Part shown: positions 1 through 64,000 of the stretch, in pieces | Layout: every line of letters starts with the position of its first letter | Position numbering within the stretch: position 1 is the first letter of the stretch | Assembly (NCBI GenBank): GCA_964629685.1 | Contig: CAZVTT010000001.1 | Location: forward strand, 513,319 to 577,318 | Length of the DNA: 64,000 bases | Reading direction: 5' to 3' | Origin: an uncultured Gammaproteobacteria bacterium | GTDB lineage: Bacteria > Patescibacteriota > Microgenomatia > UBA10105 > UBA927 | The notes under the pieces: generated by a model | What the model was told of the DNA's origin: nothing | Seen by the model: only the letters and a program-made list of their open reading frames with translations | Database searches by the model: none | Position numbers and translations under genes: made by a program

Positions 1-101
1 TTTTTGTTTGGAATTTTTTCACGATCTCATAGGGACATCTCTAGACAAGAAGGATTAATTCTGATGGGACTTTTCTGCGTTTTTGCCTTATTTAGCTTTA
101 C

Positions 102-473
102 TTAGTGTTTGCCCATAGCAGCATATATTTGGTCATCGGTCATACCGAAGTGATGTCCTATTTCGTGAACAACAGTTTCCTTTATCTGTTCTTTGATTGC
201 TATCGGGTCATATCCGCGGTACGTAAGAATTGGTCCGGCAAATATCGTTATTTTATCCGGTAGTGCGCCGTAGTAATTGAGTCTTTGGGTTTGCGGTATA
301 CCCTGATATAACCCGTATAGTGTCTGCCCCTGATGCACACCGCCTAAGCGTAGTTGATCGTACGTCGGCCATATTTCGACCGTTATTTGTACGTTATCAA
401 GCCTTTTGGCAAATTGTTCCGGTAGACTGTCCAGTGCTTCGCTTACGAGTTGTTCAAACTCTTCTCTGGTCAT
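102..473 (-). CDS. Minimal zincin-like metallopeptidase (DUF1025/COG3824-like)
   Basis: 123 aa; HExxH-type zinc motif HEIGHHFG near C-terminus; size and layout typical of the small zincin-like family. Confidence 0.55.
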   Translation of the reverse strand: MTREEFEQLVSEALDSLPEQFAKRLDNVQITVEIWPTYDQLRLGGVHQGQTLYGLYQGIPQTQRLNYYGALPDKITIFAGPILTYRGYDPIAIKEQIKETVVHEIGHHFGMTDDQIYAAMGKH

Positions 474-625
474 AGAATTTTCCTTTCGATAAACATCTCA
501 AACAATAATGCCTGCGAATAGAAAAAAGGAAAAATACTAAGGAATAATTACGGAAATACGAAGATAAATGCGCGAGTTAATAGTACTTATCCAAATTCAC
601 AAATGCAACGGTCAAAATGTAAAAG

Positions 626-2068
626 TTATTTGATGTTTGCCAAATCCCCCACGATCGTAATGGCCGGAGGTACTGTAAGGAAATAATCCTGCCACCGTTG
701 AAAATGTGCCAATGTAGCGGATGCCGGCCTGTCGGCTAACGCATCAAAATTCATCATCTGTCCGTACTGTTGGAGTCCGGTCTTTGCAAAGCTATACCGT
801 CCCTGTACGGACTTGGGAACTGCTTTTCTGCGAAGAGCTTCCCGCTGCAAATGGCCCTGAATGCGTTGGGTATCTACCAATCCGAATACCCGGGGAAGTA
901 TTTTTTTAGCTCCCATACTGGCTATTTGTTCATAGTCAGAAGTTTTATCGATTGTAAATTCTGCAGTACAAATTACCGTTTGTTCTCCCGGTGTAATGGT
1001 AGAAGCTCCGGGATTGTACGAAAGCCCGTTAGCGCGGATTACCTGATTCATTCCGTTATCCATAAATCCGACTATAGTCTCCAGTGCATAGTTATCAATA
1101 CTGTATGGTTCGCATTGCATAACCCATAAATATGAAATGGTAATTTTGCCGTTAGTAATGCCGGTGTCTCTGGTGTATATGGCACCCGGAGTAAACGCAG
1201 GATTGGTCCTTTCAAAAACTGCCCTGTTTGTGGATAGCGGATGTTTATCTGCGCGGGGAAAACCGTCAACCAACCTTCTGAGTTCATCAAAAACTGTTTT
1301 GTGTACAGGCATGTTGTATTCGCTGGTAATTGCGGCCGCTACCATACCGCGTGGAATTACGCTCTGATGGGCAATGGCGAGTATGTCCGCGGCTGTAATG
1401 TTGGCGACATCTTCCGGAGTACCGAATGCCCGCATAAGTACCGGGTTATCGGGACTGAGTGTTACTTGTTGGTTAAATAAATCGGCTCGGAATTGATGAC
1501 TGGCATATTTTAGGGATATTTCATTTACAACATTGCCTGTTTCTACGGCTACTGCATGTTCTAAATCTATAGTCATTTGTTCCGGTTCATAAAGCGTATG
1601 AGCCAGCAGTGGGATTATGGGCCAGATACCAATTTCGCGCACCTGGGGATTGGCAAGTCCCGCAAGTTTAAATTCTAAATGCGAGGGGGAAGTACCGGCG
1701 TTAAATATAGTTTCATAGTGTCTGGCAAGAACTCCGGGATTGTTGGCGGCCAGGTGTTCATACATATGTAAGGTACCTGATTTCTGTGGTGGGTCGTGTA
1801 TAGAACCTGTGGGGAAATACAAATACAGTGACGCTTCTACTGCATCCTGTACCGTAAACGGCATCGTCATAACCGTGGCGCCATTTCCGGCGCGGTACAG
1901 TTCTATATGATTATCGGCACAGTATCTATCCTCATCTGCGGGAGAAACGAAGATTTCCGGATCCCGTTGTGTTAACGGAATTTCCGGCGGCGTTGCGGTT
2001 AAATGTTCACCACCAAGCATAATGGTGGGATTATACTGTATTACCGGGGTAAATATATAATTTAGCAA
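626..2068 (-). CDS. M16 (pitrilysin/insulinase)-family metallopeptidase-like protein
   Basis: 480 aa; inverted zinc motif HxxEH present as HMYEH in the N-terminal third; alternative start at MLGGEH possible. Confidence 0.5.
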   Translation of the reverse strand: MLNYIFTPVIQYNPTIMLGGEHLTATPPEIPLTQRDPEIFVSPADEDRYCADNHIELYRAGNGATVMTMPFTVQDAVEASLYLYFPTGSIHDPPQKSGTLHMYEHLAANNPGVLARHYETIFNAGTSPSHLEFKLAGLANPQVREIGIWPIIPLLAHTLYEPEQMTIDLEHAVAVETGNVVNEISLKYASHQFRADLFNQQVTLSPDNPVLMRAFGTPEDVANITAADILAIAHQSVIPRGMVAAAITSEYNMPVHKTVFDELRRLVDGFPRADKHPLSTNRAVFERTNPAFTPGAIYTRDTGITNGKITISYLWVMQCEPYSIDNYALETIVGFMDNGMNQVIRANGLSYNPGASTITPGEQTVICTAEFTIDKTSDYEQIASMGAKKILPRVFGLVDTQRIQGHLQREALRRKAVPKSVQGRYSFAKTGLQQYGQMMNFDALADRPASATLAHFQRWQDYFLTVPPAITIVGDLANIK

Positions 2069-2291
2069 ATAAGTGAGTTCTCAAGATTACTGCCGGTATT
2101 GTAGGGGAAAACTGATATGGAATTATAATTTTTTGCTGCGGATTCTATATGAACATATTCAAAAGTTAGGCGAGTAAGAGATTAGTAGTATTAGCAGTAT
2201 AATTTTGTTTATGGTAAGGTTTTCGCATAGAATTATTTATTCTTATATGCATGTAACTACGTTACATTTTAAGAAAAAATAAATATTTATA

Positions 2292-2522
2292 TTGGGTATG
2301 AAAATTAGTGTTATTGTTAAGCCAGGAGTTCGGGAAGATAAAGTAGAAAAAATAGATGCTTCAACGTATTGCGTTTCCGTGAAAGCCAGGCCGGTAGACG
2401 GAAAAGCTAATGAAGCCGTCGTTGCTTTGCTGGCAAAGCAATTTTCCGTTCCCAGAAGAAATGTTTCCGTCCTAACGGGAGCACGCTCGAAAATAAAGCG
2501 TGTAGAAGTTATCGCCAAATAA
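2292..2522 (+). CDS. DUF167 (YggU/UPF0235) family protein
   Basis: 76 aa; characteristic VKARPVDGKANEAVV core of DUF167. Confidence 0.6.
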   Translation: MGMKISVIVKPGVREDKVEKIDASTYCVSVKARPVDGKANEAVVALLAKQFSVPRRNVSVLTGARSKIKRVEVIAK

Positions 2523-2580
2523 CTGCAATATCCCAATTGCCACATAACAACCGCTTGGGTGTTCCTGCTATAATCCCTTC

Positions 2581-3297
2581 ATGGACCGGAAAGAGGTTGA
2601 AATTATTTCCCATAATCAGAAAATGATCGGGACTTTGTTTACTCCCGATAATCCGGCTGGACCGTTACCGGCGGTGGTATTTTTTCACGGTCGCGGCAGC
2701 AGCCAGAAACGGTATTTACCCCGGGCGGAAAAGTTGGCGGAACGCGGGTTTGTAACGCTTGCTTTTGATTTTCGCGGCTGCGGCGGAAGTGACGGCGAAT
2801 TCGGTAAATTAACCTTAGAAGATGGTATCACCGACGCCATTACGGCGTATGATTTTTTACTTAAACAACCCCATGTAGACGTAAACCGTGTGGGTATAAA
2901 CGGCGGAAGTTATGGTGGCTATTTAGCGGCGATTATTAGTGCCAAACGTATAGTACCTGCACTGGTACTGGATGCACCGGCGGCTTACAAAGATGAATGG
3001 CTGCAGGTTGGATACGAAGATATTCCGATTGCGGAAGTAGGTACGTTCCGTAAAGACGGGGATATAGCAGGTACGCTATCGTTTTCGTGCATAAAATTGT
3101 ATACCGGTAATTTATTGGTGATCAGACACGAGAAAGACGAAGTTATTCCGCCGATTGTAGTTGAGAGCTATGTGTTATACGCCAAGACGAAACGGAAGGA
3201 AATGATAGTGCTTCCGGGCGCAATCCATAGGTTGGAAGGGGAATCGTACGAGAAAGCTTCAGAATTGACAGTTGAGTGGTTTATAAACAGTTTATAG
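2581..3297 (+). CDS. Alpha/beta hydrolase (dienelactone hydrolase / S9 peptidase-like)
   Basis: 238 aa; HGRGSS oxyanion-type region and nucleophile elbow GGSYGG. Confidence 0.6.
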   Translation: MDRKEVEIISHNQKMIGTLFTPDNPAGPLPAVVFFHGRGSSQKRYLPRAEKLAERGFVTLAFDFRGCGGSDGEFGKLTLEDGITDAITAYDFLLKQPHVDVNRVGINGGSYGGYLAAIISAKRIVPALVLDAPAAYKDEWLQVGYEDIPIAEVGTFRKDGDIAGTLSFSCIKLYTGNLLVIRHEKDEVIPPIVVESYVLYAKTKRKEMIVLPGAIHRLEGESYEKASELTVEWFINSL

Positions 3298-3384
3298 TAA
3301 GAGAATACAAGCGAGTGCGAATAAAATACGTTTTGTGCTTTTCTGATGAGCGGTGAGTCTGCTCTTGAATAAATGCTGGAATTT

Positions 3385-3852
3385 TTATTTCAGGAATAAC
3401 CGTTCGAACTGGTGGGTAATAATGTGGCGGTATATTTTTTTATCGAGGGGAGCAAAATCCGGGATATCTATACTTCCGTTACAGTTTATATCAGGTTCGG
3501 AACTAATCCAGGTTATGGCGCTATGACTTGAAGAGGGCCGTATGGTTCCGAATTCCGGAAGACTGCATTCATAAAACGACAAGTGAATTTTTGCAAACGG
3601 ATAGGTGTGGTCAAAATCGGCGATGTGATCCAATACCTTTACGTATATTCCCAGTTCTTCGTGAATTTCGCGTATCAGCGCTTGTTCGGCGGTTTCTCCC
3701 TTTTCAATTTTTCCGCCGGGAAATTCCCATTTACCCGCCAGTTCTCCCTTGGCGCGTTGAGCTATAAGATAGGTATTTCCTTCTTGGATAAAAGCAGCGA
3801 CTACGGGAATTGTTGAGTCTAGTGACATTGACAGTGTCCGCCGTGACCGCAC
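3385..3852 (-). CDS. NUDIX hydrolase (MutT-like)
   Basis: Nudix box GGKIEKGETAEQALIREIHEELGI (Gx5Ex7REUxEExGU); alternative start MSLDST about 24 nt downstream. Confidence 0.75.
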   Translation of the reverse strand: MRSRRTLSMSLDSTIPVVAAFIQEGNTYLIAQRAKGELAGKWEFPGGKIEKGETAEQALIREIHEELGIYVKVLDHIADFDHTYPFAKIHLSFYECSLPEFGTIRPSSSHSAITWISSEPDINCNGSIDIPDFAPLDKKIYRHIITHQFERLFLK

Positions 3853-4166
3853 ATACAGCCGTGTTCTTCAGACTCTACCGGTGTTACGACATACACGTAT
3901 TTCAGATCCGTTTCCGCTTTATTGGTAACATTGTGCATTTTTTGTGCCGGAATATATGCAAATCCGGGAGCCTGAACTTCGGCAGATTCCTGCTCCATGG
4001 TTATGGTGGCTGTACCTGCTATTATTACGAGTACTTCTTCCCGGGCATCAGTAGTATGTTCTCCTACGGCTTCACCTGGTTTAAGTACCACGCATCCCGA
4101 TTTAAGTTTATCCGACTGCGGGGGGTGTAGTAATGATTCACGGATGGTAAGTTTTTTTGTATGCAT
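3819..4166 (-). CDS. Cupin-domain protein with C-terminal Cys/His-rich metal-binding tail
   Basis: 115 aa; cupin-like beta-barrel pattern (GEAVGEHTT...H); tail HGCMCGHGGHCQCH. Confidence 0.5.
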   Translation of the reverse strand: MHTKKLTIRESLLHPPQSDKLKSGCVVLKPGEAVGEHTTDAREEVLVIIAGTATITMEQESAEVQAPGFAYIPAQKMHNVTNKAETDLKYVYVVTPVESEEHGCMCGHGGHCQCH

Positions 4167-4248
4167 ATGGGTGTATTTTAAACGAAAGGTATACGGACGG
4201 CAATTTGTATATTACTATAAATATGTACTGCAATTATTTGGAGCGAAT

Positions 4249-4443
4249 ATGGTGCTCAGTAAAAAATTTACGGTGTACTGCATAGTTACGGTTACCGCCG
4301 TGCTATTCGGTTTAAAAGTCGGACCCTTTTTTCTGAAACTGATTGCGGCACAAACGGATACGCTGCATACTGTATCCAGCGCACCTCCCGATATGAAAGA
4401 CATACCGGCATCTGCGTTAATCGCTACTCCTACGCCCGAATAA
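4249..4443 (+). CDS. Small hydrophobic protein (hypothetical)
   Basis: 64-aa internal-ATG ORF just upstream of obg with one predicted TM helix; no recognizable family. Confidence 0.2.
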   Translation: MVLSKKFTVYCIVTVTAVLFGLKVGPFFLKLIAAQTDTLHTVSSAPPDMKDIPASALIATPTPE

Positions 4444-4500
4444 AGTGGAAATTTAGCCCGTCCGTATACTCCGGATCACTATGCATGGTAAAATGCGGAT

Positions 4501-5463
4501 ATGTTGGTAGATTCCGTAAAAATTATCGTGCGTGGCGGAGCCGGCGGCAATGGTGCGGCTACGTTATTGCGGAGCGGTTTAACTGCTTTTGGCGGTCCTG
4601 ACGGTGGGAATGGTGGGAACGGCGGAAGTATTTTTTTCCGCGGTACTACCAACCTGAACGATCTTCAACCATTCCGTTTTAAGAAAAAGATTTTAGCGGA
4701 AGACGGCATAGCCGGTAGAGACAAAAAACTTTTTGGCAGAAATGGCAAAGATTTGCTTATCGAACTCCCGATAGGCACCCGCGTTACCGATATAAAGACG
4801 GGGAAGATTGTGGAAATTCAGGATACGGTTACAAAAATTCGAATAGTCCGGGGTGGAAAAGGGGGAAGGGGGAATTGCGAATTTGCGACGGCTACAAACA
4901 GAACGCCGCGCTACGCAGAACCGGGCGGAAAAGGTGAAGAAAAAACGCTACTTCTGGATTTGCGGATAATCGCTAAAATCGGTTTGGTCGGTTTGCCCAA
5001 TGCCGGGAAAAGTAGTTTGCTGGCAGCGCTAACCAATGCCAAGCCGGCTATCGGAGACTACCCGTTTACGACATTGGAACCGAATCTAGGCATGATGGGG
5101 AAATACGCCATTGCCGATATTCCCGGACTTATAGCAGGTGCAGCACAGGGGAAAGGGCTCGGAACTAAATTTTTAAAACATATAGAAAAAACCAAAATTT
5201 TGGTTCACTGCATAGATGTTATGAGTAACGATCCAGTAGGTGATTACGAAACTGTTCGAAAAGAGTTTACCCAGTTTAATCCGGAGCTATTGGAGAAACC
5301 GGAAGTCATTGTGCTCACGAAAACAGATACTGCTGCACCGGAACAGATACAAAAAGTTCAAACACACTTTACGAAAAAACACGGACGTATACTCACATGC
5401 TCCGTCATAGATACGGATAGTTTGGAAGCGTTAAAAGCGTATCTTATTCCCTTAGTCTCATGA
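4501..5463 (+). CDS. obg: GTPase Obg (short form, Obg fold plus G domain, no TGS/OCT extension)
   Basis: Glycine-rich Obg N-domain (GGAGGNG...GGNGGNGGS) followed by P-loop GLVGLPNAGKSSLL and DxPG switch. Confidence 0.85.
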   Translation: MLVDSVKIIVRGGAGGNGAATLLRSGLTAFGGPDGGNGGNGGSIFFRGTTNLNDLQPFRFKKKILAEDGIAGRDKKLFGRNGKDLLIELPIGTRVTDIKTGKIVEIQDTVTKIRIVRGGKGGRGNCEFATATNRTPRYAEPGGKGEEKTLLLDLRIIAKIGLVGLPNAGKSSLLAALTNAKPAIGDYPFTTLEPNLGMMGKYAIADIPGLIAGAAQGKGLGTKFLKHIEKTKILVHCIDVMSNDPVGDYETVRKEFTQFNPELLEKPEVIVLTKTDTAAPEQIQKVQTHFTKKHGRILTCSVIDTDSLEALKAYLIPLVS

Positions 5464-6183
5464 CCGGTTGTCCGGTTTACGGGCAACCACCAGCAGTGAA
5501 GAACCTATGGGGAGCGAAATCACCTTAAGAATATATGATTCCCACAGACAGATATGCCAAAGCAACGCATTAATAATTCTTGGCGGGATACTTACATCAG
5601 ATCTGTCTGAAAATTTTTCCAGTACCCGGGATAGAACGGTAAGGGGGAACACAAAAAAATAGGTATAAGTGGCTTTCTGGATCGTAAAGCCGGATGTCTT
5701 AATTTTTTTAGTTACATCCGAAAGTGTATAACGAACTCTGGCATGGTTGCGTGTATCGTGCCTGCTCATAAGTTGCGGAACGGCGCAGTCGGTTATGACT
5801 AATAATCCACCAGGTTTTAACGCGTAGTAAAAATTTTGGATTAATGTTTCGTCATTTTTTATATCCGTATGGTAAAGCACATCCAGGCAGGTGATAATAT
5901 CATATGCAGCCTTCGGAAATTTATACGTGTTCAGATCTTGTCGAATAAACGACAGTCCTCTTCTTTTCAAAAATTCCGCAGCAACGGGTGAAGACTCAAT
6001 TCGAGTTACGTTTCCCCATTGTTCTAAAAATTGACTCGTACCTCCGGTACCCGCACCTGCATCCAGAATACGAAGACTACGTTTAGGGATGGGAAGTACT
6101 TTTTTTAAATACTGCCGTTTGGCCAGAAACCACCAATGCGTTTCTTCCGCCGCGAACAGTAATCGGTATTCCTGCGATTCCAT
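5458..6183 (-). CDS. Class I SAM-dependent methyltransferase
   Basis: Motif I LDAGAGTGGTS; 241 aa; overlaps the obg 3' end by 6 nt (convergent). Confidence 0.65.
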   Translation of the reverse strand: MESQEYRLLFAAEETHWWFLAKRQYLKKVLPIPKRSLRILDAGAGTGGTSQFLEQWGNVTRIESSPVAAEFLKRRGLSFIRQDLNTYKFPKAAYDIITCLDVLYHTDIKNDETLIQNFYYALKPGGLLVITDCAVPQLMSRHDTRNHARVRYTLSDVTKKIKTSGFTIQKATYTYFFVFPLTVLSRVLEKFSDRSDVSIPPRIINALLWHICLWESYILKVISLPIGSSLLVVARKPDNRS

Positions 6184-6287
6184 AAAAGAGATACGTATAC
6201 AAGCGTTTTGTTCCTTACGGAATGTATTGTATCAGCTATACTATATTTATTCCGTGCATACACCTACGGAAGTGATTTTATTGTTGT

Positions 6288-7940
6288 ATGATAACAAAAA
6301 AGAATCTTGAAATCGGTTTATTCATCTTTTTTGCGGCATTATCATTATTCTTAACGTCACCGCATCTTACTTCTCAGTACTTTTACCGGCCTAAAGATCA
6401 TGTATTTATAGGGTTAAGTGGCTATTATGAAGATTTTTATTACTATCTTGACCAATTTAATCAGGGAAGGGAAGGCCGCCTTACTACTGAGAACAGGTTT
6501 ACTATAGAACGGTTTCCACCTACCTTTTTGTATTTTAATCATTTACTTTTCGGTAGACTCGGCGGCATGATCGGTCTGGCTGGCTATGAATCGTATAGTT
6601 TATTCGGGTTATTATTTAAATTGTTGTTTATTCTTTTCAGTTATCCGGTAATCTGGTTGTTTTTCCGCAGAAATGCTTTCCATAGAATATGTACGTATTT
6701 AATATTTTTGTATTCCAGCAGTCTTCCCAGTATTACGTTTGAAAATTGGACACTATCTATAGAACCGGCAACTGCGCTTTTCCGTACTTCTAATCGGGTG
6801 CTTACCAGATTCGGAACATCACCTAATGGTATGTTGGTTAATTTTTTATTTATTGTATTTTTGTTTATCTTTCTGAAGTTAATGCACGAAGGCTATAGTA
6901 CTAAAACAAAGACTCTCTTTTTGATCGGATTATTAGCACCGTTATTTTTGCTGCTGGCAATCGGAGATATGATTGCGGGGTTGTTCGTGTTACTTATAGG
7001 CATAGTAATTTTGATCGCAAATAGAAAATTAGTGAATATCGGCTCTGCAGTTCGGCTAAAAAGTCTACTTCTAGTGTTTTTAGTTATAACCGGTGTGGTA
7101 TTCGTATATATGATCCGCATTGTGAATCACGATCCCGTCTATAGTTCGGCAAATGACTGGGATGTAAATCAGTATCTGCAACAAATAAAAGCAGTAGGGA
7201 TTATAGGCATGATCCGCGGATTCGGTTTACAGTGGCCTTTGGGTTTATTTGGTGTATTCCTCCTGCTGAGAAAAAAACACGTATCCATTTATGAATCAAT
7301 TGCTACCGCAATTGTCCTTACCAGTTTTACTGGATATTATTTCCCTTTATTACTCCAACTCCCTGTTCCCGGATTTAGATTTATATTTCCTGCGGTATAT
7401 ATATTTCTGGCTGTATTCGTCATGACCGCACTTATCCGCATTTCCGGTCTGATTCAGCGGAAACATACCCTAATGATTTTAATTATCGTGTATATGACTA
7501 TTAATTTAACATCATTTTTACGGGTATGGGTTGATGAATTTCAACCGCTGAAAGAACCACTGTTTCATTTCGCATATATACCCAAAGAGCTCTATCAGGG
7601 ATTCGTATATTTAAGAAATGCTGAACCCAAAGACGGAAACGTATTAGCTTCACCGTACACTTCCATAGACCTGATGATACCGGGTCTAACCGGAAAACAT
7701 TCGTATACAGGTCATTTTTTAACCACATATAACGTGAGTGAGAAAGATGAGAATGCGAATAATTTATTTTTCGTCTGGGCAGACACTCCGCAAACCCATG
7801 AATTTTTACAGAAAAATAATATCCGGTTTATGGTCGTGACGAAATATTCACGGTCGGTTGATTTATTTAAAACCTATTATCCGTTCCTGAAAGTAGTATT
7901 CGAAAATCCAACGGTAACAATTTTCCGTTATGATTTTTAA
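6288..7940 (+). CDS. Polytopic membrane protein, GT-C-fold glycosyltransferase-like (ArnT/PMT-like)
   Basis: 550 aa, more than 10 predicted TM helices; acidic/aromatic first loop (YYEDFYYYLDQ) after TM1; convergent with the DegT/GT2 pair. Confidence 0.4.
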   Translation: MITKKNLEIGLFIFFAALSLFLTSPHLTSQYFYRPKDHVFIGLSGYYEDFYYYLDQFNQGREGRLTTENRFTIERFPPTFLYFNHLLFGRLGGMIGLAGYESYSLFGLLFKLLFILFSYPVIWLFFRRNAFHRICTYLIFLYSSSLPSITFENWTLSIEPATALFRTSNRVLTRFGTSPNGMLVNFLFIVFLFIFLKLMHEGYSTKTKTLFLIGLLAPLFLLLAIGDMIAGLFVLLIGIVILIANRKLVNIGSAVRLKSLLLVFLVITGVVFVYMIRIVNHDPVYSSANDWDVNQYLQQIKAVGIIGMIRGFGLQWPLGLFGVFLLLRKKHVSIYESIATAIVLTSFTGYYFPLLLQLPVPGFRFIFPAVYIFLAVFVMTALIRISGLIQRKHTLMILIIVYMTINLTSFLRVWVDEFQPLKEPLFHFAYIPKELYQGFVYLRNAEPKDGNVLASPYTSIDLMIPGLTGKHSYTGHFLTTYNVSEKDENANNLFFVWADTPQTHEFLQKNNIRFMVVTKYSRSVDLFKTYYPFLKVVFENPTVTIFRYDF

Positions 7941-7946
7941 ACCGTT

Positions 7947-9161
7947 CTAAGATCTTGGTTTACCGGCCATGCGAATTTCTTTACAGATATACTCGATATC
8001 CGTTTTAGAAAGTAGTGTGGACGATGGTAAATAAAGTCCATCCCGACAGAGTAATTCCGATACAGGGTAATGTTCTCCTTTAAATCGATGGTGCAACACC
8101 GGTTGCCAATGCATAGGGATAAAGAACGAGCGGGTTTCTATCCCTTTCTTGGCGAGTGAACGTCTGAGTTGATTTTTAGATATTCCAAATATTTTTTGAT
8201 CCACCAGTATTCCAAACATCCAATATACGTTTGTACTGCCTTTCGGTGTTGCAGGAAGTGTTAAGCCGGGAATATCGTTCAGAAATTTTGTGTACCAACC
8301 GGCGTTTCTTAATTTTTTTCCGGTTAATTCCGTAAATCGTTCTATTTGGCCAAACCCGATTGCCGCTTGCAGGTTCGTCATGCGGTAACCGAAGCCTGTC
8401 ATAGTATGCCAAAAATGTCTTTCGTGCGAAAATGCATGCCGACGTAACAGGTCAATCCGTTTGGCAATCTCCGAGTTGTTTGTAGTTACAACTCCGCCTT
8501 CTCCGGAAGATGTGGTTTTATTTGCATACATAGAAAAAGCAGCGACGTCTCCGATAGAACCTACACGCTTTCCGTTACATGCGGCACCTTGGGCTTCAGC
8601 TGCATCTTCTATCAGCCATAGATTATGTTTGCGTGCAAGCTGTTGTAGCGGTTTTAACTCTGCAGGTAGACCATAGATATGAACGGCGATAACGGCTTTG
8701 GTTTTTTTGGTAATTTTTTGCTCGACGTCTTTTGGATTTAGCGTCCACCTGTCCGGTACTGCATCTGCTAAAACTGGCGTAGCACCCGTATACATAACTG
8801 CGTTTATGGTTGCAATCATAGTAAACGTCGGTACTATGACTTCATCGCCCGGCCCAATTCCTAAAGCTGTGAGAGCTGTGTGCAAAGCAGTCGTGCCGCT
8901 ATTAACCGCATATGCATATTTCGTATTTGATATTGTTTCCGCGAAAAGATGTTCCAGTTCTTTAATATATTTCCCTTGAGAAGAAACCCAGGATGATCGG
9001 AATGCCTGTAATAAATATTTCTCTTCCCTTGGTGAAAAATTCGGTTCACAAACGGGAATAATTCGTTTTCCCGATAATTCCGGATCTTGTTCCGGTAAAA
9101 ACGGCAATATTTTTTTATACTCAGCCGTGGGAATTTTATGAATGGGAGCCAATGTTTTCAT
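7947..9161 (-). CDS. DegT/DnrJ/EryC1/StrS-family PLP-dependent sugar aminotransferase (ArnB-like)
   Basis: 404 aa; family-typical N-terminal block (YLLQAF...GKYIKELE) and aminotransferase fold signature. Confidence 0.8.
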   Translation of the reverse strand: MKTLAPIHKIPTAEYKKILPFLPEQDPELSGKRIIPVCEPNFSPREEKYLLQAFRSSWVSSQGKYIKELEHLFAETISNTKYAYAVNSGTTALHTALTALGIGPGDEVIVPTFTMIATINAVMYTGATPVLADAVPDRWTLNPKDVEQKITKKTKAVIAVHIYGLPAELKPLQQLARKHNLWLIEDAAEAQGAACNGKRVGSIGDVAAFSMYANKTTSSGEGGVVTTNNSEIAKRIDLLRRHAFSHERHFWHTMTGFGYRMTNLQAAIGFGQIERFTELTGKKLRNAGWYTKFLNDIPGLTLPATPKGSTNVYWMFGILVDQKIFGISKNQLRRSLAKKGIETRSFFIPMHWQPVLHHRFKGEHYPVSELLCRDGLYLPSSTLLSKTDIEYICKEIRMAGKPRS

Positions 9162-9162
9162 A

Positions 9163-9858
9163 TTATTGCGATTCTGAGAAAGCTACAGAAAAATATACGG
9201 GAAACATATTCCATAATTTGGATTTGCTAGTACCTCCGAGGCGTTTCGGATATACCGTCGGTATTTCCATTATACGGAAGCCTTTTTTTCGGGCAGTCAT
9301 TACCAGGCGCAGGTGATATTCTCCATATCCTCGATATATGTGATCCGGTTGTAGTTTTAGCACATCCTGCTTCTTAATTATATAGTAACCGCTGGTATTA
9401 TCCCTGCATGGGTATGAGAATAGAACCCGTATAAGGGAATTAAAAATTAAACTCGAGTAATATCTAAACGGATCATACATACCGCCACCGGGAATAAAAC
9501 GTGAGGCAATAACTAAATCTGCCCGTTTTGTAGCAGAAATGAGCAATGGAAGAGTACCGGGATCATGGTTATAATCCGCGTCCATACCAATAATAAAAAA
9601 ACCCCTCGCTTCCTGAATTCCTATTGCAATAGATTCTGCTAAACCAAGTCGTGTTTTATTTACAATAGACCTAACGGGAATACCGGACCGCGCGGTTTTT
9701 TTTACGATTCGTGCAGTCCCGTCAGGACTGTTATCGTCGATAACCAGAATCTCGTACGGATAGGATTTAAGCTGTTTATGAATAGCGTTAAGCAGTTCAG
9801 CAATAGCATCCGCTTCATTAAATGTGGGTAGGATTACGGAATAGAGAAGTTTTTTCAT
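9163..9858 (-). CDS. GT2 glycosyltransferase, polyprenol-phosphate sugar transferase (Dpm1/ArnC-like)
   Basis: SVILPTFNEADAI...VIDDNSPDGT and DADxxH; 231 aa with no C-terminal TM extension. Confidence 0.75.
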   Translation of the reverse strand: MKKLLYSVILPTFNEADAIAELLNAIHKQLKSYPYEILVIDDNSPDGTARIVKKTARSGIPVRSIVNKTRLGLAESIAIGIQEARGFFIIGMDADYNHDPGTLPLLISATKRADLVIASRFIPGGGMYDPFRYYSSLIFNSLIRVLFSYPCRDNTSGYYIIKKQDVLKLQPDHIYRGYGEYHLRLVMTARKKGFRIMEIPTVYPKRLGGTSKSKLWNMFPVYFSVAFSESQ

Positions 9859-9954
9859 TTGTACACTACGTGTTATAAACCGTTATCTGTATAAATTCAA
9901 GGGAATTGCCGGTATTATGGCGATAATGTTTCTACATGATATAATACGGCCACT

Positions 9955-10614
9955 ATGAAAAATAAATCCGTACTTATTGGTATTGCCTTCCTGCTTTTGA
10001 TTGTATTGGGTGGTGGTGCGTACATGATGATGAGTAAATCAGATACGGCTTCTCCGTCAACAGTAGCGGATGCAATGGTTGCTACACCGAGCGGTGGTGG
10101 AAGTGTGCAAAAAACGCTTAAAGAATTATTCACCTCCGGCGTTGCGCAGAAATGTACATTCAGCAATACATCAGAGACACCGGCAGTTCAAGGAGTAACC
10201 TACATATCTTCGGGTAAAGTCCGGGGTGATTTTACCACAGCTATTGCAGACAAAACGATAACAAGCCACATGATCGTTGAAGGAAATACCAACTATATGT
10301 GGACTGATGAACAAAAAATCGGATTTAAAATGACAATGGATACGGACGCTGCTACTACACCAATGCCGACCGGATCAGCTATGTCACAACAGGCGTTTGA
10401 TATGAATAAAACCATGGAGTATAACTGTTCGCCCTGGGTTGTCGATGCCAGTCTGTTTGTACCTCCGACAAATATTGAATTTAGTGATTTCAGTGATATG
10501 TTAAAGTCGTCAGGTGAAGGAATTCCAGCCGGAAACCAGACCGCTTGTAAAGCCTGTGAACAGTTGACCGGTGAATCAAAAACGCAGTGTCAGACTGCTC
10601 TTGGATGCGAATAA
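9955..10614 (+). CDS. Secreted/membrane-anchored hypothetical protein, Cys-containing C-terminus
   Basis: 219 aa; N-terminal signal anchor; C-terminal CKACEQLTGESKTQCQTALGCE. Confidence 0.4.
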   Translation: MKNKSVLIGIAFLLLIVLGGGAYMMMSKSDTASPSTVADAMVATPSGGGSVQKTLKELFTSGVAQKCTFSNTSETPAVQGVTYISSGKVRGDFTTAIADKTITSHMIVEGNTNYMWTDEQKIGFKMTMDTDAATTPMPTGSAMSQQAFDMNKTMEYNCSPWVVDASLFVPPTNIEFSDFSDMLKSSGEGIPAGNQTACKACEQLTGESKTQCQTALGCE

Positions 10615-10670
10615 ATTTTCCCAGGCGTTTTAATTGTCCGTATCCCGTTCCTCAGCGGTAGAAAATATTT

Positions 10671-10679
10671 TGATATAAT
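10671..10679 (+). promoter_or_regulatory. Candidate extended -10 promoter element (TGaTATAAT) for the CorC/HlyC gene
   Basis: tttTGaTATAATc sits 19 nt upstream of the ATG at 10698. Confidence 0.25.
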
Positions 10680-10697
10680 CGTTACGACCTAACGCCT

Positions 10698-11981
10698 ATG
10701 GAGTTCCTGATTATTTTCTTACTTATTCTTTTAAACGGCGTTTTTGCGATGGCGGAAATCGCAATCGTTTCAGCCCGTAAATCAAAATTAAAGCAACAGG
10801 CTTCGGAGGGAAATAAACCAGCGCAAGCCGCTCTGGATCTAGCCAACAATCCCGCTAAATTTTTACCGACTGTACAGGTGGGAATTACTTTGGTAGGAAT
10901 TTTTGCAGGGGCTTTCGGTGGTGCAACTATTGCCGAACCATTGTCGGGATATTTTCATTTGTTTCCCGTTATCGGTAAGTATAGTGATGCAATTGCCCTA
11001 AGCATTGTTGTTCTCACGATTACCTATTTATCCCTGATAATCGGAGAACTTGTTCCGAAACGATTAGCCTTAAGCAGTCCGGAAAAAATCGCTGCTGTGG
11101 TAGCCAGACCGATGAATATGTTCGCAGGCATAACATACCCGGTGGTTGCTTTATTAAGTAAATCCACCGATTGGGTGCTTAACGTTCTGGGAATAACGGC
11201 AGCACCGGAAACTCCTGTAAGTGAAGAGGAAGTTCGGACATTACTGCACGAAGGAGCCAGGTCAGGAGTGTTCGAAGTTGCGGAAAAGGATATTGTAGAC
11301 AGAACCCTTAAATTAAGTGATAAAAAAGTTAGCACCATGATGAAACCAAGAAAGGAAGTAATCTGGTTGGATATAAATAGTACTGATGATGTACTCCGGA
11401 GTCGTTTGCGAAAAAAACCACAATCGCATTTCCCTGTATGTCGCGGATCCTTAGAAAAAGTGGTAGGTATAGTCCGGAGTGAAGATCTGCTTACTGATTT
11501 TTTAGCAACGAAAGACATGGATTTGGAAAAACATTTACACAAACCGCTCTTTATTCCGGAAAACATGGACGGATTGCGGGTATTGGAATTGTTTAAGAAG
11601 TCCGGAATACATATGGCATTGGTAGTGGATGAATACGGAACCATACAGGGCTTACTTTCTCTTACTGATGTCCTGGAAGCGATAGTAGGTGATATTCCTA
11701 CGCTGGAAGAAGCGGAGGAAAAAGAAATTATAAAACGCGAGGATGGATCGTATCTGGTAGACGGACTTATTTCTATAGATAAGTTTAAAGATTTTTTCCA
11801 TATCAAAGAACATATTGATGAAGATACCGGTTCCTTTAATACCATTGGGGGATTTGTCATGAGCCGTATAGAGCGTATTCCCATAAGCGGGGATACGTTT
11901 ACGGCTGCGGGATATATATTTGAAGTAGTAGATATGGATGGTAATCGTGTGGACAAAATATTATTAACGGAAATTCGGTAA
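10698..11981 (+). CDS. HlyC/CorC (TlyC) family transporter: CNNM TM domain, CBS pair and CorC_HlyC domain
   Basis: 427 aa; N-terminal DUF21 TM region, CBS-pair region and C-terminal CorC transporter-associated domain pattern. Confidence 0.8.
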   Translation: MEFLIIFLLILLNGVFAMAEIAIVSARKSKLKQQASEGNKPAQAALDLANNPAKFLPTVQVGITLVGIFAGAFGGATIAEPLSGYFHLFPVIGKYSDAIALSIVVLTITYLSLIIGELVPKRLALSSPEKIAAVVARPMNMFAGITYPVVALLSKSTDWVLNVLGITAAPETPVSEEEVRTLLHEGARSGVFEVAEKDIVDRTLKLSDKKVSTMMKPRKEVIWLDINSTDDVLRSRLRKKPQSHFPVCRGSLEKVVGIVRSEDLLTDFLATKDMDLEKHLHKPLFIPENMDGLRVLELFKKSGIHMALVVDEYGTIQGLLSLTDVLEAIVGDIPTLEEAEEKEIIKREDGSYLVDGLISIDKFKDFFHIKEHIDEDTGSFNTIGGFVMSRIERIPISGDTFTAAGYIFEVVDMDGNRVDKILLTEIR

Positions 11982-12009
11982 GTTTACACGCAAATATTCT
12001 TTAACAAAT

Positions 12010-12348
12010 ATGTCTGAAAAAATGTCGCTCGCCGACCTTCCGGCTGAGAAAATTCACAACGGGTCAGTTTTTCGTCAATCTTTAGTCCCTTCGCAACAGA
12101 AAAAAGTGCAGTTGGGATCATATAATTACGCCTGGCTGGACCCCGGATCAATGATTGAACCGCATATTCATCCTGACGGTGAAGAGCGGTATTTATTCCT
12201 TGAAGGTAACGGCGATATGTTTATCAATTCTGAATGGATTCACGTACAGGTACATGATTTTGTGATTGTTTCACCACGGGATCTCCATAGTGTCAGAAAT
12301 TTCGGCTCAGTCCCTTTAGTTTTTTTAACCTTACGCACAGTCGGTTAA
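12010..12348 (+). CDS. Cupin domain protein
   Basis: 112 aa; HIHPDGEERYLFLEGNGDMFIN two-motif cupin signature. Confidence 0.45.
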   Translation: MSEKMSLADLPAEKIHNGSVFRQSLVPSQQKKVQLGSYNYAWLDPGSMIEPHIHPDGEERYLFLEGNGDMFINSEWIHVQVHDFVIVSPRDLHSVRNFGSVPLVFLTLRTVG

Positions 12349-12355
12349 CGGATGG

Positions 12356-12841
12356 GTGTATACTGGTTTTATGAAGTCAGTTATCCGATTCATTGGTGCG
12401 CTAGTTGTCTGTTTTTCCCCCGGAGTAATCGGATCGTGGTTTACTTATCCTGCCATTGCAAGTTGGTATGTTTACCTGAATAAACCATTTTTTAGTCCTC
12501 CGAACTGGATTTTTGGGCCAGTATGGTCTTTCCTCTACTTACTCATGGGAATTTCACTGTTCTTGGTGTGGGAGTCTAAAAATAAAAAAGGGGCAATACG
12601 GAAAGCCGGTAAATATTTTTTCCTGCAACTTGGATTAAACACCGCATGGTCGTTAGTTTTTTTTGGATTAAAAAATCCCACGTTTGCCTTTCTGGAAATT
12701 TTGATTCTGTGGGCATCCATTCTGGCCACAATACGGATATTTTTGAATATTAATAGAACGGCGGGTACGCTATTACTGCCATATCTTGCCTGGGTAAGTT
12801 TTGCAACGGTTTTGAATTTTGCAATCGTACTGCTTAATTAG
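12356..12841 (+). CDS. tspO: TspO/MBR (tryptophan-rich sensory protein) family
   Basis: 161 aa, 5 TM; Trp-rich PNWIFGPVWSFLY...AWSLVFFG motifs. Confidence 0.7.
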   Translation: MYTGFMKSVIRFIGALVVCFSPGVIGSWFTYPAIASWYVYLNKPFFSPPNWIFGPVWSFLYLLMGISLFLVWESKNKKGAIRKAGKYFFLQLGLNTAWSLVFFGLKNPTFAFLEILILWASILATIRIFLNINRTAGTLLLPYLAWVSFATVLNFAIVLLN

Positions 12842-12873
12842 ATATTCCTATCTACCTGATATAATCCCTGTAA

Positions 12874-13533
12874 ATGAAATACATAGTGATTGTACTATTT
12901 TCATTAAGTATCGGTATGGCAATTGGGGCTAGCATGTATTATTGGCAGCATAAAACCGTGGCAGAACCGGAGTCCTTAGTTACACCGGTACAGCAAAAAC
13001 CGTTGGGAACGGCGTTTTCTATGGAACAGGCGCCATTAGATTCTCTGCGGGGTACCATTACTGAATTAACAGGTATACCGTATTGGGAATCACGAACAGC
13101 CACCGAACCTGCAGTACTTAAGAAAGACATCTCCATTCAGCAAGGAGAAAAAATTATTGCGAGTGACTCCGGTTCGGTTTCCGTTACATTTGCTGCAGCG
13201 GGAAGTATTTCCTTATCGTCTGAGTCCGAAATTGAAATTATTCAGACATTACCAGTTAATTTGGTTTTTTCCCAAAAAAAGGGAAACGTGTCTTACGCAG
13301 TTAGCGGCAGTTCTCCGGTATCGGTTCGAAGTTTTCATTTGCTTCTAAATATTCCGCGCGGGAATGTACATGTCTCTGTTGATGACAGCACAGAAACGGT
13401 AACGGTTAATGTCATTGATGGTAACGCAACTATAGCGTTTAATTCTGTGGATTATATTAGCCAGACGGTTAGCATAACTTCAGGTCAGACGTTGTACTAT
13501 TCGGACGTAACCAGAGGCGTGGATGTGCAGTAG
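12874..13533 (+). CDS. Membrane-anchored hypothetical protein (beta-rich, Ser/Val-rich ectodomain)
   Basis: 219 aa; N-terminal TM; no confident family assignment. Confidence 0.4.
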   Translation: MKYIVIVLFSLSIGMAIGASMYYWQHKTVAEPESLVTPVQQKPLGTAFSMEQAPLDSLRGTITELTGIPYWESRTATEPAVLKKDISIQQGEKIIASDSGSVSVTFAAAGSISLSSESEIEIIQTLPVNLVFSQKKGNVSYAVSGSSPVSVRSFHLLLNIPRGNVHVSVDDSTETVTVNVIDGNATIAFNSVDYISQTVSITSGQTLYYSDVTRGVDVQ

Positions 13534-14721
13534 CTATTTTAGAGAATGTTTATATTCCCTGAGAGGATCCAGTATCGAGTTACCGTCGTACCCGAGCGCC
13601 CAGAGGGCTACCCCTCCGATTCCATACGAATTGGCTAGCCGAATTTTTTCCAGTGTTGCCTGTTTGTCAGGATAAAATATTTGATGATATAACGCGGTAT
13701 CCTCATCGGGATAAATAATATACGATTCTTTTCCGAGTTGGTCGATTTGAATAATACAATCCGTGCAATCAGTTCGTACCTGTTCTGCCCTTCTGTTACT
13801 GATTACTAAACCTGAACCCGGCATTACTGCAGATCTTGGCACATTCCCGATGGATTCCCATTCGTATCCGTATAAGGGGATTCCCAACAAAATTTTTGCG
13901 GCTGGAAGTACTTCTATAGATTTTTGGAGTGCTGTTTCTATATCAAATTCCGCTTCCGTACCGGCTCCACCCACCGGCGCGACCGGTCCGGTAACAGCGG
14001 AACCGGTGTAGTGAAAGTCATATGTCATCAGTACGATACTGTCTACGTACGGTTCTATAGCCGGAAGATCTATTAACCGTGATTTAATTAAATCCGTAGG
14101 GCTGGCATCAATTGTCAGCGTTCCCAGATTCCTTTCTTTCATGAGTGTACGGACTTCCTTAACGAAAATAGTAAAGTTATTTCGTGCTGACAGATTTGCG
14201 GTAGGAACGACACTCTCTATATCCAAATTCAGATCATCAAATCCGTATTTGGTCATAAATGGTGTAATGGCATTCACTAGATTTGCCGCATGAGGGAGGG
14301 GATCACTCACTAATTCCAATATGTCCGATTCAACCCCGCTAAATACCAGAAGTGATAGTTTTACGTTTGCAGTTTTTGCCCGCGAAAATATTTCATCAAC
14401 TTTACCGCTTTCCAGGGCATACCATCCGGGTTCTTTTTCACCTGGATTAGTGTATTCCTGAACACTACCATCCGGGGCGACGGTTAATCCGAAGTAGGTG
14501 AGTGTCGTTATAAATTGAAAGTAATCTTTATCCGTTTTATCAATAAGCCAATACGGCAAGAATCCGATTACTTCGTGTTCACTAAGTCCTACTTGTGAGG
14601 CGATTTCTTGTACAAATGCACCATTCGGATTTTTTGTAAACGAATATTGCAGTAAAATATACCCGCATAAACTTCCAAAGATACAAGTGAGTATGCAAAT
14701 TATAAAAAGTTTTATAGACAC
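13534..14721 (-). CDS. Glycoside hydrolase family 18 (chitinase-like) protein, membrane anchored
   Basis: N-terminal TM; DxxDxDxE region present as FDDLNLDIE (middle Asp replaced by Asn) and MTYDFHYTGS motif. Confidence 0.55.
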   Translation of the reverse strand: MSIKLFIICILTCIFGSLCGYILLQYSFTKNPNGAFVQEIASQVGLSEHEVIGFLPYWLIDKTDKDYFQFITTLTYFGLTVAPDGSVQEYTNPGEKEPGWYALESGKVDEIFSRAKTANVKLSLLVFSGVESDILELVSDPLPHAANLVNAITPFMTKYGFDDLNLDIESVVPTANLSARNNFTIFVKEVRTLMKERNLGTLTIDASPTDLIKSRLIDLPAIEPYVDSIVLMTYDFHYTGSAVTGPVAPVGGAGTEAEFDIETALQKSIEVLPAAKILLGIPLYGYEWESIGNVPRSAVMPGSGLVISNRRAEQVRTDCTDCIIQIDQLGKESYIIYPDEDTALYHQIFYPDKQATLEKIRLANSYGIGGVALWALGYDGNSILDPLREYKHSLK

Positions 14722-14789
14722 AGGGCGATTATATCATTCAATAGAGGGGTTCTCACTTGGATGGTAATAGAGAAGTAAAGTTGCTTTTA

Positions 14790-14804
14790 TGCAAATTATT
14801 TGCA
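14790..14804. promoter_or_regulatory. Perfect 7-1-7 palindrome TGCAAATtATTTGCA immediately upstream of the metal ABC importer operon (candidate Zur/metalloregulator operator)
   Basis: Seen directly; centre lies 18 nt upstream of the znuA-like ATG. Confidence 0.3.
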
Positions 14805-14814
14805 ATAATAAAGA

Positions 14815-15753
14815 ATGAACAAAAATAAATTTTATACTATTGCCGCAGTCATAGTTATCGGAGTTTTGGGTATATTATGTTCGGTTCTGTATACGTCTGG
14901 ATTAAAGTCGCCAATCCAGAAGTTATCGGATGAAAAGATATCTGTAGTAACTTCTTTTTATCCGTTGTATTTTTTTGCTGATCAAATTGTCGGTACTAAT
15001 GCAGCGCTTACTATTATAACTCCCCCAGGGGTAGAACCGCATGACTACGAACTTACACCACGCGATGTCGCTTTATTGGAAAAAAGTGAAATTATTGTTA
15101 TAAACGGTGGAGGTTTGGAGCCTTGGGCCGAAAATATTGCCGCGAATACGCAAGATAAATCTGTGACCATGGTATCCGCTCCCCGAGAATTATTTTCGAG
15201 AACAGTCGATGAGGATGGCTCAACACTGCCTGATCCACACATATGGTTAGATCCCATATTGGCTAAAAAACAAGTAGAACAGATATCGCGGGCAGTGAGC
15301 ACCCGTGATCCTAAACATGCGGAAGTATATCAGCAGAACACCGAGCGTCTTTTGCAAAGATTGGATGAACTGGATTCTGAATTTAGACAATCTTTGGCTA
15401 ATTGTGCGAGAACTGAAATTGTCACCTCACACGCAGCCTTTGGTTATCTTACTGACAGATACGGTTTAGTACAGATATCGCTTTCCGGTTTATCTCCCGA
15501 ACAGGAACCTTCTCCAAAGGAGCTAGCAGATGTGGCGGATTATGCGCGCGAGCATAGTATTAAATATATATTTTTTGAAACTTTGGTAAGTCCCAGAATA
15601 GCTGAAACTTTGGCTAATGAAATAGGCGCGAAAACCCTGGTATTTAACCCACTGGAAGGATTGACCGAAGAAGAGCAAAATAAAGGAATGGATTACTTTT
15701 CGGTGCAAAGGGAAAATTTAAAAAATATTAAGACAGCCTTGGAGTGTAAATGA
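14815..15753 (+). CDS. Metal ABC transporter substrate-binding protein (ZnuA/MntC/TroA family)
   Basis: 312 aa; N-terminal signal anchor; cluster-9 SBP pattern with His/Asp metal ligands; first gene of an SBP-ATPase-permease operon. Confidence 0.75.
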   Translation: MNKNKFYTIAAVIVIGVLGILCSVLYTSGLKSPIQKLSDEKISVVTSFYPLYFFADQIVGTNAALTIITPPGVEPHDYELTPRDVALLEKSEIIVINGGGLEPWAENIAANTQDKSVTMVSAPRELFSRTVDEDGSTLPDPHIWLDPILAKKQVEQISRAVSTRDPKHAEVYQQNTERLLQRLDELDSEFRQSLANCARTEIVTSHAAFGYLTDRYGLVQISLSGLSPEQEPSPKELADVADYAREHSIKYIFFETLVSPRIAETLANEIGAKTLVFNPLEGLTEEEQNKGMDYFSVQRENLKNIKTALECK

Positions 15754-16499
15754 GTGAAACTGTAGTTTCTATAGATCATATAAATTTTTCCTATAACGGT
15801 GAGCGTATACTTGATGATATTAGTTTAGATATTCATAAAGGTGATTTTTTGGGTGTTATCGGTCCGAATGGCAGCGGGAAAACAACACTGGTAAAACTCG
15901 TCGTCGGACTTTTGAAGCCTAAATCCGGAATCATTAGATTATTCGGAACTGAGTTGAATGCGTTTAAAGACTGGCGAAAAATCGGATATGTACCCCAGAA
16001 GGCAGGATCAATGGTTTTGCACTTTCCGATTACCGTTAACGAAGTTGTCTCTATGGGTAGGATTCAGATAGGCAGGCTTGATGATACGGGTTCACAGGGA
16101 GACGAAGAGGCAGTAGCAAACGCGCTCCGGGCTGTAGAAATGGAACAATATAAATCCCGCCTCATTACTGAATTATCCGGAGGTCAACAGCAAAGGGTGT
16201 TTATCGCCCGGGCTTTAGCATCAGAGCCGGAACTATTAATTCTTGATGAACCCACTGTGGGTGTAGACGTGGATTCTCAATCAAAATTTTATCAATTGTT
16301 ACGGGATTTAAACACCAGGCTTAATTTAACACTGATCCTTATTTCACATGATATTGAAGTCGTGGCACACGAAGTAACGGAAGTCGCGTGTATAAATAGT
16401 AAACTCATCTGTCATGGGAGGCCTAAGGAGATACTTCGCGGGAACTTTATGGAAAAACTATACGGAAAAGATATTCGCTATGTTGTCCATGGTCACTAA
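15750..16499 (+). CDS. Metal ABC transporter ATP-binding protein (ZnuC-like)
   Basis: Walker A GPNGSGKTT, signature LSGGQQQR, Walker B LILDEP. Confidence 0.8.
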   Translation: MSETVVSIDHINFSYNGERILDDISLDIHKGDFLGVIGPNGSGKTTLVKLVVGLLKPKSGIIRLFGTELNAFKDWRKIGYVPQKAGSMVLHFPITVNEVVSMGRIQIGRLDDTGSQGDEEAVANALRAVEMEQYKSRLITELSGGQQQRVFIARALASEPELLILDEPTVGVDVDSQSKFYQLLRDLNTRLNLTLILISHDIEVVAHEVTEVACINSKLICHGRPKEILRGNFMEKLYGKDIRYVVHGH

Positions 16500-16502
16500 T
16501 TT

Positions 16503-17300
16503 ATGATGGATATTTTCCAGTACGATTTTATGCTCCGTGCCTTTATTGCGGGAGCCATGATTGCGGTTATTACACCAATGATTGGTAATTTTTTGGTTAT
16601 CCGAAGATATTCATTAATTGCTGATACTTTGTCACATATTTCTCTAGCCGGAGTAGCCATCGGATTAATACTGGGGACACAACCATTAGTTACAACAGTG
16701 ATTACTACGGTTTCCGCGGCAGTCTTGATAGAGAGGCTTAAAACCCGCCAACATATATCCGGAGAGGCTATTCTGGCAATGTTCCTGCCAGGAGGTTTAG
16801 CTTTGGCTCTGGTGTTGATGAGCGTGGCTCACGGATTTAATATAAACTTGTTCGGGTATTTATTTGGCACCATAACTACAGTTAAAACGGAAGAACTTTG
16901 GGTAATTCTGGGACTAGGGCTATTTACCGTGGTAACGATTATTTTGTTACGGAAAAAATTGTTGTTTGCAGCATTTGATGAAGAAAGTGCGCGCGTAAGA
17001 GGTGTCCCCGTAGATACCATTAATACCATACTTGTCGTATTAACTGCCGTAACCGTTTCGTTATCCATGCGGGTGGTGGGCGTACTATTAATCGGAGCAT
17101 TAATCGTAATTCCCGTGATTACCGCTATGCAAGTAGCGAGAAGTTTTTCTCAAAGTTTAGTGTTTTCAATATTGATTGCTTTATTTTCCGTGTTTGCAGG
17201 GCTATTTATCTCATACTACGCCGGTATCCCCGCAGGCGGAACTATAGTGTTGTTTTCTCTTTGTATCTTTGGTATGGTTTCGTTACTAAAAAAACACTGA
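16503..17300 (+). CDS. Metal ABC transporter permease (ZnuB-like)
   Basis: 265 aa polytopic protein of ABC-3 permease type, directly after the ATPase. Confidence 0.8.
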   Translation: MMDIFQYDFMLRAFIAGAMIAVITPMIGNFLVIRRYSLIADTLSHISLAGVAIGLILGTQPLVTTVITTVSAAVLIERLKTRQHISGEAILAMFLPGGLALALVLMSVAHGFNINLFGYLFGTITTVKTEELWVILGLGLFTVVTIILLRKKLLFAAFDEESARVRGVPVDTINTILVVLTAVTVSLSMRVVGVLLIGALIVIPVITAMQVARSFSQSLVFSILIALFSVFAGLFISYYAGIPAGGTIVLFSLCIFGMVSLLKKH

Positions 17301-17324
17301 TAACAATCGTGTTATAGGTAGAGT

Positions 17325-18479
17325 ATGCACTTTGGGTTTATGCGGCGATTCCTCTTTGTTTTATGTATTCTTTTGGTTGTCGTAATGCAGCCGTTTTCTT
17401 CCGTGAACGCTCAGAATTCAGCTTCGGAAAATCAGGACGATACGCTAGAAGCGAGTGTCGTAAAAATCTTAGAAGAAAAACAGATTACACCCGAAGGGGG
17501 AGATGCTTTACAACTGTATCAGAAGCTGGAACTTATTATTACCACCGGTCGGCTAACGGGTAAGACAGTTATAGTTGAAAACGGAATGTATCCTATGGCT
17601 AATGTTCCCAGATATGAATCAAAAGATCGTGTAGTGCTTACACGAACGGCAGATCTTTCTGGTGGAGAAGATACCTATTATATAACTGATTATGTCAGAC
17701 GGGATGTATTGTTACTCCTATTCATACTTTTTATTGCGGCTGCCGTAGTTATCGGTAGGTGGCGCGGATTTATGTCGCTCTTAGGAATGGCATTGTCTTT
17801 TTTGGTTATCTTTAAATTTATTCTGCCGCAAATTTCTGCAGGAGCGGATCCCGTTCTTATCGCGATCATCGGATCACTCATTATGGTTCCCGTAACCTTT
17901 TATTTCTCGCATGGTTTAAATAAAAAAACGTCAGTATCTATTCTGGGCACGCTTATAAGCTTGGTACTTACTGGTATTCTGGCGACAATATTTGTGGAGA
18001 TGGCAAAACTAACCGGGTTTTCTACAGAAGAGGCGAGTTTCTTACAGACGTTTTATCCTGGGGTAATCAATATTAAAGGTTTGTTGCTGGCAGGAATAAT
18101 AATAGGTGGTTTAGGAGTATTTGATGACATAACTATCTCTCAGGCATCTATCGTTGCAGAACTTAAGCACGCCTCAGGTAGAATACAGTGGACGGAATTA
18201 TACCGGCGGGCCATGAATGTGGGACATGATCATATCGCTTCCATGGTGAACACGTTGGTTTTGGTTTATACCGGTGCTGCCATGCCATTATTATTGCTGT
18301 TCATAAATAATCCCAGGCCTTTTTCGCAAATAATTAACTATGAATTTATCGCCGAGGAAATTATCAGAACGTTAGTTGCCAGTATCGGTTTGATTCTGGC
18401 AGTTCCGATAACAACGTTTATTGCCGCAGTACTGTTTTCGGGTGAGGATTCAACTACTGCTACGAAACACAGAATTTAG
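17325..18479 (+). CDS. YibE/F family membrane protein
   Basis: 384 aa; signal peptide plus a polytopic C-terminal half typical of YibE/F; follows the metal ABC operon. Confidence 0.55.
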   Translation: MHFGFMRRFLFVLCILLVVVMQPFSSVNAQNSASENQDDTLEASVVKILEEKQITPEGGDALQLYQKLELIITTGRLTGKTVIVENGMYPMANVPRYESKDRVVLTRTADLSGGEDTYYITDYVRRDVLLLLFILFIAAAVVIGRWRGFMSLLGMALSFLVIFKFILPQISAGADPVLIAIIGSLIMVPVTFYFSHGLNKKTSVSILGTLISLVLTGILATIFVEMAKLTGFSTEEASFLQTFYPGVINIKGLLLAGIIIGGLGVFDDITISQASIVAELKHASGRIQWTELYRRAMNVGHDHIASMVNTLVLVYTGAAMPLLLLFINNPRPFSQIINYEFIAEEIIRTLVASIGLILAVPITTFIAAVLFSGEDSTTATKHRI

Positions 18480-19420
18480 CGATTTTCCGTACCTGAAAAA
18501 TATGTGTATACTGCAGCAGAAATCCGGGAAATTGTAGTTTCGGCGCTTGCCGGATCTGGGGTCTCCGTAAGTACGACGAGTACATAGCTACCATTGGGCG
18601 TGTAAATGATGCCTGCATCATGCGTTACGGAGCCTAGTTCTCCCGTTTTGTGTGCAATGACGGTATTCTGTGGTAATAGGCGGGGAATTTTATTGTTTAA
18701 TTCCTGTTTTTTCAGAAGCGTGAGCATAGCGTCACTTGATTCGCGGTTAATAAGTGTTCCCTGATTTAATTTTTCAAAAAATAAACCGATATCCGAGGCA
18801 GTAGTTTTTGGTGGCTCTCCAAAACTGGATTCCATAAAACCGTAATTCGTCAGAAAATCTTTGCCGGTGGCAATTTTTACTTTTTTACTAAGCGCAAGTG
18901 CCGCATAGTTATGTGAGACCGTAATCATTTTAAAAAGTGCATCTTTGATTGAAAAGGAAACGGTTCCTTCCGTAAGTTCCGCTGACTCTGGATCTATGCC
19001 AAATGCGCGGTTTAATGCCGGAATACTTTCCGTTAACATCATGTCCGGAGTTAATGTTCCATCCTGCATCAGGTTATATACCGTGGCCATAATCCATAAT
19101 TTGTACAGACTGGCGGCCGGAAAGGATTTGTGATCATTGACCGCATACTTTTCTCCGGTCTGTAGTTGTTTAATGTATATGGCATATGTTCCTGCGGTGG
19201 TAGGGAGCAACGGTTCCACAACGTCTGCCAGTTGGGATATGAACGGCGTAGGCGTATTCGTTATTCGGGGAGTAGGGGTGATTACGATACTGGCAGCTTC
19301 CGCTACAGGTGAAATAACGGTCGGTTTAGAAAGTTGCCTTATGGTAGCTGCAAACGAAGAGATAACGATTACTATTATTATTAAAGGCAGTCCGATAGAA
19401 AGTACTGGTTGTGATTTCAT
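18476..19420 (-). CDS. Class A beta-lactamase-related serine hydrolase, membrane anchored with Pro/Thr-rich linker
   Basis: SxxK motif ASLYK, SxN-like SHN and KTG(E) triad region; N-terminal TM. Confidence 0.5.
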   Translation of the reverse strand: MKSQPVLSIGLPLIIIVIVISSFAATIRQLSKPTVISPVAEAASIVITPTPRITNTPTPFISQLADVVEPLLPTTAGTYAIYIKQLQTGEKYAVNDHKSFPAASLYKLWIMATVYNLMQDGTLTPDMMLTESIPALNRAFGIDPESAELTEGTVSFSIKDALFKMITVSHNYAALALSKKVKIATGKDFLTNYGFMESSFGEPPKTTASDIGLFFEKLNQGTLINRESSDAMLTLLKKQELNNKIPRLLPQNTVIAHKTGELGSVTHDAGIIYTPNGSYVLVVLTETPDPASAETTISRISAAVYTYFSGTENR

Positions 19421-19518
19421 TGAAGAAAACGTGCTGATTACATTTTTCCGGTGCAGTCACACTATACGCAGATTCATGGCAATTGTTCAAGCGGATATAA
19501 TATAGGTGTAGGAGGTAT

Positions 19519-19680
19519 ATGAATACTATTAACGCCATTTGGCACAAAGCAAATCGAATGCCTAATAACCCCACTGTAGAGCAACGACTCCATTGGCATT
19601 TGGAACATCAGAAACATTGTACATGCCGTCCGATGCCTGAAAAGTTAAAGGCAGAAGCAAGGCTGCTTAATATAAAATAG
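19519..19680 (+). CDS. Small conserved-looking protein (53 aa) with WHxEHxKxCxCR motif; absent from the ORF track
   Basis: Strong SD GTAGGAGGT 6 nt upstream of the ATG; MNTINAIWHKANRMPNNPTVEQRLHWHLEHQKHCTCRPMPEKL...; followed by a terminator. Confidence 0.45.
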   Translation: MNTINAIWHKANRMPNNPTVEQRLHWHLEHQKHCTCRPMPEKLKAEARLLNIK

Positions 19681-19696
19681 GATTGTATAAAACTAC

Positions 19697-19725
19697 AAAT
19701 ACCTCCCGCATTCGGGAGGTATTTT
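19697..19725. terminator. Bidirectional rho-independent terminator (12-bp perfect stem, 4-nt loop, T-run)
   Basis: aaatacctcccg-catt-cgggaggtattt followed by t; lies between convergent genes. Confidence 0.6.
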
Positions 19726-19746
19726 GTAGTAATACATAGAAAAGCG

Positions 19747-20268
19747 TTATTCTACTATTAGTGTACCCACTTGACCGTTCTTACGATGTTGGCCAACAGA
19801 ACAGTAGTATTCAAACGTTCCGGTTTTGTCAGCGGTAAATTCGACAGTTCCGGTTTCTCCTGATTTGGCAACCGGCATTTTTACGCCAAGTTCATCTATA
19901 TTAAAATCGTGCATCATGTCTACAGACTTCATGACGATTTTGACTTTTTCACCTTTTTTTACGCGAATTTCGTTTGGTTTGTAGTAAAACGCCCCGGCTT
20001 CCATGTCAATGATCCGCACATCAGACATCGCGGAATCGCCTTCCATAGCGGCGCCCGGTGTTGTTTCAGTTCCCATGGATTCACTTGCCGGACTTGTTTG
20101 ATTATCCATGGAGTTTGTTGCCGGCTGTGAGCTTGATGAACTACCGTTCATTGTCTGCAGGGCCACTAATCCGATAACTCCGACAATAACTACAATTCCC
20201 ACAATAATCATGGGATTCATTCCCTTTTTTTCGGTTTTTGGTTCCGTAGTTTCTTCCAATTCACTCAC
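19747..20268 (-). CDS. Cupredoxin (type-1 blue copper protein-like) with N-terminal TM and Met/Ser-rich linker
   Basis: C-terminal YYCSVGQHRKNGQVGTL (Cys/His copper-ligand pattern) plus upstream HDF; Met-rich MxxxM segment. Confidence 0.55.
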   Translation of the reverse strand: MSELEETTEPKTEKKGMNPMIIVGIVVIVGVIGLVALQTMNGSSSSSQPATNSMDNQTSPASESMGTETTPGAAMEGDSAMSDVRIIDMEAGAFYYKPNEIRVKKGEKVKIVMKSVDMMHDFNIDELGVKMPVAKSGETGTVEFTADKTGTFEYYCSVGQHRKNGQVGTLIVE

Positions 20269-20326
20269 CTCCCTTCATAATCCTATACTACTACATAATG
20301 TAGTAAGGATAAAAGTAGGAACGTGG

Positions 20327-20815
20327 TTATTTTGTGGGAGTCGGACTCGTTGCTCCGGGTACTCTAAGAATCGGGTTTAATTGGATGTTTTGGGCTGTAA
20401 TACTGCCGTCAGAATTTTCCTGACCAAATACAGCGACAGTTTCACCTGGCTTTAATTGGTCTTTGGTGGCCTTATCCGCTTTATTAATATCGGTGGTTTC
20501 AGCCACAATAACAATTTTGCTGCTACCATCCTGCAGTTTTACGGTAATGGATTTATCATCAGAACTGATAATTTCTCCTGAAACCGGTCTAATTCCGTTC
20601 CGCATTGCACCGCCAGAAGCAGAACCGTTACCTGTTCTTCCTGTTTGGCCGCGCTGCATCATTTGGCCATTCACGCCGCCAAAAAATCTTGGTTGTTTGG
20701 TTTCCTGATACTTCATCCCGGCAAAAAATGAAATTGCACCGACGAGTATTGCTATCACTAATAACGGTGCTGCAGTTTTCGGCAGGGAAGCGGTGTTTTT
20801 CTTATCTTCTTTCAT
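20327..20815 (-). CDS. Membrane-anchored periplasmic hypothetical protein (Gly/Met-rich linker plus beta domain)
   Basis: 162 aa; N-terminal TM; sits in the same operon between the ABC permease and the cupredoxin. Confidence 0.4.
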   Translation of the reverse strand: MKEDKKNTASLPKTAAPLLVIAILVGAISFFAGMKYQETKQPRFFGGVNGQMMQRGQTGRTGNGSASGGAMRNGIRPVSGEIISSDDKSITVKLQDGSSKIVIVAETTDINKADKATKDQLKPGETVAVFGQENSDGSITAQNIQLNPILRVPGATSPTPTK

Positions 20816-20845
20816 AGAGTCCTCCTATTAATTAATGTTATAAGA

Positions 20846-22069
20846 TTATTCATACCGTAATGCTTCAATCGGTTGGAGATTAGCTGCTTTTCTGGCCGGA
20901 TACCAACCGAATAATATCCCTATGCCTCCCGAAACACCAATAGCCAACAGTACTGCCGCAGGGGAAACAGTAAACGGAATGGAGATAGCTTTAGACAATA
21001 TATAGGAAACGGCGATTCCGGTTGCCATGCCAATCATACCGCCGGTAAATGTTAGGAGAATTGCTTCAATTAAAAACTGTGTAATAATAATGTTCTTTTT
21101 CGCTCCTAAGGCTTTCCGTAGTCCTATTTCTCTTGTACGTTCCGTTACGGTTACCAACATGATGTTCATAATGCCAATGCCACCGACAAGAAGCGAGATA
21201 GCCGCAATACCTCCAAGTAATGTCGTAAATGTACCCGTTACCTGAGAAGCGGTATTCAAAATATCATTTTGTGAAAATATGGAGAAATCCGCTTCCGTGG
21301 GATCACTCAGTTTATGTCTTTCCAACAATAGATAACCCACTTCGTTTTGGGCTGCCGTCATAACATTTTTATCTTTGGCTTCAACGGCAATAGTAGATAC
21401 ATAGTTAGCACCGAAAAGTTGTTTCTGGGCAGTTGATAGGGGTACATAAATGGCGTCATCGGGGTTGTTAAATCCTGTGCCGCCTTTTGAAACGGTTACA
21501 CCGATTACCGTTAACGATTGACCATCGATTCTGATACTCTGTCCCACCGGGTTAGACTCTTCACCGAATAGATTTGCTGCTGCGGTAGGTCCAAGTACGG
21601 CTACTTTCGTCATACTGCTTACGTCCCGGTCCGAGATAAACACACCGGATGACATTGTTATCTTCCTAATGTCTGCATATTGCGGATAAACACCGGTAAT
21701 TTGCGTATTCGTATTGTTTCTTCCCGCAGTGACCTGAGACCGTCGGGATAATTCAGGAGAGACGCTATTTACGGTGGTGATTTTGGGTGAAGACTGTATG
21801 GCTTTCGCGTCATCCAGGGTTAATGTTGTTCCGCCTCCTGCTGCACCCCGTATTCCTCCTGACGATTGTCCGCCGGGAATAACCGTCAGTAAATTGGAGC
21901 CGAGAGATTGAATTTGATTTTCAATGGATTTCTGGCTACCTTGCCCAAGTGAGATAAGCGTAATAACGCTACCTATTCCGATAATTATTCCCAGAATCGC
22001 CAGACCAGTCCGGAGTTTATTAAGGGTTAGTGTACCGATACATTCTTTAAAAAGTTCTATAATATCCAT
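20846..22069 (-). CDS. ABC transporter permease, FtsX/MacB-type with large periplasmic domain
   Basis: 407 aa; TM1 - MacB_PCD-like periplasmic domain - 3 C-terminal TM (FtsX fold). Confidence 0.8.
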   Translation of the reverse strand: MDIIELFKECIGTLTLNKLRTGLAILGIIIGIGSVITLISLGQGSQKSIENQIQSLGSNLLTVIPGGQSSGGIRGAAGGGTTLTLDDAKAIQSSPKITTVNSVSPELSRRSQVTAGRNNTNTQITGVYPQYADIRKITMSSGVFISDRDVSSMTKVAVLGPTAAANLFGEESNPVGQSIRIDGQSLTVIGVTVSKGGTGFNNPDDAIYVPLSTAQKQLFGANYVSTIAVEAKDKNVMTAAQNEVGYLLLERHKLSDPTEADFSIFSQNDILNTASQVTGTFTTLLGGIAAISLLVGGIGIMNIMLVTVTERTREIGLRKALGAKKNIIITQFLIEAILLTFTGGMIGMATGIAVSYILSKAISIPFTVSPAAVLLAIGVSGGIGILFGWYPARKAANLQPIEALRYE

Positions 22070-22071
22070 GC

Positions 22072-22782
22072 TTATTCAGGTTTAAACTTCGCTTTTACTT
22101 GTTTCATATTTTTTTTATCATCACCTAGTTTTCCGTCACGGATAGTAATAATTCTTCCGGCATGGGCTGCAATATCCGGTTCATGGGTAATCATAACTAT
22201 GGTGTTACCGTTCTCATGAACGTGTTGAAAAATACCCATTATCTCCTCAGCCTGAGCGGTAGCAATATTACCGGTAGGCTCATCTGCCAGGAGTATGGAA
22301 GGATTCATGGCAAGTCCTCTGGCTATGGCAACTCGCTGTTGCTGACCTCCGGAAAGTTGATTAGAAGTATGGTGTATGCGGTTTGCCAAACCTACCATCT
22401 CCAGGAACTTTGTAGCTTTTTCCAGCCTTTCCGTTTTAGGTATTCCGGCGTACACCATTGGCAGCATGACATTTTTTAGTGCTGAGGTGCGGGGTAATAG
22501 ATTAAATGACTGAAAAATGAAACCGATTTTGCGATTCCTAATATCCGCAAGTTCGTCATCGGTGAGCGCGGAAACCTTTTCATTATCCAGAATATATTCA
22601 CCGGAAGTGGGAAGATCCAAAGCTCCCAGAATGTGCATAAGAGTGGATTTTCCCGAACCTGATGGACCCATTATGGCTACGAATTCGCCTTTTTCTACGG
22701 AAAAAGATACGTCAGAGAGCGCCACGGTTTCCAGAAGTTCTGTTTTGTATATTTTCGATATATGTGAAAGTTGAATGATCAT
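22072..22782 (-). CDS. ABC transporter ATP-binding protein (MacB/LolD-type)
   Basis: Walker A GPSGSGKST, signature LSGGQQQRVAIAR, Walker B LLADEPT. Confidence 0.85.
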   Translation of the reverse strand: MIIQLSHISKIYKTELLETVALSDVSFSVEKGEFVAIMGPSGSGKSTLMHILGALDLPTSGEYILDNEKVSALTDDELADIRNRKIGFIFQSFNLLPRTSALKNVMLPMVYAGIPKTERLEKATKFLEMVGLANRIHHTSNQLSGGQQQRVAIARGLAMNPSILLADEPTGNIATAQAEEIMGIFQHVHENGNTIVMITHEPDIAAHAGRIITIRDGKLGDDKKNMKQVKAKFKPE

Positions 22783-22795
22783 AGAAATCCATAGA

Positions 22796-24124
22796 TTATC
22801 TGGTTATCCGTACCTGATTACCGCCGGATGCACTTCGGAATGCGCCCCCTCCAAACCCAGCGCTAAACGGAGAAGTTGTTTGGGTACTACTACTGGTTGA
22901 ACCGGTATTTGATGTACTCGTAACCACTGTATCTCCTTCTGTTAAGCCGGATACAATCTCCGTATCGGTGTCCGAGGCAATTCCGGTTTGTACCGTTACC
23001 CGTTCAGGTTGGTTATTTTTCATGATCTGTACATATGATTCATCGTTTTGGGTTTGAATTGCGCTGGTAGGAATGTGAATAACATCATTCTTTACCTGAG
23101 TAAGAATGTTTGCCTGCGCAGACATGTTAGAGAGTATATCCGGTACTTCCGTATCAAATTTAATTGTAGTGGGGTAGGTGGTAACTCCCGACGATACGCT
23201 GCCTACTGTGTCTATACTAATAACTTGTCCGGTGTATGATTTTCCCGGAAAGGCATCAAGCGTTATAGTCGCTTTATTTCCAATTTTTACGTTGGGAACA
23301 TCTATCTCCGTAAGATTAATGGTAATAGTAGGTGGTGCATTTGTTTTTATACTCGCAACTTTCTGAGACGTAATTGTGCCCGTAGTAGTATTCTGTGAAG
23401 TTAATACGGTTCCCTCCTGTAAGGAAAGTCCCGTAACCGTACCGGATATGGGTGCATAAATAACCGGTGAAGTCTGCTGATATGAGAGCCAGGCAGAATT
23501 GAGAGACAATTGTGCCTGAGCCACCACATTTTGCTGTGTTTTATATTTCGCTTCAGCCGCTAACCATCCGTCCTGACTGATGATAAATTCCGGCAATATC
23601 CGATTATTGGTATTGGGACTTCCGTCCGGATTGGTGTATGTAGAATTGTTGGCTAGATCGGTAAATTTCTTATTCTGGGTGAATAACTCCGCCTGTAATG
23701 TATAGTAGCTGGTATTTGCATTCTCCAGGTTATTTTTTGCGCTTTGATAAGAGGCAAGTGCCTGCGAATAGTTTTGCTTCGCAGTTTGGTCAAGTTCGAT
23801 TTCCGCAATAATGTCTCCCTGTTTTACCAGTTGGCCATTTTTGACATGTATCTTGGTTACCACTCCTGAGGCTTGGGTTCCTATGGAACCGCTATTGGCG
23901 TTCGAAACCTGTCCGGAAGCACTAATGGAAACAATAAGTGTTCCTTTCTCTGCGGTCGCAGTTTGATACTGCACTGCTGACTGATTAGATTTTATCCTTG
24001 TGGAAATAAACCATCCCAGTACGATAAGCAGCACCAGTCCGACTATTTTGGTTCGCAGAGAGCGCTGCCAAATCCATCGGGTCAAGTAAGAAAATGTTTT
24101 TAGAAGCGATGTAAATAAATTCAT
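22796..24124 (-). CDS. Efflux periplasmic adaptor (HlyD/MacA family) with S/T-rich C-terminal tail
   Basis: 442 aa; N-terminal TM, coiled-coil, lipoyl/beta-barrel pattern (GDIIAEIE...); 1 nt gap to the ATPase gene. Confidence 0.75.
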   Translation of the reverse strand: MNLFTSLLKTFSYLTRWIWQRSLRTKIVGLVLLIVLGWFISTRIKSNQSAVQYQTATAEKGTLIVSISASGQVSNANSGSIGTQASGVVTKIHVKNGQLVKQGDIIAEIELDQTAKQNYSQALASYQSAKNNLENANTSYYTLQAELFTQNKKFTDLANNSTYTNPDGSPNTNNRILPEFIISQDGWLAAEAKYKTQQNVVAQAQLSLNSAWLSYQQTSPVIYAPISGTVTGLSLQEGTVLTSQNTTTGTITSQKVASIKTNAPPTITINLTEIDVPNVKIGNKATITLDAFPGKSYTGQVISIDTVGSVSSGVTTYPTTIKFDTEVPDILSNMSAQANILTQVKNDVIHIPTSAIQTQNDESYVQIMKNNQPERVTVQTGIASDTDTEIVSGLTEGDTVVTSTSNTGSTSSSTQTTSPFSAGFGGGAFRSASGGNQVRITR

Positions 24125-24180
24125 ATATGTTGATTATAGTAACCGTACCTGAAAAAAAACTGAAAGTATTACGTATACAG

Positions 24181-25242
24181 TTAAACAGTAGTTTTTCCCG
24201 GCAAGCGGATAGTAAATATTGTTGATTTTCCCGGTATACTTTCTACGCTGATTGTTCCGTTATGGGTGTCGACAATTTTTTTGGCGATAGCCAGACCCAA
24301 GCCATACCCGGGCTTATTTGCCTGTGAACGGGCGACGTCTGCCCTATAGAAGCGGTCAAAAACGTGCGGTAAATCCTTTTTTTGAATGCCGATTCCTGCA
24401 TCTTTAACTGTACAAATTGCCCAACCGTCATGCCTTGAAAGGTTTACGGAAACCGACAGACCTTCCTGGCTGTATTTAATGGCATTATCGAGAAGTATTA
24501 TAAGTAAATCCTGTAAAGCAAATTTATTTCCCATTACCGAAACGTCTTCAGAATCTACTTCAAGTGAAATACGCTTTACTGACGCCAGGGGTTCTATTTT
24601 TTCTACAGCTTTCGCTATGACTTCGTGGAAAGCAACGGGTTCAAACACTGAGTTTCCGTTCGGATGTTGATATTGTGCCAGCTGTAGTAGTGCATCCGAT
24701 AAGGATTGCAGTTTGTTTACATCTTCTAAGTTTCCTTTTATAAGCGTTTTTGCTTCAGACACGGTTAAATGTTTGTCGCGTAAATGAACTTCTAATGCAC
24801 TCTTAAGTGCGGTTAGCGGTGTACGGAGTTCGTGTGACGCATCGGAAATAAACCTGTTTTGTTCGTCCATCATCTCCTGAATGGGTTTTAGTGTGCGACC
24901 TGCCAGTATATAGCCTAATAATCCCGCGAAAACGAAAATACTTCCGTTTATAATTACCAGTGTCATAACAACCCGGTTTCGTATTTCTTCCACCAATTCG
25001 TTGTCGGTGGAAATGATGAGCGCCCGGTACGGGTCTGGGGGTGAAAAGGCTTCATTCTGTAGTCGTTGTTCTATCCGGAAGCGCTGCATCCTTGAAAATC
25101 GTTCGACTTCCTGCATTAGGAATCCGTAAATAACCAGGCTAAACGCGATACTGATACACATGATAATCAGCAAATACCAACTGGTGAGTTTTAGTCTGGC
25201 CGAACGAAACATATTATGATTCCAGTTTATAACCGAAGCCAC
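24181..25242 (-). CDS. Sensor histidine kinase (HisKA plus HATPase_c)
   Basis: H-box SHELRTPLT; N, G1 (DAGIGI) and G2 (GYGLGLAI) boxes; 2 TM sensor. Confidence 0.8.
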   Translation of the reverse strand: MASVINWNHNMFRSARLKLTSWYLLIIMCISIAFSLVIYGFLMQEVERFSRMQRFRIEQRLQNEAFSPPDPYRALIISTDNELVEEIRNRVVMTLVIINGSIFVFAGLLGYILAGRTLKPIQEMMDEQNRFISDASHELRTPLTALKSALEVHLRDKHLTVSEAKTLIKGNLEDVNKLQSLSDALLQLAQYQHPNGNSVFEPVAFHEVIAKAVEKIEPLASVKRISLEVDSEDVSVMGNKFALQDLLIILLDNAIKYSQEGLSVSVNLSRHDGWAICTVKDAGIGIQKKDLPHVFDRFYRADVARSQANKPGYGLGLAIAKKIVDTHNGTISVESIPGKSTIFTIRLPGKTTV

Positions 25243-25888
25243 GAACTGTATGAATAAGCGGGTTTTGTTTGGGAAACGGCAAATCTATTTTATTCCTGAG
25301 ATTTCTGATATAAACTTCTACCGTATTAGGAAGTATATCGGCGTCGTAATCCCATACATGATTTATAATATGTTCCTTGGTTAAAATCGTATTGGCGTTT
25401 CTGATCATGTATTCCAAGAGTGCAAACTCTTTTCCTGACAACTTTATTTCCGTGTCTCCCCGGGTAACTTTGTACAGTTTCGGATCGAGATGTAAATTTC
25501 CGACGGAAATGGTGGTATCTATGCTGTGTTTTGGTCTTCTGTTTAGCGCTCTGATTCTGGCCAATAATTCTTCAAAAGAAAATGGTTTGGTCATGTAGTC
25601 ATCAGCCCCCGAATCCAGGCCGTCTACTTTATCATGTGTTTGGCTTTTGGCGGTGAGCATGAGAATTGGTGTATGAATATGTTGTTTCCGCAGTGTTTGG
25701 CAAACGGTGACTCCGTCCATTTCAGGGAGCATTCGGTCCAGAATAATACAGTCATATTCTTCTCCGGTGGCTAAATCTAAACCTTCAGTTCCGGTGTGAG
25801 CCATATCTACTGCATAACGTTCCTGTTCCAGGCCCTTTTTAATTGACTGGGCTATCCGGTGTTCATCTTCGATGATGAGTATTCTCAT
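25214..25888 (-). CDS. OmpR-family response regulator (start placed at MRILIIEDE)
   Basis: Receiver domain with DD...D...K pattern and winged-helix output; the track ORF extends 17 codons further upstream. Confidence 0.8.
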   Translation of the reverse strand: MRILIIEDEHRIAQSIKKGLEQERYAVDMAHTGTEGLDLATGEEYDCIILDRMLPEMDGVTVCQTLRKQHIHTPILMLTAKSQTHDKVDGLDSGADDYMTKPFSFEELLARIRALNRRPKHSIDTTISVGNLHLDPKLYKVTRGDTEIKLSGKEFALLEYMIRNANTILTKEHIINHVWDYDADILPNTVEVYIRNLRNKIDLPFPKQNPLIHTVRGFGYKLES

Positions 25889-26007
25889 GCTTCTATTATA
25901 CGCGCTAACCTGAAATTTAACTGAATAACAGTTACCCAAGCAGGGTAATTGTAGTTTTGATACTATATATACAGTATAGAAATTTTTATTTTGATAGGAG
26001 TAGGCAT

Positions 26008-26340
26008 ATGACTACCTATTGGTTTAAAGCAAAAAAATATGGTTGGGGATGGTACCCTTCCACCTGGCAAGGATGGCTGGTAGTAGGAGTATACCTGGTG
26101 ATTGTCGGATTTAATTTTTTTAGAATAGATTCAAATTCACAGTCCGTAGCTAACACCGTTCTGGGTTTTACTCCTGAATTTCTCGTTCTGACAGCCATTC
26201 TGATCGGAATTTGTTATGTTACCGGAGAAAAACCGGGTTGGCATTGGGGAGATAAGTCTGTTGAGCACAAACGGGTTGCAAAAACTATGAGCAAGCCCGC
26301 GGTTAAAGCTAAAGCGAAAACCAAAAAGCGAAAGAGATAA
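26008..26340 (+). CDS. Small membrane protein with Trp-rich N-terminus and Lys-rich C-terminal tail
   Basis: Start chosen at MTTYWFK behind SD ggagtagg; 2 TM; tail KAKAKTKKRKR. Confidence 0.35.
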   Translation: MTTYWFKAKKYGWGWYPSTWQGWLVVGVYLVIVGFNFFRIDSNSQSVANTVLGFTPEFLVLTAILIGICYVTGEKPGWHWGDKSVEHKRVAKTMSKPAVKAKAKTKKRKR

Positions 26341-26349
26341 GCGTTAAGG

Positions 26350-27174
26350 ATGAATATTTTACCGTGGTTTACCGGTACGGCCGGAATTATTACAAAGTAT
26401 GTTGTTTTGAGTGCTTTCTGGATCGGATTTTTCGGTGGCTTCGTACATCCGGCAGGCGAGGTGATGGGTGCAACTACTCCTTCCGGGGCCGCATATGCGG
26501 TACGTACGGTAAAAACAGATAGCGGTAGCTTCACTGTTTCGGCAGTATCTGCGGATTTAAATTCAACACGTGTGTGGGTAGACACCGCTTCTGAAAACAC
26601 TTGCACCGATAATTGTCCGGTTTTTTCGTTGGTAACGTATATAAAACGAACAGGTGCGTTTGCCGGGATTAACGGGGGCTACTTTTGTCCTGCTTCGTAT
26701 TCCGGTTGTGCCGGAAAAACTAATTCATTTGATACCCTAGTAATGAATAAGAACAAAGTATATTTTAATTCCGATAATAATATCTACAGTATTGTGCCGG
26801 CTGTTATTTTTAAAGATAACTGGGCACGATTTGTGGAGCATTCGTCTGATTGGGGACGCGATACCAGTGTTGATGCAGTTATAGCCAATCAGCCGTTACT
26901 TCTATTGAATGGAGAAATAAAATTCGGCGGAGACGGTGATCCAAAAAAAGGAAGTCGTGGAGCCAGGAGTTTTATCGGTACGAAAGGGAATGTCGTATAT
27001 ATTGGTATTGTGCGCAACGCAACTGTGGCTCAGGCGGCAATTGCGCTAAAAGCCTTAGGATTAGAAAATGCCTTAAATTTGGATAGCGGGGGTTCTACTG
27101 CATTATGGTATGGAGGGTATAAAGTAGGCCCCGGAAGAAATATACCTAATGCCATAGTTCTTGTAGCAAAGTAG
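26350..27174 (+). CDS. Phosphodiester glycosidase family protein (DUF2233/NAGPA-like)
   Basis: C-terminal NALNLDSGGSTALW motif characteristic of the family; N-terminal TM. Confidence 0.55.
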   Translation: MNILPWFTGTAGIITKYVVLSAFWIGFFGGFVHPAGEVMGATTPSGAAYAVRTVKTDSGSFTVSAVSADLNSTRVWVDTASENTCTDNCPVFSLVTYIKRTGAFAGINGGYFCPASYSGCAGKTNSFDTLVMNKNKVYFNSDNNIYSIVPAVIFKDNWARFVEHSSDWGRDTSVDAVIANQPLLLLNGEIKFGGDGDPKKGSRGARSFIGTKGNVVYIGIVRNATVAQAAIALKALGLENALNLDSGGSTALWYGGYKVGPGRNIPNAIVLVAK

Positions 27175-27175
27175 T

Positions 27176-28339
27176 GTGATGAATAAAAAATACATATTGC
27201 TCATACTGTTCGTAGGTGTTCTGGCAGTTGGCGGAGCGGTAATTGCACGGAATTACCTTAAAGTCGGAATACAGAATATTCCCACTCTCCCGGTGCGCAC
27301 TGCAGAAAGTAAACAACCCAAACCGCAGCTGGTATCCTACACAGTGGAAACCGTTGCGGAAAATTTACGGGTACCCTGGAGTATGGTTTTTACTTTACCG
27401 CAGCGGATTTTAGTATCTGAACGTACCGGCGCCATCCGTATTATTGAAAACGGGAAGCTCTTGGATAAACCGTTACGAACGTTTCCCGAAGTTGCCGCGA
27501 CGGGGGAAGCAGGATTGATGGGTATTACTCTTGATCCGAATTATGCTGACAATAAATTGCTTTACGCTGCGGTAGCATATCAGAAACAAGACAGAATGGT
27601 AATTAAGATTGTAAAGTTTTTGGATGGTGTTCCGGAAACCGCAGAACCAACAATAATTCTTGATGATATTCCGGCAGCCAGTAATCACTCCGGTACCAGA
27701 TTAAAATTCGGAATTGACGGGAAACTGTATATGACAACGGGAGATGCCCAGCAAAAAGAGTCAGCTCAGGTATCCGATTCCCGGGCAGGAAAAGTACTCC
27801 GTATGAATCGTGATGGTAGTAGTCTGGAAGTATTTGCATTAGGGTTTAGAAATAGTCAGGGATTAGATTGGGATCCGGAAACTAATGAATTGTGGGTGGT
27901 TGACCATGGTCCATCAGGATTTGACGGACCTCGGGGTGGGGATGAAATTAATTTAGTCCGACAGGGAAATAATTACGGATGGCCATTAGTATCCCATGAC
28001 AGAAATCAATCAGGTCTGGAGGCACCAAAATTAACATTTACCCCCGCAATTGCTCCGGCTGCTCTTACGTTTTATCGTGGTTCCGTGTTCCCTCAGTTTA
28101 CGTCTTCATTGTTTTTTTCCGGTCTTGTGGGAACCGGAGTTTACCGGGCAGAGTTATCAGAAGATAGACTGTCTATTTCAGGGTGGGAAAAGCTAAAAGA
28201 TATAGACGTCGGCCGTGTACGGGATATTGTGGAGGGACCTGAGGGGTATTTATACTTTACAACAAGCAATACCGATGGTCGGGGAACCAAGCGTGCGGGT
28301 GACGATAAAATTTACCGTTTAGTTCCAGTTTCTCCGTAG
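27176..28339 (+). CDS. PQQ-dependent sugar dehydrogenase (soluble glucose/sorbosone dehydrogenase family, beta-propeller)
   Basis: 387 aa; N-terminal signal anchor; GLMGITLDPNY...LYAAVAY and repeated propeller blades. Confidence 0.7.
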   Translation: MMNKKYILLILFVGVLAVGGAVIARNYLKVGIQNIPTLPVRTAESKQPKPQLVSYTVETVAENLRVPWSMVFTLPQRILVSERTGAIRIIENGKLLDKPLRTFPEVAATGEAGLMGITLDPNYADNKLLYAAVAYQKQDRMVIKIVKFLDGVPETAEPTIILDDIPAASNHSGTRLKFGIDGKLYMTTGDAQQKESAQVSDSRAGKVLRMNRDGSSLEVFALGFRNSQGLDWDPETNELWVVDHGPSGFDGPRGGDEINLVRQGNNYGWPLVSHDRNQSGLEAPKLTFTPAIAPAALTFYRGSVFPQFTSSLFFSGLVGTGVYRAELSEDRLSISGWEKLKDIDVGRVRDIVEGPEGYLYFTTSNTDGRGTKRAGDDKIYRLVPVSP

Positions 28340-29467
28340 TTATAGTACCGCAATGCTGTTTACGTAAAGACCGTACACAATAAGTGCTCCTACGCTGCCT
28401 GCAAATCCATAACGTAACCAAATGGGTTTTCGTATTCTATTGATGATTTCAATTACTGACCAGCTTGTAGAAATACATAAAAACGGATATGCAGGTAAAA
28501 TATACCAGGCTAATTTAGTTCGAACCAAAGAAAGTACCCCAATATAGGTTAACGAAAGAATAGTGCTGAATTTTACAATGTGCGGCATGGTTTTCCACCG
28601 GGATATCATATACGGAAGCAGTATCGTAAATATCCCTCCCGTTGAGGATACTTGCGGATCGACAAGTATTTTTATATAGAACCACCATGGTTGGTTATGT
28701 CCCTCCAATGCATGGCTTGCGCGTTGGAAGAGATGATATCCGATATGGTCGGAGATAAAGGAAGAACCAAAAGTTAAAGTCATAAACAGATACCATGGCA
28801 GTGTCACAATTACGCATGTGCAACAGGCAATTAGGGTTTTACGGTAACTATCAGAAGGCTTTGTAAACAGTACAAACAGACTGGTAATACCCAGCACAAA
28901 AAATGCTACCGGACCTTTGGTCAGTACTGCTAATCCGAAACAGATACCACTCGTAACGTAATCCCTGTGTTTTTCGGTACCGAATAGGAAAAAATGTACG
29001 CCCCAAAGTAAAAGCAGAATTTGCAGGGCATCCATATCAGCGGAGCGAAACGTATGTGTTGAAAAAAATCCTCCGGCATTTGTTCTGAATAATTGTCCCG
29101 TGCTGAGAACCAGCAATACCGCTAAGTTTGCTGCTCGGGTAGATAATTGGGTATTTATCATGAATATTACGGTAAGCACAATAAACATTCCGGAAGCGGC
29201 AGTTACAACCCTTAATCCCTGTATTTCGTTGGTAAAAATTTTTACGGCGATGCCGGTTAAGTAATACCAAAGTGGAGGTTTTTCGAAAAAAGGTTTATTG
29301 TCCAGAGAAAGTATCCAATTCGGTTGCTGCACAAATTCCCGTATGACAGTACTATTTGTAGTTTCATCCCAACGCTCCAATGGTTGCCGCGACAGGTTAG
29401 CGAAAATAAGGAACACTGAAAAAAGAAATACTATGACAGTATTTATATTAAAGACAGATTTTTTCAT
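28340..29467 (-). CDS. GT39/GT83 GT-C glycosyltransferase (PMT/ArnT-like), start placed at the ATGA-coupled Met
   Basis: Polytopic; first loop RWDETTNSTVIREF (DE..R..A.EM-like); ATG overlaps the upstream stop as ATGA. Confidence 0.6.
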   Translation of the reverse strand: MKKSVFNINTVIVFLFSVFLIFANLSRQPLERWDETTNSTVIREFVQQPNWILSLDNKPFFEKPPLWYYLTGIAVKIFTNEIQGLRVVTAASGMFIVLTVIFMINTQLSTRAANLAVLLVLSTGQLFRTNAGGFFSTHTFRSADMDALQILLLLWGVHFFLFGTEKHRDYVTSGICFGLAVLTKGPVAFFVLGITSLFVLFTKPSDSYRKTLIACCTCVIVTLPWYLFMTLTFGSSFISDHIGYHLFQRASHALEGHNQPWWFYIKILVDPQVSSTGGIFTILLPYMISRWKTMPHIVKFSTILSLTYIGVLSLVRTKLAWYILPAYPFLCISTSWSVIEIINRIRKPIWLRYGFAGSVGALIVYGLYVNSIAVL

Positions 29468-31494
29468 TCTTCCACTACCAGGGCTTTTTGGAAAAACTTC
29501 CATCTCCGGTTAAACTCCTGAACCGTCAACGCGGATACGCCGCGCCACGGGTCATTTACCAGTATATGCGTTGGGTTTCCTGCAGGGCCTCTAAATCCGG
29601 TTACAACATACGAATGCATGCCATTGATTGCGTATATTTTTTGTCCGCCCGGTGTAGTCCAAGTGAGTTCATGGGGGTCAGACCATCCGTTCTGACTCCA
29701 AATCAGCACGGGATTACCATTTTGTATTTCCCTTACCAAATCAGCAATTGTGCCGTTTTCATAAAAATGATTCCGTTTATACTGCGAAATGAATCCGATT
29801 ATTGGTTCCCAATACGTACCGTAATCAGATACGTATCCGGTATGGGGGTTTCCGCTGCCACGGGTACCACCCACTCCCACACCTGTTTTTATCTGTGCTT
29901 CCTCCAGGGAAATACCCCGGTATGCGAGAACCATTCTGGTTGCCGCGATGTTGCAGGTAAATGATTCCTGTTGTCTAAAGTATGGGACGAGCAACTTTAA
30001 TTCTTCAGGTGCAGTTGTAAACGTATACGTGACAGTCTCTGTAGAGGGGAGTCCGAAGGGTCCCGTAATACCCTGCAGTATATTCAACGAGTACGGCGTA
30101 CTGTATGCGAGGATAGTTTGCGGTTGGATAGTAACCGTATTTTCTTCCCAACTATATGAGAGCGGCACTTCAGGTTTTAAGCTAATATGTGCTTCGGCTT
30201 CTTTTTGGTTTACCGGTTGATTAAAGGTAATCCGAAGGGGACTATCTACGGGTGTATTGTTGTCAGCATTCCGCGGATCGGATTTTATAATAGATATGGT
30301 ACCCACTGTCTTAAACCTGTAGGTTACGTCTGTCTCTAATTTTCCGCCTGCTCGGTTAGCTAATCCGGTAGGAAATGTAACGGTATATTCAGTATCATTG
30401 ATCCATGGATTATTACCCTCAATTTTCAGTTCTGTATTATTGTTGTTCCAAATATAGTGTAAATCTGACGGGGGATTAATTTTTATTTGTTCCTGTACCG
30501 TAATCGGGTCCATTTCTTCGTCGAATGTAATTTGGATTGGAACAGTTGGTAATATATCTTCCCCTTCGGGCAAAAATGAGGAAATCAGCGGCGGTTTAAC
30601 CGTAGAAAATGTAAAGTCGCGTACGAGTTCATCTTTCGTCGCACTGATGATGGTTTGTGACGTGGTATCAAAAACGGAAGCAGCTTGAAATATTTTTACG
30701 CGATAGGTGGTTCCCTGCTGTAATGGTTTGGCAAAATCAAGAACTAGCTTATCGCGATAGTTTCTTTGGATAGTAAAAAATTGTGACGGTTCAACCGAAA
30801 TATCCCAGATAGTAGACTGACCGTCATGAGGATCTAATGTAAGTGTTATATTCGAATCCGGCGGAATATTCTGTGAATTTTCCGGAGGATCGATCGTGGC
30901 TATTGTTGGCAGGTTTGGAGAATTTAACTCTAACAAATATTCAGCTCCCGGGGAAAAAGACAGAATACCCTCTATGTTTGATACATAAATGAATACTTTA
31001 TCTTCCGGAAGGAATGATATTTGAGGTTTATATGATATTTTCCTGCCGATGGGTAACCATGGCACATATGTATGGAATGACCACTCTCCCTCAACTGTGG
31101 CATTCGTATGCGTCGTAAGACGTGTAAAATTTATGGGACTGGAAAAAGTAATGGTGATCGGTTTGGTATAGTCCTGCAGTTCCCCCTGTTGTACAGGATA
31201 AGTATTTATCACGTAAGGCGTAGTAGTAACAAGCGTAAAGAGAAAATACCAGCAACTTAGTGTTGTAGCTCCAGCGGTTATTCCTATAATAATTGCAGTA
31301 CGTTTTTTGTGTGCATGTATATGGTTTGACGTAATACCGGGCGTTCCTTCCGGAGATTGGGGATAGGGTTTAATGGTGGATTTTTTTACAGCTTTCCGAA
31401 TTAACCATCCGGATATACCTGTGGCTACAGTCGTAATAATGACTATGCATACGAATACAATTTCAAATGATAGATACGGGCGGATTATTTCCAT
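29464..31494 (-). CDS. Membrane-anchored protein with tandem Ig-like (Big) domains and C-terminal peptidase_C39-like domain
   Basis: 676 aa; N-terminal TM; repeated beta-sandwich segments; C-terminal CNIAATRMVLAYRGI...H...D pattern of C39-like papain-fold domains. Confidence 0.5.
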   Translation of the reverse strand: MEIIRPYLSFEIVFVCIVIITTVATGISGWLIRKAVKKSTIKPYPQSPEGTPGITSNHIHAHKKRTAIIIGITAGATTLSCWYFLFTLVTTTPYVINTYPVQQGELQDYTKPITITFSSPINFTRLTTHTNATVEGEWSFHTYVPWLPIGRKISYKPQISFLPEDKVFIYVSNIEGILSFSPGAEYLLELNSPNLPTIATIDPPENSQNIPPDSNITLTLDPHDGQSTIWDISVEPSQFFTIQRNYRDKLVLDFAKPLQQGTTYRVKIFQAASVFDTTSQTIISATKDELVRDFTFSTVKPPLISSFLPEGEDILPTVPIQITFDEEMDPITVQEQIKINPPSDLHYIWNNNNTELKIEGNNPWINDTEYTVTFPTGLANRAGGKLETDVTYRFKTVGTISIIKSDPRNADNNTPVDSPLRITFNQPVNQKEAEAHISLKPEVPLSYSWEENTVTIQPQTILAYSTPYSLNILQGITGPFGLPSTETVTYTFTTAPEELKLLVPYFRQQESFTCNIAATRMVLAYRGISLEEAQIKTGVGVGGTRGSGNPHTGYVSDYGTYWEPIIGFISQYKRNHFYENGTIADLVREIQNGNPVLIWSQNGWSDPHELTWTTPGGQKIYAINGMHSYVVTGFRGPAGNPTHILVNDPWRGVSALTVQEFNRRWKFFQKALVVEE

Positions 31495-34310
31495 TGATCG
31501 TAAATTGTTTTTACCGGTACGTATATTACGGGTCCCAGATCCTTTTTATAAGAGCGTTGCTGAATAGAAGATAATACTGTTCGGATAATCGGAAATTCGA
31601 TTGAAGCCCATTGGGGATGGCTAAGTAATACTACGGCTGTTTTTTGGGTGACTATATCTTCATGCACGTTTATCCGATACCGCCTTAATATCTCCGTCGC
31701 ATCATATTCATTTGTATCTCCTGCAGTATTTGGTATTTCCAATAAAGAGAATGCCGGGGTTCCTGCGCTGTTTTGATCCGTCCTGGACGGATAATAGGGT
31801 TGGGCAGTTATAGGTAGGTTCCAGGGACTTTTCGCTACACCACTCCAGAGCGTTTGTATTCGTCCGGAAGAGTCGTATAAAAAGCCGTTTTCTTCTAACG
31901 CAGCAAGAACTTTGGTATCCGCAAACCATCCGCCTGCACGGTATCCTTTCGGTTCAGGCAGGTTGTTGGCTTTAAATTGTTGTTTTGACCAGCGTAAGAG
32001 TTGTGAAAGCTCCGTTTGAGTATACGTAGTCGTGAGTACGTCATATCCTTCCGCGCTTCTATACCCCCATTTGGGTGAATACCTTGGTGATAATCCGGCA
32101 GCCTGTAAAACATCGAAATGCATATGCAAATGCAGTGCTACCTCATCATTGTTCTGCGCGACCCGTCGTTTAATCCAGTCCGTAAGTACTAGTGCCCGGC
32201 TTACCGGCATTACTGACGGTATATAAATCCGGGGATTAAAAAAGTGCGTAATAGGCAAATGGTCAAATGCCGTTGAAATTTGTTCTAACTCCGTAAGCGT
32301 TTCGTCCGGGACATCCCACCCTTCCCAGTCGAGCGTCCATGCCACATATACCGGTTCAGAGACCATAAATTTTAGTTTGCGGCTTATGACTGAATTTGTT
32401 CCGTTACGTTTGGTAGCAGTAATTGTATGCATACCTGCTGGTAGTGTATCTATTGGAATTTGTTCAACTTGTACAGGTCCACCTATTTTAGGAAAAGAAT
32501 GCTCATTGGTTTCCGAATCTATATGATACGTATATGTACTATTTTCTTCCGGATTATTGTCTTTGATGGAAAGTGCCAGTAGGTCACTTCCGGGTGCTTT
32601 AACAAACCATCTCCGGTTTGTGGTTAAAAGGAGAGGTGCCGTTTGTTCATCTTTGAATTCTGCTGACGGAGAAGCTTCTGTTGCAGTATCAGAACTTAGT
32701 GTCTCAATCTTTTGCGGGTAGTCACTGCCATAATAAACGGTATAGCTTGAGTCTGTTTTTCCGGGTTGAATTGTTTCCGTTACCGAAAATTTTAACACCG
32801 AGAAGGCCGTGTTAGGAAAAATTAACCTACTGGGAACCGTCTGGGTTTCACCGTTCCGTTGTTCTACAATCTGCAAGTCACTGCCGTCTGCAGCAGCTTT
32901 TTTTGTTTTCACCAGGGCAGCGTGATCAAGTTGTAATCCAATTGTATCTCCACTGTTAACCTGTTTACCGTTGGGCGGATTTGTAATGCTAATGGTTTTT
33001 CTATATCCGTATTCCTGGTGGTACCAGTCTGCAATTTCAATCTTTGTTTTGGGTAGAATATCCTTCTGAGTAGATGTTTGAACTGTTGTTCTGGGGTATC
33101 TCCAAATTCCTCCATAAGGGCTGTTGTAGGGATTTGCATTGATAATAATAAGAACAGCAAATACACTCCAGACCGTAAATACAAAAGATAAGACCGGTAT
33201 GGATTCCTGTTCTTCTTGCTTACTTCCCGTAGCATACCTTCCCTGAACCAGCAGGCAACAGCTTATTACGACTATACAGGAGACGATGAAGAGGCTGAAT
33301 GATGAGTAAAAAGTATATCCGATAAATTGTTTGTAGCTTAGTAAAAAAACAAGATGGAGCAGATAGATAAAGAGTGTTTTTTTTCCAGTGTTACTGAATA
33401 TATTGCGTATTCGTTTGAAGTGTTTATGGTTTGTCCCAAGCGTTCGCAGAAAAATAAATATACAAAAATATGAAACGATACCGATGCTGAGAAAACCCAC
33501 TGATGGTGGCCAACGAAACGGCGGGCTGATTAGTCCTGTTGGTATTATTTTAATGAGTGCAATACAGAGTCCAGTACTAATCATTCCTGCCAATACTACT
33601 CTTACCCCATAAGAGAGTTGGTTTTTTTTGTTGATTAGTGCAAACCAACCACCCAAGAGAAATAAGGGCGTATACTGGAATACGGGAAATCGTAAATATC
33701 CTTGAGAGCCTACAAGTAATGCCTTATAAGGCGTTAGTTCTACAGGTACCGGTATTGTATATAGCCACATCCCTAGGGCGTATATGCCAGCGGATACGAT
33801 GCCGGTGAGCCAAAAATTGTTAAGAGTTTGTCGAATTATGGGTCTGAATATAGTGAAAACCAGTGGAATGACTAAAAGCGGAAGCAAAAATTCGGTAAAA
33901 CTGGGAACATCTTGTAGTGCCAATATCCGAATCATTCTTGTAACAAATGTACCGCCATTGCTGCCTGTAGACACCATTGTGAGTGACGCTGCAAGCAGGT
34001 ATACACCGTAGATAAGAGAGCTCCTTTTGATGGCCATCCGCAGTCCGTCAGCAATTGTGCTGCTTTTGGATAGCTTCATGGCTGCGACTGCTCCAGCCGT
34101 AATGAAAAAGAAGCTAACCGTTAACGTATTTAATGTACGGGATAATATGCTAATAAAAATAGGAGTATCCCGTGACAGGAAAAAGAGTGTGTGCGATAAA
34201 ACCATCATCGCAGCGGCTATTCCGCGCAAAATATCCCAAATTGATTCACGGGGTGAAGAATCGGTTAGTTTGTTCATATATTCCTTACCTTCTATTGTAG
34301 GAAAATACAA
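31485..34310 (-). CDS. Acyltransferase-3 (OafA-like) membrane domain fused to a large extracytoplasmic region ending in a polysaccharide-deacetylase (CE4)-like domain
   Basis: 941 aa; N-terminal DILRGIAAAMMVLSHT and about 10 TM; C-terminal TLDWEGWD, HLHMHF, RAGGW, LLSHP resemble NodB motifs. Confidence 0.5.
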   Translation of the reverse strand: MYFPTIEGKEYMNKLTDSSPRESIWDILRGIAAAMMVLSHTLFFLSRDTPIFISILSRTLNTLTVSFFFITAGAVAAMKLSKSSTIADGLRMAIKRSSLIYGVYLLAASLTMVSTGSNGGTFVTRMIRILALQDVPSFTEFLLPLLVIPLVFTIFRPIIRQTLNNFWLTGIVSAGIYALGMWLYTIPVPVELTPYKALLVGSQGYLRFPVFQYTPLFLLGGWFALINKKNQLSYGVRVVLAGMISTGLCIALIKIIPTGLISPPFRWPPSVGFLSIGIVSYFCIFIFLRTLGTNHKHFKRIRNIFSNTGKKTLFIYLLHLVFLLSYKQFIGYTFYSSFSLFIVSCIVVISCCLLVQGRYATGSKQEEQESIPVLSFVFTVWSVFAVLIIINANPYNSPYGGIWRYPRTTVQTSTQKDILPKTKIEIADWYHQEYGYRKTISITNPPNGKQVNSGDTIGLQLDHAALVKTKKAAADGSDLQIVEQRNGETQTVPSRLIFPNTAFSVLKFSVTETIQPGKTDSSYTVYYGSDYPQKIETLSSDTATEASPSAEFKDEQTAPLLLTTNRRWFVKAPGSDLLALSIKDNNPEENSTYTYHIDSETNEHSFPKIGGPVQVEQIPIDTLPAGMHTITATKRNGTNSVISRKLKFMVSEPVYVAWTLDWEGWDVPDETLTELEQISTAFDHLPITHFFNPRIYIPSVMPVSRALVLTDWIKRRVAQNNDEVALHLHMHFDVLQAAGLSPRYSPKWGYRSAEGYDVLTTTYTQTELSQLLRWSKQQFKANNLPEPKGYRAGGWFADTKVLAALEENGFLYDSSGRIQTLWSGVAKSPWNLPITAQPYYPSRTDQNSAGTPAFSLLEIPNTAGDTNEYDATEILRRYRINVHEDIVTQKTAVVLLSHPQWASIEFPIIRTVLSSIQQRSYKKDLGPVIYVPVKTIYDQWK

Positions 34311-34381
34311 TGAATCCTGCTATGAGTTCATTTTTTTATGTATGCCACCAGATTTAATGGTCGTGGTATACTGCTCGAATA

Positions 34382-34912
34382 ATGAATACTCTTTATACAG
34401 TGGCGATTTTCGGACCCTGGGATCATACTTTTTTATTCGATGAAGTCGCAGTGCGACGTGAAGTTGAATCTCATATGCGTAACCAAAGCAGAATTATTTC
34501 AGGAGGTATGTTTGGGGTAGATTTTATTGCGGTAGATGAAGCACTCGTGTTTGATTCGTGGGCTGAACGGATTCATATTATACTTCCGGCAGAACTTAGT
34601 GTATGCGAAGCGTATTTATTAGGGCTTGAGAAGAAGAAGCATATTACTTCATTTCAAGTCAAAATGGTGTTGGCACAAATTAAATCAGTAGAGAATGCTA
34701 ACCCCGAAGCCGTTACCGTGTTATCCTCGGATAAGGTTATGAGTACCAGTTCGTTTCGTAACAGAAACGAGGCGATAATTTCTGCGGCAGATGAAATAGT
34801 ATTGTTTTGGGATGATGACGTGCCCCAATTGACAGCGCTTAAAAGGTTAGCGGAAAAAACTGGAAAAATTTTTTCCGTGAGAACGTTACCTAAACGAAAA
34901 AGATCAGGGTGA
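34382..34912 (+). CDS. SLOG-superfamily Rossmannoid protein (LOG/DprA/nucleoside deoxyribosyltransferase-like), standalone
   Basis: 176 aa; VAIFGPW N-terminal strand and IISGGMFGVDFIAVDEAL glycine-rich loop. Confidence 0.35.
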   Translation: MNTLYTVAIFGPWDHTFLFDEVAVRREVESHMRNQSRIISGGMFGVDFIAVDEALVFDSWAERIHIILPAELSVCEAYLLGLEKKKHITSFQVKMVLAQIKSVENANPEAVTVLSSDKVMSTSSFRNRNEAIISAADEIVLFWDDDVPQLTALKRLAEKTGKIFSVRTLPKRKRSG

Positions 34913-35563
34913 GGGAACTATCGACTGTATAACCTGTTCAACCGTGTTTTTGTTGATTTCCTGATTCGGTCCGGGATAAATTGTTGCTACAGCCCGGAAT
35001 AGATCATCTCCGCTGACTCCCGCGGCAGCAATAGTCATAGTACCCACGTTTAGAACTGCCGTACTTTTTTTGAACGGATGTTCATTTATGCTGCCTATTT
35101 CGCACGTCATGGTTTTCCCTCCGCAATCCAGCAGTGAGTCTATGGTTCTTCCGTTTCCACCGGCAGTTATAGTTAGCGTTATCCGAACCGCATCGTTGGG
35201 GATACCACTCTTGTCCGCTTGTCCGACACGGTAGTTAGTAATAAGTTTTGTATCTATAATTTTTTCAACTCCGGTATTTTGCGTATCTGACTGAGGTGAT
35301 ATTTGCCAACGGGAAGGATATTTTATTTCCCAACTGGAGCTTTTGCCTTTAATAATTATACTTTCTGTAAGTTGTGGAGTTTTTTCTGCTTTGCGTGTGG
35401 GTTTTGGTAATGTCGGTAGCAACCGGACAATCGGGATTTGTTTTGTCCATTGCCAAACTAAGCCAATAAGCAGGATAGCTAAAACAGTTGCCAACAAAAT
35501 TGGCCTGGTCCAGGATAGTTTACGAAGTCTGAATGGTATATGTAACGGTTTTTGAACTTTCAT
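34904..35563 (-). CDS. Membrane-anchored extracytoplasmic hypothetical protein
   Basis: 219 aa; N-terminal TM; no family recognized. Confidence 0.4.
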   Translation of the reverse strand: MKVQKPLHIPFRLRKLSWTRPILLATVLAILLIGLVWQWTKQIPIVRLLPTLPKPTRKAEKTPQLTESIIIKGKSSSWEIKYPSRWQISPQSDTQNTGVEKIIDTKLITNYRVGQADKSGIPNDAVRITLTITAGGNGRTIDSLLDCGGKTMTCEIGSINEHPFKKSTAVLNVGTMTIAAAGVSGDDLFRAVATIYPGPNQEINKNTVEQVIQSIVPSP

Positions 35564-35711
35564 ATTCTCTAAAACATAGTATGATTTCAGTTTCCGTAGT
35601 TGATCGGCTTTGGTATAAGTTTTCGGAGCAATAATACCTATACCCCTACGGTAGTATTATACAGCCTGAAGCCAAAATAACTGAAATTCCGTGTACTGTA
35701 TCAATTAAGTA

Positions 35712-38396
35712 CTAATGCAAAGGGGTTAGTTCTTTGACTGCATAACATTCGTCGTTTTTGTTGGAAATCGTAAAACCCTTTTTTTCAAGCATGTGCAGCA
35801 TTACGGTATTATCTGCCAATACATGAGCGTATATTTGATGGATTCCACGGTCTCTGGCAATATTTAAAATGTAATCAATGAGATAGCTTCCTAGTCCCAG
35901 GCCATGCCAAGGGTCACCCACGACGATGGCAAATTCTGCCTGGTCGTTATACGCGTCGGCTATTATTCTGGTTACCCCAATCATCTGTGGTTTTTCACCC
36001 TCATTTATGATTGCCACAATAGCAATTTCCCGGTCATAGTCGATTTGGGTATACCGAATAAGCATGTCGTGGGAGACATCTTTAAGATATCCGAAAAAAC
36101 GAAACCGCTGCGTTTCCCGCGAAAAGGTTTTGAACATTTCCGCCTCCAAGGGCTCATCTTCAGGACGGATTGGTCTAAGCGAAATGACCATACCATTTTT
36201 CGCCGTGAATGTGTTTTTGTATTCGGCCGGATACGGAGAGATAACAAGATGTGAGTATGGTTGTATGGTATTCCCTGATATCCCGGGATCAAGGAGTACC
36301 TTGGCATCTAATACAATTCCACCATGCTCGTCCACGGAAAATGGGTTTATATCTATTTCTTGAATTTCCGGAATATCCATTATGAGATAGGCAAATGCAT
36401 ACAAGACAAATTGGATGGATTTTATATCTGCAGCCGGCATATTGCGGTACCCCTTAAGTAGCGTGGATATTTTTGTATCTTCTATGAGTCGGCTGGCTAA
36501 TGCCATGTTCAGCGGTGGCAAACCGACGGTTGTGTCTTTGAAAATATCTACCGCAACTCCACCCATACCAAAAACGATGGCAGGGCCGAATATAGAATCC
36601 TTTTTACAACCGATAATGAGTTCATATGTTTTTTTAACCATTCTTTCTACCAGCACTCCGTCTAAGCGTGCAGATGGTGCTGTTTCTTTAACAACACTAA
36701 GTATTTTGTCATAGGCACGCCGAACTTCGACAGATGACGTAATGTTAAGTATTTTTCCTCCCGTTTCCGTTTTATGAAGAATATCCGCTGATGAAATTTT
36801 GAGTACGACCGGATAGCCAATCTTGTCAGCTATAGCTACTGCTTCGTCCTGCGATCTGGCAACTTCGCCTTCTACTACCGGAATTTCGTATGTCCGTAAG
36901 AGGTGTTTAGTTTCATATTCCGTTAACGCGTATCTTCCTGTTTGGGCAATAGTGTGTATGAGAGCTTTGGCGGCAGCTTTGTCCGGAGAAAATGCATGGG
37001 GAATTGTTGCCGGTGTTTCCTGGAGTATTGTTAAGTTCCGTTTATATCTATACATATTCATAAAACACCGTACAGCATGTTCAGGAATACGATATACCGG
37101 TATTCGAGCTTGTTCCAAAATTTCTCTTCCGGTATCTACGTTAAATTCTCCCATCCAGGAAGCCAGTATAACTTTATCAGTAGTTTTCCTGATGGTAGCG
37201 ATTGCCTGGGCGATGGCTATTGGATCAGTCATCGCCTGTGGTGTAAGTACAATTACTATTCCGTCTACCTGTTCATCTGCTAAGCATGTCTTAATGGCAT
37301 GTGTGTATCGTTCCGGATCTGCGTCCCCCAATATATCTATCGGATTAGCGTGACTCCATGCCGGGGGTAATTTCTCGGATAATATTTCGATTGTTCTCGG
37401 TGCGAGTTCTGCCAGGTGTCCGTTTTGTTCAATTAACGCATCGGTAGCAATAACACCCGGACCACCTGCATTCGTAATGATGGCTAATCTGTTACCGTAC
37501 GGAAGTTTTTGCATATCCAGTGTTTCTGCGGCGTCAAAGAGTTCCCCGATAGTTTGAACACGTAACATTCCCGCTCGCTTGAATGCAGCATCAAATACCC
37601 TATCATTTCCGGCCAGGCTTCCCGTATGCGATTTGGCTGCACGGGTGCCTTCCAGGCTTTTTCCGGATTTGAGTACGATTACCGGTTTTATGCGGGAAGC
37701 AGCTCGGGCTGCACTTAGGAAGTTTCTGGCTTTTGTTAACGATTCCATATAGAGAATAATACTTTCGGTTTCCCGGTCGTTGGCAAAATAGTCGATGAGA
37801 TTGTGGAATCCTACATCAACCATATCGCCGATTGAGATAAAGGCACTAAAGCCAACGTAGTTTTTATTTGCCCAATCGAGAATAGCTGTACAAAGTGCCC
37901 CGCTCTGAGAGATAAACGCAATTTTTCCCGGTTGTGCAGTAATGCGGGCGAACGAGGCATTTAGAGATTGGGAAGGCCGCATAAATCCTAAACAATTTGG
38001 TCCTATTATCGGAATTCCTGCTGGTTTAGAGAGAGAAAGTATTTGTTGGGTAAGATTGTTTCCTTCTCCGCCGCTTTCCGAAAATCCACTGGAAAGAATA
38101 GTGATTCCTTTTACATTTCGCTGTAGCGCTTCTGCAACTATTCCTGGTACCGTCTTTGCCGGTGTGGCTATAATAACCAGATCCAGTTCAACGTTTATTT
38201 CCGTTAATGAGGAAAAGCATCGGTGATCACCTATTTGCGTATATTTGGGATTAACAGAATATACTTCTCCACTATAGGCACTATGAATAAGGTTATGATA
38301 CACGGCTCCGCCAACGTGCAGTTGCTCTTCACTGGCTCCGATAACAGCAATCCGTTTAGGATTTAGTAGCGCATCCAGGCGGTCGGAATATGTCAT
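35712..38396 (-). CDS. Pat-like protein acetyltransferase: ADP-forming acyl-CoA synthetase (CoA-binding, ligase-CoA, ATP-grasp) fused to a C-terminal GNAT domain
   Basis: 894 aa; N-terminal KRIAVIGASEE CoA-binding fold; C-terminal GNAT motif A GLGLGSYLIDYILNIARDRG. Confidence 0.75.
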   Translation of the reverse strand: MTYSDRLDALLNPKRIAVIGASEEQLHVGGAVYHNLIHSAYSGEVYSVNPKYTQIGDHRCFSSLTEINVELDLVIIATPAKTVPGIVAEALQRNVKGITILSSGFSESGGEGNNLTQQILSLSKPAGIPIIGPNCLGFMRPSQSLNASFARITAQPGKIAFISQSGALCTAILDWANKNYVGFSAFISIGDMVDVGFHNLIDYFANDRETESIILYMESLTKARNFLSAARAASRIKPVIVLKSGKSLEGTRAAKSHTGSLAGNDRVFDAAFKRAGMLRVQTIGELFDAAETLDMQKLPYGNRLAIITNAGGPGVIATDALIEQNGHLAELAPRTIEILSEKLPPAWSHANPIDILGDADPERYTHAIKTCLADEQVDGIVIVLTPQAMTDPIAIAQAIATIRKTTDKVILASWMGEFNVDTGREILEQARIPVYRIPEHAVRCFMNMYRYKRNLTILQETPATIPHAFSPDKAAAKALIHTIAQTGRYALTEYETKHLLRTYEIPVVEGEVARSQDEAVAIADKIGYPVVLKISSADILHKTETGGKILNITSSVEVRRAYDKILSVVKETAPSARLDGVLVERMVKKTYELIIGCKKDSIFGPAIVFGMGGVAVDIFKDTTVGLPPLNMALASRLIEDTKISTLLKGYRNMPAADIKSIQFVLYAFAYLIMDIPEIQEIDINPFSVDEHGGIVLDAKVLLDPGISGNTIQPYSHLVISPYPAEYKNTFTAKNGMVISLRPIRPEDEPLEAEMFKTFSRETQRFRFFGYLKDVSHDMLIRYTQIDYDREIAIVAIINEGEKPQMIGVTRIIADAYNDQAEFAIVVGDPWHGLGLGSYLIDYILNIARDRGIHQIYAHVLADNTVMLHMLEKKGFTISNKNDECYAVKELTPLH

Positions 38397-38399
38397 GGG

Positions 38400-39362
38400 T
38401 TATTTCTTAAAATTCCAGTATGGTTGCAGATTATTTTCTAAATTATCAAGCGTCATGCGGGCATTTTCGATAATCGGTATTCGGGATTCGGATGTTGGTT
38501 CCTGATAACTATGTGACTCGTCATTTACACCTTGAAGAAAACTATAAGCACAGGCTGGCAATGTATGCGTATTGTATCCGCCTTCTAACGTAGCAAAGAG
38601 CGGGACTCCGGTCCTGAATAGCTGCTGACCTATGAAATAATAACTATTCGTGGTGAGATGAAGAGTTAGCAGTGGGTCTGAATGGTGTCCGTCAAATCCA
38701 GCAGAAACGGCAATTACATCGGGTTTGAATTGTTCTACTATCGGCAATAGCCAGGTTATAGCAGTATGAAATACATCGTCGCCGCTTTCGGAAGGAAGGG
38801 GGATATTAACGGTATAACCCAGACCGTTTTCAGAACCGATATTGTCTACACTTCCACCTCCAGGATATGCATCTCCCTGATGGGTTGAGCAATACAGAAC
38901 CTGATTACTGGTGCTGAAATATGCTGCGGTTCCATCACCAAAATGGCCGTCAAAATCGATTATGGCTACTTTTTTATTTTGCTTAACAAGTTTTTCTACG
39001 GCCACGGCTATATTGTTAAAAAGGCAAAATCCCCGTCCATGTTTTGCGTGGGCATGGTGACCGGGGGGGCGAACGAGTGCAAATTGATGTTGTTGGGATG
39101 CAGTAATAGTTAAATTTACAGCAGCTACCGCTGCGGCAAAACTTCGTGGTGAGGTAACAGTATCGTTATCGAGTGGAATGCTTTTGGCTGCGCAGTCACG
39201 GACGAATGTTATGTAGTCTAAAGGATGCACCAGTGTTAAAGCTGTTTCCGTGAAGTCGACAGGATATTCCTGAAGTTGACCGAATGCTGTTAAACGGTTC
39301 TTATTTTCGGGATGGGTTCCGGTGTCATGTTCCAGAAAAATAGAGTTGAACAAAAAATCCAT
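38400..39362 (-). CDS. Histone-deacetylase-family (AcuC/HDAC-like) Zn-dependent deacetylase
   Basis: RPPGHHA, DFDGHFGDGT and GGY motifs of the arginase/deacetylase fold. Confidence 0.75.
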   Translation of the reverse strand: MDFLFNSIFLEHDTGTHPENKNRLTAFGQLQEYPVDFTETALTLVHPLDYITFVRDCAAKSIPLDNDTVTSPRSFAAAVAAVNLTITASQQHQFALVRPPGHHAHAKHGRGFCLFNNIAVAVEKLVKQNKKVAIIDFDGHFGDGTAAYFSTSNQVLYCSTHQGDAYPGGGSVDNIGSENGLGYTVNIPLPSESGDDVFHTAITWLLPIVEQFKPDVIAVSAGFDGHHSDPLLTLHLTTNSYYFIGQQLFRTGVPLFATLEGGYNTHTLPACAYSFLQGVNDESHSYQEPTSESRIPIIENARMTLDNLENNLQPYWNFKK

Positions 39363-39397
39363 ACTGCTGTATCAGTATACATCAGTATTCTTTTCGT

Positions 39398-39835
39398 TTG
39401 CTGTATGATATTTGTTATACTTTCCGTATGTCTGGTGATTCTCTTTCTTCTATACGTGTTATAGCAATAATCGGCATTTCAGCTTCGCCAGACAGACCGA
39501 GTTTCCAAGTCGCGAGTTACTTGAGAAATAATAACTTTGAAATTATTCCTATAAACCCTGCGCTCTCAGAATGGGAAGGGGTACCGGCATATCCGGATCT
39601 CAAACACGTACCCCAAAATATAACCATAGATGTGGTGAATATTTTTCGTAAACGTGAACATATTCTGGTACATGTAAGAGAAGCTGCAGAACGTGATGAT
39701 GTTTCTTTAATCTGGTTACCGGAGGGAATTATTGTGCCGGAAGCGGAACAGATTGCAGCGCGGTATGGAAAACAGTTGGTCATGAATGCCTGCATGATGA
39801 AACAGCATAGTGTTGGAGAAAACCCTGTGTTATAG
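39398..39835 (+). CDS. CoA-binding domain protein (YccU/COG1832-like)
   Basis: VIAIIGISASPDRPSFQVASYL Rossmann CoA-binding pattern; possible alternative start at MSGDS. Confidence 0.6.
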   Translation: MLYDICYTFRMSGDSLSSIRVIAIIGISASPDRPSFQVASYLRNNNFEIIPINPALSEWEGVPAYPDLKHVPQNITIDVVNIFRKREHILVHVREAAERDDVSLIWLPEGIIVPEAEQIAARYGKQLVMNACMMKQHSVGENPVL

Positions 39836-39877
39836 CTTCTGCTATAGAATTTACTGTAAATTGCGTACAATTACTGT

Positions 39878-40315
39878 ATGAAATATTTAAAACGGTATGG
39901 TGGTTTATATGCTGTAACCCTGACTTTATTTTTGGTGATTGATTTAATATGGTTAGGTGTAATTACTCCGGCGTTTTATTTTAAGCAATTGGGTTATATT
40001 ATGCGTACGGATGTGTACTGGGCGCCAGCGTTTTTTTTGTATTTGTTGTTAGTTATCGGTTTATTAATTTTCGCAGTCGTGCCGGCACTCCGCAGAAGAT
40101 CTCTGTCGTCAGCTATGATCTACGGTGGTTTATTTGGGTTTTTTAGTTATGCTACGTATGACTTGACGAATTATGCTACTATTACCGGCTGGCCATTTGT
40201 GGTAACGGTAGTTGACATTATTTGGGGAACCGTACTTTGCGGCAGTATCTCAGCGTTTAGTTTCTTAGTCGGTAATCGGGTGTTTAAATTATCGTACCCT
40301 TCTCATACTGTCTGA
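39878..40315 (+). CDS. Small polytopic membrane protein (DUF2177-like)
   Basis: 145 aa; 4 TM; VIDLIWLGV motif. Confidence 0.4.
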   Translation: MKYLKRYGGLYAVTLTLFLVIDLIWLGVITPAFYFKQLGYIMRTDVYWAPAFFLYLLLVIGLLIFAVVPALRRRSLSSAMIYGGLFGFFSYATYDLTNYATITGWPFVVTVVDIIWGTVLCGSISAFSFLVGNRVFKLSYPSHTV

Positions 40316-40333
40316 AGTCCGCACGATTGTGTT

Positions 40334-41212
40334 ATGAAAGATATGCATTTAGCTCGGGTTGTGTATATTACCGGTTGTTCATCCGGTTTCGGTTATGGAA
40401 TGGCTCTTACGTTCGCCAGGAACGGTGACATCGTTATCGCCGGAGTTCGTAATCCCAAAAAGCCTGAAGTACAAAAACTTAAGCAGATAGCGGAAACGGA
40501 AAAATTAGCACTTCAAATATATACGTTAGATGTAACGAAGCCGGAACAGATTAAACAGGTAACGAAAGCAGTTACTGATGAGCATAACAGGATAGACATA
40601 TTGATAAATAATGCCGGCTATGGATATCTTGGTCCTGTAGAAGATTGTGCCATTGAAGATGTTATGGATATTCATAACACGAATGTTCTGGGAGTTCTTC
40701 GGATGACCCAAGCTGTAATTCCAATTATGAGAGCACAAAAAACTGGTTTGATCATAAATTTCAGTTCCGTTAGCGGTGTTGTTCCGTTCCCGTTGTTTAG
40801 TATTTATTCATCAACGAAATACGCTATAGAAACAATCACAGAAGGGTTGCGGTTTGAACTGGCACATTTTGGCATTGATGTCGTTTTAGTAGAGCCGGGA
40901 TCCTTTGCTACAGGATTTACCGAGAATAGGAAGTTTCCCAAGCGGATGCAACGAGCTGACTCTCCGTATAGACCGTTGTTAAACAATTTTTTGTCACGGT
41001 ATAAGCAGACACATAGTGTTAGCAGACCAAAATTTATTTCTAAAGTAGCGAATCCCCAGATAGTGGTAGATAGGGTATATAAGATATCTTTGGAAAAGAA
41101 ACCCGGCTTACGTCATCTGATCGGGAGCGATGCGTGGCTATATTTTATTATCCGTAAACTGGTTCCATTTCCGCTCTGGGAAAAACTTCTCTCGTATACG
41201 TATAAGTGGTAA
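40334..41212 (+). CDS. SDR-family oxidoreductase
   Basis: TGCSSGFG cofactor motif, NNAG, and S...YxxxK catalytic triad (YSSTK). Confidence 0.8.
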   Translation: MKDMHLARVVYITGCSSGFGYGMALTFARNGDIVIAGVRNPKKPEVQKLKQIAETEKLALQIYTLDVTKPEQIKQVTKAVTDEHNRIDILINNAGYGYLGPVEDCAIEDVMDIHNTNVLGVLRMTQAVIPIMRAQKTGLIINFSSVSGVVPFPLFSIYSSTKYAIETITEGLRFELAHFGIDVVLVEPGSFATGFTENRKFPKRMQRADSPYRPLLNNFLSRYKQTHSVSRPKFISKVANPQIVVDRVYKISLEKKPGLRHLIGSDAWLYFIIRKLVPFPLWEKLLSYTYKW

Positions 41213-41214
41213 CG

Positions 41215-41604
41215 TTATCGCAGGAAGTCAAGGAAAAACCCAAGTAATAACGCCAGCGCGGAAATAACGAAAATGAAGATATAGTTCCATTTTTCCTTTG
41301 TGGATTTTAGCGTGTTTAAAATATAATCGAGTGCCTCACGGTCGTCTGCAGGTAATCCTTCAAGTTTTTGAATTTTTTCGGAAAGGTTAAGATCCCGAAT
41401 GAGTTTGGCTCTCTTTTCGGATATCTCATACCGATGAAGGAAATAGAGTATGAACCCGACGGTTCCAATGTACCAGGATGCTTTTGCAAGTGTAGGGCTA
41501 TAGTCATTTAGTACGACAATGATCCGATAACAAAATGTGGCTACAATACCGGTCCAGAAAAAAAACTCACGGACTGCTTTTGAATGTAATTTTGGTTTCT
41601 CCAT
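41215..41604 (-). CDS. Small two-TM membrane protein (hypothetical)
   Basis: 129 aa; ORF abuts the SDR gene end. Confidence 0.35.
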   Translation of the reverse strand: MEKPKLHSKAVREFFFWTGIVATFCYRIIVVLNDYSPTLAKASWYIGTVGFILYFLHRYEISEKRAKLIRDLNLSEKIQKLEGLPADDREALDYILNTLKSTKEKWNYIFIFVISALALLLGFFLDFLR

Positions 41605-41640
41605 ATAGGATATTGTACACGATCAATTTACCGCTGAGTA

Positions 41641-42093
41641 TTACGACATGAAGCGGACTATAAGTAGTCCTATAATTACTACCGCTATTTGAGGTATTAT
41701 TCCTAAAAGAGAAGCGGTTTCCCTCTGAATCCGGCAGTGCCAATTCCAATAGGTTCGGTATATTTTAGTACTTTCTATTTTTGCAAAATGGAACTGATTA
41801 ACGATGACGTCTGAGTCCGGTAATATTCCGGCAAATGCACCGACAAAAATATTTGGTGTAAGTTGTGGATGTCTGGCAGTAATGTAATATAAGCAGAATC
41901 CGGTAACAATAACATCTATAACAGTTCGGACAATCGTAAACGAATTCGCATTATATGGTGGTAACGTTTCCTGCCAGTGTGGAATTGTATCAAGAACATA
42001 GTGACTGGCAACTGCTAACGGGATAGAAAAAACGGGATTAGGGAGTAGAACAGCAATGGTCGCTCCGGTGACTGCGTGTGGAGTAATAACCAT
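41641..42093 (-). CDS. Membrane protein, possibly a YdjM/DUF457-like metal-dependent hydrolase
   Basis: 150 aa polytopic; His/Asp-containing motif SHYVLDTIPH. Confidence 0.3.
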   Translation of the reverse strand: MVITPHAVTGATIAVLLPNPVFSIPLAVASHYVLDTIPHWQETLPPYNANSFTIVRTVIDVIVTGFCLYYITARHPQLTPNIFVGAFAGILPDSDVIVNQFHFAKIESTKIYRTYWNWHCRIQRETASLLGIIPQIAVVIIGLLIVRFMS

Positions 42094-42204
42094 ACGTGCA
42101 TAGTATCATATTCCCGTTAAATTCGGGGAGTCTATAGGGTTGTCTTCAAGAACGACTAGGGGTAATATATGGACGGTTGACCGGCAAAATAATCAAGTTA
42201 GTCT

Positions 42205-43569
42205 ATGGCCATGCATGAATATACCAGCGAATCTTCGGATACAGGAAATCAGGTTGAAAGAATCCTGAGTCCAGATAAGTATCCCTCGTTACTTCATTTT
42301 CATATATATCAGCCGCCAAGAATATTACGGTTAGACAGTGACACCGGTTCGCAGGAAATTTTTAATATTTCCGGAATGGATAGAGTCGAGGGTGGATATA
42401 ATCATGCAATAACGGGACAAAGCTATCGAAATCTGATTGAACATGGGATTCTGACCGATCCGTTAGTGAGTTGGAATTTGTACGGAGTAACGGCGGACTG
42501 GATGAATGAATTTGAGCCTGATTTATTAAGAAAACTTCAAGAACGGCCGGAGACTGCACTTAAACCCGTCGGAGATACCTACTTACATGTGATTATGCCG
42601 TTTTTTTCTGACGACCATAAACGCATGTTATTCCGGATGGGTAACCTTGTGTATAAAGAACACTGGGGGACTAGTCCGGATGTCCTTTGGTTACCGGAAT
42701 CCGCTGTCGATACAGCGACACTTACCGCAATGGCGGCAGAAGGAATACCGGGAGTTTTATTGCGAAATCACCAGATTCACGCAGATGTGGGAGCCTCTGC
42801 GTACCAGGTGGAAACAGGTAAAGGCCGAATAACGGTATTTCCCAATGACGGTGATTTAGGCAGAACGCTTGCATATGACCATCCATGGGCAGATGTTTTT
42901 ACCGATACGTGGTCTGAGGTAGCTGCCACAAGGGGACATATGATACGAGTGGCAGTAGACGGGGAAACGATCGGTTGGCACTGGAAAGAGGCGGATGGTG
43001 CATTATTATTTGCTGATTGGTTGGTTACGTACCTTAAAGATGGTCACAATGGACATAAAATTCCGTTACCGGAAGCGGGAGAAATTCCACAAGCCACAGT
43101 CGTCGAGAATTCCAGTTGGAGTTGTCTTGATGACGGAGTGGGACGTTGGCAAGGTTCCGATAGCTGCAGTTGTGATCTTCCCGGAGATCGTTTAGCGGCA
43201 GATATTGTCAGGCATTCCAAACGGGATTTATATACCAAAATGCAACGCGCGAGTGCGCGTATTGAAAATCAAATAGATTCGCTTTACCAGGGTGCCGGTG
43301 ATGGAACCGGATTATCTTTGGGAAGAGTGGCATACATGAACTGGTTTTTATCACAGCGTCGCTTTTTAGCCAGAGGTGAACCGGTTTCTTTTGCAGGTCT
43401 TCCCGCTGATCAACAGTCACTATTCAGACTTACCATGCTTCGTGATATCGGTTCAACCAGTTGCGGGTGGTTTTTTGGTGATGTAGAAGGTTACGAGAGA
43501 CAGATACCTGCCAATTGTTTAACGGCTATCGCTGAATTTACCGGGTGGGAAGATGTTAGACCGACATAA
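42205..43569 (+). CDS. Glycoside hydrolase family 57-like protein
   Basis: N-terminal LLHFHIYQPPR (GH57 HxHQP-type) and WLPESAVD (nucleophile-region-like). Confidence 0.4.
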   Translation: MAMHEYTSESSDTGNQVERILSPDKYPSLLHFHIYQPPRILRLDSDTGSQEIFNISGMDRVEGGYNHAITGQSYRNLIEHGILTDPLVSWNLYGVTADWMNEFEPDLLRKLQERPETALKPVGDTYLHVIMPFFSDDHKRMLFRMGNLVYKEHWGTSPDVLWLPESAVDTATLTAMAAEGIPGVLLRNHQIHADVGASAYQVETGKGRITVFPNDGDLGRTLAYDHPWADVFTDTWSEVAATRGHMIRVAVDGETIGWHWKEADGALLFADWLVTYLKDGHNGHKIPLPEAGEIPQATVVENSSWSCLDDGVGRWQGSDSCSCDLPGDRLAADIVRHSKRDLYTKMQRASARIENQIDSLYQGAGDGTGLSLGRVAYMNWFLSQRRFLARGEPVSFAGLPADQQSLFRLTMLRDIGSTSCGWFFGDVEGYERQIPANCLTAIAEFTGWEDVRPT

Positions 43570-43575
43570 TTTCCG

Positions 43576-45015
43576 TTATCTGACGCGGATAAAAATCGTG
43601 GCAACGTTATCCTCATATATCGTTAACCAACGTCCAAGCCTTTCAAGATCCAATAACCGGTTATATATGGGTAACGTTTGAGGAATAAAAACCGTATTAT
43701 ACGGTGACGCATCAATATCGATACTCTGTGTCATATATGCTGAGTAGCGTGAGTAGGGACTTTCTCCAGTTTCATCTTCCCATAGCGGCATGCGGCCGTC
43801 GATGCTGGGAGGAATGTGTGGATAGTTCCATATAAGCCATCCCCCCCAGTCATAATACGTCAGAATTGGTAGTTCCCACTGGTGAGTACTAAGAAATTGA
43901 GCTGCTTGAGTAGGACATCCTAACGTGGTGCAGTATGTATTCCACGACATGGTTTTAAGTTCAGTAATGCGGTTTATCCCAAGTCCAATAATCGCGAATA
44001 AAATAAAACATTGGAGGAGTAATTTGAACTTATTTGTATTGATTTTTGTACTGGGAATTGATCTAGGTAGAATTTCGGAAAGGATGAGAAAACTGAAACA
44101 GTAAAACATAATACCATACCTACGCTGTAAGATACTTAATCCGAGAAATAGTAGTGCTATAACCATCCATACCCAGTACTGTTTTGTTTTGCGTTTATAT
44201 ACAAGGAAGAGTATTCCGATAATCGTGAAGAAGGCCATACCCATCAGTTGCCACCAATAGAGTGAAAATGTATCCAACGGTACCCATTCGCCAATATTCG
44301 ACATAATAGGATTGCCGATATATTTTCGGAATTCCAGGAAAATGGTATAGCCGAATGGATTAAACACGCATGCGGCAAAAGCGGAAAATACGAGGATGCT
44401 ATACCGAGTGATATGTTTTTTGAACGAATTCGTGTGCAAAAATAATTGACTAATTGTCCATACGGAAAGCACAATAAGTCCGATGATTACCTGGCCATGA
44501 ATATTGGCCCACAGCATGAAAAGCAGCGGGATGATTACGAGTATCTTTTGATTTTTTTCTCCAAGACGTAATACCCGACTGAGTACACCAAGAAAGGCAA
44601 GGCTAATTAATTGTCCGCGGAAAGATACCAACCAGTAAGGTTGTGATACATATACGAAGATTGGATAAATAAGAAATTGTTGCAGTGCGTTAAGCCCTGC
44701 GGCCTTAGAAAATAGAAGTAAAGCAATCAGGCTCAATCCCGCACCACCCAAAGATAAAGCCTGAAATCCTCCAATCCGGTAAAGTGCGTACGAGAGTATG
44801 TCGGTACCTGTGGTTGAATTTATCCAACGGTATGCGGGTAGAGTTGTGGAAAATATGTTAGTACGGAGTACTTGCTGATGTTGCCAAGCATATTCGCCGT
44901 ACTTTAAATGCCAACCAAGATCCAGGTCAGCAGGGTGGGAAATAAAAAGCACGAACGTCAGCAGATAGAGGAGTAGTAACGAAAGGTTTGACTTAGCATT
45001 CGGAAAGTACTTCAT
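43576..45015 (-). CDS. Polytopic GT-C-like membrane protein, paralog A
   Basis: 479 aa, more than 10 TM; conserved DLDLGWHLKYGEY in loop 1 and C-terminal PSIDGRMPLW...SPYNTVFIP shared with the gene at 46056-47522. Confidence 0.45.
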   Translation of the reverse strand: MKYFPNAKSNLSLLLLYLLTFVLFISHPADLDLGWHLKYGEYAWQHQQVLRTNIFSTTLPAYRWINSTTGTDILSYALYRIGGFQALSLGGAGLSLIALLLFSKAAGLNALQQFLIYPIFVYVSQPYWLVSFRGQLISLAFLGVLSRVLRLGEKNQKILVIIPLLFMLWANIHGQVIIGLIVLSVWTISQLFLHTNSFKKHITRYSILVFSAFAACVFNPFGYTIFLEFRKYIGNPIMSNIGEWVPLDTFSLYWWQLMGMAFFTIIGILFLVYKRKTKQYWVWMVIALLFLGLSILQRRYGIMFYCFSFLILSEILPRSIPSTKINTNKFKLLLQCFILFAIIGLGINRITELKTMSWNTYCTTLGCPTQAAQFLSTHQWELPILTYYDWGGWLIWNYPHIPPSIDGRMPLWEDETGESPYSRYSAYMTQSIDIDASPYNTVFIPQTLPIYNRLLDLERLGRWLTIYEDNVATIFIRVR

Positions 45016-46007
45016 GTCTGCATAAGAATATTCCCGGGGATGGTATGGTTTATCTTTTTCAGTTTTGCGACAAAAAATCCTTCCATGGTATCACTCGGGA
45101 TTATGCGAAGTGTTCGAGCAATTTCCGGCAGGTATGTCCTATTGTGCCAGGATAAGATCGCGGGATATTTCGTGAGGTGTGGTATGTCTATGGCTTCAAG
45201 TTGTATGGCAGCACCTTCTTTACGAAGTAACCAGTCTATTACTCCTTCGTTCTCTTCCGGCGCCAGCGTGCAGGTAGAATATACAATCGTACCACCAACT
45301 TTGGTCGCGCTTACTGCTGACCGTAAAAGAAATCTCTGGCGTTCCGCCAGTTCTTTGATTTTTTTAGGTGTCCAATGCAGGTAGGATTTTGGGTCATCTA
45401 TTTGGAATCGTCCTTCCATACTACACGGGACATCTACTAACGTTTTATCAAAATATTCAGGGTATTCCTGCCAGAATATTTGTCCCTGACGGTTGGTTAC
45501 AACCGTATTTGTGGTGCCCTGTACTTCCAGGTTGGCTTTAAGTTTAAATATTCTAATATGACTATTATCATTGGCAACAATTCTTCCGGTATTCTGCATC
45601 ATGGCAGCCATTTGCGTCGTCTTGCTGCCGGGCGCCGCAGTAAGATCCAGTACGGTTTCATTTGGTTGGGGTGCTAGTACCAGCGGTGGGATCATACTCG
45701 ATAAACTTTGAACATAAAATAGACCTGCAGCATACTCCGGTAAATCGGTGAGCGTACGCAAAGAAGTTTCAGGAACAATAAACGCATTATCCCACCAGGA
45801 AATAGGTAATAACGGTATACCGTAGCCGGTGAATTTTTCCTGTAAAGCTGTAACGGTTATTTTTGTGGTATTTACCCGTAAGGTAGTGGGACGTTTACGC
45901 GAAAATGCTTGCAGTATTGCCGTAACGGTTTCTGAGGGGAATAGTTCCTGCAGTCGTGCTATAAATGGCTCCGGTATGCCGCCGCCCTGATGCTTCTTCA
46001 TGGCCAC
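45012..46007 (-). CDS. NOL1/NOP2/Sun-family RNA cytosine-C5 methyltransferase (RsmB/RsmF-like, no NusB domain)
   Basis: LDLTAAPGSKT (motif I), DVPCS (motif IV), TCT (motif VI) catalytic cysteines. Confidence 0.8.
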   Translation of the reverse strand: MAMKKHQGGGIPEPFIARLQELFPSETVTAILQAFSRKRPTTLRVNTTKITVTALQEKFTGYGIPLLPISWWDNAFIVPETSLRTLTDLPEYAAGLFYVQSLSSMIPPLVLAPQPNETVLDLTAAPGSKTTQMAAMMQNTGRIVANDNSHIRIFKLKANLEVQGTTNTVVTNRQGQIFWQEYPEYFDKTLVDVPCSMEGRFQIDDPKSYLHWTPKKIKELAERQRFLLRSAVSATKVGGTIVYSTCTLAPEENEGVIDWLLRKEGAAIQLEAIDIPHLTKYPAILSWHNRTYLPEIARTLRIIPSDTMEGFFVAKLKKINHTIPGNILMQT

Positions 46008-46055
46008 ACTATATCAGATTTTTCAGGTTTGATCATATTTCGGAATACTTGGTTG

Positions 46056-47522
46056 CTACTTCGTACGTGCAAAAATACTGGCATTGGCATCTTCGTATAT
46101 CAGTTTCCATGTGCCTTCACGTACTAATTCCTGCAGGCGGTTATATATTGGTTTATATGTTGGTGTCAGTACGGTGTTATATGGGGATTTATCCACGTCT
46201 GTTATATTTTGTTCCCATGAATAATATTCCGAAAACGCACTATACCCGTCAGGAGATCGCCAAAGTGACATCCGGCCATCTATGCTGGGTTTTATTGCCG
46301 GATATCGCCAGATCAGCCATCCGCCCCAATTATAGATGGTCAATAGTGGCGCCTGCCAGCGATGTTCTAATAGAAATACTGCCGCCGGTTCGGAACAACC
46401 GATAACTTTGCAGTAAGTTATCCAGTTCATTGTTCCTGCCTGTATAGTATTTGCTGATGAGAATAATCCGAAACCCAGCAATAGAAGACATATAGCAATG
46501 ATAACCCTGTGTTCTATGTGGCTACGTATGAACGTAATATTTTGTGGTACGACTGTTATGAGAAGAGGTAGCGTCATAAAGTAATACATCCAGGCATATC
46601 TGCGTTGTGCCAGAGCAAAACCCAACAGCAGAAATGCAATTATTACCCAGGGTAACTGTGTGAGCATTTTATTTTTGCGTAATACCCGAAATGCAGCGAA
46701 TATAAGAAACAGACTCGAAATTACGAGATACTTCCAGTCTATAGACAGAAATGGGTACGGGGTCCATTCCGCGATGGCATGTATATTCTGATTTCCGATA
46801 TAGAGAAGTGGTTCGAGTATAGTGCCGGCACCATAGGGGTTAACTAAACTGAGGAGCCAGGAGAGTAAGTAGGATAAAAATAGAGTTAACAGTACGGTAT
46901 TCTTGTTCTTCGGATTTTCGGTTAAGACTGTCAGTATCCGGAATACTAGCCAAATTGTGAAAACAGCAAAGCCGATGATTATCTGACCATGAACGTTCGC
47001 CCAAATCCAGAAAATAAGTGGACATATAGTTACTGTTTTATATTTTTGTTCTGCCCGAAGGAGTATCCATGTTAATATTGCCAAAAATCCCAAACTCAGT
47101 AATTGTCCGCGGAACGAAATAACGGTATATGGACGGGTAACGATTATGAGTAAAGGAAAGAGTACGATTCTTTGCAACGCAGACATATGTACTGCTTTTG
47201 CAAAGAAATAATATATAAAGGTGTTTACCAGTGCACCTGCCAGTGCCAGACCGAAAAATCCTCCAGATTGATATACCAAATAAGTAAATAAATCAGTTCC
47301 GGACGTAGCGTTTACCCAATGGTAACCCTCCATCATTGTGGAGAACGTGTTTATCCGGAGCACGTTTAAGTGCTGCGAAATATACTCACCGTATTTCAGA
47401 TGCCATCCCAGATCAAAGTCTATGGGGTGGTATATATGAACGAGAAATATAAACGTGAATAAACAGAGCGCCGCGAGATTCCGGTAGAAAAATTTAAGCA
47501 GTGTTTTTCCGACTCTGTTCAT
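46056..47522 (-). CDS. Polytopic GT-C-like membrane protein, paralog B (start placed at MNRVGKT)
   Basis: Shares DFDLGWHLKYGEY and KPSIDGRMSLW...SPYNTVLTP with paralog A; the track ORF extends 76 codons upstream with no support. Confidence 0.45.
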   Translation of the reverse strand: MNRVGKTLLKFFYRNLAALCLFTFIFLVHIYHPIDFDLGWHLKYGEYISQHLNVLRINTFSTMMEGYHWVNATSGTDLFTYLVYQSGGFFGLALAGALVNTFIYYFFAKAVHMSALQRIVLFPLLIIVTRPYTVISFRGQLLSLGFLAILTWILLRAEQKYKTVTICPLIFWIWANVHGQIIIGFAVFTIWLVFRILTVLTENPKNKNTVLLTLFLSYLLSWLLSLVNPYGAGTILEPLLYIGNQNIHAIAEWTPYPFLSIDWKYLVISSLFLIFAAFRVLRKNKMLTQLPWVIIAFLLLGFALAQRRYAWMYYFMTLPLLITVVPQNITFIRSHIEHRVIIAICLLLLGFGLFSSANTIQAGTMNWITYCKVIGCSEPAAVFLLEHRWQAPLLTIYNWGGWLIWRYPAIKPSIDGRMSLWRSPDGYSAFSEYYSWEQNITDVDKSPYNTVLTPTYKPIYNRLQELVREGTWKLIYEDANASIFARTK

Positions 47523-47582
47523 AAGTTCTGAACGTATAATAATGAAAAAAGCGTTCACTGATACAATACAATAAGAAACACT

Positions 47583-48521
47583 ATGGACAAAGTACCAACT
47601 ACAATAGTAAGCGGGTTTTTGGGAAGCGGAAAAACAACTATCATTTCCGGACTTATAGATGAGTTGCAAAAACGAAATGAGCAGGTGGTTTATATTAAAA
47701 ATGAGATTGGCGACGAAAATGTAGATGCCAAACTCATGGAAGGCAAACACATCGCAACGAAGCAGTTACTAAATGGTTGTATTTGTTGTACGTTGACCGG
47801 TCCGTTTATTTCGGCAATCGAAGAAGTACTTACGTCCTTACGTCCGGACAGAATAGTTATTGAAGCGTCCGGTGTAGCTGATCCGTCGGCCTTGGCCCTT
47901 ATGGTTTCTGCGCAGCCGGGTTTACATAGGGATGGAGTGTTAACCATAATTGATGTCGTACATTTTGAAGGGTATAAGGACTTGAGTTTTGCCGCCAGAG
48001 AACAAGCGAAGTTTACGGATTTAATTATTTTTAACAAAGTCGAACTTGCTGATACCGCACGCAAGGTTGCAGTCGTTGGATATGTACGGGAACTTAACGA
48101 TTTCGCACCAATCGTGGAAGCTCCCCAAGGAAAAATTGCCGCAAGCGTAGTCTTCGGTATTTCCAAAATGGAGCTTGATTCATTACTTTTAAAGAAGCAG
48201 CAACAGGAAGAGCAGGGTGAACCCCGACATCACCATCTAGAGGAGGATATGATCCAGACGGTGAAATTTGAAACGGACCTAATTATGGATCAGGAGAAAC
48301 TTTCGGAAATATTGGAAAATTTTCCGCTAAACGTATTTAGGGTTAAAGGGTATATTCGTACAGCAACAAATTCTTTACTGGTAAATCGGGTCGGAAAGCG
48401 CTTGGATTATTTACCCTATTCCGAATTACTTCATTCTTCCGTTCTTATTTGTATCGGTTTTAATATTTCGGAAAATAAAGATGAGTTATTCGAAAAGTTA
48501 GCCGGTAGTCTTAGTACATGA
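47583..48521 (+). CDS. COG0523 (CobW/ZigA/YeiR-type) G3E metallochaperone GTPase with His-rich segment
   Basis: GFLGSGKTT P-loop, CICCT (CxCC) metal motif, HHHLEED His stretch, CobW_C-like C-terminus. Confidence 0.75.
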   Translation: MDKVPTTIVSGFLGSGKTTIISGLIDELQKRNEQVVYIKNEIGDENVDAKLMEGKHIATKQLLNGCICCTLTGPFISAIEEVLTSLRPDRIVIEASGVADPSALALMVSAQPGLHRDGVLTIIDVVHFEGYKDLSFAAREQAKFTDLIIFNKVELADTARKVAVVGYVRELNDFAPIVEAPQGKIAASVVFGISKMELDSLLLKKQQQEEQGEPRHHHLEEDMIQTVKFETDLIMDQEKLSEILENFPLNVFRVKGYIRTATNSLLVNRVGKRLDYLPYSELLHSSVLICIGFNISENKDELFEKLAGSLST

Positions 48522-48582
48522 ACGCCAACAAACCCCGCTGTCGGGGCTTATTGGTGACAATTATCTTTACGTAAAAAACGTA

Positions 48583-48756
48583 TTAAGCTACTTTGTCGTA
48601 GTCAGCTTTTGATACAAACTTCGTCAATGGTCGACCATCGGAAGTTACTCCTCGGACGGCATAACGCACTTGACCTCGGTTTTTGTATTCTTTTCGTTCA
48701 GTAACTTCGGCCTCGACGGTTGTGCGGGTTTTGACATCATAAAATTTCATCTTCAT
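48583..48756 (-). CDS. Small basic protein (57 aa), hypothetical; absent from the ORF track
   Basis: Strong SD AAGGAGGTGA 5 nt upstream of the ATG; MKMKFYDVKTRTTVEAEVTERKEYKNRGQVRYAVRGVTSDGRPLTKFVSKADYDKVA; own sigma70-like promoter. Confidence 0.45.
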   Translation of the reverse strand: MKMKFYDVKTRTTVEAEVTERKEYKNRGQVRYAVRGVTSDGRPLTKFVSKADYDKVA

Positions 48757-48788
48757 ATTGTCTCACCTCCTTAGTGTGAAGCGAGACT

Positions 48789-48818
48789 ATAGTAGGGCAA
48801 TACGTTTGAGCGTGTCAA
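48789..48818 (-). promoter_or_regulatory. Sigma70-like promoter TTGACA-N18-TACTAT for the 57-aa gene
   Basis: Read on the minus strand: cTTGACAcgctcaaacgtattgcccTACTATag, about 30 nt upstream of the SD. Confidence 0.35.
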
Positions 48819-48938
48819 GCCTTGAAAGTTTTATTTTGCCGCGTTTTCAAAATCCAAATGAAGCATTTCCTGCTAGAGATTACGATTCGGAACGTAATAG
48901 CGGTCCAAGTTAGAATGGATAAATTAGGTTAGTCTGCT

Positions 48939-49601
48939 TTAGAAGGTAATAACTTTTTCCACAGGGAGATTATGAAAGGTAATACCCGGGAGGGGTTCAG
49001 AGCAAACAATTGTCATCTCTCGTTTTTTCGAAATTTTAAGTCCGTAGTAATCTGGGTAGGCAGCATATTGACAGTAAACCGAAAACTGTTCACCGTCAGA
49101 AACGCCTATATTTAAAGCCTGTACCGTTTGAGTGTGTTGCCGCAACTGATAAATAGTTTTTTCTAATGCCGTGTAGAGTGGGGCATCTGCAGTATTTTGA
49201 AGAAACAAGGACCGGATTTTTTGTGCACCAATCTGTCCGGAAAGCGGAGTAGAAAATTTTACGCCTTTTAGTAATCCGTTAAATACGAAAGCGTAAGAAT
49301 TGGCGGTGTACGGCTGATTATATTCCAAGTGACCTTTATCTTTCGCAAATGACGCACTTCTGGCATGTACTAAAAACATATTTGTAGCGGGAAAATCGGA
49401 AAACGCCGGTGTATCTTGCCAAACGGGTAACAATGAGGTGTAGGTTTTCCATGAATTATCGGCTCGTGAACAGATACCCCAGCCGTCACCTTGCCAGTCA
49501 CCGTCTAAGGCGCGACTGTTTTTTGCCATTTCCGCAAAACTTTTGAGTATTGTAGCCGGCTGAATAGGCTTGGTTGATTTTACTAACAAGAATCGACACA
49601 T
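48939..49601 (-). CDS. Class II glutamine amidotransferase (Ntn hydrolase, YafJ/EgtC-like) domain protein, last gene of the LysW operon
   Basis: N-terminal Met-Cys (Cys1 nucleophile), ...DGWG..., HARSAS (HxRxAT-type) motif. Confidence 0.6.
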   Translation of the reverse strand: MCRFLLVKSTKPIQPATILKSFAEMAKNSRALDGDWQGDGWGICSRADNSWKTYTSLLPVWQDTPAFSDFPATNMFLVHARSASFAKDKGHLEYNQPYTANSYAFVFNGLLKGVKFSTPLSGQIGAQKIRSLFLQNTADAPLYTALEKTIYQLRQHTQTVQALNIGVSDGEQFSVYCQYAAYPDYYGLKISKKREMTIVCSEPLPGITFHNLPVEKVITF

Positions 49602-49612
49602 AGGTGTATACC

Positions 49613-50770
49613 TTATACCAGTATTCGCTTAAGTGTGGCTACGGCACTATCAATTTCCCGTTTTTGAATTAAAAACGGCGGTAAAAATCTAATGACGGAG
49701 GCCCCGGCGGGAATCGCCAATATTTGTTCCTTCTGCATTTTTTTTAATATTTCATCCCGTTGTGACGTGAGTTCAATTCCTATCATTAATCCGACTCCGC
49801 GGACATCCGATATCAGCGGCGATGAAATCATTTTTAAAGCGTGAATAAAATATGTTCCCATTGTAACTACGTGATCTAATAGTGGTTCGTTAAGTAGTTC
49901 AAGCGTAGCTATGATTCCGGCACAGGCCAGCGGATTCCCTCCGAATGTGGACGTATGGATATGGCGGGGAATTTGTTCACCTATGGGAGTGGTTACTAAT
50001 GTAGCACCGACGGGAATTCCGCCTGCTAATCCTTTTCCTAGACACAGAATATCGGGATTAACATTATGTTGTTGTATTGCCAAAAATGTTCCGGTTCTGC
50101 CGCAGCCTGTTTGTATTTCGTCAATTATTAAAAGAATTCCGTTTTTGGTACAAAGCTCGCGAACGGCTTGCAAGTATTCCGCCGGAGGAGGATAAATTCC
50201 GCCTTCTCCCTGGACCGGTTCTAAAATAACCGCTGCTGTTTCCGGAGATATTGTTTCTGATAAAGACGTAATGTTTCCAAAGGGTATTCGATCAAATTGC
50301 CACAGCAAAGGCGTAAACGGCGCGGAATATTTCTCGCCACTCGTTGCGGAGAGTGCTCCTAAAGTTTTCCCGTGATAGCCGTGTTCGGCAACGATAAAAC
50401 GTTTTTTACCGCTGGCTAATACGGCAAATTTGAGTGCTGCTTCTATGGCTTCAGCGCCTGAATTGGAAAAATACACTTGCTTTAGTCCGGATCCGCAGCG
50501 TTTAATGAGCATTTTAGCTGCATTTGCCCGACTATCGTTTCCAAAGCTGCCGTGGAGGGTTACCAGTCGTGATAACTGCTGAGTAAGCGCCCGCATCAAG
50601 TCAGGATGAGAATGTCCAAGTATGGAAACGCCATAATTGCTCATTAAATCAAGATAACGGGTACCTTCAGTATCATAGAGATACATACCTTCACCCCGGA
50701 TAAAGCTGACGCCCCTGTTTACATAGACCGGTACGGTAAAATGTTGTTGAATAGGTAAAAATTCATCCAT
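49613..50770 (-). CDS. lysJ: Class III aminotransferase, acetylornithine/LysW-aminoadipate-semialdehyde aminotransferase (ArgD/LysJ)
   Basis: 385 aa; PLP fold-type I with the ArgD-family pattern (GHSHP, DEIQTGCGRTG, lysine in LGKGLAGG). Confidence 0.7.
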   Translation of the reverse strand: MDEFLPIQQHFTVPVYVNRGVSFIRGEGMYLYDTEGTRYLDLMSNYGVSILGHSHPDLMRALTQQLSRLVTLHGSFGNDSRANAAKMLIKRCGSGLKQVYFSNSGAEAIEAALKFAVLASGKKRFIVAEHGYHGKTLGALSATSGEKYSAPFTPLLWQFDRIPFGNITSLSETISPETAAVILEPVQGEGGIYPPPAEYLQAVRELCTKNGILLIIDEIQTGCGRTGTFLAIQQHNVNPDILCLGKGLAGGIPVGATLVTTPIGEQIPRHIHTSTFGGNPLACAGIIATLELLNEPLLDHVVTMGTYFIHALKMISSPLISDVRGVGLMIGIELTSQRDEILKKMQKEQILAIPAGASVIRFLPPFLIQKREIDSAVATLKRILV

Positions 50771-50772
50771 AG

Positions 50773-51573
50773 TTAAGAAATTACGGTACCGGCTCCCTTG
50801 AGGGCTTGTTCAATCGGATGCGGTACGCGTCCATCTCCCCAATAAATAGTTTTAACTCCCATCTCTAAGGCTTTTTTTGCACCTAATATTTTCTTTTTCA
50901 TACGTCCCTGAGCAAATGTCAGATAATTATCCAAATCTTCTTTGGGAATATGCGGAATAATGCTGGTAGGATCCGAAACGTCCCGGAGTAGCCCCGGGGC
51001 TTCAAAGAGATAAACAACGGATTCTACGTGCATGTGCCCTGCCATAACTGCTACCGCCCAGTCATTGTCCGTATTTACAATTGCACAGGCTGGCGTAATT
51101 GCGGGAGGTGCAATTACCGGTGTGTAGCCTCCGGAAATAAGTAACTGAATCAGTTCCGTATTTACGTGTTCCACTCTCCCTGTAAGGTTTCCCGTAAGTA
51201 ATTTCGTTTTGGTACCGTCCTGAATTAATACATCCGGTTTATGTTTTGCTTCCCACAATCGTCCGTCAACACCGCAGAGGCCTACAGCATTTACGGTATG
51301 AGCTTGCAGTTTCGCCACGATCGTTTTATTTACAAGTCCGGCGTAGACCATTAAAAATATATCCAATGCCTGTTTATCGGTATATACACTGCTTATTCCT
51401 GAAGGAGAGGTGATTGTTCTGGTGGGGGCCTGTAACTTTACTGCAATTTCATCCCGGATTGCCCCTGCACCATGTACCAGTATCAGGGGTTCTTTCTTTA
51501 CCAGTTCGGCCACATCTTCCGCGATGTAGTCCCAATTAATGTGTATTCCGCCTCCTGCTTTAATTATAATCAT
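50773..51573 (-). CDS. lysZ: Amino-acid kinase family, [LysW]-aminoadipate / acetylglutamate kinase (LysZ/ArgB)
   Basis: 266 aa; IIKAGG N-terminus, VHGAG, AAK fold. Confidence 0.7.
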   Translation of the reverse strand: MIIIKAGGGIHINWDYIAEDVAELVKKEPLILVHGAGAIRDEIAVKLQAPTRTITSPSGISSVYTDKQALDIFLMVYAGLVNKTIVAKLQAHTVNAVGLCGVDGRLWEAKHKPDVLIQDGTKTKLLTGNLTGRVEHVNTELIQLLISGGYTPVIAPPAITPACAIVNTDNDWAVAVMAGHMHVESVVYLFEAPGLLRDVSDPTSIIPHIPKEDLDNYLTFAQGRMKKKILGAKKALEMGVKTIYWGDGRVPHPIEQALKGAGTVIS

Positions 51574-52589
51574 AGATGTATTGCTGCAATCACTGCATCT
51601 GTAAATTCACGTGTTCCCACGGTTCCGTTTAAATCCTGAGTAAGTATTTCTGACTTAATTGTATCTATCAATGCTTTTCTGATGGCGTCTGCAATTTTTT
51701 GTTGTTTAAGATAGTCCAGCAGTAAACACCCTGCCAGAATGGCAGCGGTCGGATTGGCAATATTTAAACCGGTATACTTTGGAGCAGAACCATGAACAGG
51801 TTCAAAGAGCGCAAATTTTTGCCCGATATTCGCCGAAGCCGCGACACCTAGTCCTCCGACTAAACCAGCCGCTTCGTCGGAAAGGATATCTCCGAACATG
51901 TTTGTGGTTACAAGTACATCGAATACTTCAGGTTTACGAACAAGTTGCAGTGCACAGGCATCAACGAGCATATCTTCAAACAGAATATCCGGATACTGTT
52001 CCGCTACTGCTCGGGCTTCTGAAAGGAAGAGACCATCACTTAACCGTAAGACGTTGGCTTTATGTATTGCTGTTACTTTTTTCCTCCCTAATAACCTGGC
52101 AGTCTCAAATGCGTACGTTACGATCCGGCTACTGGCTGTTTTGGTAATTATTCGTTCTGCCGAGTATCCATCGGGAATTTCATGTTCTACACCCGTATAC
52201 AGGTCTTCTGTATTTTCCCGTACCAGGAGGATATCAACGTTTCTCCTGGATTCAGGAATGGGGAGAGACCGGAATGGACGCAGATTTGCAAACAGATCCA
52301 ACTCTTTGCGGATGCGGACAATGGGACTAAAATATCCCGCGATGTTTGGTGGAGAAGTAACGGCACCAAATAATATCGCATCGGCTTTTTTACAGGTATC
52401 AATGGTTGATTCCGGGAGGGGGGATCCGTATTTCTGATAGGCAGCATACCCGGCTTCCGCTTCAATTATATCGTGAGAAAATTTAACTGCCCGGAAAACC
52501 CGCAGCACCTCCCTGATAACTTCCGGACCAATACCGTCTCCACCGATAATACAAAGCAGCGGGATATTGCTAAGTTTTGTTTTGATCAT
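51570..52589 (-). CDS. Isocitrate/isopropylmalate dehydrogenase family, probable homoisocitrate dehydrogenase
   Basis: 339 aa; IGGDGIGPEV N-terminus, NLFGDILSDEAA signature. Confidence 0.7.
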   Translation of the reverse strand: MIKTKLSNIPLLCIIGGDGIGPEVIREVLRVFRAVKFSHDIIEAEAGYAAYQKYGSPLPESTIDTCKKADAILFGAVTSPPNIAGYFSPIVRIRKELDLFANLRPFRSLPIPESRRNVDILLVRENTEDLYTGVEHEIPDGYSAERIITKTASSRIVTYAFETARLLGRKKVTAIHKANVLRLSDGLFLSEARAVAEQYPDILFEDMLVDACALQLVRKPEVFDVLVTTNMFGDILSDEAAGLVGGLGVAASANIGQKFALFEPVHGSAPKYTGLNIANPTAAILAGCLLLDYLKQQKIADAIRKALIDTIKSEILTQDLNGTVGTREFTDAVIAAIHL

Positions 52590-52596
52590 AGTGCGT

Positions 52597-53088
52597 TTAT
52601 GAAAATAATATTCCGATGGAATCTAACCCGTATTTCTGAATATGGGAAATAATACCGCCCTCTTCATGCAGCTTAAGCATAATAGTCGGCATAGAAGCAG
52701 CAATCGTTTTCTTTTTAGTGCTATTTTTAATTTTTTGAACGTCGAATAGGAGCTCAAGTTTATCGTGCGCTGAGATGCCTGAAGTATCAGCAACTACGGC
52801 CAGTAAACCCTGGTTTAAGCAATTGCGGTAAAATATTCTGGCGAACGACGGTGCGATTACCGCAGTGATACCGGAGTAGGCAAGTGCAGTTACTGCCGTT
52901 TCCCGTGAAGAGCCGCACCCAAAGTTTTTTCCTCCAATAACGAAGTCTCCGGGCGTAACATTTTTTGAAAATTCCGGACAATGTTCGATGAATGCAATTT
53001 TGGCTAATTCCTTGGGATCAGTCGTTATATTAAACCTGCCAGGTGTAATCAGATCAGTATTAATGTTATCCCCAAATATCCAATTCAT
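52597..53088 (-). CDS. 3-isopropylmalate/homoaconitate dehydratase small subunit (archaeal-type LeuD, 163 aa)
   Basis: NIDTDLITPGRF, GKNFGCGSSRE motifs; short LeuD-like form typical of HACN small subunits. Confidence 0.75.
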   Translation of the reverse strand: MNWIFGDNINTDLITPGRFNITTDPKELAKIAFIEHCPEFSKNVTPGDFVIGGKNFGCGSSRETAVTALAYSGITAVIAPSFARIFYRNCLNQGLLAVVADTSGISAHDKLELLFDVQKIKNSTKKKTIAASMPTIMLKLHEEGGIISHIQKYGLDSIGILFS

Positions 53089-53092
53089 AGTA

Positions 53093-54352
53093 TTAATTCA
53101 GAAAATGCCGCGGGTCAGTAATATATCCGTTTATAGCTGTTGCCGCTGCCGTAGCAGGGCTGGCAAGGTAGATGAATGCTTTGGCACTCCCCATCCTGCC
53201 GGTAAAGTTTCTGTTTGAGGTGGAAACACACACTTCGTTATCGAACAGAACTCCGCCATGTCTGCCCAGGCATGGTCCGCATCCCGGCGTCGTCAGAATG
53301 GCGCCGATTTTTGTAAAGAATTCTACGTATCCTTTTTTCAGAGCTTGCATGTAGACGAGTTTTGAAGCCGGTGTGATGATTACCCGGGTATCTCCTGCTA
53401 ACTTCTGCCCTTGCCACATAGCATATACCACGTCTAAATCTTCTATCCGACAATTCGTACATGATCCGATAAATACCTGATCCACATGAATCCGGCGTTT
53501 TTCTACAGCTCTTACTGTGGTGACCTTGTCGATATCGGGTGGTTCCGCAATAAGTGGTTCCAGTGAGTCAACGGTATATGACAATACATCCGCATAGGCG
53601 GCATTTTTGTCACTGGAGAGTTCTTGTGCGTCAAATGCGAAAGGTCGGTTATTTTGGTTCAGATAGTGTCTTGTTTGATCGTCAGGTGCCACAATTGCCG
53701 CTTTTGCTCCCATTTCCGCGGACATATTGGTTAACGTTAATCTTGCCGGAACCGAAAAAGAATTTACGGTATCGCCGCCATATTCCAATACGCGATAGTT
53801 TCCGCCTTCCGGTCCTAATTTTTGTGCTACCATCAACACAACATCTTTCGAAAATACTCCCGGAGCTAACGTTCCGTTAATATTTATCCTGATTGTTGCC
53901 GGAACTTTAAACCAGGCTTTACCGCTAGCCATGGCAATGGCCGCGTCCGTAGAACCGACACCAATGGTGAGTGCACCTAATCCTCCCCCTGTAGGGGTAT
54001 GAGAGTCTGCTCCTAAAACTAAAAATCCTGGATTAATGTACCGTTCACTTAAAAGCTGATGACACACGCCGTCAACGGTAATGGGAATTCCTTGTTCTTT
54101 TGCAAATGCCCGAATTTTTGCCTGTAAACCAGCCATTTGTACGTTCGGTGCCGGAAATGCATGATCGAACGGAATGAATATTTTATCTTTATTCCAGACT
54201 TTTTTGGCAATTTGATAAAAAGGTTCAATAGCCCAAGCGCAAGTCGTGTCATGAGCCATTACCAAATCGAGGTCTGCCACGACAAAGTCACCGGCGTAAA
54301 CTTTCTTACCGGTATGTTTGGAGAATATTTTTTCGGCGATGGTTTGCTTCAT
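53093..54352 (-). CDS. 3-isopropylmalate/homoaconitate dehydratase large subunit (LeuC-like aconitase family)
   Basis: 419 aa; aconitase Fe-S cysteines (CHQ..., GSCTN, GCGPC). Confidence 0.8.
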   Translation of the reverse strand: MKQTIAEKIFSKHTGKKVYAGDFVVADLDLVMAHDTTCAWAIEPFYQIAKKVWNKDKIFIPFDHAFPAPNVQMAGLQAKIRAFAKEQGIPITVDGVCHQLLSERYINPGFLVLGADSHTPTGGGLGALTIGVGSTDAAIAMASGKAWFKVPATIRININGTLAPGVFSKDVVLMVAQKLGPEGGNYRVLEYGGDTVNSFSVPARLTLTNMSAEMGAKAAIVAPDDQTRHYLNQNNRPFAFDAQELSSDKNAAYADVLSYTVDSLEPLIAEPPDIDKVTTVRAVEKRRIHVDQVFIGSCTNCRIEDLDVVYAMWQGQKLAGDTRVIITPASKLVYMQALKKGYVEFFTKIGAILTTPGCGPCLGRHGGVLFDNEVCVSTSNRNFTGRMGSAKAFIYLASPATAAATAINGYITDPRHFLN

Positions 54353-54353
54353 A

Positions 54354-55592
54354 TTACGGTAGGTGTTCTAAACGTTGTTCTAAAAATTGTGGTTGGGAAA
54401 CTATAGGAGGTATATTATGACGCGACACCACTTCCGATAGCAGTGCGTCGGGTGTATAGAGTCTGTTAATCTTTTCGGTTTGACTTTTAAATTCCTGTGC
54501 GATTACTTTAGCCTGCCCAGGGTCTACATCATAATATTTTACTTCCCGCAGGTAGTAATAAATGAGATTCCAACCGGATAGTGGACCGAGTAACAATTCA
54601 TGCTTGGTAATGCCAAAATTAGACAGATCATGTGCTTCATATACACTGGTATCATTTAAAACTGCTTTTTGGTGTACGCCGGCAGTATGAGTTCTGTTTG
54701 TAAGTGATACCGGTTCCATGGCCGGAACATGTAAGTTCAGAATAGAACCCATTAATACGTTTATGGGGTAACAGAGTAACAGATTGAACGTTTTGCAATA
54801 ATCAGGATCCTCGTGGAACAAGTTAAAGAGTAATCCGGTAAGTGAAGTAATTCCTGATCGTTCGGCGAGTCCCCAAATAGAGGTATCTATATACGATGCT
54901 CCGGATAATACTGCCGTTACAGAATTTATGAGTGCGTAACCACGGTCGTTATGGAAATGACATTCAATGTCATGATTCGGATATCGTGTTGCGAGTGCGG
55001 TAACCCGTTCAGTTACCTGTCTTGGTGTAGCCGTTCCAACGGTATCCGGCATTCCGAATGTCTGTACGTAGTCCTGCGCCATGTCATAGACGCGAAACAC
55101 ATGGTCAATTGGTGTACGGAAAAAATCTTCTACGGAGAATCTTATATAGAGTTTGGGATTATTTTCCCGGATTTTTTTTAAGAGCTGTTGGGTTTTGGCC
55201 AAAACTTCAGTAAAAGAAAGGCCATGACTATTCTGTTGGGCCCGTTTATGAATTCCAATGTATATGTTTAAACCGTCAAAACCTGCTGCTAATGCCTGTT
55301 CTATATCCCGCTCATCACATCGGACGTGTGCGAGTAACGTTACATGATCGCGCTGGATAGTACGGATATATTGCTTTAGCGCTAAAAAATCTTTTCCTTC
55401 CGCTTTGCCCACGATGGGGGAGAATAACTCGAGGTGCCGAACGCCAAGTTGGATAAGTCCGTTTACCAATGATTTTTTATCTTCAAGCGTAAAACGGTAT
55501 TTTTGGGAATCGAAAAGTAACGGTGATTGTTGACCATCCCGAAGTGTAGTATCTATAACTCCTTTAAATCTAGTAGTAAATTTCTGTGGCAT
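54354..55592 (-). CDS. Homocitrate synthase / 2-isopropylmalate synthase family (short form lacking the LeuA regulatory domain)
   Basis: 412 aa; DTTLRDGQQ TIM-barrel N-terminus, HxH metal motif (HFHND). Confidence 0.7.
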   Translation of the reverse strand: MPQKFTTRFKGVIDTTLRDGQQSPLLFDSQKYRFTLEDKKSLVNGLIQLGVRHLELFSPIVGKAEGKDFLALKQYIRTIQRDHVTLLAHVRCDERDIEQALAAGFDGLNIYIGIHKRAQQNSHGLSFTEVLAKTQQLLKKIRENNPKLYIRFSVEDFFRTPIDHVFRVYDMAQDYVQTFGMPDTVGTATPRQVTERVTALATRYPNHDIECHFHNDRGYALINSVTAVLSGASYIDTSIWGLAERSGITSLTGLLFNLFHEDPDYCKTFNLLLCYPINVLMGSILNLHVPAMEPVSLTNRTHTAGVHQKAVLNDTSVYEAHDLSNFGITKHELLLGPLSGWNLIYYYLREVKYYDVDPGQAKVIAQEFKSQTEKINRLYTPDALLSEVVSRHNIPPIVSQPQFLEQRLEHLP

Positions 55593-55593
55593 A

Positions 55594-56631
55594 TTATACC
55601 GGGTGTAGTCCCGGAAATGTGAGTCCTGTTTGTTCCGGAAAGCCGCACATTAAATTCATTGCTTGTACTGCCTGACCGGCTGTGCCTTTTACTAAATTAT
55701 CTATGGCCGCAATAATGACTAAACGTTGCATTTTTGAATCAAGTTCAAAACCTATATCACAAAAATTAGTACCAGCCAGAATTTTTGGTTCCGGATAGCG
55801 GTAGATACCCTGTTGTTCTTTGACTATTCTGATAAACGGTTCTTTTCCGTAATATTCGCGGTATGCTTTCCAAATATCTTTTTCCGTAACACCGGATTTG
55901 GGAACTGCATGAATGGTGACCAGTAGTCCGCGTACCATGTCCAAAGCAGTAGCTGAAATACCTACGGCAAAATTATCCGGTAACTGTAATTCCTGACGAA
56001 TTTCAGCCGTATGTCTGTGACCGGTTGGCATATATGAGCGTACTGAACCGGATCGTTCGGGATGATGAGATGCAAGCGAAAAATGCATTCCACCTTGTGA
56101 ACTGCTCATTTTAGCGTCAATAATTACCGAATTCTCCAGTAAGTTGTGCTGTATTAAGGGATATAACGATAAGATTGATACCGTAGCTTCACACCCCCCA
56201 CAGGAAACGTATTTAGCGTTTTTTATTTGTTCCCGATGCAGTTCGGCTATACCGTAGACAAATTTGGGAAGAAGGTCCGGTGCTGTATGTGGTTCGTGAT
56301 ACCACGAAGTAAAAATATCAGCATTATGTAAACGAAAATCTGCCCCTAAATCTATAATCATTCCGGCTTTTTTTTGCAGTTCCGGCATAATATGCATAGA
56401 TTGTCCGTTGGGGAGCGCCACAAAGAGCATATCGCATGGTGCCAATTTATCGGGATGAATAAAATTAAGCTGGGTGATTTTTCGCAGGTTCGGATGAACA
56501 CTCGATAGCGGTTTGCCGGCGAACTGTCTGGATGTAACTTCTGCAATGGTAACTTCGGGGTGTTGGATAAGTAAGCGGATTATTTCCCCGCCTGCGTAAC
56601 CGGAACCCCCAAGTATGGAAACGGTTTTCAT
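55594..56631 (-). CDS. lysY: N-acetyl-gamma-glutamyl-phosphate / [LysW]-aminoadipyl-phosphate reductase (ArgC/LysY)
   Basis: MKTVSILGGSGYAGGE NAD(P)-binding N-terminus; catalytic Cys in SCGGCEAT. Confidence 0.8.
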   Translation of the reverse strand: MKTVSILGGSGYAGGEIIRLLIQHPEVTIAEVTSRQFAGKPLSSVHPNLRKITQLNFIHPDKLAPCDMLFVALPNGQSMHIMPELQKKAGMIIDLGADFRLHNADIFTSWYHEPHTAPDLLPKFVYGIAELHREQIKNAKYVSCGGCEATVSILSLYPLIQHNLLENSVIIDAKMSSSQGGMHFSLASHHPERSGSVRSYMPTGHRHTAEIRQELQLPDNFAVGISATALDMVRGLLVTIHAVPKSGVTEKDIWKAYREYYGKEPFIRIVKEQQGIYRYPEPKILAGTNFCDIGFELDSKMQRLVIIAAIDNLVKGTAGQAVQAMNLMCGFPEQTGLTFPGLHPV

Positions 56632-56640
56632 ATAAATTTT

Positions 56641-57483
56641 TTATTTGGCCTGAGTAATACAGTAATCTACAATCGCACCTGAAATGCTGACTCCGGTAGG
56701 GGCTTCCGAATTTTTAAATTCCATGGTGTGATTTATTTCATTAATACTTAATCCCTTATCCGTTTCAAATACATCCATTGCCAAAATACCGCCGCCCACG
56801 GCTCGGGATGCTTTGCTGCAAATTTCGGAAAGCTCTTTCGTTACGGGACAATTACTGGCTACACCACCTCGGGCTGTATTGGTAATCCAATGTTCCGAAT
56901 CCCGGTATATGGCACAAATTGTTTTTCCGTTAATGACAAATGCACGGATATCTCTACCGGGTTTGCGGATATAAGCCTGCAGGTAATAGGCTTTCTGTTG
57001 TGGAGATCCGAGCGTGTCTTTGTGTTCTATTAGCGCTTCAAGGGCTTCCCGATCGTTTACTTTGGCGAGCATTCTACCCCATGATCCCAGAGCTGGTTTT
57101 AACACAATGGGAAATCCTCCCATGCGTTCTATTGCTGTAATGGCTTCTTCCAGGGTGAATACCATGGCAAAATCAGGCGTCAGGACGTTATGTTTGCGCA
57201 ATACAAGTGAGGTTACGAATTTGTCTTCACAGACGGTGGCCACAGATGAAGGGTTAATGACCGGAATCCCGAGAGATTCAAAATATCTGATGGCATAATC
57301 ACCTTTAACCGTAGATACTGACCGTTCAAGTGCAACATGAATTCCCGTAACCGGATAACTAGGGTCAAAAATCATAGTGCGGATATCCATTAACTTCACG
57401 GATACTCCGCGCTGTTTTGCCGCGTCGAGAATTAATTTTTCATCCCCACGGATAGTGGAATGGAGAAGACCGATGGTCGTCAT
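56641..57483 (-). CDS. lysX: RimK-family ATP-grasp ligase, alpha-aminoadipate/glutamate--LysW ligase (LysX/ArgX)
   Basis: ATP-grasp pattern (PIVLKPALGSWGR...); start placed at MTTIGLL just after the lysW stop (track ORF starts 4 codons earlier). Confidence 0.7.
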   Translation of the reverse strand: MTTIGLLHSTIRGDEKLILDAAKQRGVSVKLMDIRTMIFDPSYPVTGIHVALERSVSTVKGDYAIRYFESLGIPVINPSSVATVCEDKFVTSLVLRKHNVLTPDFAMVFTLEEAITAIERMGGFPIVLKPALGSWGRMLAKVNDREALEALIEHKDTLGSPQQKAYYLQAYIRKPGRDIRAFVINGKTICAIYRDSEHWITNTARGGVASNCPVTKELSEICSKASRAVGGGILAMDVFETDKGLSINEINHTMEFKNSEAPTGVSISGAIVDYCITQAK

Positions 57484-57487
57484 ATTG

Positions 57488-57661
57488 TTATTCACCCCAA
57501 TCTTCTTCTATAGCCGGTGCCTGTGAAAGGACAGCGGATCCGCCGGTGATACCGGATATTACCAAGCGTGTTTGACATTCAGCACAGCTGATAATTTCCG
57601 ATACTTCAACATTGGCAGCTAATGCCACTTCCCCGTCACAGATAGGACAATTACTTTTCAT
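57488..57661 (-). CDS. lysW: Amino-group carrier protein LysW (57 aa); absent from the ORF track
   Basis: MKSNCPICDGEV...SCAECQTRL... zinc-ribbon CxxC...CxxC and C-terminal EDWGE motif diagnostic of LysW/ArgW; lies directly upstream of lysX. Confidence 0.7.
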   Translation of the reverse strand: MKSNCPICDGEVALAANVEVSEIISCAECQTRLVISGITGGSAVLSQAPAIEEDWGE

Positions 57662-57669
57662 ATGCAGGG

Positions 57670-57742
57670 ATTATTTCCGATAGACACCAGGAAGTCAAAA
57701 AAAACTAATTAATTGACAAAAAATAAATAAAAGTGTTAAAAT
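57670..57742. promoter_or_regulatory. Back-to-back divergent sigma70-like promoters predicting leaderless transcripts
   Basis: Minus strand: TTGACT (57693-57698), 17-nt spacer, AATAAT (57670-57675), ATG 9 nt later. Plus strand: TTGACA (57713-57718), 18-nt spacer, TGtTAAAAT (57734-57742), ATG at 57749. No SD before either ATG. Confidence 0.35.
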
Positions 57743-57748
57743 ATTAAC

Positions 57749-58417
57749 ATGAAGTCAATCACACAGGCTACTGAAGACATTATTCATGAGTCACCGTTTT
57801 TAGAAGAAGTGATTCGTGAAGATATTGCGAATTTGTCGGGAATTGCCCGGAAAATTCACACTGAAGTGGAAAATCGTACCATGAAAGATGTTACGGTGGC
57901 TTCGGTAATTATGGCTTTAAAGCGTTTAACCGTCCGTGACGGAGTGCATAGTCATAGATTAATGAAGGCGTTTTCTGCTTCTCCTGAGTTGATTGTCCGG
58001 TCTAATCTATTTGAGATAACCGTGGAAAATTCGCCGACACTGATAGAAAAACAGCAAAAACTGCTTGGTAAAGCCAGTAAGGGGCATAGCAATTTTGCCA
58101 CTATTACGCACGGTGTATTTGAAACGACAATTATTGGTAATAGATCCGTGCGGGAGTACGTGTTGAACTTGTATGAAACTGAAAGAATTATCTCAAGAAT
58201 AGATAAGCTCTCGTCAATTACCATTAAATTCCCCAGTGATATTGTGGAACAGCCCGGCGTATATTACACCGTTTTAAAAACATTAGCCTGGGCAGGTCTT
58301 AGTATCGCGGAAGTGGTATCTACCTATTCGGAGTTAACAATTGTGTTGCCCGAGGAAGACGTTGAGCGTGCATTTACGTTAATTAAACAGCTATTTTCAG
58401 GAAAATCAGGTAAGTAG
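57749..58417 (+). CDS. Tandem ACT-like regulatory domain protein (hypothetical)
   Basis: 222 aa; C-terminal segment ...PGVYYTVLKTLAWAGLSIAEVVSTYSELTIVLPEEDVERAFTLIKQLF has a classic ACT beta-alpha-beta-beta-alpha-beta pattern; an N-terminal half repeats it. Confidence 0.35.
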   Translation: MKSITQATEDIIHESPFLEEVIREDIANLSGIARKIHTEVENRTMKDVTVASVIMALKRLTVRDGVHSHRLMKAFSASPELIVRSNLFEITVENSPTLIEKQQKLLGKASKGHSNFATITHGVFETTIIGNRSVREYVLNLYETERIISRIDKLSSITIKFPSDIVEQPGVYYTVLKTLAWAGLSIAEVVSTYSELTIVLPEEDVERAFTLIKQLFSGKSGK

Positions 58418-58570
58418 AAGTAGAAATTTCTTCTTGACATGAATAGTCCGACAAAGCAAAATAAACCCATCATGACACTGTTTTTTCCGTAACGGGAGAG
58501 TTTGAATACAGCGTGAACTCCCGCACGTATTCTTGTTTGCATCCTCACTGTACCAGATTCGTGGCTATAC

Positions 58571-60778
58571 TTGAACGCAATATCTGAAAATATGTCAGGA
58601 ATACCTGAACCAGAACCAAGACCGATACATGATGAAATTCCCGAAGTAAGTACTACGGATGAATCCGCTGCGCTTATAGCCGGGCACCAGGGTATGTCTG
58701 TTCCGGGACTTGAGGATACCGGACATCAGCTACTCGCACAGGAGGTAAATCAAATCAAACCAAATCTTCCTGAAGGATCTGCCTGCGGAATACGGTGTGG
58801 GGATTGTGATTTCTGCGGTGATAGTATGACCTTTAAAGGTAATGTTTTTGAAATTGATGATACTATCCCGGATGCGATGAGGGCATATATTATCGGGAAT
58901 GGTTTTGGGATGAAAGTAAGAACATGGAATCATGAGAAACTGGGAGAAGAAGCACAGTTTGATTTTCAGAAAGGAATAAAGCATTTTAAGGGAACATTAC
59001 GGAGTAATGGTGAAATCGATTTAACGGTAACAGATCTGACAGCGGAAACGGAATTGGTCAAGGTGCGAGAAACGATTGCAGCTGCAGAACCGATGCAAAC
59101 AGAACCTGTGATTGTAAAACAACCAGAAATTGAAACTCAGGTATTGCCGCAAGTTCCTACGCAACCGCGTGAACATCGTCATAGCCGGCAATATACGCAT
59201 ATACAGGTTAGTGCGGAAACGATTGAAGAAATGAGCCCGGTGATTACGTATACGGAATCAGTTGAACCGGTGTCTCCACTCGCTCAGAATGTTGTACATA
59301 CGTACACTGAAACCGCTGCCGTATCAGCACCAATTCCGGAAAATTCTGTGTCTGAGAAGCGGGTTTCGGAACACACCGGAATACAGATTGAATCGCCATC
59401 AATATCCGGGTCGGCACTTGTCGTCGGTGAACTTCCGGTTCCCGAGATAGGGAATCCATACGTTTTATCGGAGCGCAATATTCCGATTGTGGCAGAAGTA
59501 TCGGAAGAAACCGGGACGAATGCATTTCCTCTTGAAGCTCAAACAATTAGGGTACAAGATCGGATTTTTCCGGTAGGACAACAGACAGGTGAAGTTGGCG
59601 AATTTATAACCACTGTTCCTTCCGAATCATTTACGCAAATAGTACCGGAAACCGGGGAATCCGCAAATGATTGGGAATTGAGACCGATTACGGTTAAGCC
59701 TGAGCTACAGGGTATTGCAAAGGTTCAACCTGTCGATGCCATATCGAGCGAAGATAAAACGGAGCCGTTAGCTACCGTGCATCTTGTACCAGAAGTTACG
59801 ATTACGACAGTAACGAATATTCCGGATCATTCGGAAATTATTCGTACTCCTGGTACTAATGATCAACCATCGAAAGGAACAGATACCATCGAATTCTCTG
59901 AACAAGCTACAGTTATAACAGAACAGATAAGTACGGAAGGGAAAAGCCAAGTCGAAACTGAAACGTATCCCGAAGCAGAATCTACTGATAAAACGGTAGA
60001 TACGTCAGATCAATCAGATTCTCAGGTGCAATTAACCCAGGTGGTGGAAACACATTTGAAGGCTCGCGAAGCATTATGGCAATTTGTAGGGAGTATTGCT
60101 ACGGCGATCGAAACTTCCGCCACAGCTCAAATTTTCGTAGAACCCGCTGCAATATCTTTGGATTCAGAAACGCATGACATAGTCGGAGAAGACGATATCG
60201 TTGCCAATTTCAGCGAATCTGAACTAAATAGCGAAACGGTTGATCCGTTCATTTCTGTCGCGGAAACACCTTTGCATATGGAAGCATCTTCCGAATCTCA
60301 TGCCCGAGTGGAGGTTGTAGTTGCCCCTCAGGCAGATGCTGTAGTTGAACAGTTTTTAAACAAAGGAGGATTTTCTCCGGTAGTACAGGAGCAGTCCGAT
60401 AAAGCATTAAAAGTTGCCGTATTTGTCCGTTACGAACGAGGTAAAAGTTACCATATTATTGTAGACCGACGGGCGGAAGAGACACGACTGGTAGGTTCCG
60501 AAACTGCTTTTATACTTCTGAGAAAGTCTTTGCAGGATTCGCTTAAGGAAAAAGTAAACGTATGGAGTTCTGACAGGGCGGCGGATCAGATGGAAAAAGA
60601 AGATGATGCCTTCCTTATATGGGCAGGGGCAATGTCATTCTTTTCCTATATTGGTTGGTTAATGTATATATTATTTATGTCTGAATTTTTTTCAGATTCT
60701 GATACAGCAGCGTGTAGTTGTGGCGGTGCCTGTCAGAAACGTAGCACTCCCCATTCTACGGTTGTGGTAAATGCGTAA
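58571..60778 (+). CDS. Large acidic low-complexity protein with N-terminal Cys4 cluster and C-terminal tail-anchor TM plus Cys motif
   Basis: 735 aa; CGIRCGDCDFCGD near the N-terminus; long E/T/V/P-rich middle; C-terminal FLIWAGAMSFFSYIGWLMYILFM helix then CSCGGACQKR. Confidence 0.45.
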   Translation: MNAISENMSGIPEPEPRPIHDEIPEVSTTDESAALIAGHQGMSVPGLEDTGHQLLAQEVNQIKPNLPEGSACGIRCGDCDFCGDSMTFKGNVFEIDDTIPDAMRAYIIGNGFGMKVRTWNHEKLGEEAQFDFQKGIKHFKGTLRSNGEIDLTVTDLTAETELVKVRETIAAAEPMQTEPVIVKQPEIETQVLPQVPTQPREHRHSRQYTHIQVSAETIEEMSPVITYTESVEPVSPLAQNVVHTYTETAAVSAPIPENSVSEKRVSEHTGIQIESPSISGSALVVGELPVPEIGNPYVLSERNIPIVAEVSEETGTNAFPLEAQTIRVQDRIFPVGQQTGEVGEFITTVPSESFTQIVPETGESANDWELRPITVKPELQGIAKVQPVDAISSEDKTEPLATVHLVPEVTITTVTNIPDHSEIIRTPGTNDQPSKGTDTIEFSEQATVITEQISTEGKSQVETETYPEAESTDKTVDTSDQSDSQVQLTQVVETHLKAREALWQFVGSIATAIETSATAQIFVEPAAISLDSETHDIVGEDDIVANFSESELNSETVDPFISVAETPLHMEASSESHARVEVVVAPQADAVVEQFLNKGGFSPVVQEQSDKALKVAVFVRYERGKSYHIIVDRRAEETRLVGSETAFILLRKSLQDSLKEKVNVWSSDRAADQMEKEDDAFLIWAGAMSFFSYIGWLMYILFMSEFFSDSDTAACSCGGACQKRSTPHSTVVVNA

Positions 60779-60796
60779 AGATCCGACACAAATCGG

Positions 60797-61552
60797 TTGT
60801 CTATGAGACTTGTTTCTCTTGCTCCCGCAACTACGGAAATAATTAGTGAGTTAGGTTGTGCAGATCAACTCGTTGCCGTAAGCTCGTTTTGTGATTTTCC
60901 ACCCAGCGTAAAGCTGTTACCAAAAATGGGTGGATGGACCACTGCCAGTATTCCTAAATTATATGAACTAGAACCGGAACTAATATTTACGTCTTACTAT
61001 TTACCCCAGGGACTACGTCAGTGGACAGGTCCCGGGAAAGTAATACATGTATCACCGTTTACGCTTCAGGATGTATTGGCTTCCATTCTTCAGATAGGCA
61101 GTGCCATTCATGTTCGTGCCCGTGCAGAACGTCTTGTTCGTACACTACAGCGGAATTTGGAAACACTTCAGGCGGAATCCCGGATTCGGAAATGTACGGT
61201 CTATATGGAAGAATGGTCAAATCCTCCCATGGTTGCCGGAAACTGGGTTCCCGAAATGGTGGAAATTGCCGGGGGAATTCCCGTACTGAGCCATAAAGGT
61301 GAACCGAGTTACGAATACGCCTGGGAGCAACTTCAAACAATCAATCCTGATATTATTATTTGTCATTGGTGCGGCGCCGGAGTTCGTGAACCTGGGGAGT
61401 TTATACGTCAACGACCGCGATGGAATCAACTCAGTGCAGTAAAACAAAATAAGATAGGCACAATAGACGATTCGCTAATAAATAGGCCTGGTCCACGGTT
61501 AGTATCCGGAATTATTGAGATCAGGAAATTACTTGAAAAATGGGGATATTAA
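60797..61552 (+). CDS. Cluster A-II (BtuF/FhuD-like) ABC substrate-binding protein, orphan, no evident signal peptide
   Basis: 251 aa; LVSLAPATTEIISELG...VAVSSFCDFP pattern of cobalamin/siderophore SBPs; no adjacent permease or ATPase. Confidence 0.5.
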   Translation: MSMRLVSLAPATTEIISELGCADQLVAVSSFCDFPPSVKLLPKMGGWTTASIPKLYELEPELIFTSYYLPQGLRQWTGPGKVIHVSPFTLQDVLASILQIGSAIHVRARAERLVRTLQRNLETLQAESRIRKCTVYMEEWSNPPMVAGNWVPEMVEIAGGIPVLSHKGEPSYEYAWEQLQTINPDIIICHWCGAGVREPGEFIRQRPRWNQLSAVKQNKIGTIDDSLINRPGPRLVSGIIEIRKLLEKWGY

Positions 61553-61623
61553 TAGATGCGGTGGTCCGGAATTTTATCTTATCGTGATATGATATAAACG
61601 GATAAAGACAGATAGGTTTTATT

Positions 61624-61836
61624 ATGCGTCGGAAAGAAATTGATCGTATTGCTACAGGTCTATTACTTATTTCCGGTTTAATCTGGGCGATTTATGGTGT
61701 ATTTGATATAAATCTGGTCGGAACGGTTTTTTCCTATGCTCCGATGCTTGCTCAAATCGTATATATTTCGTTTGGTTTAGCCAGCGTGTATGGGGTGTGG
61801 CGGTGGCTACGTGATCATTACAGTCCAAAAGCATAA
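61624..61836 (+). CDS. DUF378 family small membrane protein
   Basis: 70 aa; LISGLIWAIYGVFDINLV resembles the DUF378 GGINWGLVGLFNFDLV core; 2 TM. Confidence 0.5.
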   Translation: MRRKEIDRIATGLLLISGLIWAIYGVFDINLVGTVFSYAPMLAQIVYISFGLASVYGVWRWLRDHYSPKA

Positions 61837-61845
61837 ACCGCGGTA

Positions 61846-62706
61846 GTGTTTCGCCTCCTGAGCGGCTATAATACCAACATGCGAAAACTTCTTTGTGTAT
61901 TTGCACATCCTGATGATGAATCTTTTACGTCCGCCGGTACTATTGCTAAGTACGTAAAAGCGGGTTGGCAGGTTGATCTGGTATGTGTTACCAGAGGCGA
62001 AGCAGGACAAACAGGTATCTATGGTGATATTTCTAAACGGGAATTGTCCGAAATCCGTACAAAAGAAATGGAAACTGCCATGGAAATTTTGGGAATTGCT
62101 TCAGTTACGTTTTTAGATTATCGCGATCATAAACTGTCTGCCCTCAATCCCGGTGAATTGGAAGACAAAATATACCAGAGTATGCATGAACTGAAGCCTG
62201 ATGTTGTCATTACATTTGAACCGAATGGTATTTCCAACCATCCGGATCACAGTAAAACTACTTTAGCGACGACGTACGTATTCCAGAAGTATGCGTATGA
62301 AGTGGCCCATCCTAAGGCTCCAGGTGCCCGTGATCCCGCCCGTTATGATCAATTATCGTTTGCGGAGTCTGAAGCAGTAACGTCAGAACCTAAGTTATAT
62401 TACGCCTGTATGCCTGAAAGCGTGGCGACGTATTTACGTCAAAAAAAGGTTATTCCCGGTTTAAGTTTCGGTAAACCTTGGGTTGGTGTAGAAGATAAAC
62501 GAATTACCACAGTAATCGATACCAAACGTTACGCATCGGTAAAATTAAAGGCTTTGCACGCCCATGTTTCTCAGGCTGCCGACGTAGATAAGTTTCTGTC
62601 AATTGAACCGCAACCACTTGTGCAGCAGGAATTCTATATACTGCGTATGCAGGGTGAGTCGGAAATATTTATGGGCAAAAATGATCAGGTGTCCAACCGA
62701 CTGTAG
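61846..62706 (+). CDS. PIG-L/LmbE family N-acetylglucosaminyl deacetylase
   Basis: VFAHPDDES zinc-binding motif and HPDH second motif. Confidence 0.75.
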   Translation: MFRLLSGYNTNMRKLLCVFAHPDDESFTSAGTIAKYVKAGWQVDLVCVTRGEAGQTGIYGDISKRELSEIRTKEMETAMEILGIASVTFLDYRDHKLSALNPGELEDKIYQSMHELKPDVVITFEPNGISNHPDHSKTTLATTYVFQKYAYEVAHPKAPGARDPARYDQLSFAESEAVTSEPKLYYACMPESVATYLRQKKVIPGLSFGKPWVGVEDKRITTVIDTKRYASVKLKALHAHVSQAADVDKFLSIEPQPLVQQEFYILRMQGESEIFMGKNDQVSNRL

Positions 62707-62721
62707 CTACTGTCTTGAAGA

Positions 62722-62747
62722 TTGATTGTAATATCTATTACAATCAA
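62722..62747. promoter_or_regulatory. 26-bp perfect palindrome (12-2-12) upstream of sufC, candidate operator
   Basis: TTGATTGTAATAtcTATTACAATCAA, 48 nt upstream of the sufC ATG. Confidence 0.35.
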
Positions 62748-62794
62748 CCAACGTAACCTCGATCGCATGCCACGAGTAGTAAAGGAGCATATGT

Positions 62795-63625
62795 ATGAAA
62801 CAGACTTCAAAAAGTTCGCTCGCGTTGGATATTAAGCACTTGGTTGTTTCCGTGGAAGGTAAAGAAATACTTAAAGGTATTTCCCTGCAGATTCCTCCCG
62901 GTGAAGTTCATGCTGTTATGGGTCCAAACGGGAGCGGTAAGTCTACCCTGGCGTATTCACTTATGGGACACCCTGCTTATCAGATTGAGACGGGAAAAAA
63001 ATCTGGAATATGGTTAAACGGTGTGAACCTGTTGGAATTGCCGCCCGAAGATCGGGCTAAACACGGTGTCTTTTTGGCGTTCCAGTCTCCTATTGCCATC
63101 CCAGGAGTAAACGTAGTGAATTTACTGCGGACGGCGTATCAGCAAATACATGCGGATACTTCCGCTGCTAAAAAAAGTGAAGTGCAGAATCCGCTTCTTG
63201 CCCGCCGTTGGCAGGCTGGAGGAATAACATTGGCGCAGTTTACATCCAGGTTAAAAGAGTTAGGATCATTGCTGCGAATCGATGAAACTTTTTTTACGCG
63301 GGGGATTCATGACGGATTTTCCGGTGGTGAAAAAAAGAAAATAGAAATGTTACAGGCGCTGGTGCTTCAACCGAAGTTTGCGATTTTTGACGAGATTGAT
63401 ACCGGTCTTGATGTGGATGCATTAAAAATTGTGGCGGAAGGAATGGAGCGATTAAAACAGGAAGGCACGGGAGTACTGGTTATTACGCATTATCAGCGTA
63501 TTCTTAAATACGTAAAACCGGATGTTATTCATGTATTGGTAAAGGGCAAAATGGTAGATACCGGTGATGCATCTCTGGCGCAACGGATTGAAGAACAAGG
63601 ATACAAAAAGTATTTAGAAGGATAA
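62795..63625 (+). CDS. sufC: Fe-S cluster assembly ATPase SufC
   Basis: GPNGSGKSTL Walker A, FSGGEKKK signature variant typical of SufC, Walker B ILDEID; SD aaaggag. Confidence 0.85.
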   Translation: MKQTSKSSLALDIKHLVVSVEGKEILKGISLQIPPGEVHAVMGPNGSGKSTLAYSLMGHPAYQIETGKKSGIWLNGVNLLELPPEDRAKHGVFLAFQSPIAIPGVNVVNLLRTAYQQIHADTSAAKKSEVQNPLLARRWQAGGITLAQFTSRLKELGSLLRIDETFFTRGIHDGFSGGEKKKIEMLQALVLQPKFAIFDEIDTGLDVDALKIVAEGMERLKQEGTGVLVITHYQRILKYVKPDVIHVLVKGKMVDTGDASLAQRIEEQGYKKYLEG

Positions 63626-63630
63626 GTTCT

Positions 63631-64000
63631 ATGAATCAACCGGATCCAATTGATAATACATACAAATACGGCTTCAGTAAGCCGGAACATTATGTTTATA
63701 AATCCGCCAAGGGATTGGATGCAGAAGTTGTAAAAAATATTAGCTGGCACAAAGGCGAACCCGAGTGGATGCAGAAATTCAGGCTACAAAGTTTAAAAAT
63801 TTTTGAGAAAAAACAACTTCCCCCCTGGGGTGCGGATTTATCGGGGATAAATTTTTCGGATATTTATTATTATATTAAACCGACAAGCAATAAAGTAAAT
63901 TCCTGGGATGATTTACCCCCGGAGATTAAAGATACGTATGACAAAATCGGAATTCCGGAAGCTGAGAAAAAGTATTTAGCTGGGGTTAGTGCGCAATACG
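63631..64000 (+). CDS. sufB: Fe-S cluster assembly protein SufB (5' partial, runs off the window)
   Basis: N-terminal YKYGFSKPEHYVYKSAKGLDAEVVKNIS...FEKKQLPPWGADL typical of SufB; follows sufC with a 5-nt gap. Confidence 0.7.
   Translation, partial: MNQPDPIDNTYKYGFSKPEHYVYKSAKGLDAEVVKNISWHKGEPEWMQKFRLQSLKIFEKKQLPPWGADLSGINFSDIYYYIKPTSNKVNSWDDLPPEIKDTYDKIGIPEAEKKYLAGVSAQY

What the first reader, a model, noticed from the sequence alone, without database searches (positions are those of the whole stretch)
48939..57661. Complete LysW amino-group-carrier operon with alpha-aminoadipate front-end enzymes in a compact bacterial genome
Ten co-directional, abutting genes sit at 48939-57661 on the minus strand. 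In order they are lysW, a RimK-type LysX ligase, an ArgC/LysY reductase, homocitrate synthase, LeuC-like and short LeuD-like dehydratase subunits, an IDH/IPMDH-family dehydrogenase, an ArgB/LysZ kinase, an ArgD/LysJ aminotransferase and an Ntn hydrolase. This matches the Thermus/archaeal LysW-mediated alpha-aminoadipate lysine pathway. The alternative is a bifunctional lysine/ornithine system of the Sulfolobus or Thermococcus type. Such operons are patchily distributed in Bacteria, so finding a whole one in a tightly packed genome is notable. The homocitrate synthase is the short form without the LeuA allosteric domain. The dehydratase small subunit is the 163-aa archaeal type.
Basis: partly seen in the sequence, partly recalled or inferred. 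Interest (0 to 1): 0.7.

Follow-up and report, generated by a model that had tools for sequence, protein, structure and literature searches.

The report
LysW lysine operon with new release enzyme
The ten genes are a real carrier-protein (LysW) lysine-synthesis operon in a tiny-genome bacterium, but the usual last enzyme (LysK) is absent and an unannotated cysteine hydrolase family appears to do its job, here and in thousands of uncultured microbes.

Summary
Ten abutting minus-strand genes at 48939-57661 encode LysW, LysX, LysY, homocitrate synthase, HacA, HacB, homoisocitrate dehydrogenase, LysZ, LysJ and a 220-aa Cys-Ntn hydrolase. Profile and PDB hits place them with the Thermus lysine enzymes, not with LeuABCD or ArgBCD.

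In a pattern-selected sample of LysW loci from metagenomes, clusters carry either M20 (19) or this Ntn gene (10), never both. LysW ending in Gln instead of Glu occurs only with Ntn-type clusters (17/71 versus 0/19). The family keeps the glutaminase catalytic residues but has an invariant Gly where other class II glutaminases have the Asp that, as I recall, binds the free alpha-amino group.

Best reading: the Ntn enzyme releases lysine from LysW-gamma-lysine, and deamidates Gln-ended carriers. A conserved divergent tandem-ACT protein (57749-58417) also belongs to this cluster type. I found no published description. The function is inferred, not shown.

The parts
57488..57661 (-). lysW: 57-aa amino-group carrier protein. 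CxxC...CxxC zinc ribbon, acidic (pI 4.05), C-terminal EDWGE with Glu57 as the attachment site.
   Evidence: Pfam Zn_ribbon_LysW 34.5 bits (cutoff 27), NCBIfam LysW models 54 and 39 bits. Best PDB hits are LysW chains 5k2m_E and 3wwl_A, aligned through to the EDWGE end. pI.
56641..57495 (-). lysX: ATP-grasp ligase that joins the alpha-amino group of alpha-aminoadipate to the gamma-carboxyl of LysW Glu57. Carries the GSWGR motif that recognises EDWGE.
   Evidence: TIGR02144 LysX_arch 303 bits (cutoff 276). LysX_preATP_grasp + RimK domains. PDB 3vpd 278 and 1uc8 253 bits, against 3vpb 141. GSWGR is visible in the translation; the motif's role is taken from PMC10433800.
55594..56631 (-). lysY: NADPH-dependent reductase of LysW-aminoadipyl phosphate (ArgC family).
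   Evidence: TIGR01850 388 bits (cutoff 234). Semialdehyde dehydrogenase domains. The model does not separate LysY from ArgC, so the assignment rests on context.
54354..55592 (-). Homocitrate synthase, short form (HMGL-like + HCS_D2, no LeuA regulatory domain).
   Evidence: Best NCBIfam model is TIGR02146 homocitrate synthase, 199 bits, below its 414 cutoff. Best PDB hits are S. pombe and T. thermophilus HCS (170 and 160 bits), against IPMS 87. The residues aligned to TtHCS Arg12, His72, Arg133-Phe-Ser135, Thr166 and His195/197 are conserved (residue roles recalled from the literature).
53093..54352 (-). Homoaconitase large subunit (HacA / LeuC-like).
   Evidence: NF001614 518 bits (cutoff 385) and TIGR01343 hacA_fam 503 bits (cutoff 386).
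52597..53088 (-). Homoaconitase small subunit (HacB), 163-aa archaeal type.
   Evidence: TIGR02087 LEUD_arch 164 bits (cutoff 109). HacB models 136-138 bits.
51570..52589 (-). Homoisocitrate dehydrogenase.
   Evidence: Best PDB hit is T. thermophilus HICDH 1x0l/3asj at 308 bits, ahead of ICDH 281 and IPMDH 240. TIGR02088 scores 384.5 bits, below its 409.8 cutoff.
50773..51573 (-). lysZ: [LysW]-aminoadipate kinase.
   Evidence: NF010659 [LysW]-aminoadipate kinase 294 bits (cutoff 223). PDB LysZ 3u6u/3wwm 220 bits against NAGK 68 or less. In an NJ tree the LysZ of Ntn-type clusters form their own clade.
49613..50770 (-). lysJ: class III aminotransferase that converts LysW-aminoadipate semialdehyde to LysW-gamma-lysine.
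   Evidence: Aminotran_3 353 bits. ArgD subfamily 398 bits (cutoff 410); LysJ_Th_th 357 bits, below its strict 700 cutoff. The assignment rests on context.
48939..49601 (-). Cys-Ntn hydrolase with a class II glutaminase fold (starts Met-Cys2). Proposed [LysW]-gamma-lysine hydrolase, a non-homologous replacement of LysK. In relatives it is also proposed to deamidate Gln-ended LysW.
57662..57748 (.). 87-bp divergent control region with two back-to-back sigma-70-like promoter matches. In each, the -10 box ends 6 nt before the ATG (lysW on the minus strand, the ACT gene on the plus strand), which suggests near-leaderless transcripts.
   Evidence: + strand TTGACA-18-TAAAAT at 57713-57742, 11/12 with TG; - strand TTGACT-17-AATAAT at 57698-57670, 10/12. 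Sequence. These are consensus matches only, and the region as a whole is not enriched over shuffles.
57749..58417 (+). Conserved divergent gene of 222 aa: an N-terminal five-helix domain plus tandem ACT domains like the regulatory subunit of aspartate kinase. Probable lysine sensor for this cluster type, acting either on transcription or as an allosteric partner.
   Evidence: Weak ACT_7 hit. AF2 pLDDT 84.5. Best Foldseek match is the T. thermophilus aspartate kinase regulatory subunit 2zho, TM 0.74 on the target. Present next to lysW in 43 of 81 Ntn-type genome loci and in the window, in 3/8 Ntn-type metagenome loci, and in 0/11 M20-type metagenome loci.

Best explanation
The region is a lysine-biosynthesis operon of a Microgenomates-like (CPR) bacterium. 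It uses the alpha-aminoadipate route with the carrier protein LysW.

Steps supported by homology:
1. Homocitrate synthase, homoaconitase (HacA/HacB) and homoisocitrate dehydrogenase turn 2-oxoglutarate plus acetyl-CoA into 2-oxoadipate.
2. An aminotransferase not encoded in the cluster makes alpha-aminoadipate.
3. LysX ligates it to the gamma-carboxyl of LysW Glu57.
4. LysZ phosphorylates the carrier-bound intermediate, LysY reduces it and LysJ transaminates it, giving LysW-gamma-lysine.

Inferred step: the tenth protein, a stand-alone Cys-Ntn hydrolase with the class II glutaminase fold, attacks the gamma-glutamyl amide bond with Cys2. This frees lysine and regenerates LysW, which is the job done elsewhere by the unrelated M20 metallohydrolase LysK.

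In relatives whose lysW encodes a terminal Gln, the same active site would first deamidate the carrier to Glu. The divergently transcribed tandem-ACT protein is probably the lysine-responsive regulator of this cluster type.
For: Pathway identity:
- Curated models above cutoff for LysX, LysZ, LysY/ArgC, HacA and HacB.
- Best solved relatives are Thermus LysX, LysZ, HICDH and HCS and the LysW chains.
- EDWGE tail on LysW and GSWGR motif in LysX.
- In related loci a lysyl-tRNA synthetase gene follows the cluster, class I in 19 loci and class II in 5.

Ntn as the release enzyme:
1. The 6-gene core W-X-Y-Z-J-Ntn equals the carrier, the four known steps and one extra gene in LysK's slot. Ntn lies directly after LysJ in 71 of 75 loci with upstream DNA and inside the cluster in 73 of 75, across several phyla.
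2. A second, more divergent subfamily sits between LysY and LysZ (W-X-Y-Ntn-Z-J), so the linkage survives rearrangement.
3. Among 80 LysW loci sampled by the C-terminal DNA pattern, 19 carry M20, 10 carry Ntn and none carries both. Among loci that hold LysY, LysZ and LysJ the table is 0/8 against 15/20, Fisher p = 4e-4. An M20 profile finds nothing in the window and only one generic DapE-like gene in 81 Ntn-type loci.
4. LysW ends in Gln in 14/61 genome and 3/10 metagenome Ntn-type clusters, and in 0/19 M20-type clusters (p = 0.018 pooled). Only an enzyme acting at the gamma position of the last residue makes such carriers usable.
6. Active site: Cys2, Arg81 (GlmS Arg73), Asn108-Gly109 (oxyanion hole) and Gly125 are conserved in 34-35 of 35 sequences from both subfamilies. 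Gly125 sits where GlmS has Asp123, the residue that as I recall binds the free alpha-amino group of glutamine. This fits a Glu whose amino group is in a peptide bond (residue roles from memory).
7. The family is basic (median pI 8.9) and LysW is acidic (pI 4.05).
8. LysZ of Ntn-type and LysK-type clusters form two clean clades.
Against: - No biochemical or genetic data exist. The function rests on gene context, mutual exclusion and active-site logic.
- Absence of LysK was shown for clusters, for 20-kb flanks and for this 64-kb window, not for whole genomes. In Thermus lysK lies outside the main cluster (from memory).
- One locus (L024) has a generic M20 gene next to a Gln-ended lysW as well as Ntn.
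- Two family members (L078, L081) have no lys genes nearby.
- Counts are not phylogenetically independent, and the p values for the Gln terminus are modest.
- No alpha-aminoadipate aminotransferase is in the window, so the completeness of the pathway is unproven.
- The HCS and LysJ scores lie below the curated equivalog cutoffs.
- The LysY NJ tree does not separate the two cluster types cleanly.
Confidence: 0.72

Rival explanations
1. The Ntn enzyme only matures or repairs the carrier, by deamidating Gln-ended or amidated LysW. Lysine release is done by an M20 LysK encoded elsewhere in the genome.
For: Gln-ended LysW occurs only with Ntn. L024 has a Gln-ended LysW, an adjacent M20 gene and Ntn. 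lysK can lie outside the main cluster in Thermus (from memory). Whole genomes could not be searched.
Against: About three quarters of Ntn-type clusters, including this window, encode Glu-ended LysW, which needs no deamidase, yet they keep the gene in tight, often overlapping operon position. M20 is found in 15 of 20 Ntn-less clusters that hold LysY, LysZ and LysJ, and in 0 of 8 with Ntn. The L024 M20 scores as a generic DapE/ArgE protein, with the LysK model at 72 bits against a cutoff of 363.
Confidence: 0.12
2. The carrier module is bifunctional, as in Sulfolobus or Thermococcus, and makes ornithine/arginine as well as lysine. In the many relatives that lack front-end genes in the cluster it may make mainly ornithine.
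For: Only 10 of 59 loci with at least 6 kb of upstream DNA carry HacA/HacB/HICDH in the cluster, and 36 of 59 carry an HCS-like gene. Thermus LysZ, LysY, LysJ and LysK are promiscuous toward the glutamate series (PMC12998189). There is a single LysX, and the Thermococcus bifunctional LysX is also a good match at 212 bits.
Against: In this window the three 2-oxoadipate-forming enzymes are inside the operon. LysX is closest to the aminoadipate-specific Thermus enzyme and far from ArgX (278 against 141 bits). LysZ passes the [LysW]-aminoadipate kinase model but not the bifunctional models. Lysyl-tRNA synthetase genes flank related clusters. No argF, argG or argH is in the window.
Confidence: 0.15
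3. The tenth gene is an ordinary glutamine amidotransferase subunit or a passenger gene unrelated to the carrier pathway.
For: Databases name family members 'class II glutamine amidotransferase'. The fold and catalytic residues are those of glutaminases.
Against: It is a stand-alone 220-aa domain with no synthase partner. No step of the pathway needs ammonia transfer. Synteny holds in 73/75 loci over several phyla and in two gene orders. The alpha-amino-binding Asp of true glutaminases is replaced by an invariant Gly.
Confidence: 0.04

Closest known systems
Thermus thermophilus LysW (AmCP)-mediated alpha-aminoadipate lysine pathway
   Same: Same carrier (zinc ribbon, EDWGE tail). Same ligase, kinase, reductase and aminotransferase families. 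Same homocitrate synthase, homoaconitase and homoisocitrate dehydrogenase front end. The Thermus proteins are the best solved relatives of LysX, LysZ and HICDH.
   Different: There is no M20 LysK; a Cys-Ntn hydrolase occupies the last position. All ten genes form one operon. A divergent tandem-ACT protein accompanies the cluster. Relatives encode a Gln-ended carrier. The host is a roughly 0.95-Mb CPR-type genome rather than a thermophile.
LysK ([LysW]-lysine hydrolase, M20 / ArgE-DapE family)
   Same: Proposed to catalyse the same reaction, hydrolysis of LysW-gamma-lysine. It occupies the same place in the gene cluster and is mutually exclusive with it.
   Different: Unrelated fold and chemistry: a binuclear metallopeptidase against an N-terminal cysteine nucleophile. 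There is no sequence or structural similarity, so this would be a non-homologous replacement. A metallohydrolase is not expected to make a Gln-ended carrier usable (inference).
EgtC (ergothioneine-pathway gamma-glutamyl amidohydrolase, PDB 4zfj/4zfl)
   Different: Only 17-18% identity and 34 bits against the EgtC model cutoff of 219. There is no ergothioneine gene context. The predicted substrate is the C-terminal residue of a protein. An invariant Gly replaces the Asp that GlmS and PDB 3mdn have at this position; EgtC itself was not aligned there.
Sulfolobus / Thermococcus bifunctional LysW systems and haloarchaeal ArgW
   Same: Carrier-based chemistry and homologous X, Z, Y and J enzymes. 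Dual lysine/ornithine use is not excluded here.
   Different: Those systems use M20 LysK/ArgE. In this window the LysX and LysZ scores favour the aminoadipate-specific forms, and the front-end enzymes are in the operon.
Aspartate kinase regulatory (beta) subunit, tandem ACT domains
   Same: The C-terminal 140 residues of the divergent gene product superpose on it (2zho, TM 0.74 on the target). Those domains bind lysine or threonine in aspartate kinases.
   Different: It is free-standing with an extra N-terminal helical domain. No aspartate kinase is nearby. The only amino-acid-kinase-fold protein in the cluster is LysZ.

Membership tests
LysW/AmCP-mediated alpha-aminoadipate lysine pathway | Small zinc-ribbon carrier protein ending in EDWGE with a C-terminal Glu | tested here: met
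   Pfam Zn_ribbon_LysW above cutoff. Aligns end to end with the LysW chains 5k2m_E and 3wwl_A. Ends ...EEDWGE followed by a stop codon.
LysW/AmCP-mediated alpha-aminoadipate lysine pathway | LysX ATP-grasp ligase with the GSWGR motif | tested here: met
   TIGR02144 303 bits against a cutoff of 276. GSWGR is present. PDB LysX 278 bits.
LysW/AmCP-mediated alpha-aminoadipate lysine pathway | LysZ kinase and LysY reductase acting on the carrier-bound intermediate | tested here: met
   NF010659 [LysW]-aminoadipate kinase 294 bits against 223. TIGR01850 388 bits against 234, although that model does not separate LysY from ArgC. PDB LysZ 220 bits against NAGK 68.
LysW/AmCP-mediated alpha-aminoadipate lysine pathway | LysJ class III aminotransferase | tested here: inconclusive
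   Clear class III aminotransferase of the ArgD/LysJ group (398 bits against a cutoff of 410; LysJ model 357 against 700). Its specificity is inferred from operon position.
LysW/AmCP-mediated alpha-aminoadipate lysine pathway | LysK, an M20 (ArgE/DapE-type) hydrolase that releases lysine | tested here: not met
   No M20 protein in the cluster or anywhere in the 64-kb window, by tblastn/phmmer with E. coli ArgE and by an iterated M20 profile. The rest of the genome is not testable.
LysW/AmCP-mediated alpha-aminoadipate lysine pathway | Front end: homocitrate synthase, homoaconitase, homoisocitrate dehydrogenase | tested here: met
   HCS-like protein with the best hits to solved HCS and conserved distal-carboxylate residues. 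HacA and HacB above cutoffs. HICDH is the best PDB hit for the dehydrogenase. The HCS score is below its equivalog cutoff.
LysW/AmCP-mediated alpha-aminoadipate lysine pathway | Alpha-aminoadipate aminotransferase (LysN type) | not testable with these tools
   None in the window; the only other aminotransferase is a sugar aminotransferase at 7947-9161. The remaining ~890 kb of the genome could not be read.
Class II glutamine amidotransferase / Cys-Ntn hydrolase fold | N-terminal Cys nucleophile after Met removal, Asn-Gly oxyanion hole, Arg for the alpha-carboxylate, four-layer Ntn fold | tested here: met
Class II glutamine amidotransferase / Cys-Ntn hydrolase fold | Asp that binds the free alpha-amino group of glutamine (GlmS Asp123) | tested here: not met
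   Two independent alignments (HMMER to 3mdn, hhalign to E. coli GlmS) place the invariant Gly125 at this position: TD[ST]E becomes IGAQ.
EgtC (ergothioneine biosynthesis) | Score above the TIGR03442 equivalog cutoff and egtABDE gene context | tested here: not met
   34 bits against a cutoff of 219. The neighbours are lys genes in 73/75 loci.
Aspartate kinase regulatory subunit (for the divergent ACT gene) | Tandem ACT fold paired with an aspartate kinase catalytic subunit | tested here: inconclusive
   The fold matches, but no aspartate kinase is in the window or in related loci. Some sources mislabel family members 'aspartate kinase'.

The most novel reading that the evidence does not exclude
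A whole lineage of amino-group-carrier pathways has swapped the metallohydrolase LysK for a cysteine Ntn gamma-glutamyl amidase. It accounts for roughly a third of the classifiable LysW clusters in the metagenome sample and is found in CPR/Microgenomates, Aminicenantes, Dehalococcoidia and abundant marine MAGs. Because this enzyme works at the gamma position of the carrier's last residue, these organisms can encode the carrier with a terminal Gln, as an inactive amide 'pro-carrier' that the same enzyme activates. The conserved free-standing tandem-ACT protein would be the lysine sensor of this lineage, possibly acting on LysZ as the beta subunit acts on aspartate kinase.
Probability: 0.45. Interest if true: 0.8.

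Novelty: new variant of a known kind. Interest (0 to 1): 0.72.

Why it matters
- It would fill a systematic gap. Pathway callers that look for LysK would score lysine (or ornithine) synthesis as incomplete in many uncultured lineages. Thousands of proteins now labelled 'hypothetical' or 'class II glutamine amidotransferase' would receive a function.
- It would be a clear case of non-homologous enzyme replacement inside a well-studied pathway.
- It predicts a new use of the glutaminase fold, hydrolysis at the C-terminal residue of a protein, and a genetically encoded Gln-ended carrier.
- CPR bacteria are usually described as unable to make amino acids. A ten-gene lysine operon kept in a genome of about 0.95 Mb suggests that lysine supply matters to these cells. 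One possibility is lysine-type peptidoglycan, since the alpha-aminoadipate route yields no diaminopimelate; this is speculation.

Tried and rejected
- **Organism identity.** The exact protein look-ups show only that the genes lie on a 953,690-bp NCBI contig with no name attached. The GTDB scan did not return the genome itself; the best hit was 55% identical. The closed Microgenomates genome Ch65 in PMC7143001 is a different organism (801,504 bp). Placement in Microgenomates near Roizmanbacteria rests on 57-77% identity of the pathway proteins (LysW, LysX, LysY, HCS, HacA, HacB, HICDH, LysZ, LysJ) to such MAGs. Several of those MAG records carry obviously wrong taxon labels, such as 'uncultured Gammaproteobacteria'.
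- **RNA elements.** No tRNA and no Rfam family, including the lysine riboswitch, anywhere in the window.
- **EgtC orthology.** Rejected on score and gene context.
- **Glutamine amidotransferase reading.** Rejected: there is no partner domain and the alpha-amino-binding Asp is lost.
- **Secondary-metabolite AmCP cluster.** Considered and set aside, because the cluster holds only primary-pathway genes and sits next to lysyl-tRNA synthetase genes in relatives.
- **M20 detection.** A single-sequence search with E. coli ArgE was judged too weak, so I built an iterated profile from 20 M20 proteins found in the metagenome loci. It still finds nothing in the window.
- **Other.** The afdb50 fold library was unavailable. 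The 57-aa ORF downstream (48583-48756) is not conserved near other clusters.
- **Literature.** Eight full-text searches found no paper that links LysW with an Ntn or glutaminase-type enzyme, none on a Gln-ended LysW ('EDWGQ' has zero occurrences), and none on the aminoadipate pathway in CPR. The GapMind 2026 preprint on missing amino-acid enzymes does not list it. The library excludes most subscription journals, so prior description cannot be ruled out.

Full report
**1. Observation**

The ORF listing shows ten co-directional minus-strand ORFs at exactly the coordinates given. They are 57, 284, 345, 412, 419, 163, 339, 266, 385 and 220 aa long, from 57661 down to 48939. Spacings range from an 8-nt overlap (lysW/lysX) to an 11-nt gap. 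Base composition is even across the region (GC 0.42-0.46), so nothing suggests a recent insertion. No tRNA or Rfam element lies in the window, so there is no lysine riboswitch.

**2.

NCBIfam and Pfam results:

| Gene | Best model | Bits | Cutoff |
|---|---|---|---|
| LysX | TIGR02144 | 303 | 276 |
| LysZ | NF010659 [LysW]-aminoadipate kinase | 294 | 223 |
| LysY/ArgC | TIGR01850 | 388 | 234 |
| HacA | NF001614 | 518 | 385 |
| HacB | TIGR02087 | 164 | 109 |

- LysW passes the Pfam Zn_ribbon_LysW cutoff.
- The synthase hits homocitrate synthase best (TIGR02146, 199 bits, below its cutoff). Its domains are HMGL-like + HCS_D2 only, with no LeuA regulatory domain.
- The dehydrogenase and the aminotransferase score just under their subfamily cutoffs.

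The species and specificity labels for the LysX-family and LysZ PDB entries are from memory, because the entry names shown by the tool are generic.

- LysX is closest to Thermus LysX (278 and 253 bits), then the Thermococcus enzyme (212), and is far from glutamate-specific ArgX (141).
- LysZ scores 220 bits to Thermus LysZ and 68 or less to acetylglutamate kinases.
- The dehydrogenase scores 308 to Thermus homoisocitrate dehydrogenase, 281 to ICDH and 240 to IPMDH.
- The synthase scores 170 and 160 to S. pombe and Thermus HCS and 87 to IPMS. The residues aligned with Thermus HCS Arg12, His72, Arg133-Phe-Ser135, Thr166 and His195/197 are conserved. The roles of these residues in binding 2-oxoglutarate are recalled from the Thermus and S. 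pombe HCS structure papers.
- LysW aligns end to end with the Thermococcus and Thermus carriers and ends EEDWGE.
- LysX carries the GSWGR motif, which PMC10433800 describes as recognising EDWGE.

The lysine reading is therefore supported.

**3. What is missing**

The known pathway ends with LysK, an ArgE homologue (PMC12998189). No M20 protein is in the cluster or in the 64-kb window. This holds for tblastn and phmmer with E. coli ArgE and for an iterated M20 profile.

Annotating the rest of the window found no DAP-pathway gene, no arg gene and no LysN-type aminotransferase. The rest of the genome could not be read.

**4. The tenth gene**

It has no Pfam hit and scores only 34 bits to EgtC, whose cutoff is 219. 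It has 559 homologues in the large protein collection, mostly from Microgenomates MAGs. They are named 'hypothetical' or 'class II glutamine amidotransferase'.

A profile of 26 members finds 134 clusters (at 50% identity) with E <= 1e-30 among 1.84 billion representatives. A more divergent subfamily has more than 3000 clusters at 90% identity.

**5. Gene context across genomes**

A scan of one genome per GTDB species with the family alignment returned 80 loci, and one more came from an Aminicenantales contig. I ran tblastn with the ten window proteins on all of them.

- Of 75 loci with at least 1.3 kb of upstream DNA, 71 have lysJ directly upstream of the Ntn gene on the same strand.
- Two more (L046, L077) have the gene inside the cluster.
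- Only L078 and L081 lack lys genes nearby, although their proteins carry the family motifs.

The taxa named in the records include Roizman-, Davies-, Levyi-, Gottesman-, Shapiro- and Pacebacteria, Aminicenantes and other Acidobacteriota, Dehalococcoidia and Fischerbacteria. Two MAGs are labelled archaeal, but binning is unverified.

Many loci hold only the six-gene core W-X-Y-Z-J-Ntn. That is the carrier, the four known carrier-dependent steps and one extra gene where LysK would be.

- Among 59 loci with at least 6 kb upstream, 56 have X, Y, Z and J, 36 have an HCS-like gene and 10 have the full front end as in this window.
- In Microgenomates a lysyl-tRNA synthetase gene often follows the cluster: class I fused to a B3/4 domain in 19 loci and class II in 5. 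This points to lysine as the product.

**6. Pattern-selected sample and mutual exclusion**

To avoid selecting on the Ntn gene, I scanned metagenome contigs for the DNA pattern that encodes A-P-x3-E-D-W-G-[E/Q]-stop. Seventy-nine of the 80 returned loci are real lysW genes. I classified them with the Ntn profile and the M20 profile.

- 19 clusters contain M20, 10 contain Ntn and none contains both.
- Restricting to loci that hold lysY, lysZ and lysJ gives M20 in 0 of 8 clusters with Ntn and in 15 of 20 without. Fisher p = 4e-4.
- Nine of the ten Ntn clusters use a second gene order, W-X-Y-Ntn-Z-J, with the divergent subfamily.
- That order was also seen for a distant family member (P0515, locus L206). 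It recurs on a 187-kb marine scaffold, where the Ntn gene overlaps lysZ by 4 nt and no M20 gene lies within 10 kb (L210).
- In the 81 genome loci the M20 profile hits only L024. That protein is a generic DapE/ArgE-type deacylase, and the LysK model scores 72 bits against a cutoff of 363.
- An NJ tree of LysZ splits cleanly into an Ntn-type clade (30 tips) and a clade holding all LysK-type and unclassified loci (26 tips). The LysY tree is less clean.

**7. Gln-ended carriers**

Among 61 lysW genes in the Ntn-type genome loci, 14 end EDWGQ-stop rather than EDWGE-stop. They are scattered over at least eight sequence groups, some next to Glu-ended close relatives. In the metagenome sample the Gln ending occurs in 3 of 10 Ntn clusters and in 0 of 19 M20 clusters.

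Four more Gln endings lie on short contigs. For three of them the LysW sequence or the neighbouring ACT gene matches Ntn-type lineages. Fisher p = 0.033 for the sample and 0.018 pooled. These counts are not phylogenetically independent.

LysX needs a gamma-carboxylate, so a gamma-amide cannot be ligated. These carriers therefore need an enzyme that hydrolyses the gamma-amide of the last residue, which is what a class II glutaminase-type active site does. Hydrolysis of LysW-gamma-lysine is the same reaction with lysine instead of ammonia as the leaving group. The string EDWGQ does not occur in the paper library.

**8. Active-site logic**

In 35 sequences from both subfamilies, Arg81, Asn108-Gly109 and Gly125 are invariant and Cys2 is present in 34 of 35. 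HMMER alignment to PDB 3mdn and hhalign to E. coli GlmS agree on the mapping:

- Arg81 corresponds to GlmS Arg73.
- Asn108-Gly109 corresponds to the Asn98-Gly99 oxyanion hole.
- Gly125 corresponds to Asp123.

From memory of the GlmS glutaminase-domain structure, Arg73 holds the alpha-carboxylate of the bound glutamine and Asp123 holds its alpha-amino group. The last residue of LysW has a free alpha-carboxylate, but its amino group is in a peptide bond to Gly. Keeping the Arg and losing the Asp fits such a substrate. This is inference.

The family is basic (median pI 8.9) and LysW is acidic (pI 4.05). That is in line with the charge complementarity reported for other LysW partners (from memory).

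**9. The divergent gene**

ORF 57749-58417 (222 aa) belongs to a family found head to head with lysW in 43 of the 81 Ntn-type genome loci and in the window. It occurs in 3 of 8 Ntn-type metagenome loci with upstream DNA, and in 0 of 11 M20-type loci (p = 0.06).

Its model (pLDDT 84.5) has a five-helix N-terminal domain and two ACT domains. The best structural matches are the regulatory subunits of aspartate kinases (2zho and others). Some databases mislabel family members 'aspartate kinase'.

It is most likely the amino-acid sensor of this cluster type. Whether it acts on DNA or on an enzyme is open; LysZ shares the amino-acid-kinase fold with aspartate kinase.

The 87-bp intergenic region has two promoter-like matches. 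Each -10 box ends 6 nt before the start codon. These are consensus matches only.

**10. Verdict**

The finding is real and the lysine interpretation holds. The notable part is not the presence of the pathway as such, because the same ten-gene operon recurs in related Microgenomates. It is that this operon represents a large, unannotated variant of the carrier pathway. A Cys-Ntn gamma-glutamyl amidase stands in for LysK, some carriers end in Gln, and a dedicated ACT protein accompanies the cluster.

I rate the pathway identity at about 0.95 and the LysK-replacement function at about 0.7. Nothing here is biochemical, and whole-genome absence of LysK was not testable. I found no prior description in the searchable literature, but that library is incomplete.

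Noticed in passing
window 57749-58417 (+): Conserved divergent gene encoding an N-terminal helical domain plus tandem ACT domains like the aspartate kinase regulatory subunit. It is found next to lysW only in Ntn-type clusters.
   Followed up: yes
loci L010, L022, L024, L025, L031, L050, L055, L062, L063, L065, L066, L068, L069, L075, L100, L158, L159: lysW genes that end EDWGQ-stop instead of EDWGE-stop. They were seen only in Ntn-type clusters. The window's own LysW ends in Glu.
   Followed up: yes
e.g. L044:12493-14793 and L045:10702-12153: Lysyl-tRNA synthetase genes lie directly downstream of the Ntn gene in many Microgenomates loci. They are class I fused to a B3/4 domain in 19 loci and class II in 5. 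This is not the case in the window, where a CobW-type GTPase gene (47583-48521) is the neighbour.
   Followed up: partly
L058:3830-8031 and L070:3555-6303: Between lysY and lysZ these loci carry other genes instead of a homocitrate synthase. L058 has a TPP enzyme, a PLP (threonine-synthase-like) enzyme with an N-terminal zinc ribbon, and an SHMT-like gene. L070 has the latter two. This may be a different front end or a different product for the carrier module.
   Followed up: no
L206:8828-11236: An 802-aa protein with fused aconitase large and small subunit domains follows a W-HCS-X-Y-Ntn-Z-J cluster, suggesting a single-chain homoaconitase.
   Followed up: no
L024:4502-5611: This is the only M20 gene near any Ntn-type cluster. 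It is a generic DapE/ArgE-type deacylase placed just upstream of a Gln-ended lysW.
   Followed up: partly
window 35712-39362 (-): An 894-aa Pat-like protein (acyl-CoA-synthetase-like domains plus GNAT acetyltransferase) lies next to a histone-deacetylase-family gene. Together they look like a lysine acetylation/deacetylation pair in a very small genome.
   Followed up: no
window 57662-57748: Both divergent promoter-like sites place the -10 hexamer 6 nt before the ATG of lysW and of the ACT gene. This suggests leaderless or near-leaderless mRNAs, and no Shine-Dalgarno sequence is evident.
   Followed up: partly
window 48583-48756 (-): A 57-aa basic ORF with a strong Shine-Dalgarno sequence (AAGGAGGTG) and a promoter-like site lies just downstream of the operon. 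It has no family hit and is not conserved near other clusters.
   Followed up: partly
window 58571-60778 (+): A 735-aa acidic protein rich in Glu, Thr, Val and Pro has no Pfam hit. It has a hydrophobic, Cys-rich C-terminal end and may be a surface or anchor protein.
   Followed up: no
window 1-64000: GC skew is positive in almost every 2-kb bin, and the cumulative skew rises steadily from 0 to 2.1, although genes lie on both strands. The window therefore sits within one replichore or has a strand bias. A published Microgenomates genome with extreme one-directional skew (Ch65) is a different organism.
   Followed up: partly
loci L007, L009, L010, L012 and others: Many TPA-assembled MAG records that carry typical Microgenomates-like clusters are titled 'uncultured Gammaproteobacteria', 'Eubacteriales' or 'Clostridia'. 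These record titles look unreliable as taxonomy.
   Followed up: no

What the first reader, a model, noticed from the sequence alone, without database searches (positions are those of the whole stretch)
48939..49601. Cys1 Ntn-hydrolase (class II amidotransferase, EgtC/YafJ-like) in the operon slot normally held by the LysK deacylase
Canonical LysW operons end with LysK, an M20 metallohydrolase that releases lysine from LysW-gamma-lysine. No M20 gene is present here. Instead a 220-aa protein follows lysJ with an 11-nt gap. It begins MCRFLL (Cys immediately after Met) and carries DGWG and HARSAS motifs of the YafJ/EgtC class II amidotransferase family. EgtC is known to hydrolyse a gamma-glutamyl amide bond. 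That is the same bond type that links LysW Glu to the product amine. This looks like a non-orthologous replacement of the final release step.
Basis: inference. Interest (0 to 1): 0.6.

Follow-up and report, generated by a model that had tools for sequence, protein, structure and literature searches.

The report
Cysteine amidase replacing LysK in lysine operons
A small cysteine-nucleophile amidase sits where the metal-dependent enzyme LysK normally sits in carrier-protein (LysW) lysine operons, and in about a third of environmental operons it probably releases the finished lysine from the carrier.

Summary
Window 48939-49601 (-) encodes a 220-aa protein (here called X) that starts MCRFLL, carries DGWG and HARSAS, and lies 11 nt after lysJ. 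It is the last gene of a lysW-lysX-lysY-hcs-hacA-hacB-hicdh-lysZ-lysJ operon. No M20 peptidase gene is in the 64-kb window.

The AlphaFold model (pLDDT 94.6) is an Ntn / class II amidotransferase fold. EgtC is the nearest solved structure (TM 0.80, 17% identity). X misses the EgtC and Pfam GATase_4 cut-offs, so it belongs to a distinct family.

- In 74 of 80 genomes carrying the family, the gene directly follows lysJ (median gap 4 nt).
- In a sample of metagenomic LysW operons, 22 carried a true LysK, 13 carried X, 3 carried neither, and none carried both within the operon.
- The nucleophile Cys, oxyanion Asn-Gly and carboxylate-binding Arg are conserved. The Asp that binds glutamine's free alpha-amino group is always Gly. 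That fits a peptide-bound C-terminal glutamate.
- LysW ends in Gln instead of Glu in 19 of 75 X-type operons and in 0 of 22 LysK-type operons.

Best reading (about 0.7): X is a LysW gamma-amide hydrolase that replaces LysK. There is no biochemistry, and whole-genome absence of LysK was not shown. I found no publication describing this.

The parts
48939..49601 (-). X: stand-alone 220-aa Cys1 Ntn hydrolase (class II amidotransferase fold). Predicted [LysW] C-terminal gamma-glutamyl-amide hydrolase, a functional analogue of LysK.
   Evidence: ORF and motifs. AF2 pLDDT 94.6. Foldseek top hit EgtC, TM 0.80. Family conservation of C2, R81, N108-G109, G125 and K128. Operon linkage.
49613..50770 (-). 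lysJ, [LysW]-aminoadipate semialdehyde transaminase. Ends 11 nt before X.
   Evidence: Pfam Aminotran_3 E 1.8e-105. NCBIfam argD/LysJ models.
50773..51573 (-). lysZ, [LysW]-aminoadipate kinase
   Evidence: NF010659, 294 bits against a cut-off of 223.
51570..52589 (-). homoisocitrate (isocitrate/isopropylmalate-type) dehydrogenase
   Evidence: Pfam Iso_dh E 1.7e-103.
52597..53088 (-). homoaconitase small subunit (hacB)
   Evidence: Pfam Aconitase_C.
53093..54352 (-). homoaconitase large subunit (hacA)
   Evidence: Pfam Aconitase E 3.5e-96.
54354..55592 (-). homocitrate synthase
   Evidence: Best NCBIfam model is TIGR02146 homocitrate synthase, E 1.5e-58, below its cut-off.
55594..56631 (-). lysY, [LysW]-aminoadipyl-phosphate reductase (ArgC family)
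   Evidence: TIGR01850, 388 bits against a cut-off of 234.
56641..57495 (-). lysX, ATP-grasp ligase that loads aminoadipate onto LysW
   Evidence: TIGR02144 LysX, 303 bits against a cut-off of 276.
57488..57661 (-). lysW, 57-aa amino-group carrier protein ending EEDWGE. Its C-terminal Glu gamma-carboxyl is the predicted attachment point and the site where X acts.
   Evidence: NF041070 and TIGR01206 hits. Aligns end to end with LysW of T. kodakarensis, T. thermophilus and S. tokodaii in PDB. pI 4.05.
57670..57698 (-). sigma-70-like promoter match just upstream of lysW (consensus match only)
   Evidence: TTGACT-17-AATAAT, 10 of 12. Not more frequent than in shuffles.
57749..58417 (+). Divergent 222-aa gene with a weak C-terminal ACT domain. 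Candidate lysine-sensing regulator that travels with X-type operons.
   Evidence: ACT_7 E 7.8e-4 and aspartokinase ACT region. Matched in most of the 80 genome loci; in the metagenome sample it lies divergently upstream of lysW in 5 of 12 X-type and 0 of 13 LysK-type operons.

Best explanation
X is the release enzyme of a variant LysW (amino-group carrier protein) lysine pathway. It is a stand-alone N-terminal-nucleophile cysteine amidohydrolase that does the job of the M20 metallohydrolase LysK.

Proposed mechanism:
1. Methionine aminopeptidase removes Met1 and exposes Cys as residue 1 (inferred).
2. The basic enzyme (pI about 9) docks on acidic LysW (pI about 4) (inferred).
3. The free alpha-carboxylate of LysW's C-terminal Glu57 is held by Arg81. 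The peptide chain that occupies the Glu alpha-nitrogen is accommodated because the usual alpha-amino-binding Asp is a Gly (Gly125) (inferred from alignment).
4. The Cys thiol attacks the gamma-carbonyl that carries lysine's alpha-amino group. The oxyanion is stabilised by Asn108/Gly109.
5. Free L-lysine leaves, in the position where ammonia leaves in a glutaminase. A LysW gamma-thioester remains and is hydrolysed, which regenerates LysW-Glu for LysX (inferred by analogy with GlmS, PurF and EgtC chemistry).

Shown here: the fold, the conserved residues, the operon linkage, the exclusion with LysK, and the Gln-ended LysW. Not shown: any catalytic activity.
For: 1. Fold. The AF2 model has pLDDT 94.6. 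The best PDB matches are EgtC 4ZFJ/4ZFL (TM 0.80), then SPO2029, GlmS, PA1307 and PurF. Sequence profiles agree.

2. Active site, counted over 292 family members (positions with a residue):
- Cys2 in 251/253
- Arg81 in 277/278
- Asn108 in 274/277
- Gly109 in 273/277

3. Position 125 is Gly in 270/275 members and never Asp. It aligns with the Asp of G-[ES]-T-D-S-E in YafJ and SPO2029. That Asp aligns with GlmS Asp123, which by established knowledge binds the alpha-amino group of glutamine.

4. Linkage. In 74 of 80 genome loci lysJ is directly upstream, with a median gap of 4 nt and 14 overlaps. The loci are labelled Microgenomates lineages, Dojkabacteria, Aminicenantes/Acidobacteriota, Fischerbacteria, Dehalococcoidia and others. 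A second subfamily is embedded as lysW-X-Y-GAT-Z-J.

5. Exclusion with LysK. Of 39 classifiable metagenomic LysW operons, 22 have M20, 13 have X, 3 have neither, and 1 is nominally both (Fisher p about 9e-7). That one M20 is a signal-peptide peptidase behind opposite-strand genes. Three sampled operon M20s pass the curated [LysW]-lysine hydrolase cut-off: 393-521 bits against 363.

6. M20 scans. There is no M20 in the window. In the 80 loci (each up to 10 kb either side) the only M20 is the one in L022.

7. LysW terminus. LysW ends EDWGQ in 19 of 75 X-type operons and in 0 of 22 LysK-type operons (p 0.005, not corrected for phylogeny). A Gln terminus needs a gamma-deamidase before LysX can use it.

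8. Charge. X has pI 8.95 and the family median is 8.9. LysW has pI 4.05. All studied carrier-protein enzymes use basic patches to bind the carrier (PMC11726168).
Against: - There are no biochemical or genetic data.
- The source genome outside the 64-kb window could not be scanned, so an unlinked LysK is not excluded. Three of 39 operons have neither gene nearby, which shows that LysK can be unlinked.
- L022 (Roizmanbacteria) has a generic ArgE/DapE-type M20 immediately upstream of lysW as well as X.
- Intact X homologues occur without lys genes within 10 kb in two Entotheonella chromosomes (L080, L081).
- The Asp-to-Gly equivalence rests on profile alignments at 13-22% identity. Model coordinates could not be inspected.
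- The statistics treat related operons as independent.
- The metagenome sample required an Ala-Pro motif upstream of EDWG[EQ], so it under-samples archaeal LysW.
Confidence: 0.7

Rival explanations
1. X only matures or services the carrier. It deamidates Gln-ended pro-LysW or clears mis-loaded LysW such as LysW-gamma-Glu. Lysine release is still done by an unlinked M20 elsewhere in the genome.
For: Some LysW in X-type operons end in Gln. LysK can be unlinked from the operon, as in the 3 'neither' operons. L022 has an M20 next to the operon.
Against: About three quarters of X-type operons have a Glu-ended LysW, where a maturation deamidase has nothing to do, yet X is kept. X and in-operon LysK exclude each other. 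A Microgenomates M20 clade search that reached down to 32% identity listed no protein on the 953,690-bp source contig or on the other large X-bearing contigs.
Confidence: 0.12
2. X is a true glutaminase or amidotransferase subunit. It hydrolyses free glutamine to feed ammonia or glutamate to another enzyme of the pathway or to a synthase encoded elsewhere.
For: It has the class II amidotransferase fold with an intact Cys, oxyanion hole and Arg. Some databases name homologues 'glutamine amidotransferase'.
Against: The Asp that binds the free alpha-amino group of glutamine is never present. X is a stand-alone 220-aa protein with no synthase domain, and no synthase gene is conserved next to it. 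No step of the LysW pathway uses ammonia; LysJ is a PLP transaminase (established knowledge).
Confidence: 0.05
3. X is an EgtC/YafJ-like gamma-glutamyl amidase for an unrelated small molecule, and it merely hitch-hikes with the lys operon.
For: EgtC is the closest solved structure. Entotheonella copies lie away from lys genes.
Against: Linkage holds in 74 of 80 genomes over many phylum-level lineages and in two different gene orders, often with overlapping stop and start codons. No egt genes are in the window. The EgtC model scores 34 bits against a cut-off of 218.
Confidence: 0.04

Closest known systems
EgtC (ergothioneine gamma-glutamyl amidohydrolase, PDB 4ZFJ/4ZFK/4ZFL; TIGR03442)
   Same: Stand-alone protein of about 220-230 aa with a Cys1 Ntn class II amidotransferase fold, and the best structural match (TM 0.80). 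It shares the DGWG motif and the R-S-A core of the HARSAS motif. By established knowledge it hydrolyses a gamma-glutamyl amide whose leaving group is the alpha-amine of an amino-acid derivative, which is the same bond type as proposed for X.
   Different: Only 17% identity. The EgtC model scores 34 bits against a cut-off of 218. There is no egt gene context. EgtC's substrate has a free glutamyl alpha-amino group, whereas X lacks the corresponding Asp and is predicted to act on a protein's C-terminal Glu.
LysK ([LysW]-lysine hydrolase, M20 ArgE/DapE family; NF003367)
   Same: Same operon and same predicted reaction, the release of lysine from LysW-gamma-lysine. LysK and X are mutually exclusive in LysW operons.
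   Different: Unrelated fold and chemistry. LysK is a metallopeptidase, whereas X would use a cysteine N-terminal nucleophile with an acyl-enzyme intermediate. There is no sequence or structural similarity.
YafJ / PA1307 (1TE5) / SPO2029 (3MDN): stand-alone class II amidotransferase-like proteins of unknown function (Pfam GATase_4)
   Same: Same fold and size. hhalign to YafJ gives 86% probability over the full length. They share the DGWG, H-x-R, N-G and terminal S-E motifs.
   Different: These proteins keep G-E/S-T-D-S-E, where the X family has G-x-I-G-A-[QE]-K. The window protein is below the GATase_4 gathering score. None of them is linked to lysW.
Glutaminase domains of GlmS and PurF (class II amidotransferases)
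   Same: Cys1 nucleophile, Asn-Gly oxyanion hole and Arg for the substrate alpha-carboxylate (residue roles from established knowledge).
   Different: They are fused to a synthase with an ammonia channel and bind free glutamine through Asp123 (GlmS numbering). X is free-standing and has Gly at that position.

Membership tests
Class II (Ntn, PurF-type) glutamine amidotransferase superfamily | Cys directly after the initiator Met (N-terminal nucleophile) | tested here: met
   MCRFLL in the window. Cys2 in 251 of 253 family members with a residue at that position.
Class II (Ntn, PurF-type) glutamine amidotransferase superfamily | Four-layer alpha-beta-beta-alpha Ntn fold | tested here: met
   AF2 pLDDT 94.6, pTM 0.91. 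Foldseek hits EgtC, SPO2029, GlmS and PurF at probability 1.00.
Class II (Ntn, PurF-type) glutamine amidotransferase superfamily | Asn-Gly oxyanion hole and Arg that binds the substrate alpha-carboxylate | tested here: met
   N108-G109 and R81 align with the N-G and H-x-R of YafJ and GlmS and are near-invariant.
Class II (Ntn, PurF-type) glutamine amidotransferase superfamily | Asp that binds the free alpha-amino group of glutamine (GlmS Asp123) | tested here: not met
   The aligned position is Gly125. It is Gly in 270 of 275 members and never Asp.
Class II (Ntn, PurF-type) glutamine amidotransferase superfamily | Acceptor/synthase domain or partner that receives ammonia | tested here: not met
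   Stand-alone 220-aa protein. Its neighbours are lys genes only, and no synthase is conserved beside it.
Pfam GATase_4 (PF13230; YafJ-like) | Score at or above Pfam's gathering threshold | tested here: not met
   13.1 bits against a cut-off of 23, E 0.047. Some homologues do carry a precomputed PF13230 hit.
EgtC (TIGR03442 equivalog) | Score at or above the curated equivalog cut-off | tested here: not met
   34.2 bits against a cut-off of 218.65.
EgtC (TIGR03442 equivalog) | Ergothioneine gene context (egtA/B/D) | tested here: not met
   The Pfam hits of the 47 scanned window ORFs all fit other functions, and none suggested an ergothioneine (egt) gene. The neighbours are lys genes.
LysK ([LysW]-lysine hydrolase, NF003367, M20) | M20 metallopeptidase fold and sequence | tested here: not met
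   No M20 similarity. X is a functional analogue at most.
LysK ([LysW]-lysine hydrolase, NF003367, M20) | Genomic linkage to lysW-lysX-lysY-lysZ-lysJ | tested here: met
   74 of 80 genome loci. 13 of 39 metagenomic operons, excluding LysK.
LysK ([LysW]-lysine hydrolase, NF003367, M20) | Hydrolysis of LysW-gamma-lysine to LysW and L-lysine | not testable with these tools
   Needs an enzyme assay.
LysW / amino-group carrier protein lysine pathway (the operon as a whole) | Carrier with C-terminal EDWGE, plus LysX, LysZ, LysY and LysJ | tested here: met
   LysW ends EEDWGE and aligns with PDB LysW. LysX, LysZ and LysY pass their curated cut-offs; LysJ is just below argD and LysJ model cut-offs.

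The most novel reading that the evidence does not exclude
X is a dual-purpose LysW gamma-amidase, a glutaminase-type enzyme whose substrate is a protein's C-terminal residue. It both activates Gln-ended 'pro-LysW' (...EDWGQ to ...EDWGE) and releases lysine at the end of every cycle. The acyl-enzyme (LysW thioester on Cys1) might even be captured by aminoadipate, which would reload the carrier without ATP. Gln-ended LysW would then be a marker of this pathway variant, which accounts for roughly a third of environmental LysW operons, including those of Microgenomates (candidate phyla radiation bacteria) and of MAGs labelled marine Gammaproteobacteria.
Probability: 0.35. Interest if true: 0.75.

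Novelty: new variant of a known kind. Interest (0 to 1): 0.68.

Why it matters
- The LysW carrier-protein route to lysine has so far been described with a single release enzyme, the M20 hydrolase LysK. The 2024-2025 papers from the group that discovered the pathway still say so (PMC12998189, PMC11726168). I found no paper linking LysW to a class II amidotransferase.
- If X is the release enzyme, pathway reconstructions that look for LysK wrongly score lysine biosynthesis as incomplete. The affected groups are many Microgenomates (candidate phyla radiation bacteria), Aminicenantes/Acidobacteriota, Dehalococcoidia and marine Gammaproteobacteria-labelled MAGs. In candidate phyla radiation bacteria this bears on the debate about how dependent they are on hosts.
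- It would be a clear case of non-orthologous displacement by an enzyme with different chemistry.
- It would be the first class II amidotransferase-type Ntn hydrolase acting on a carrier protein.
- It would explain Gln-ended LysW genes.
- It is directly testable with recombinant proteins.

Tried and rejected
- **Source genome.** I could not reach it beyond the window. The exact-protein look-up returned only short Logan contigs, not the 953,690-bp NCBI contig. The cluster look-up gave no accession. The published Microgenomates complete genome (PMC7143001) is 801,504 bp and is a different organism.
- **Indirect check for an M20 in the source genome.** I searched the protein database with the Roizmanbacteria M20 from L022. 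The list reached 32% identity, and no hit lay on a 953,690-bp contig or on the other large X-bearing contigs. This is weak evidence only. That M20 clade normally sits between greA and an aminoacyl-tRNA synthetase gene (class I lysyl-tRNA synthetase in L087), not in lys operons.
- **Structure library.** The AlphaFold-database fold library was not available.
- **DNA pattern.** The accepted pattern needs Ala-Pro upstream, which biases the sample towards bacterial-type LysW.
- **Other window deacylases as alternative release enzymes.** The Hist_deacetyl gene (38400-39362) and the PIG-L gene (61846-62706) are not conserved near lys operons elsewhere.
- **The divergent ACT-domain gene as the missing hydrolase.** I rejected this. 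It has no catalytic signature, and in the metagenome sample it lies upstream of lysW in only 5 of 12 X-type operons.
- **A gene fusion of X and LysZ.** P0381, a 477-aa gene call, looks like a frameshift artefact.
- **Literature.** The EgtC structure paper is not in the library. The supplement of the Caldithrix abyssi paper does not list the lys locus genes.

Full report
**1. The observation**

Window 48939-49601 on the minus strand is an ATG-started ORF of 220 codons. The protein, called X here, begins MCRFLLVKS. It contains DGDWQGDGWG (residues 33-42), HARSAS (79-84), FNG (107-109) and GQIGAQKI (122-129).

X starts 11 nt after the stop codon of lysJ (49613-50770) and is the last gene of a co-directional block:
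- lysW 57488-57661
- lysX 56641-57495
- lysY 55594-56631
- homocitrate synthase 54354-55592
- hacA 53093-54352
- hacB 52597-53088
- homoisocitrate dehydrogenase 51570-52589
- lysZ 50773-51573
- lysJ 49613-50770
- X 48939-49601

LysX, LysZ and LysY pass NCBI's curated cut-offs. LysW ends EEDWGE and aligns end to end with the three LysW proteins in the PDB.

No M20 peptidase is in the window. Pfam scans of 47 ORFs found none. An M20 HMM built from E. coli ArgE plus 24 metagenomic M20 proteins found nothing in any six-frame ORF. Three of those metagenomic proteins were tested and pass the curated [LysW]-lysine hydrolase model.

**2. What the protein is**

Pfam gives only a sub-threshold GATase_4 match (E 0.047). 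NCBIfam's EgtC model matches at E 1.6e-8 but far below its cut-off (34 against 218 bits).

An AlphaFold model built on 28 homologues is confident (pLDDT 94.6, pTM 0.91). Its best solved neighbours are, in order:
- EgtC (TM 0.80, 17% identity)
- SPO2029
- GlmS
- PA1307
- PurF

Profile searches agree: 3MDN at E 1e-5 and EgtC at 6e-3, and YafJ at 86% probability over the full length. X is therefore a stand-alone Ntn hydrolase of the class II amidotransferase fold. It is not an orthologue of EgtC or YafJ.

The family is of moderate size. It has 559 clusters at 90% identity for the window-type subfamily and more than 3,000 for a second subfamily. Among cluster representatives at 50% identity, 134 score E<=1e-30.

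**3. Active site**

Across 292 members, counting positions with a residue:

| Position | Conservation |
|---|---|
| Cys2 | 251/253 |
| Arg81 | 277/278 |
| Asn108 | 274/277 |
| Gly109 | 273/277 |
| Lys/Arg128 | 271/272 |

By alignment with YafJ and GlmS, these correspond to the nucleophile, the Arg that binds the substrate's alpha-carboxylate, and the Asn-Gly oxyanion hole of class II amidotransferases. The residue roles come from established knowledge of GlmS and PurF.

One canonical residue is missing. The Asp of the G-x-T-D-S-E motif is GlmS Asp123, which binds glutamine's free alpha-amino group. It aligns with Gly125 of X. That position is Gly in 270 of 275 members and never Asp.

The pocket therefore looks built for a gamma-glutamyl amide that has a free alpha-carboxylate but no free alpha-amino group. 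That describes the C-terminal Glu of LysW carrying an amine on its gamma-carboxyl. This step is an inference from alignments at low identity. I could not inspect the model coordinates.

X is basic (pI 8.95; family median 8.9) and LysW is acidic (pI 4.05). This matches the electrostatic docking reported for all studied carrier-protein enzymes (PMC11726168).

**4. Genomic linkage**

A scan of one genome per GTDB species gave 80 loci. In 74 of them lysJ lies directly upstream of X on the same strand, with a median gap of 4 nt and 14 overlaps.

The records are labelled:
- Roizman-, Davies-, Levy-, Gottesman-, Shapiro- and Pacebacteria
- Dojkabacteria
- Aminicenantes/Acidobacteriota and Thermoanaerobaculaceae
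- Fischerbacteria
- Dehalococcoidia
- two archaeal bins that may be mis-binned

Exceptions:
- three short or contig-edge loci
- two Entotheonella chromosomes where X has no lys genes within 10 kb (L080, L081)
- one Patescibacteria locus (L075) where the X-like ORF has lost the Cys

Only one M20 gene occurs in all these flanks. It is in L022, just upstream of lysW. It is a generic ArgE/DapE-type protein that scores 72 bits against the LysK model's cut-off of 363.

**5. Survey of LysW operons**

I scanned metagenome contigs for DNA encoding Ala-Pro-x3-[ED]-D-W-G-[EQ]-stop and obtained 120 LysW loci. Thirty-nine had enough context to classify:

| Operon type | Number |
|---|---|
| M20 gene in the operon (usually W-X-Y-Z-J-M20) | 22 |
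| X gene in the operon | 13 |
| Neither | 3 |
| Both, nominally | 1 |

In the 'both' locus (L176) the M20 has a signal peptide. It lies about 2 kb away behind opposite-strand genes, so it is not part of the operon. Exclusion between the two genes gives Fisher p about 9e-7.

Twelve of the X genes, including the one in L176, belong to a second subfamily placed between lysY and lysZ. It shares MCR, HGWG, HARSA, FNG and G-R-I-G-A-E-K-I, so the Gly replacing Asp is kept. Its closest database relatives are marine MAGs labelled Gammaproteobacteria.

A rough LysY tree puts X-type operons in two coherent groups nested among LysK-type operons. X therefore travels with the operon.

**6. An unexpected supporting observation**

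LysW ends in Gln (...EDWGQ) in 16 of 61 X-type genome loci and in 3 of 14 X-type metagenomic operons. It does so in none of the 22 LysK-type operons. Combined, that is 19 of 75 against 0 of 22, p = 0.005, not corrected for relatedness. The three characterised LysW proteins end in Glu.

A Gln terminus cannot be activated by LysX until its gamma-amide is hydrolysed. That hydrolysis is the glutaminase reaction on a peptide-bound residue, which is what the X pocket looks suited to. This ties X to the C-terminal residue of LysW independently of gene order.

**7. Mechanism proposed**

1. Met1 is removed.
2. Cys1 attacks the gamma-carbonyl of LysW-Glu57(gamma-N-alpha-lysine).
3. Lysine leaves, as ammonia does in a glutaminase.
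4. The LysW thioester is hydrolysed, which regenerates the carrier.

Shown here: the fold, the conserved residues, the linkage, the exclusion with LysK, and the Gln-ended carriers. Inferred: substrate, docking and chemistry.

Rival explanations:
- a carrier-maturation or proofreading role with an unlinked LysK (about 0.12)
- a true glutaminase (about 0.05)
- an unrelated EgtC-like function (about 0.04)

**8. Limits**

- No assay was done.
- A database search with the Microgenomates M20 clade listed no protein on the 953,690-bp source contig or on other large X-bearing contigs. That search is word-indexed and lists only 120 hits.
- The metagenome sample is biased towards LysW with an Ala-Pro motif.

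**9. Novelty**

Full-text searches found no paper connecting LysW with a class II amidotransferase or Ntn hydrolase. Recent work still treats LysK as the hydrolase of the pathway (PMC12998189). The Caldithrix abyssi genome paper notes a lysWXZYJ-hcs locus of eight genes and possible non-orthologous displacement in lysine synthesis (PMC5317091). That organism may be a cultured carrier, but I could not check it.

I rate this a new variant of a known kind. The pathway is known and the fold is known. The predicted pairing is new and appears common in the environment.

Noticed in passing
window 57749-58417 (+): A 222-aa gene divergent from lysW with only a weak ACT-domain match (ACT_7 E 7.8e-4; aspartokinase regulatory region). 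Homologues were matched in most of the 80 X-type genome loci; in the metagenome sample it lies divergently upstream of lysW in 5 of 12 X-type and 0 of 13 LysK-type operons. It may be a lysine-sensing regulator.
   Followed up: partly
L020, L022, L024, L031, L047, L050, L051, L053, L057, L065, L066, L069, L070, L072, L073, L082; L097, L105, L119, L141, L146, L161, L163, L164 (lysW 3' ends): LysW genes whose last codon is Gln instead of Glu (...EDWGQ). Where context is available they occur only in operons that carry X.
   Followed up: yes
L075 9998-10657; L087 10001-11140; L089 10001-11122: In one Patescibacteria genome an X-like ORF without the Cys nucleophile (it starts M-I-V-I-L) lies between greA and a lysyl-tRNA synthetase gene. 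Roizmanbacteria carry an ArgE/DapE-like M20 in the same slot, between greA and an aminoacyl-tRNA synthetase gene (class I lysyl-tRNA synthetase in L087). Two unrelated hydrolases therefore occupy the same slot beside a tRNA synthetase gene.
   Followed up: partly
window 48583-48756 (-): A 57-aa basic ORF 182 nt downstream of X with no Pfam or NCBIfam match. It has its own promoter-like site at 48818-48789, so it is probably not part of the lys operon.
   Followed up: partly
window 35712-38396 (-) and 38400-39362 (-): A Pat-like protein acetyltransferase (NDP-forming acyl-CoA synthetase domains plus GNAT) lies next to a histone-deacetylase-family gene. This looks like a protein lysine acetylation/deacetylation pair in a roughly 1-Mb genome.
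   Followed up: no
window 43576-45015 (-) and 46056-47750 (-): Two paralogous polytopic membrane proteins share an N-terminal D-x-DLGWHLKYGEY motif and have no Pfam match. They flank an rsmB-type methyltransferase gene.
   Followed up: no
window 58571-60778 (+): A 735-aa ORF with no Pfam match, a long low-complexity acidic middle and a hydrophobic, Cys-rich C-terminus.
   Followed up: no
window 49613-57661 (-): The operon has no LysN-type 2-aminoadipate transaminase, so the step from 2-oxoadipate to aminoadipate is unassigned within the window.
   Followed up: no
L176 5885-7936 (-): lysZ and lysJ are read as one 683-aa ORF in a high-GC metagenomic X-type operon. It is either a true fusion or an assembly artefact.
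   Followed up: no
L104-L206 (subfamily B loci); proteins P0397-P0516: The lysY-GAT-lysZ subfamily has more than 3,000 database clusters. Its named relatives are marine 'Gammaproteobacteria bacterium' MAGs, a group not known for the LysW pathway.
   Followed up: partly
window 57488-57661 (-), cluster of LysW: The 90%-identity cluster that holds this 57-aa LysW is represented by a 403-aa ENA protein, and it also contains 302-aa and 403-aa members. This suggests LysW fused to, or mis-called with, a neighbouring gene in some assemblies.
   Followed up: no
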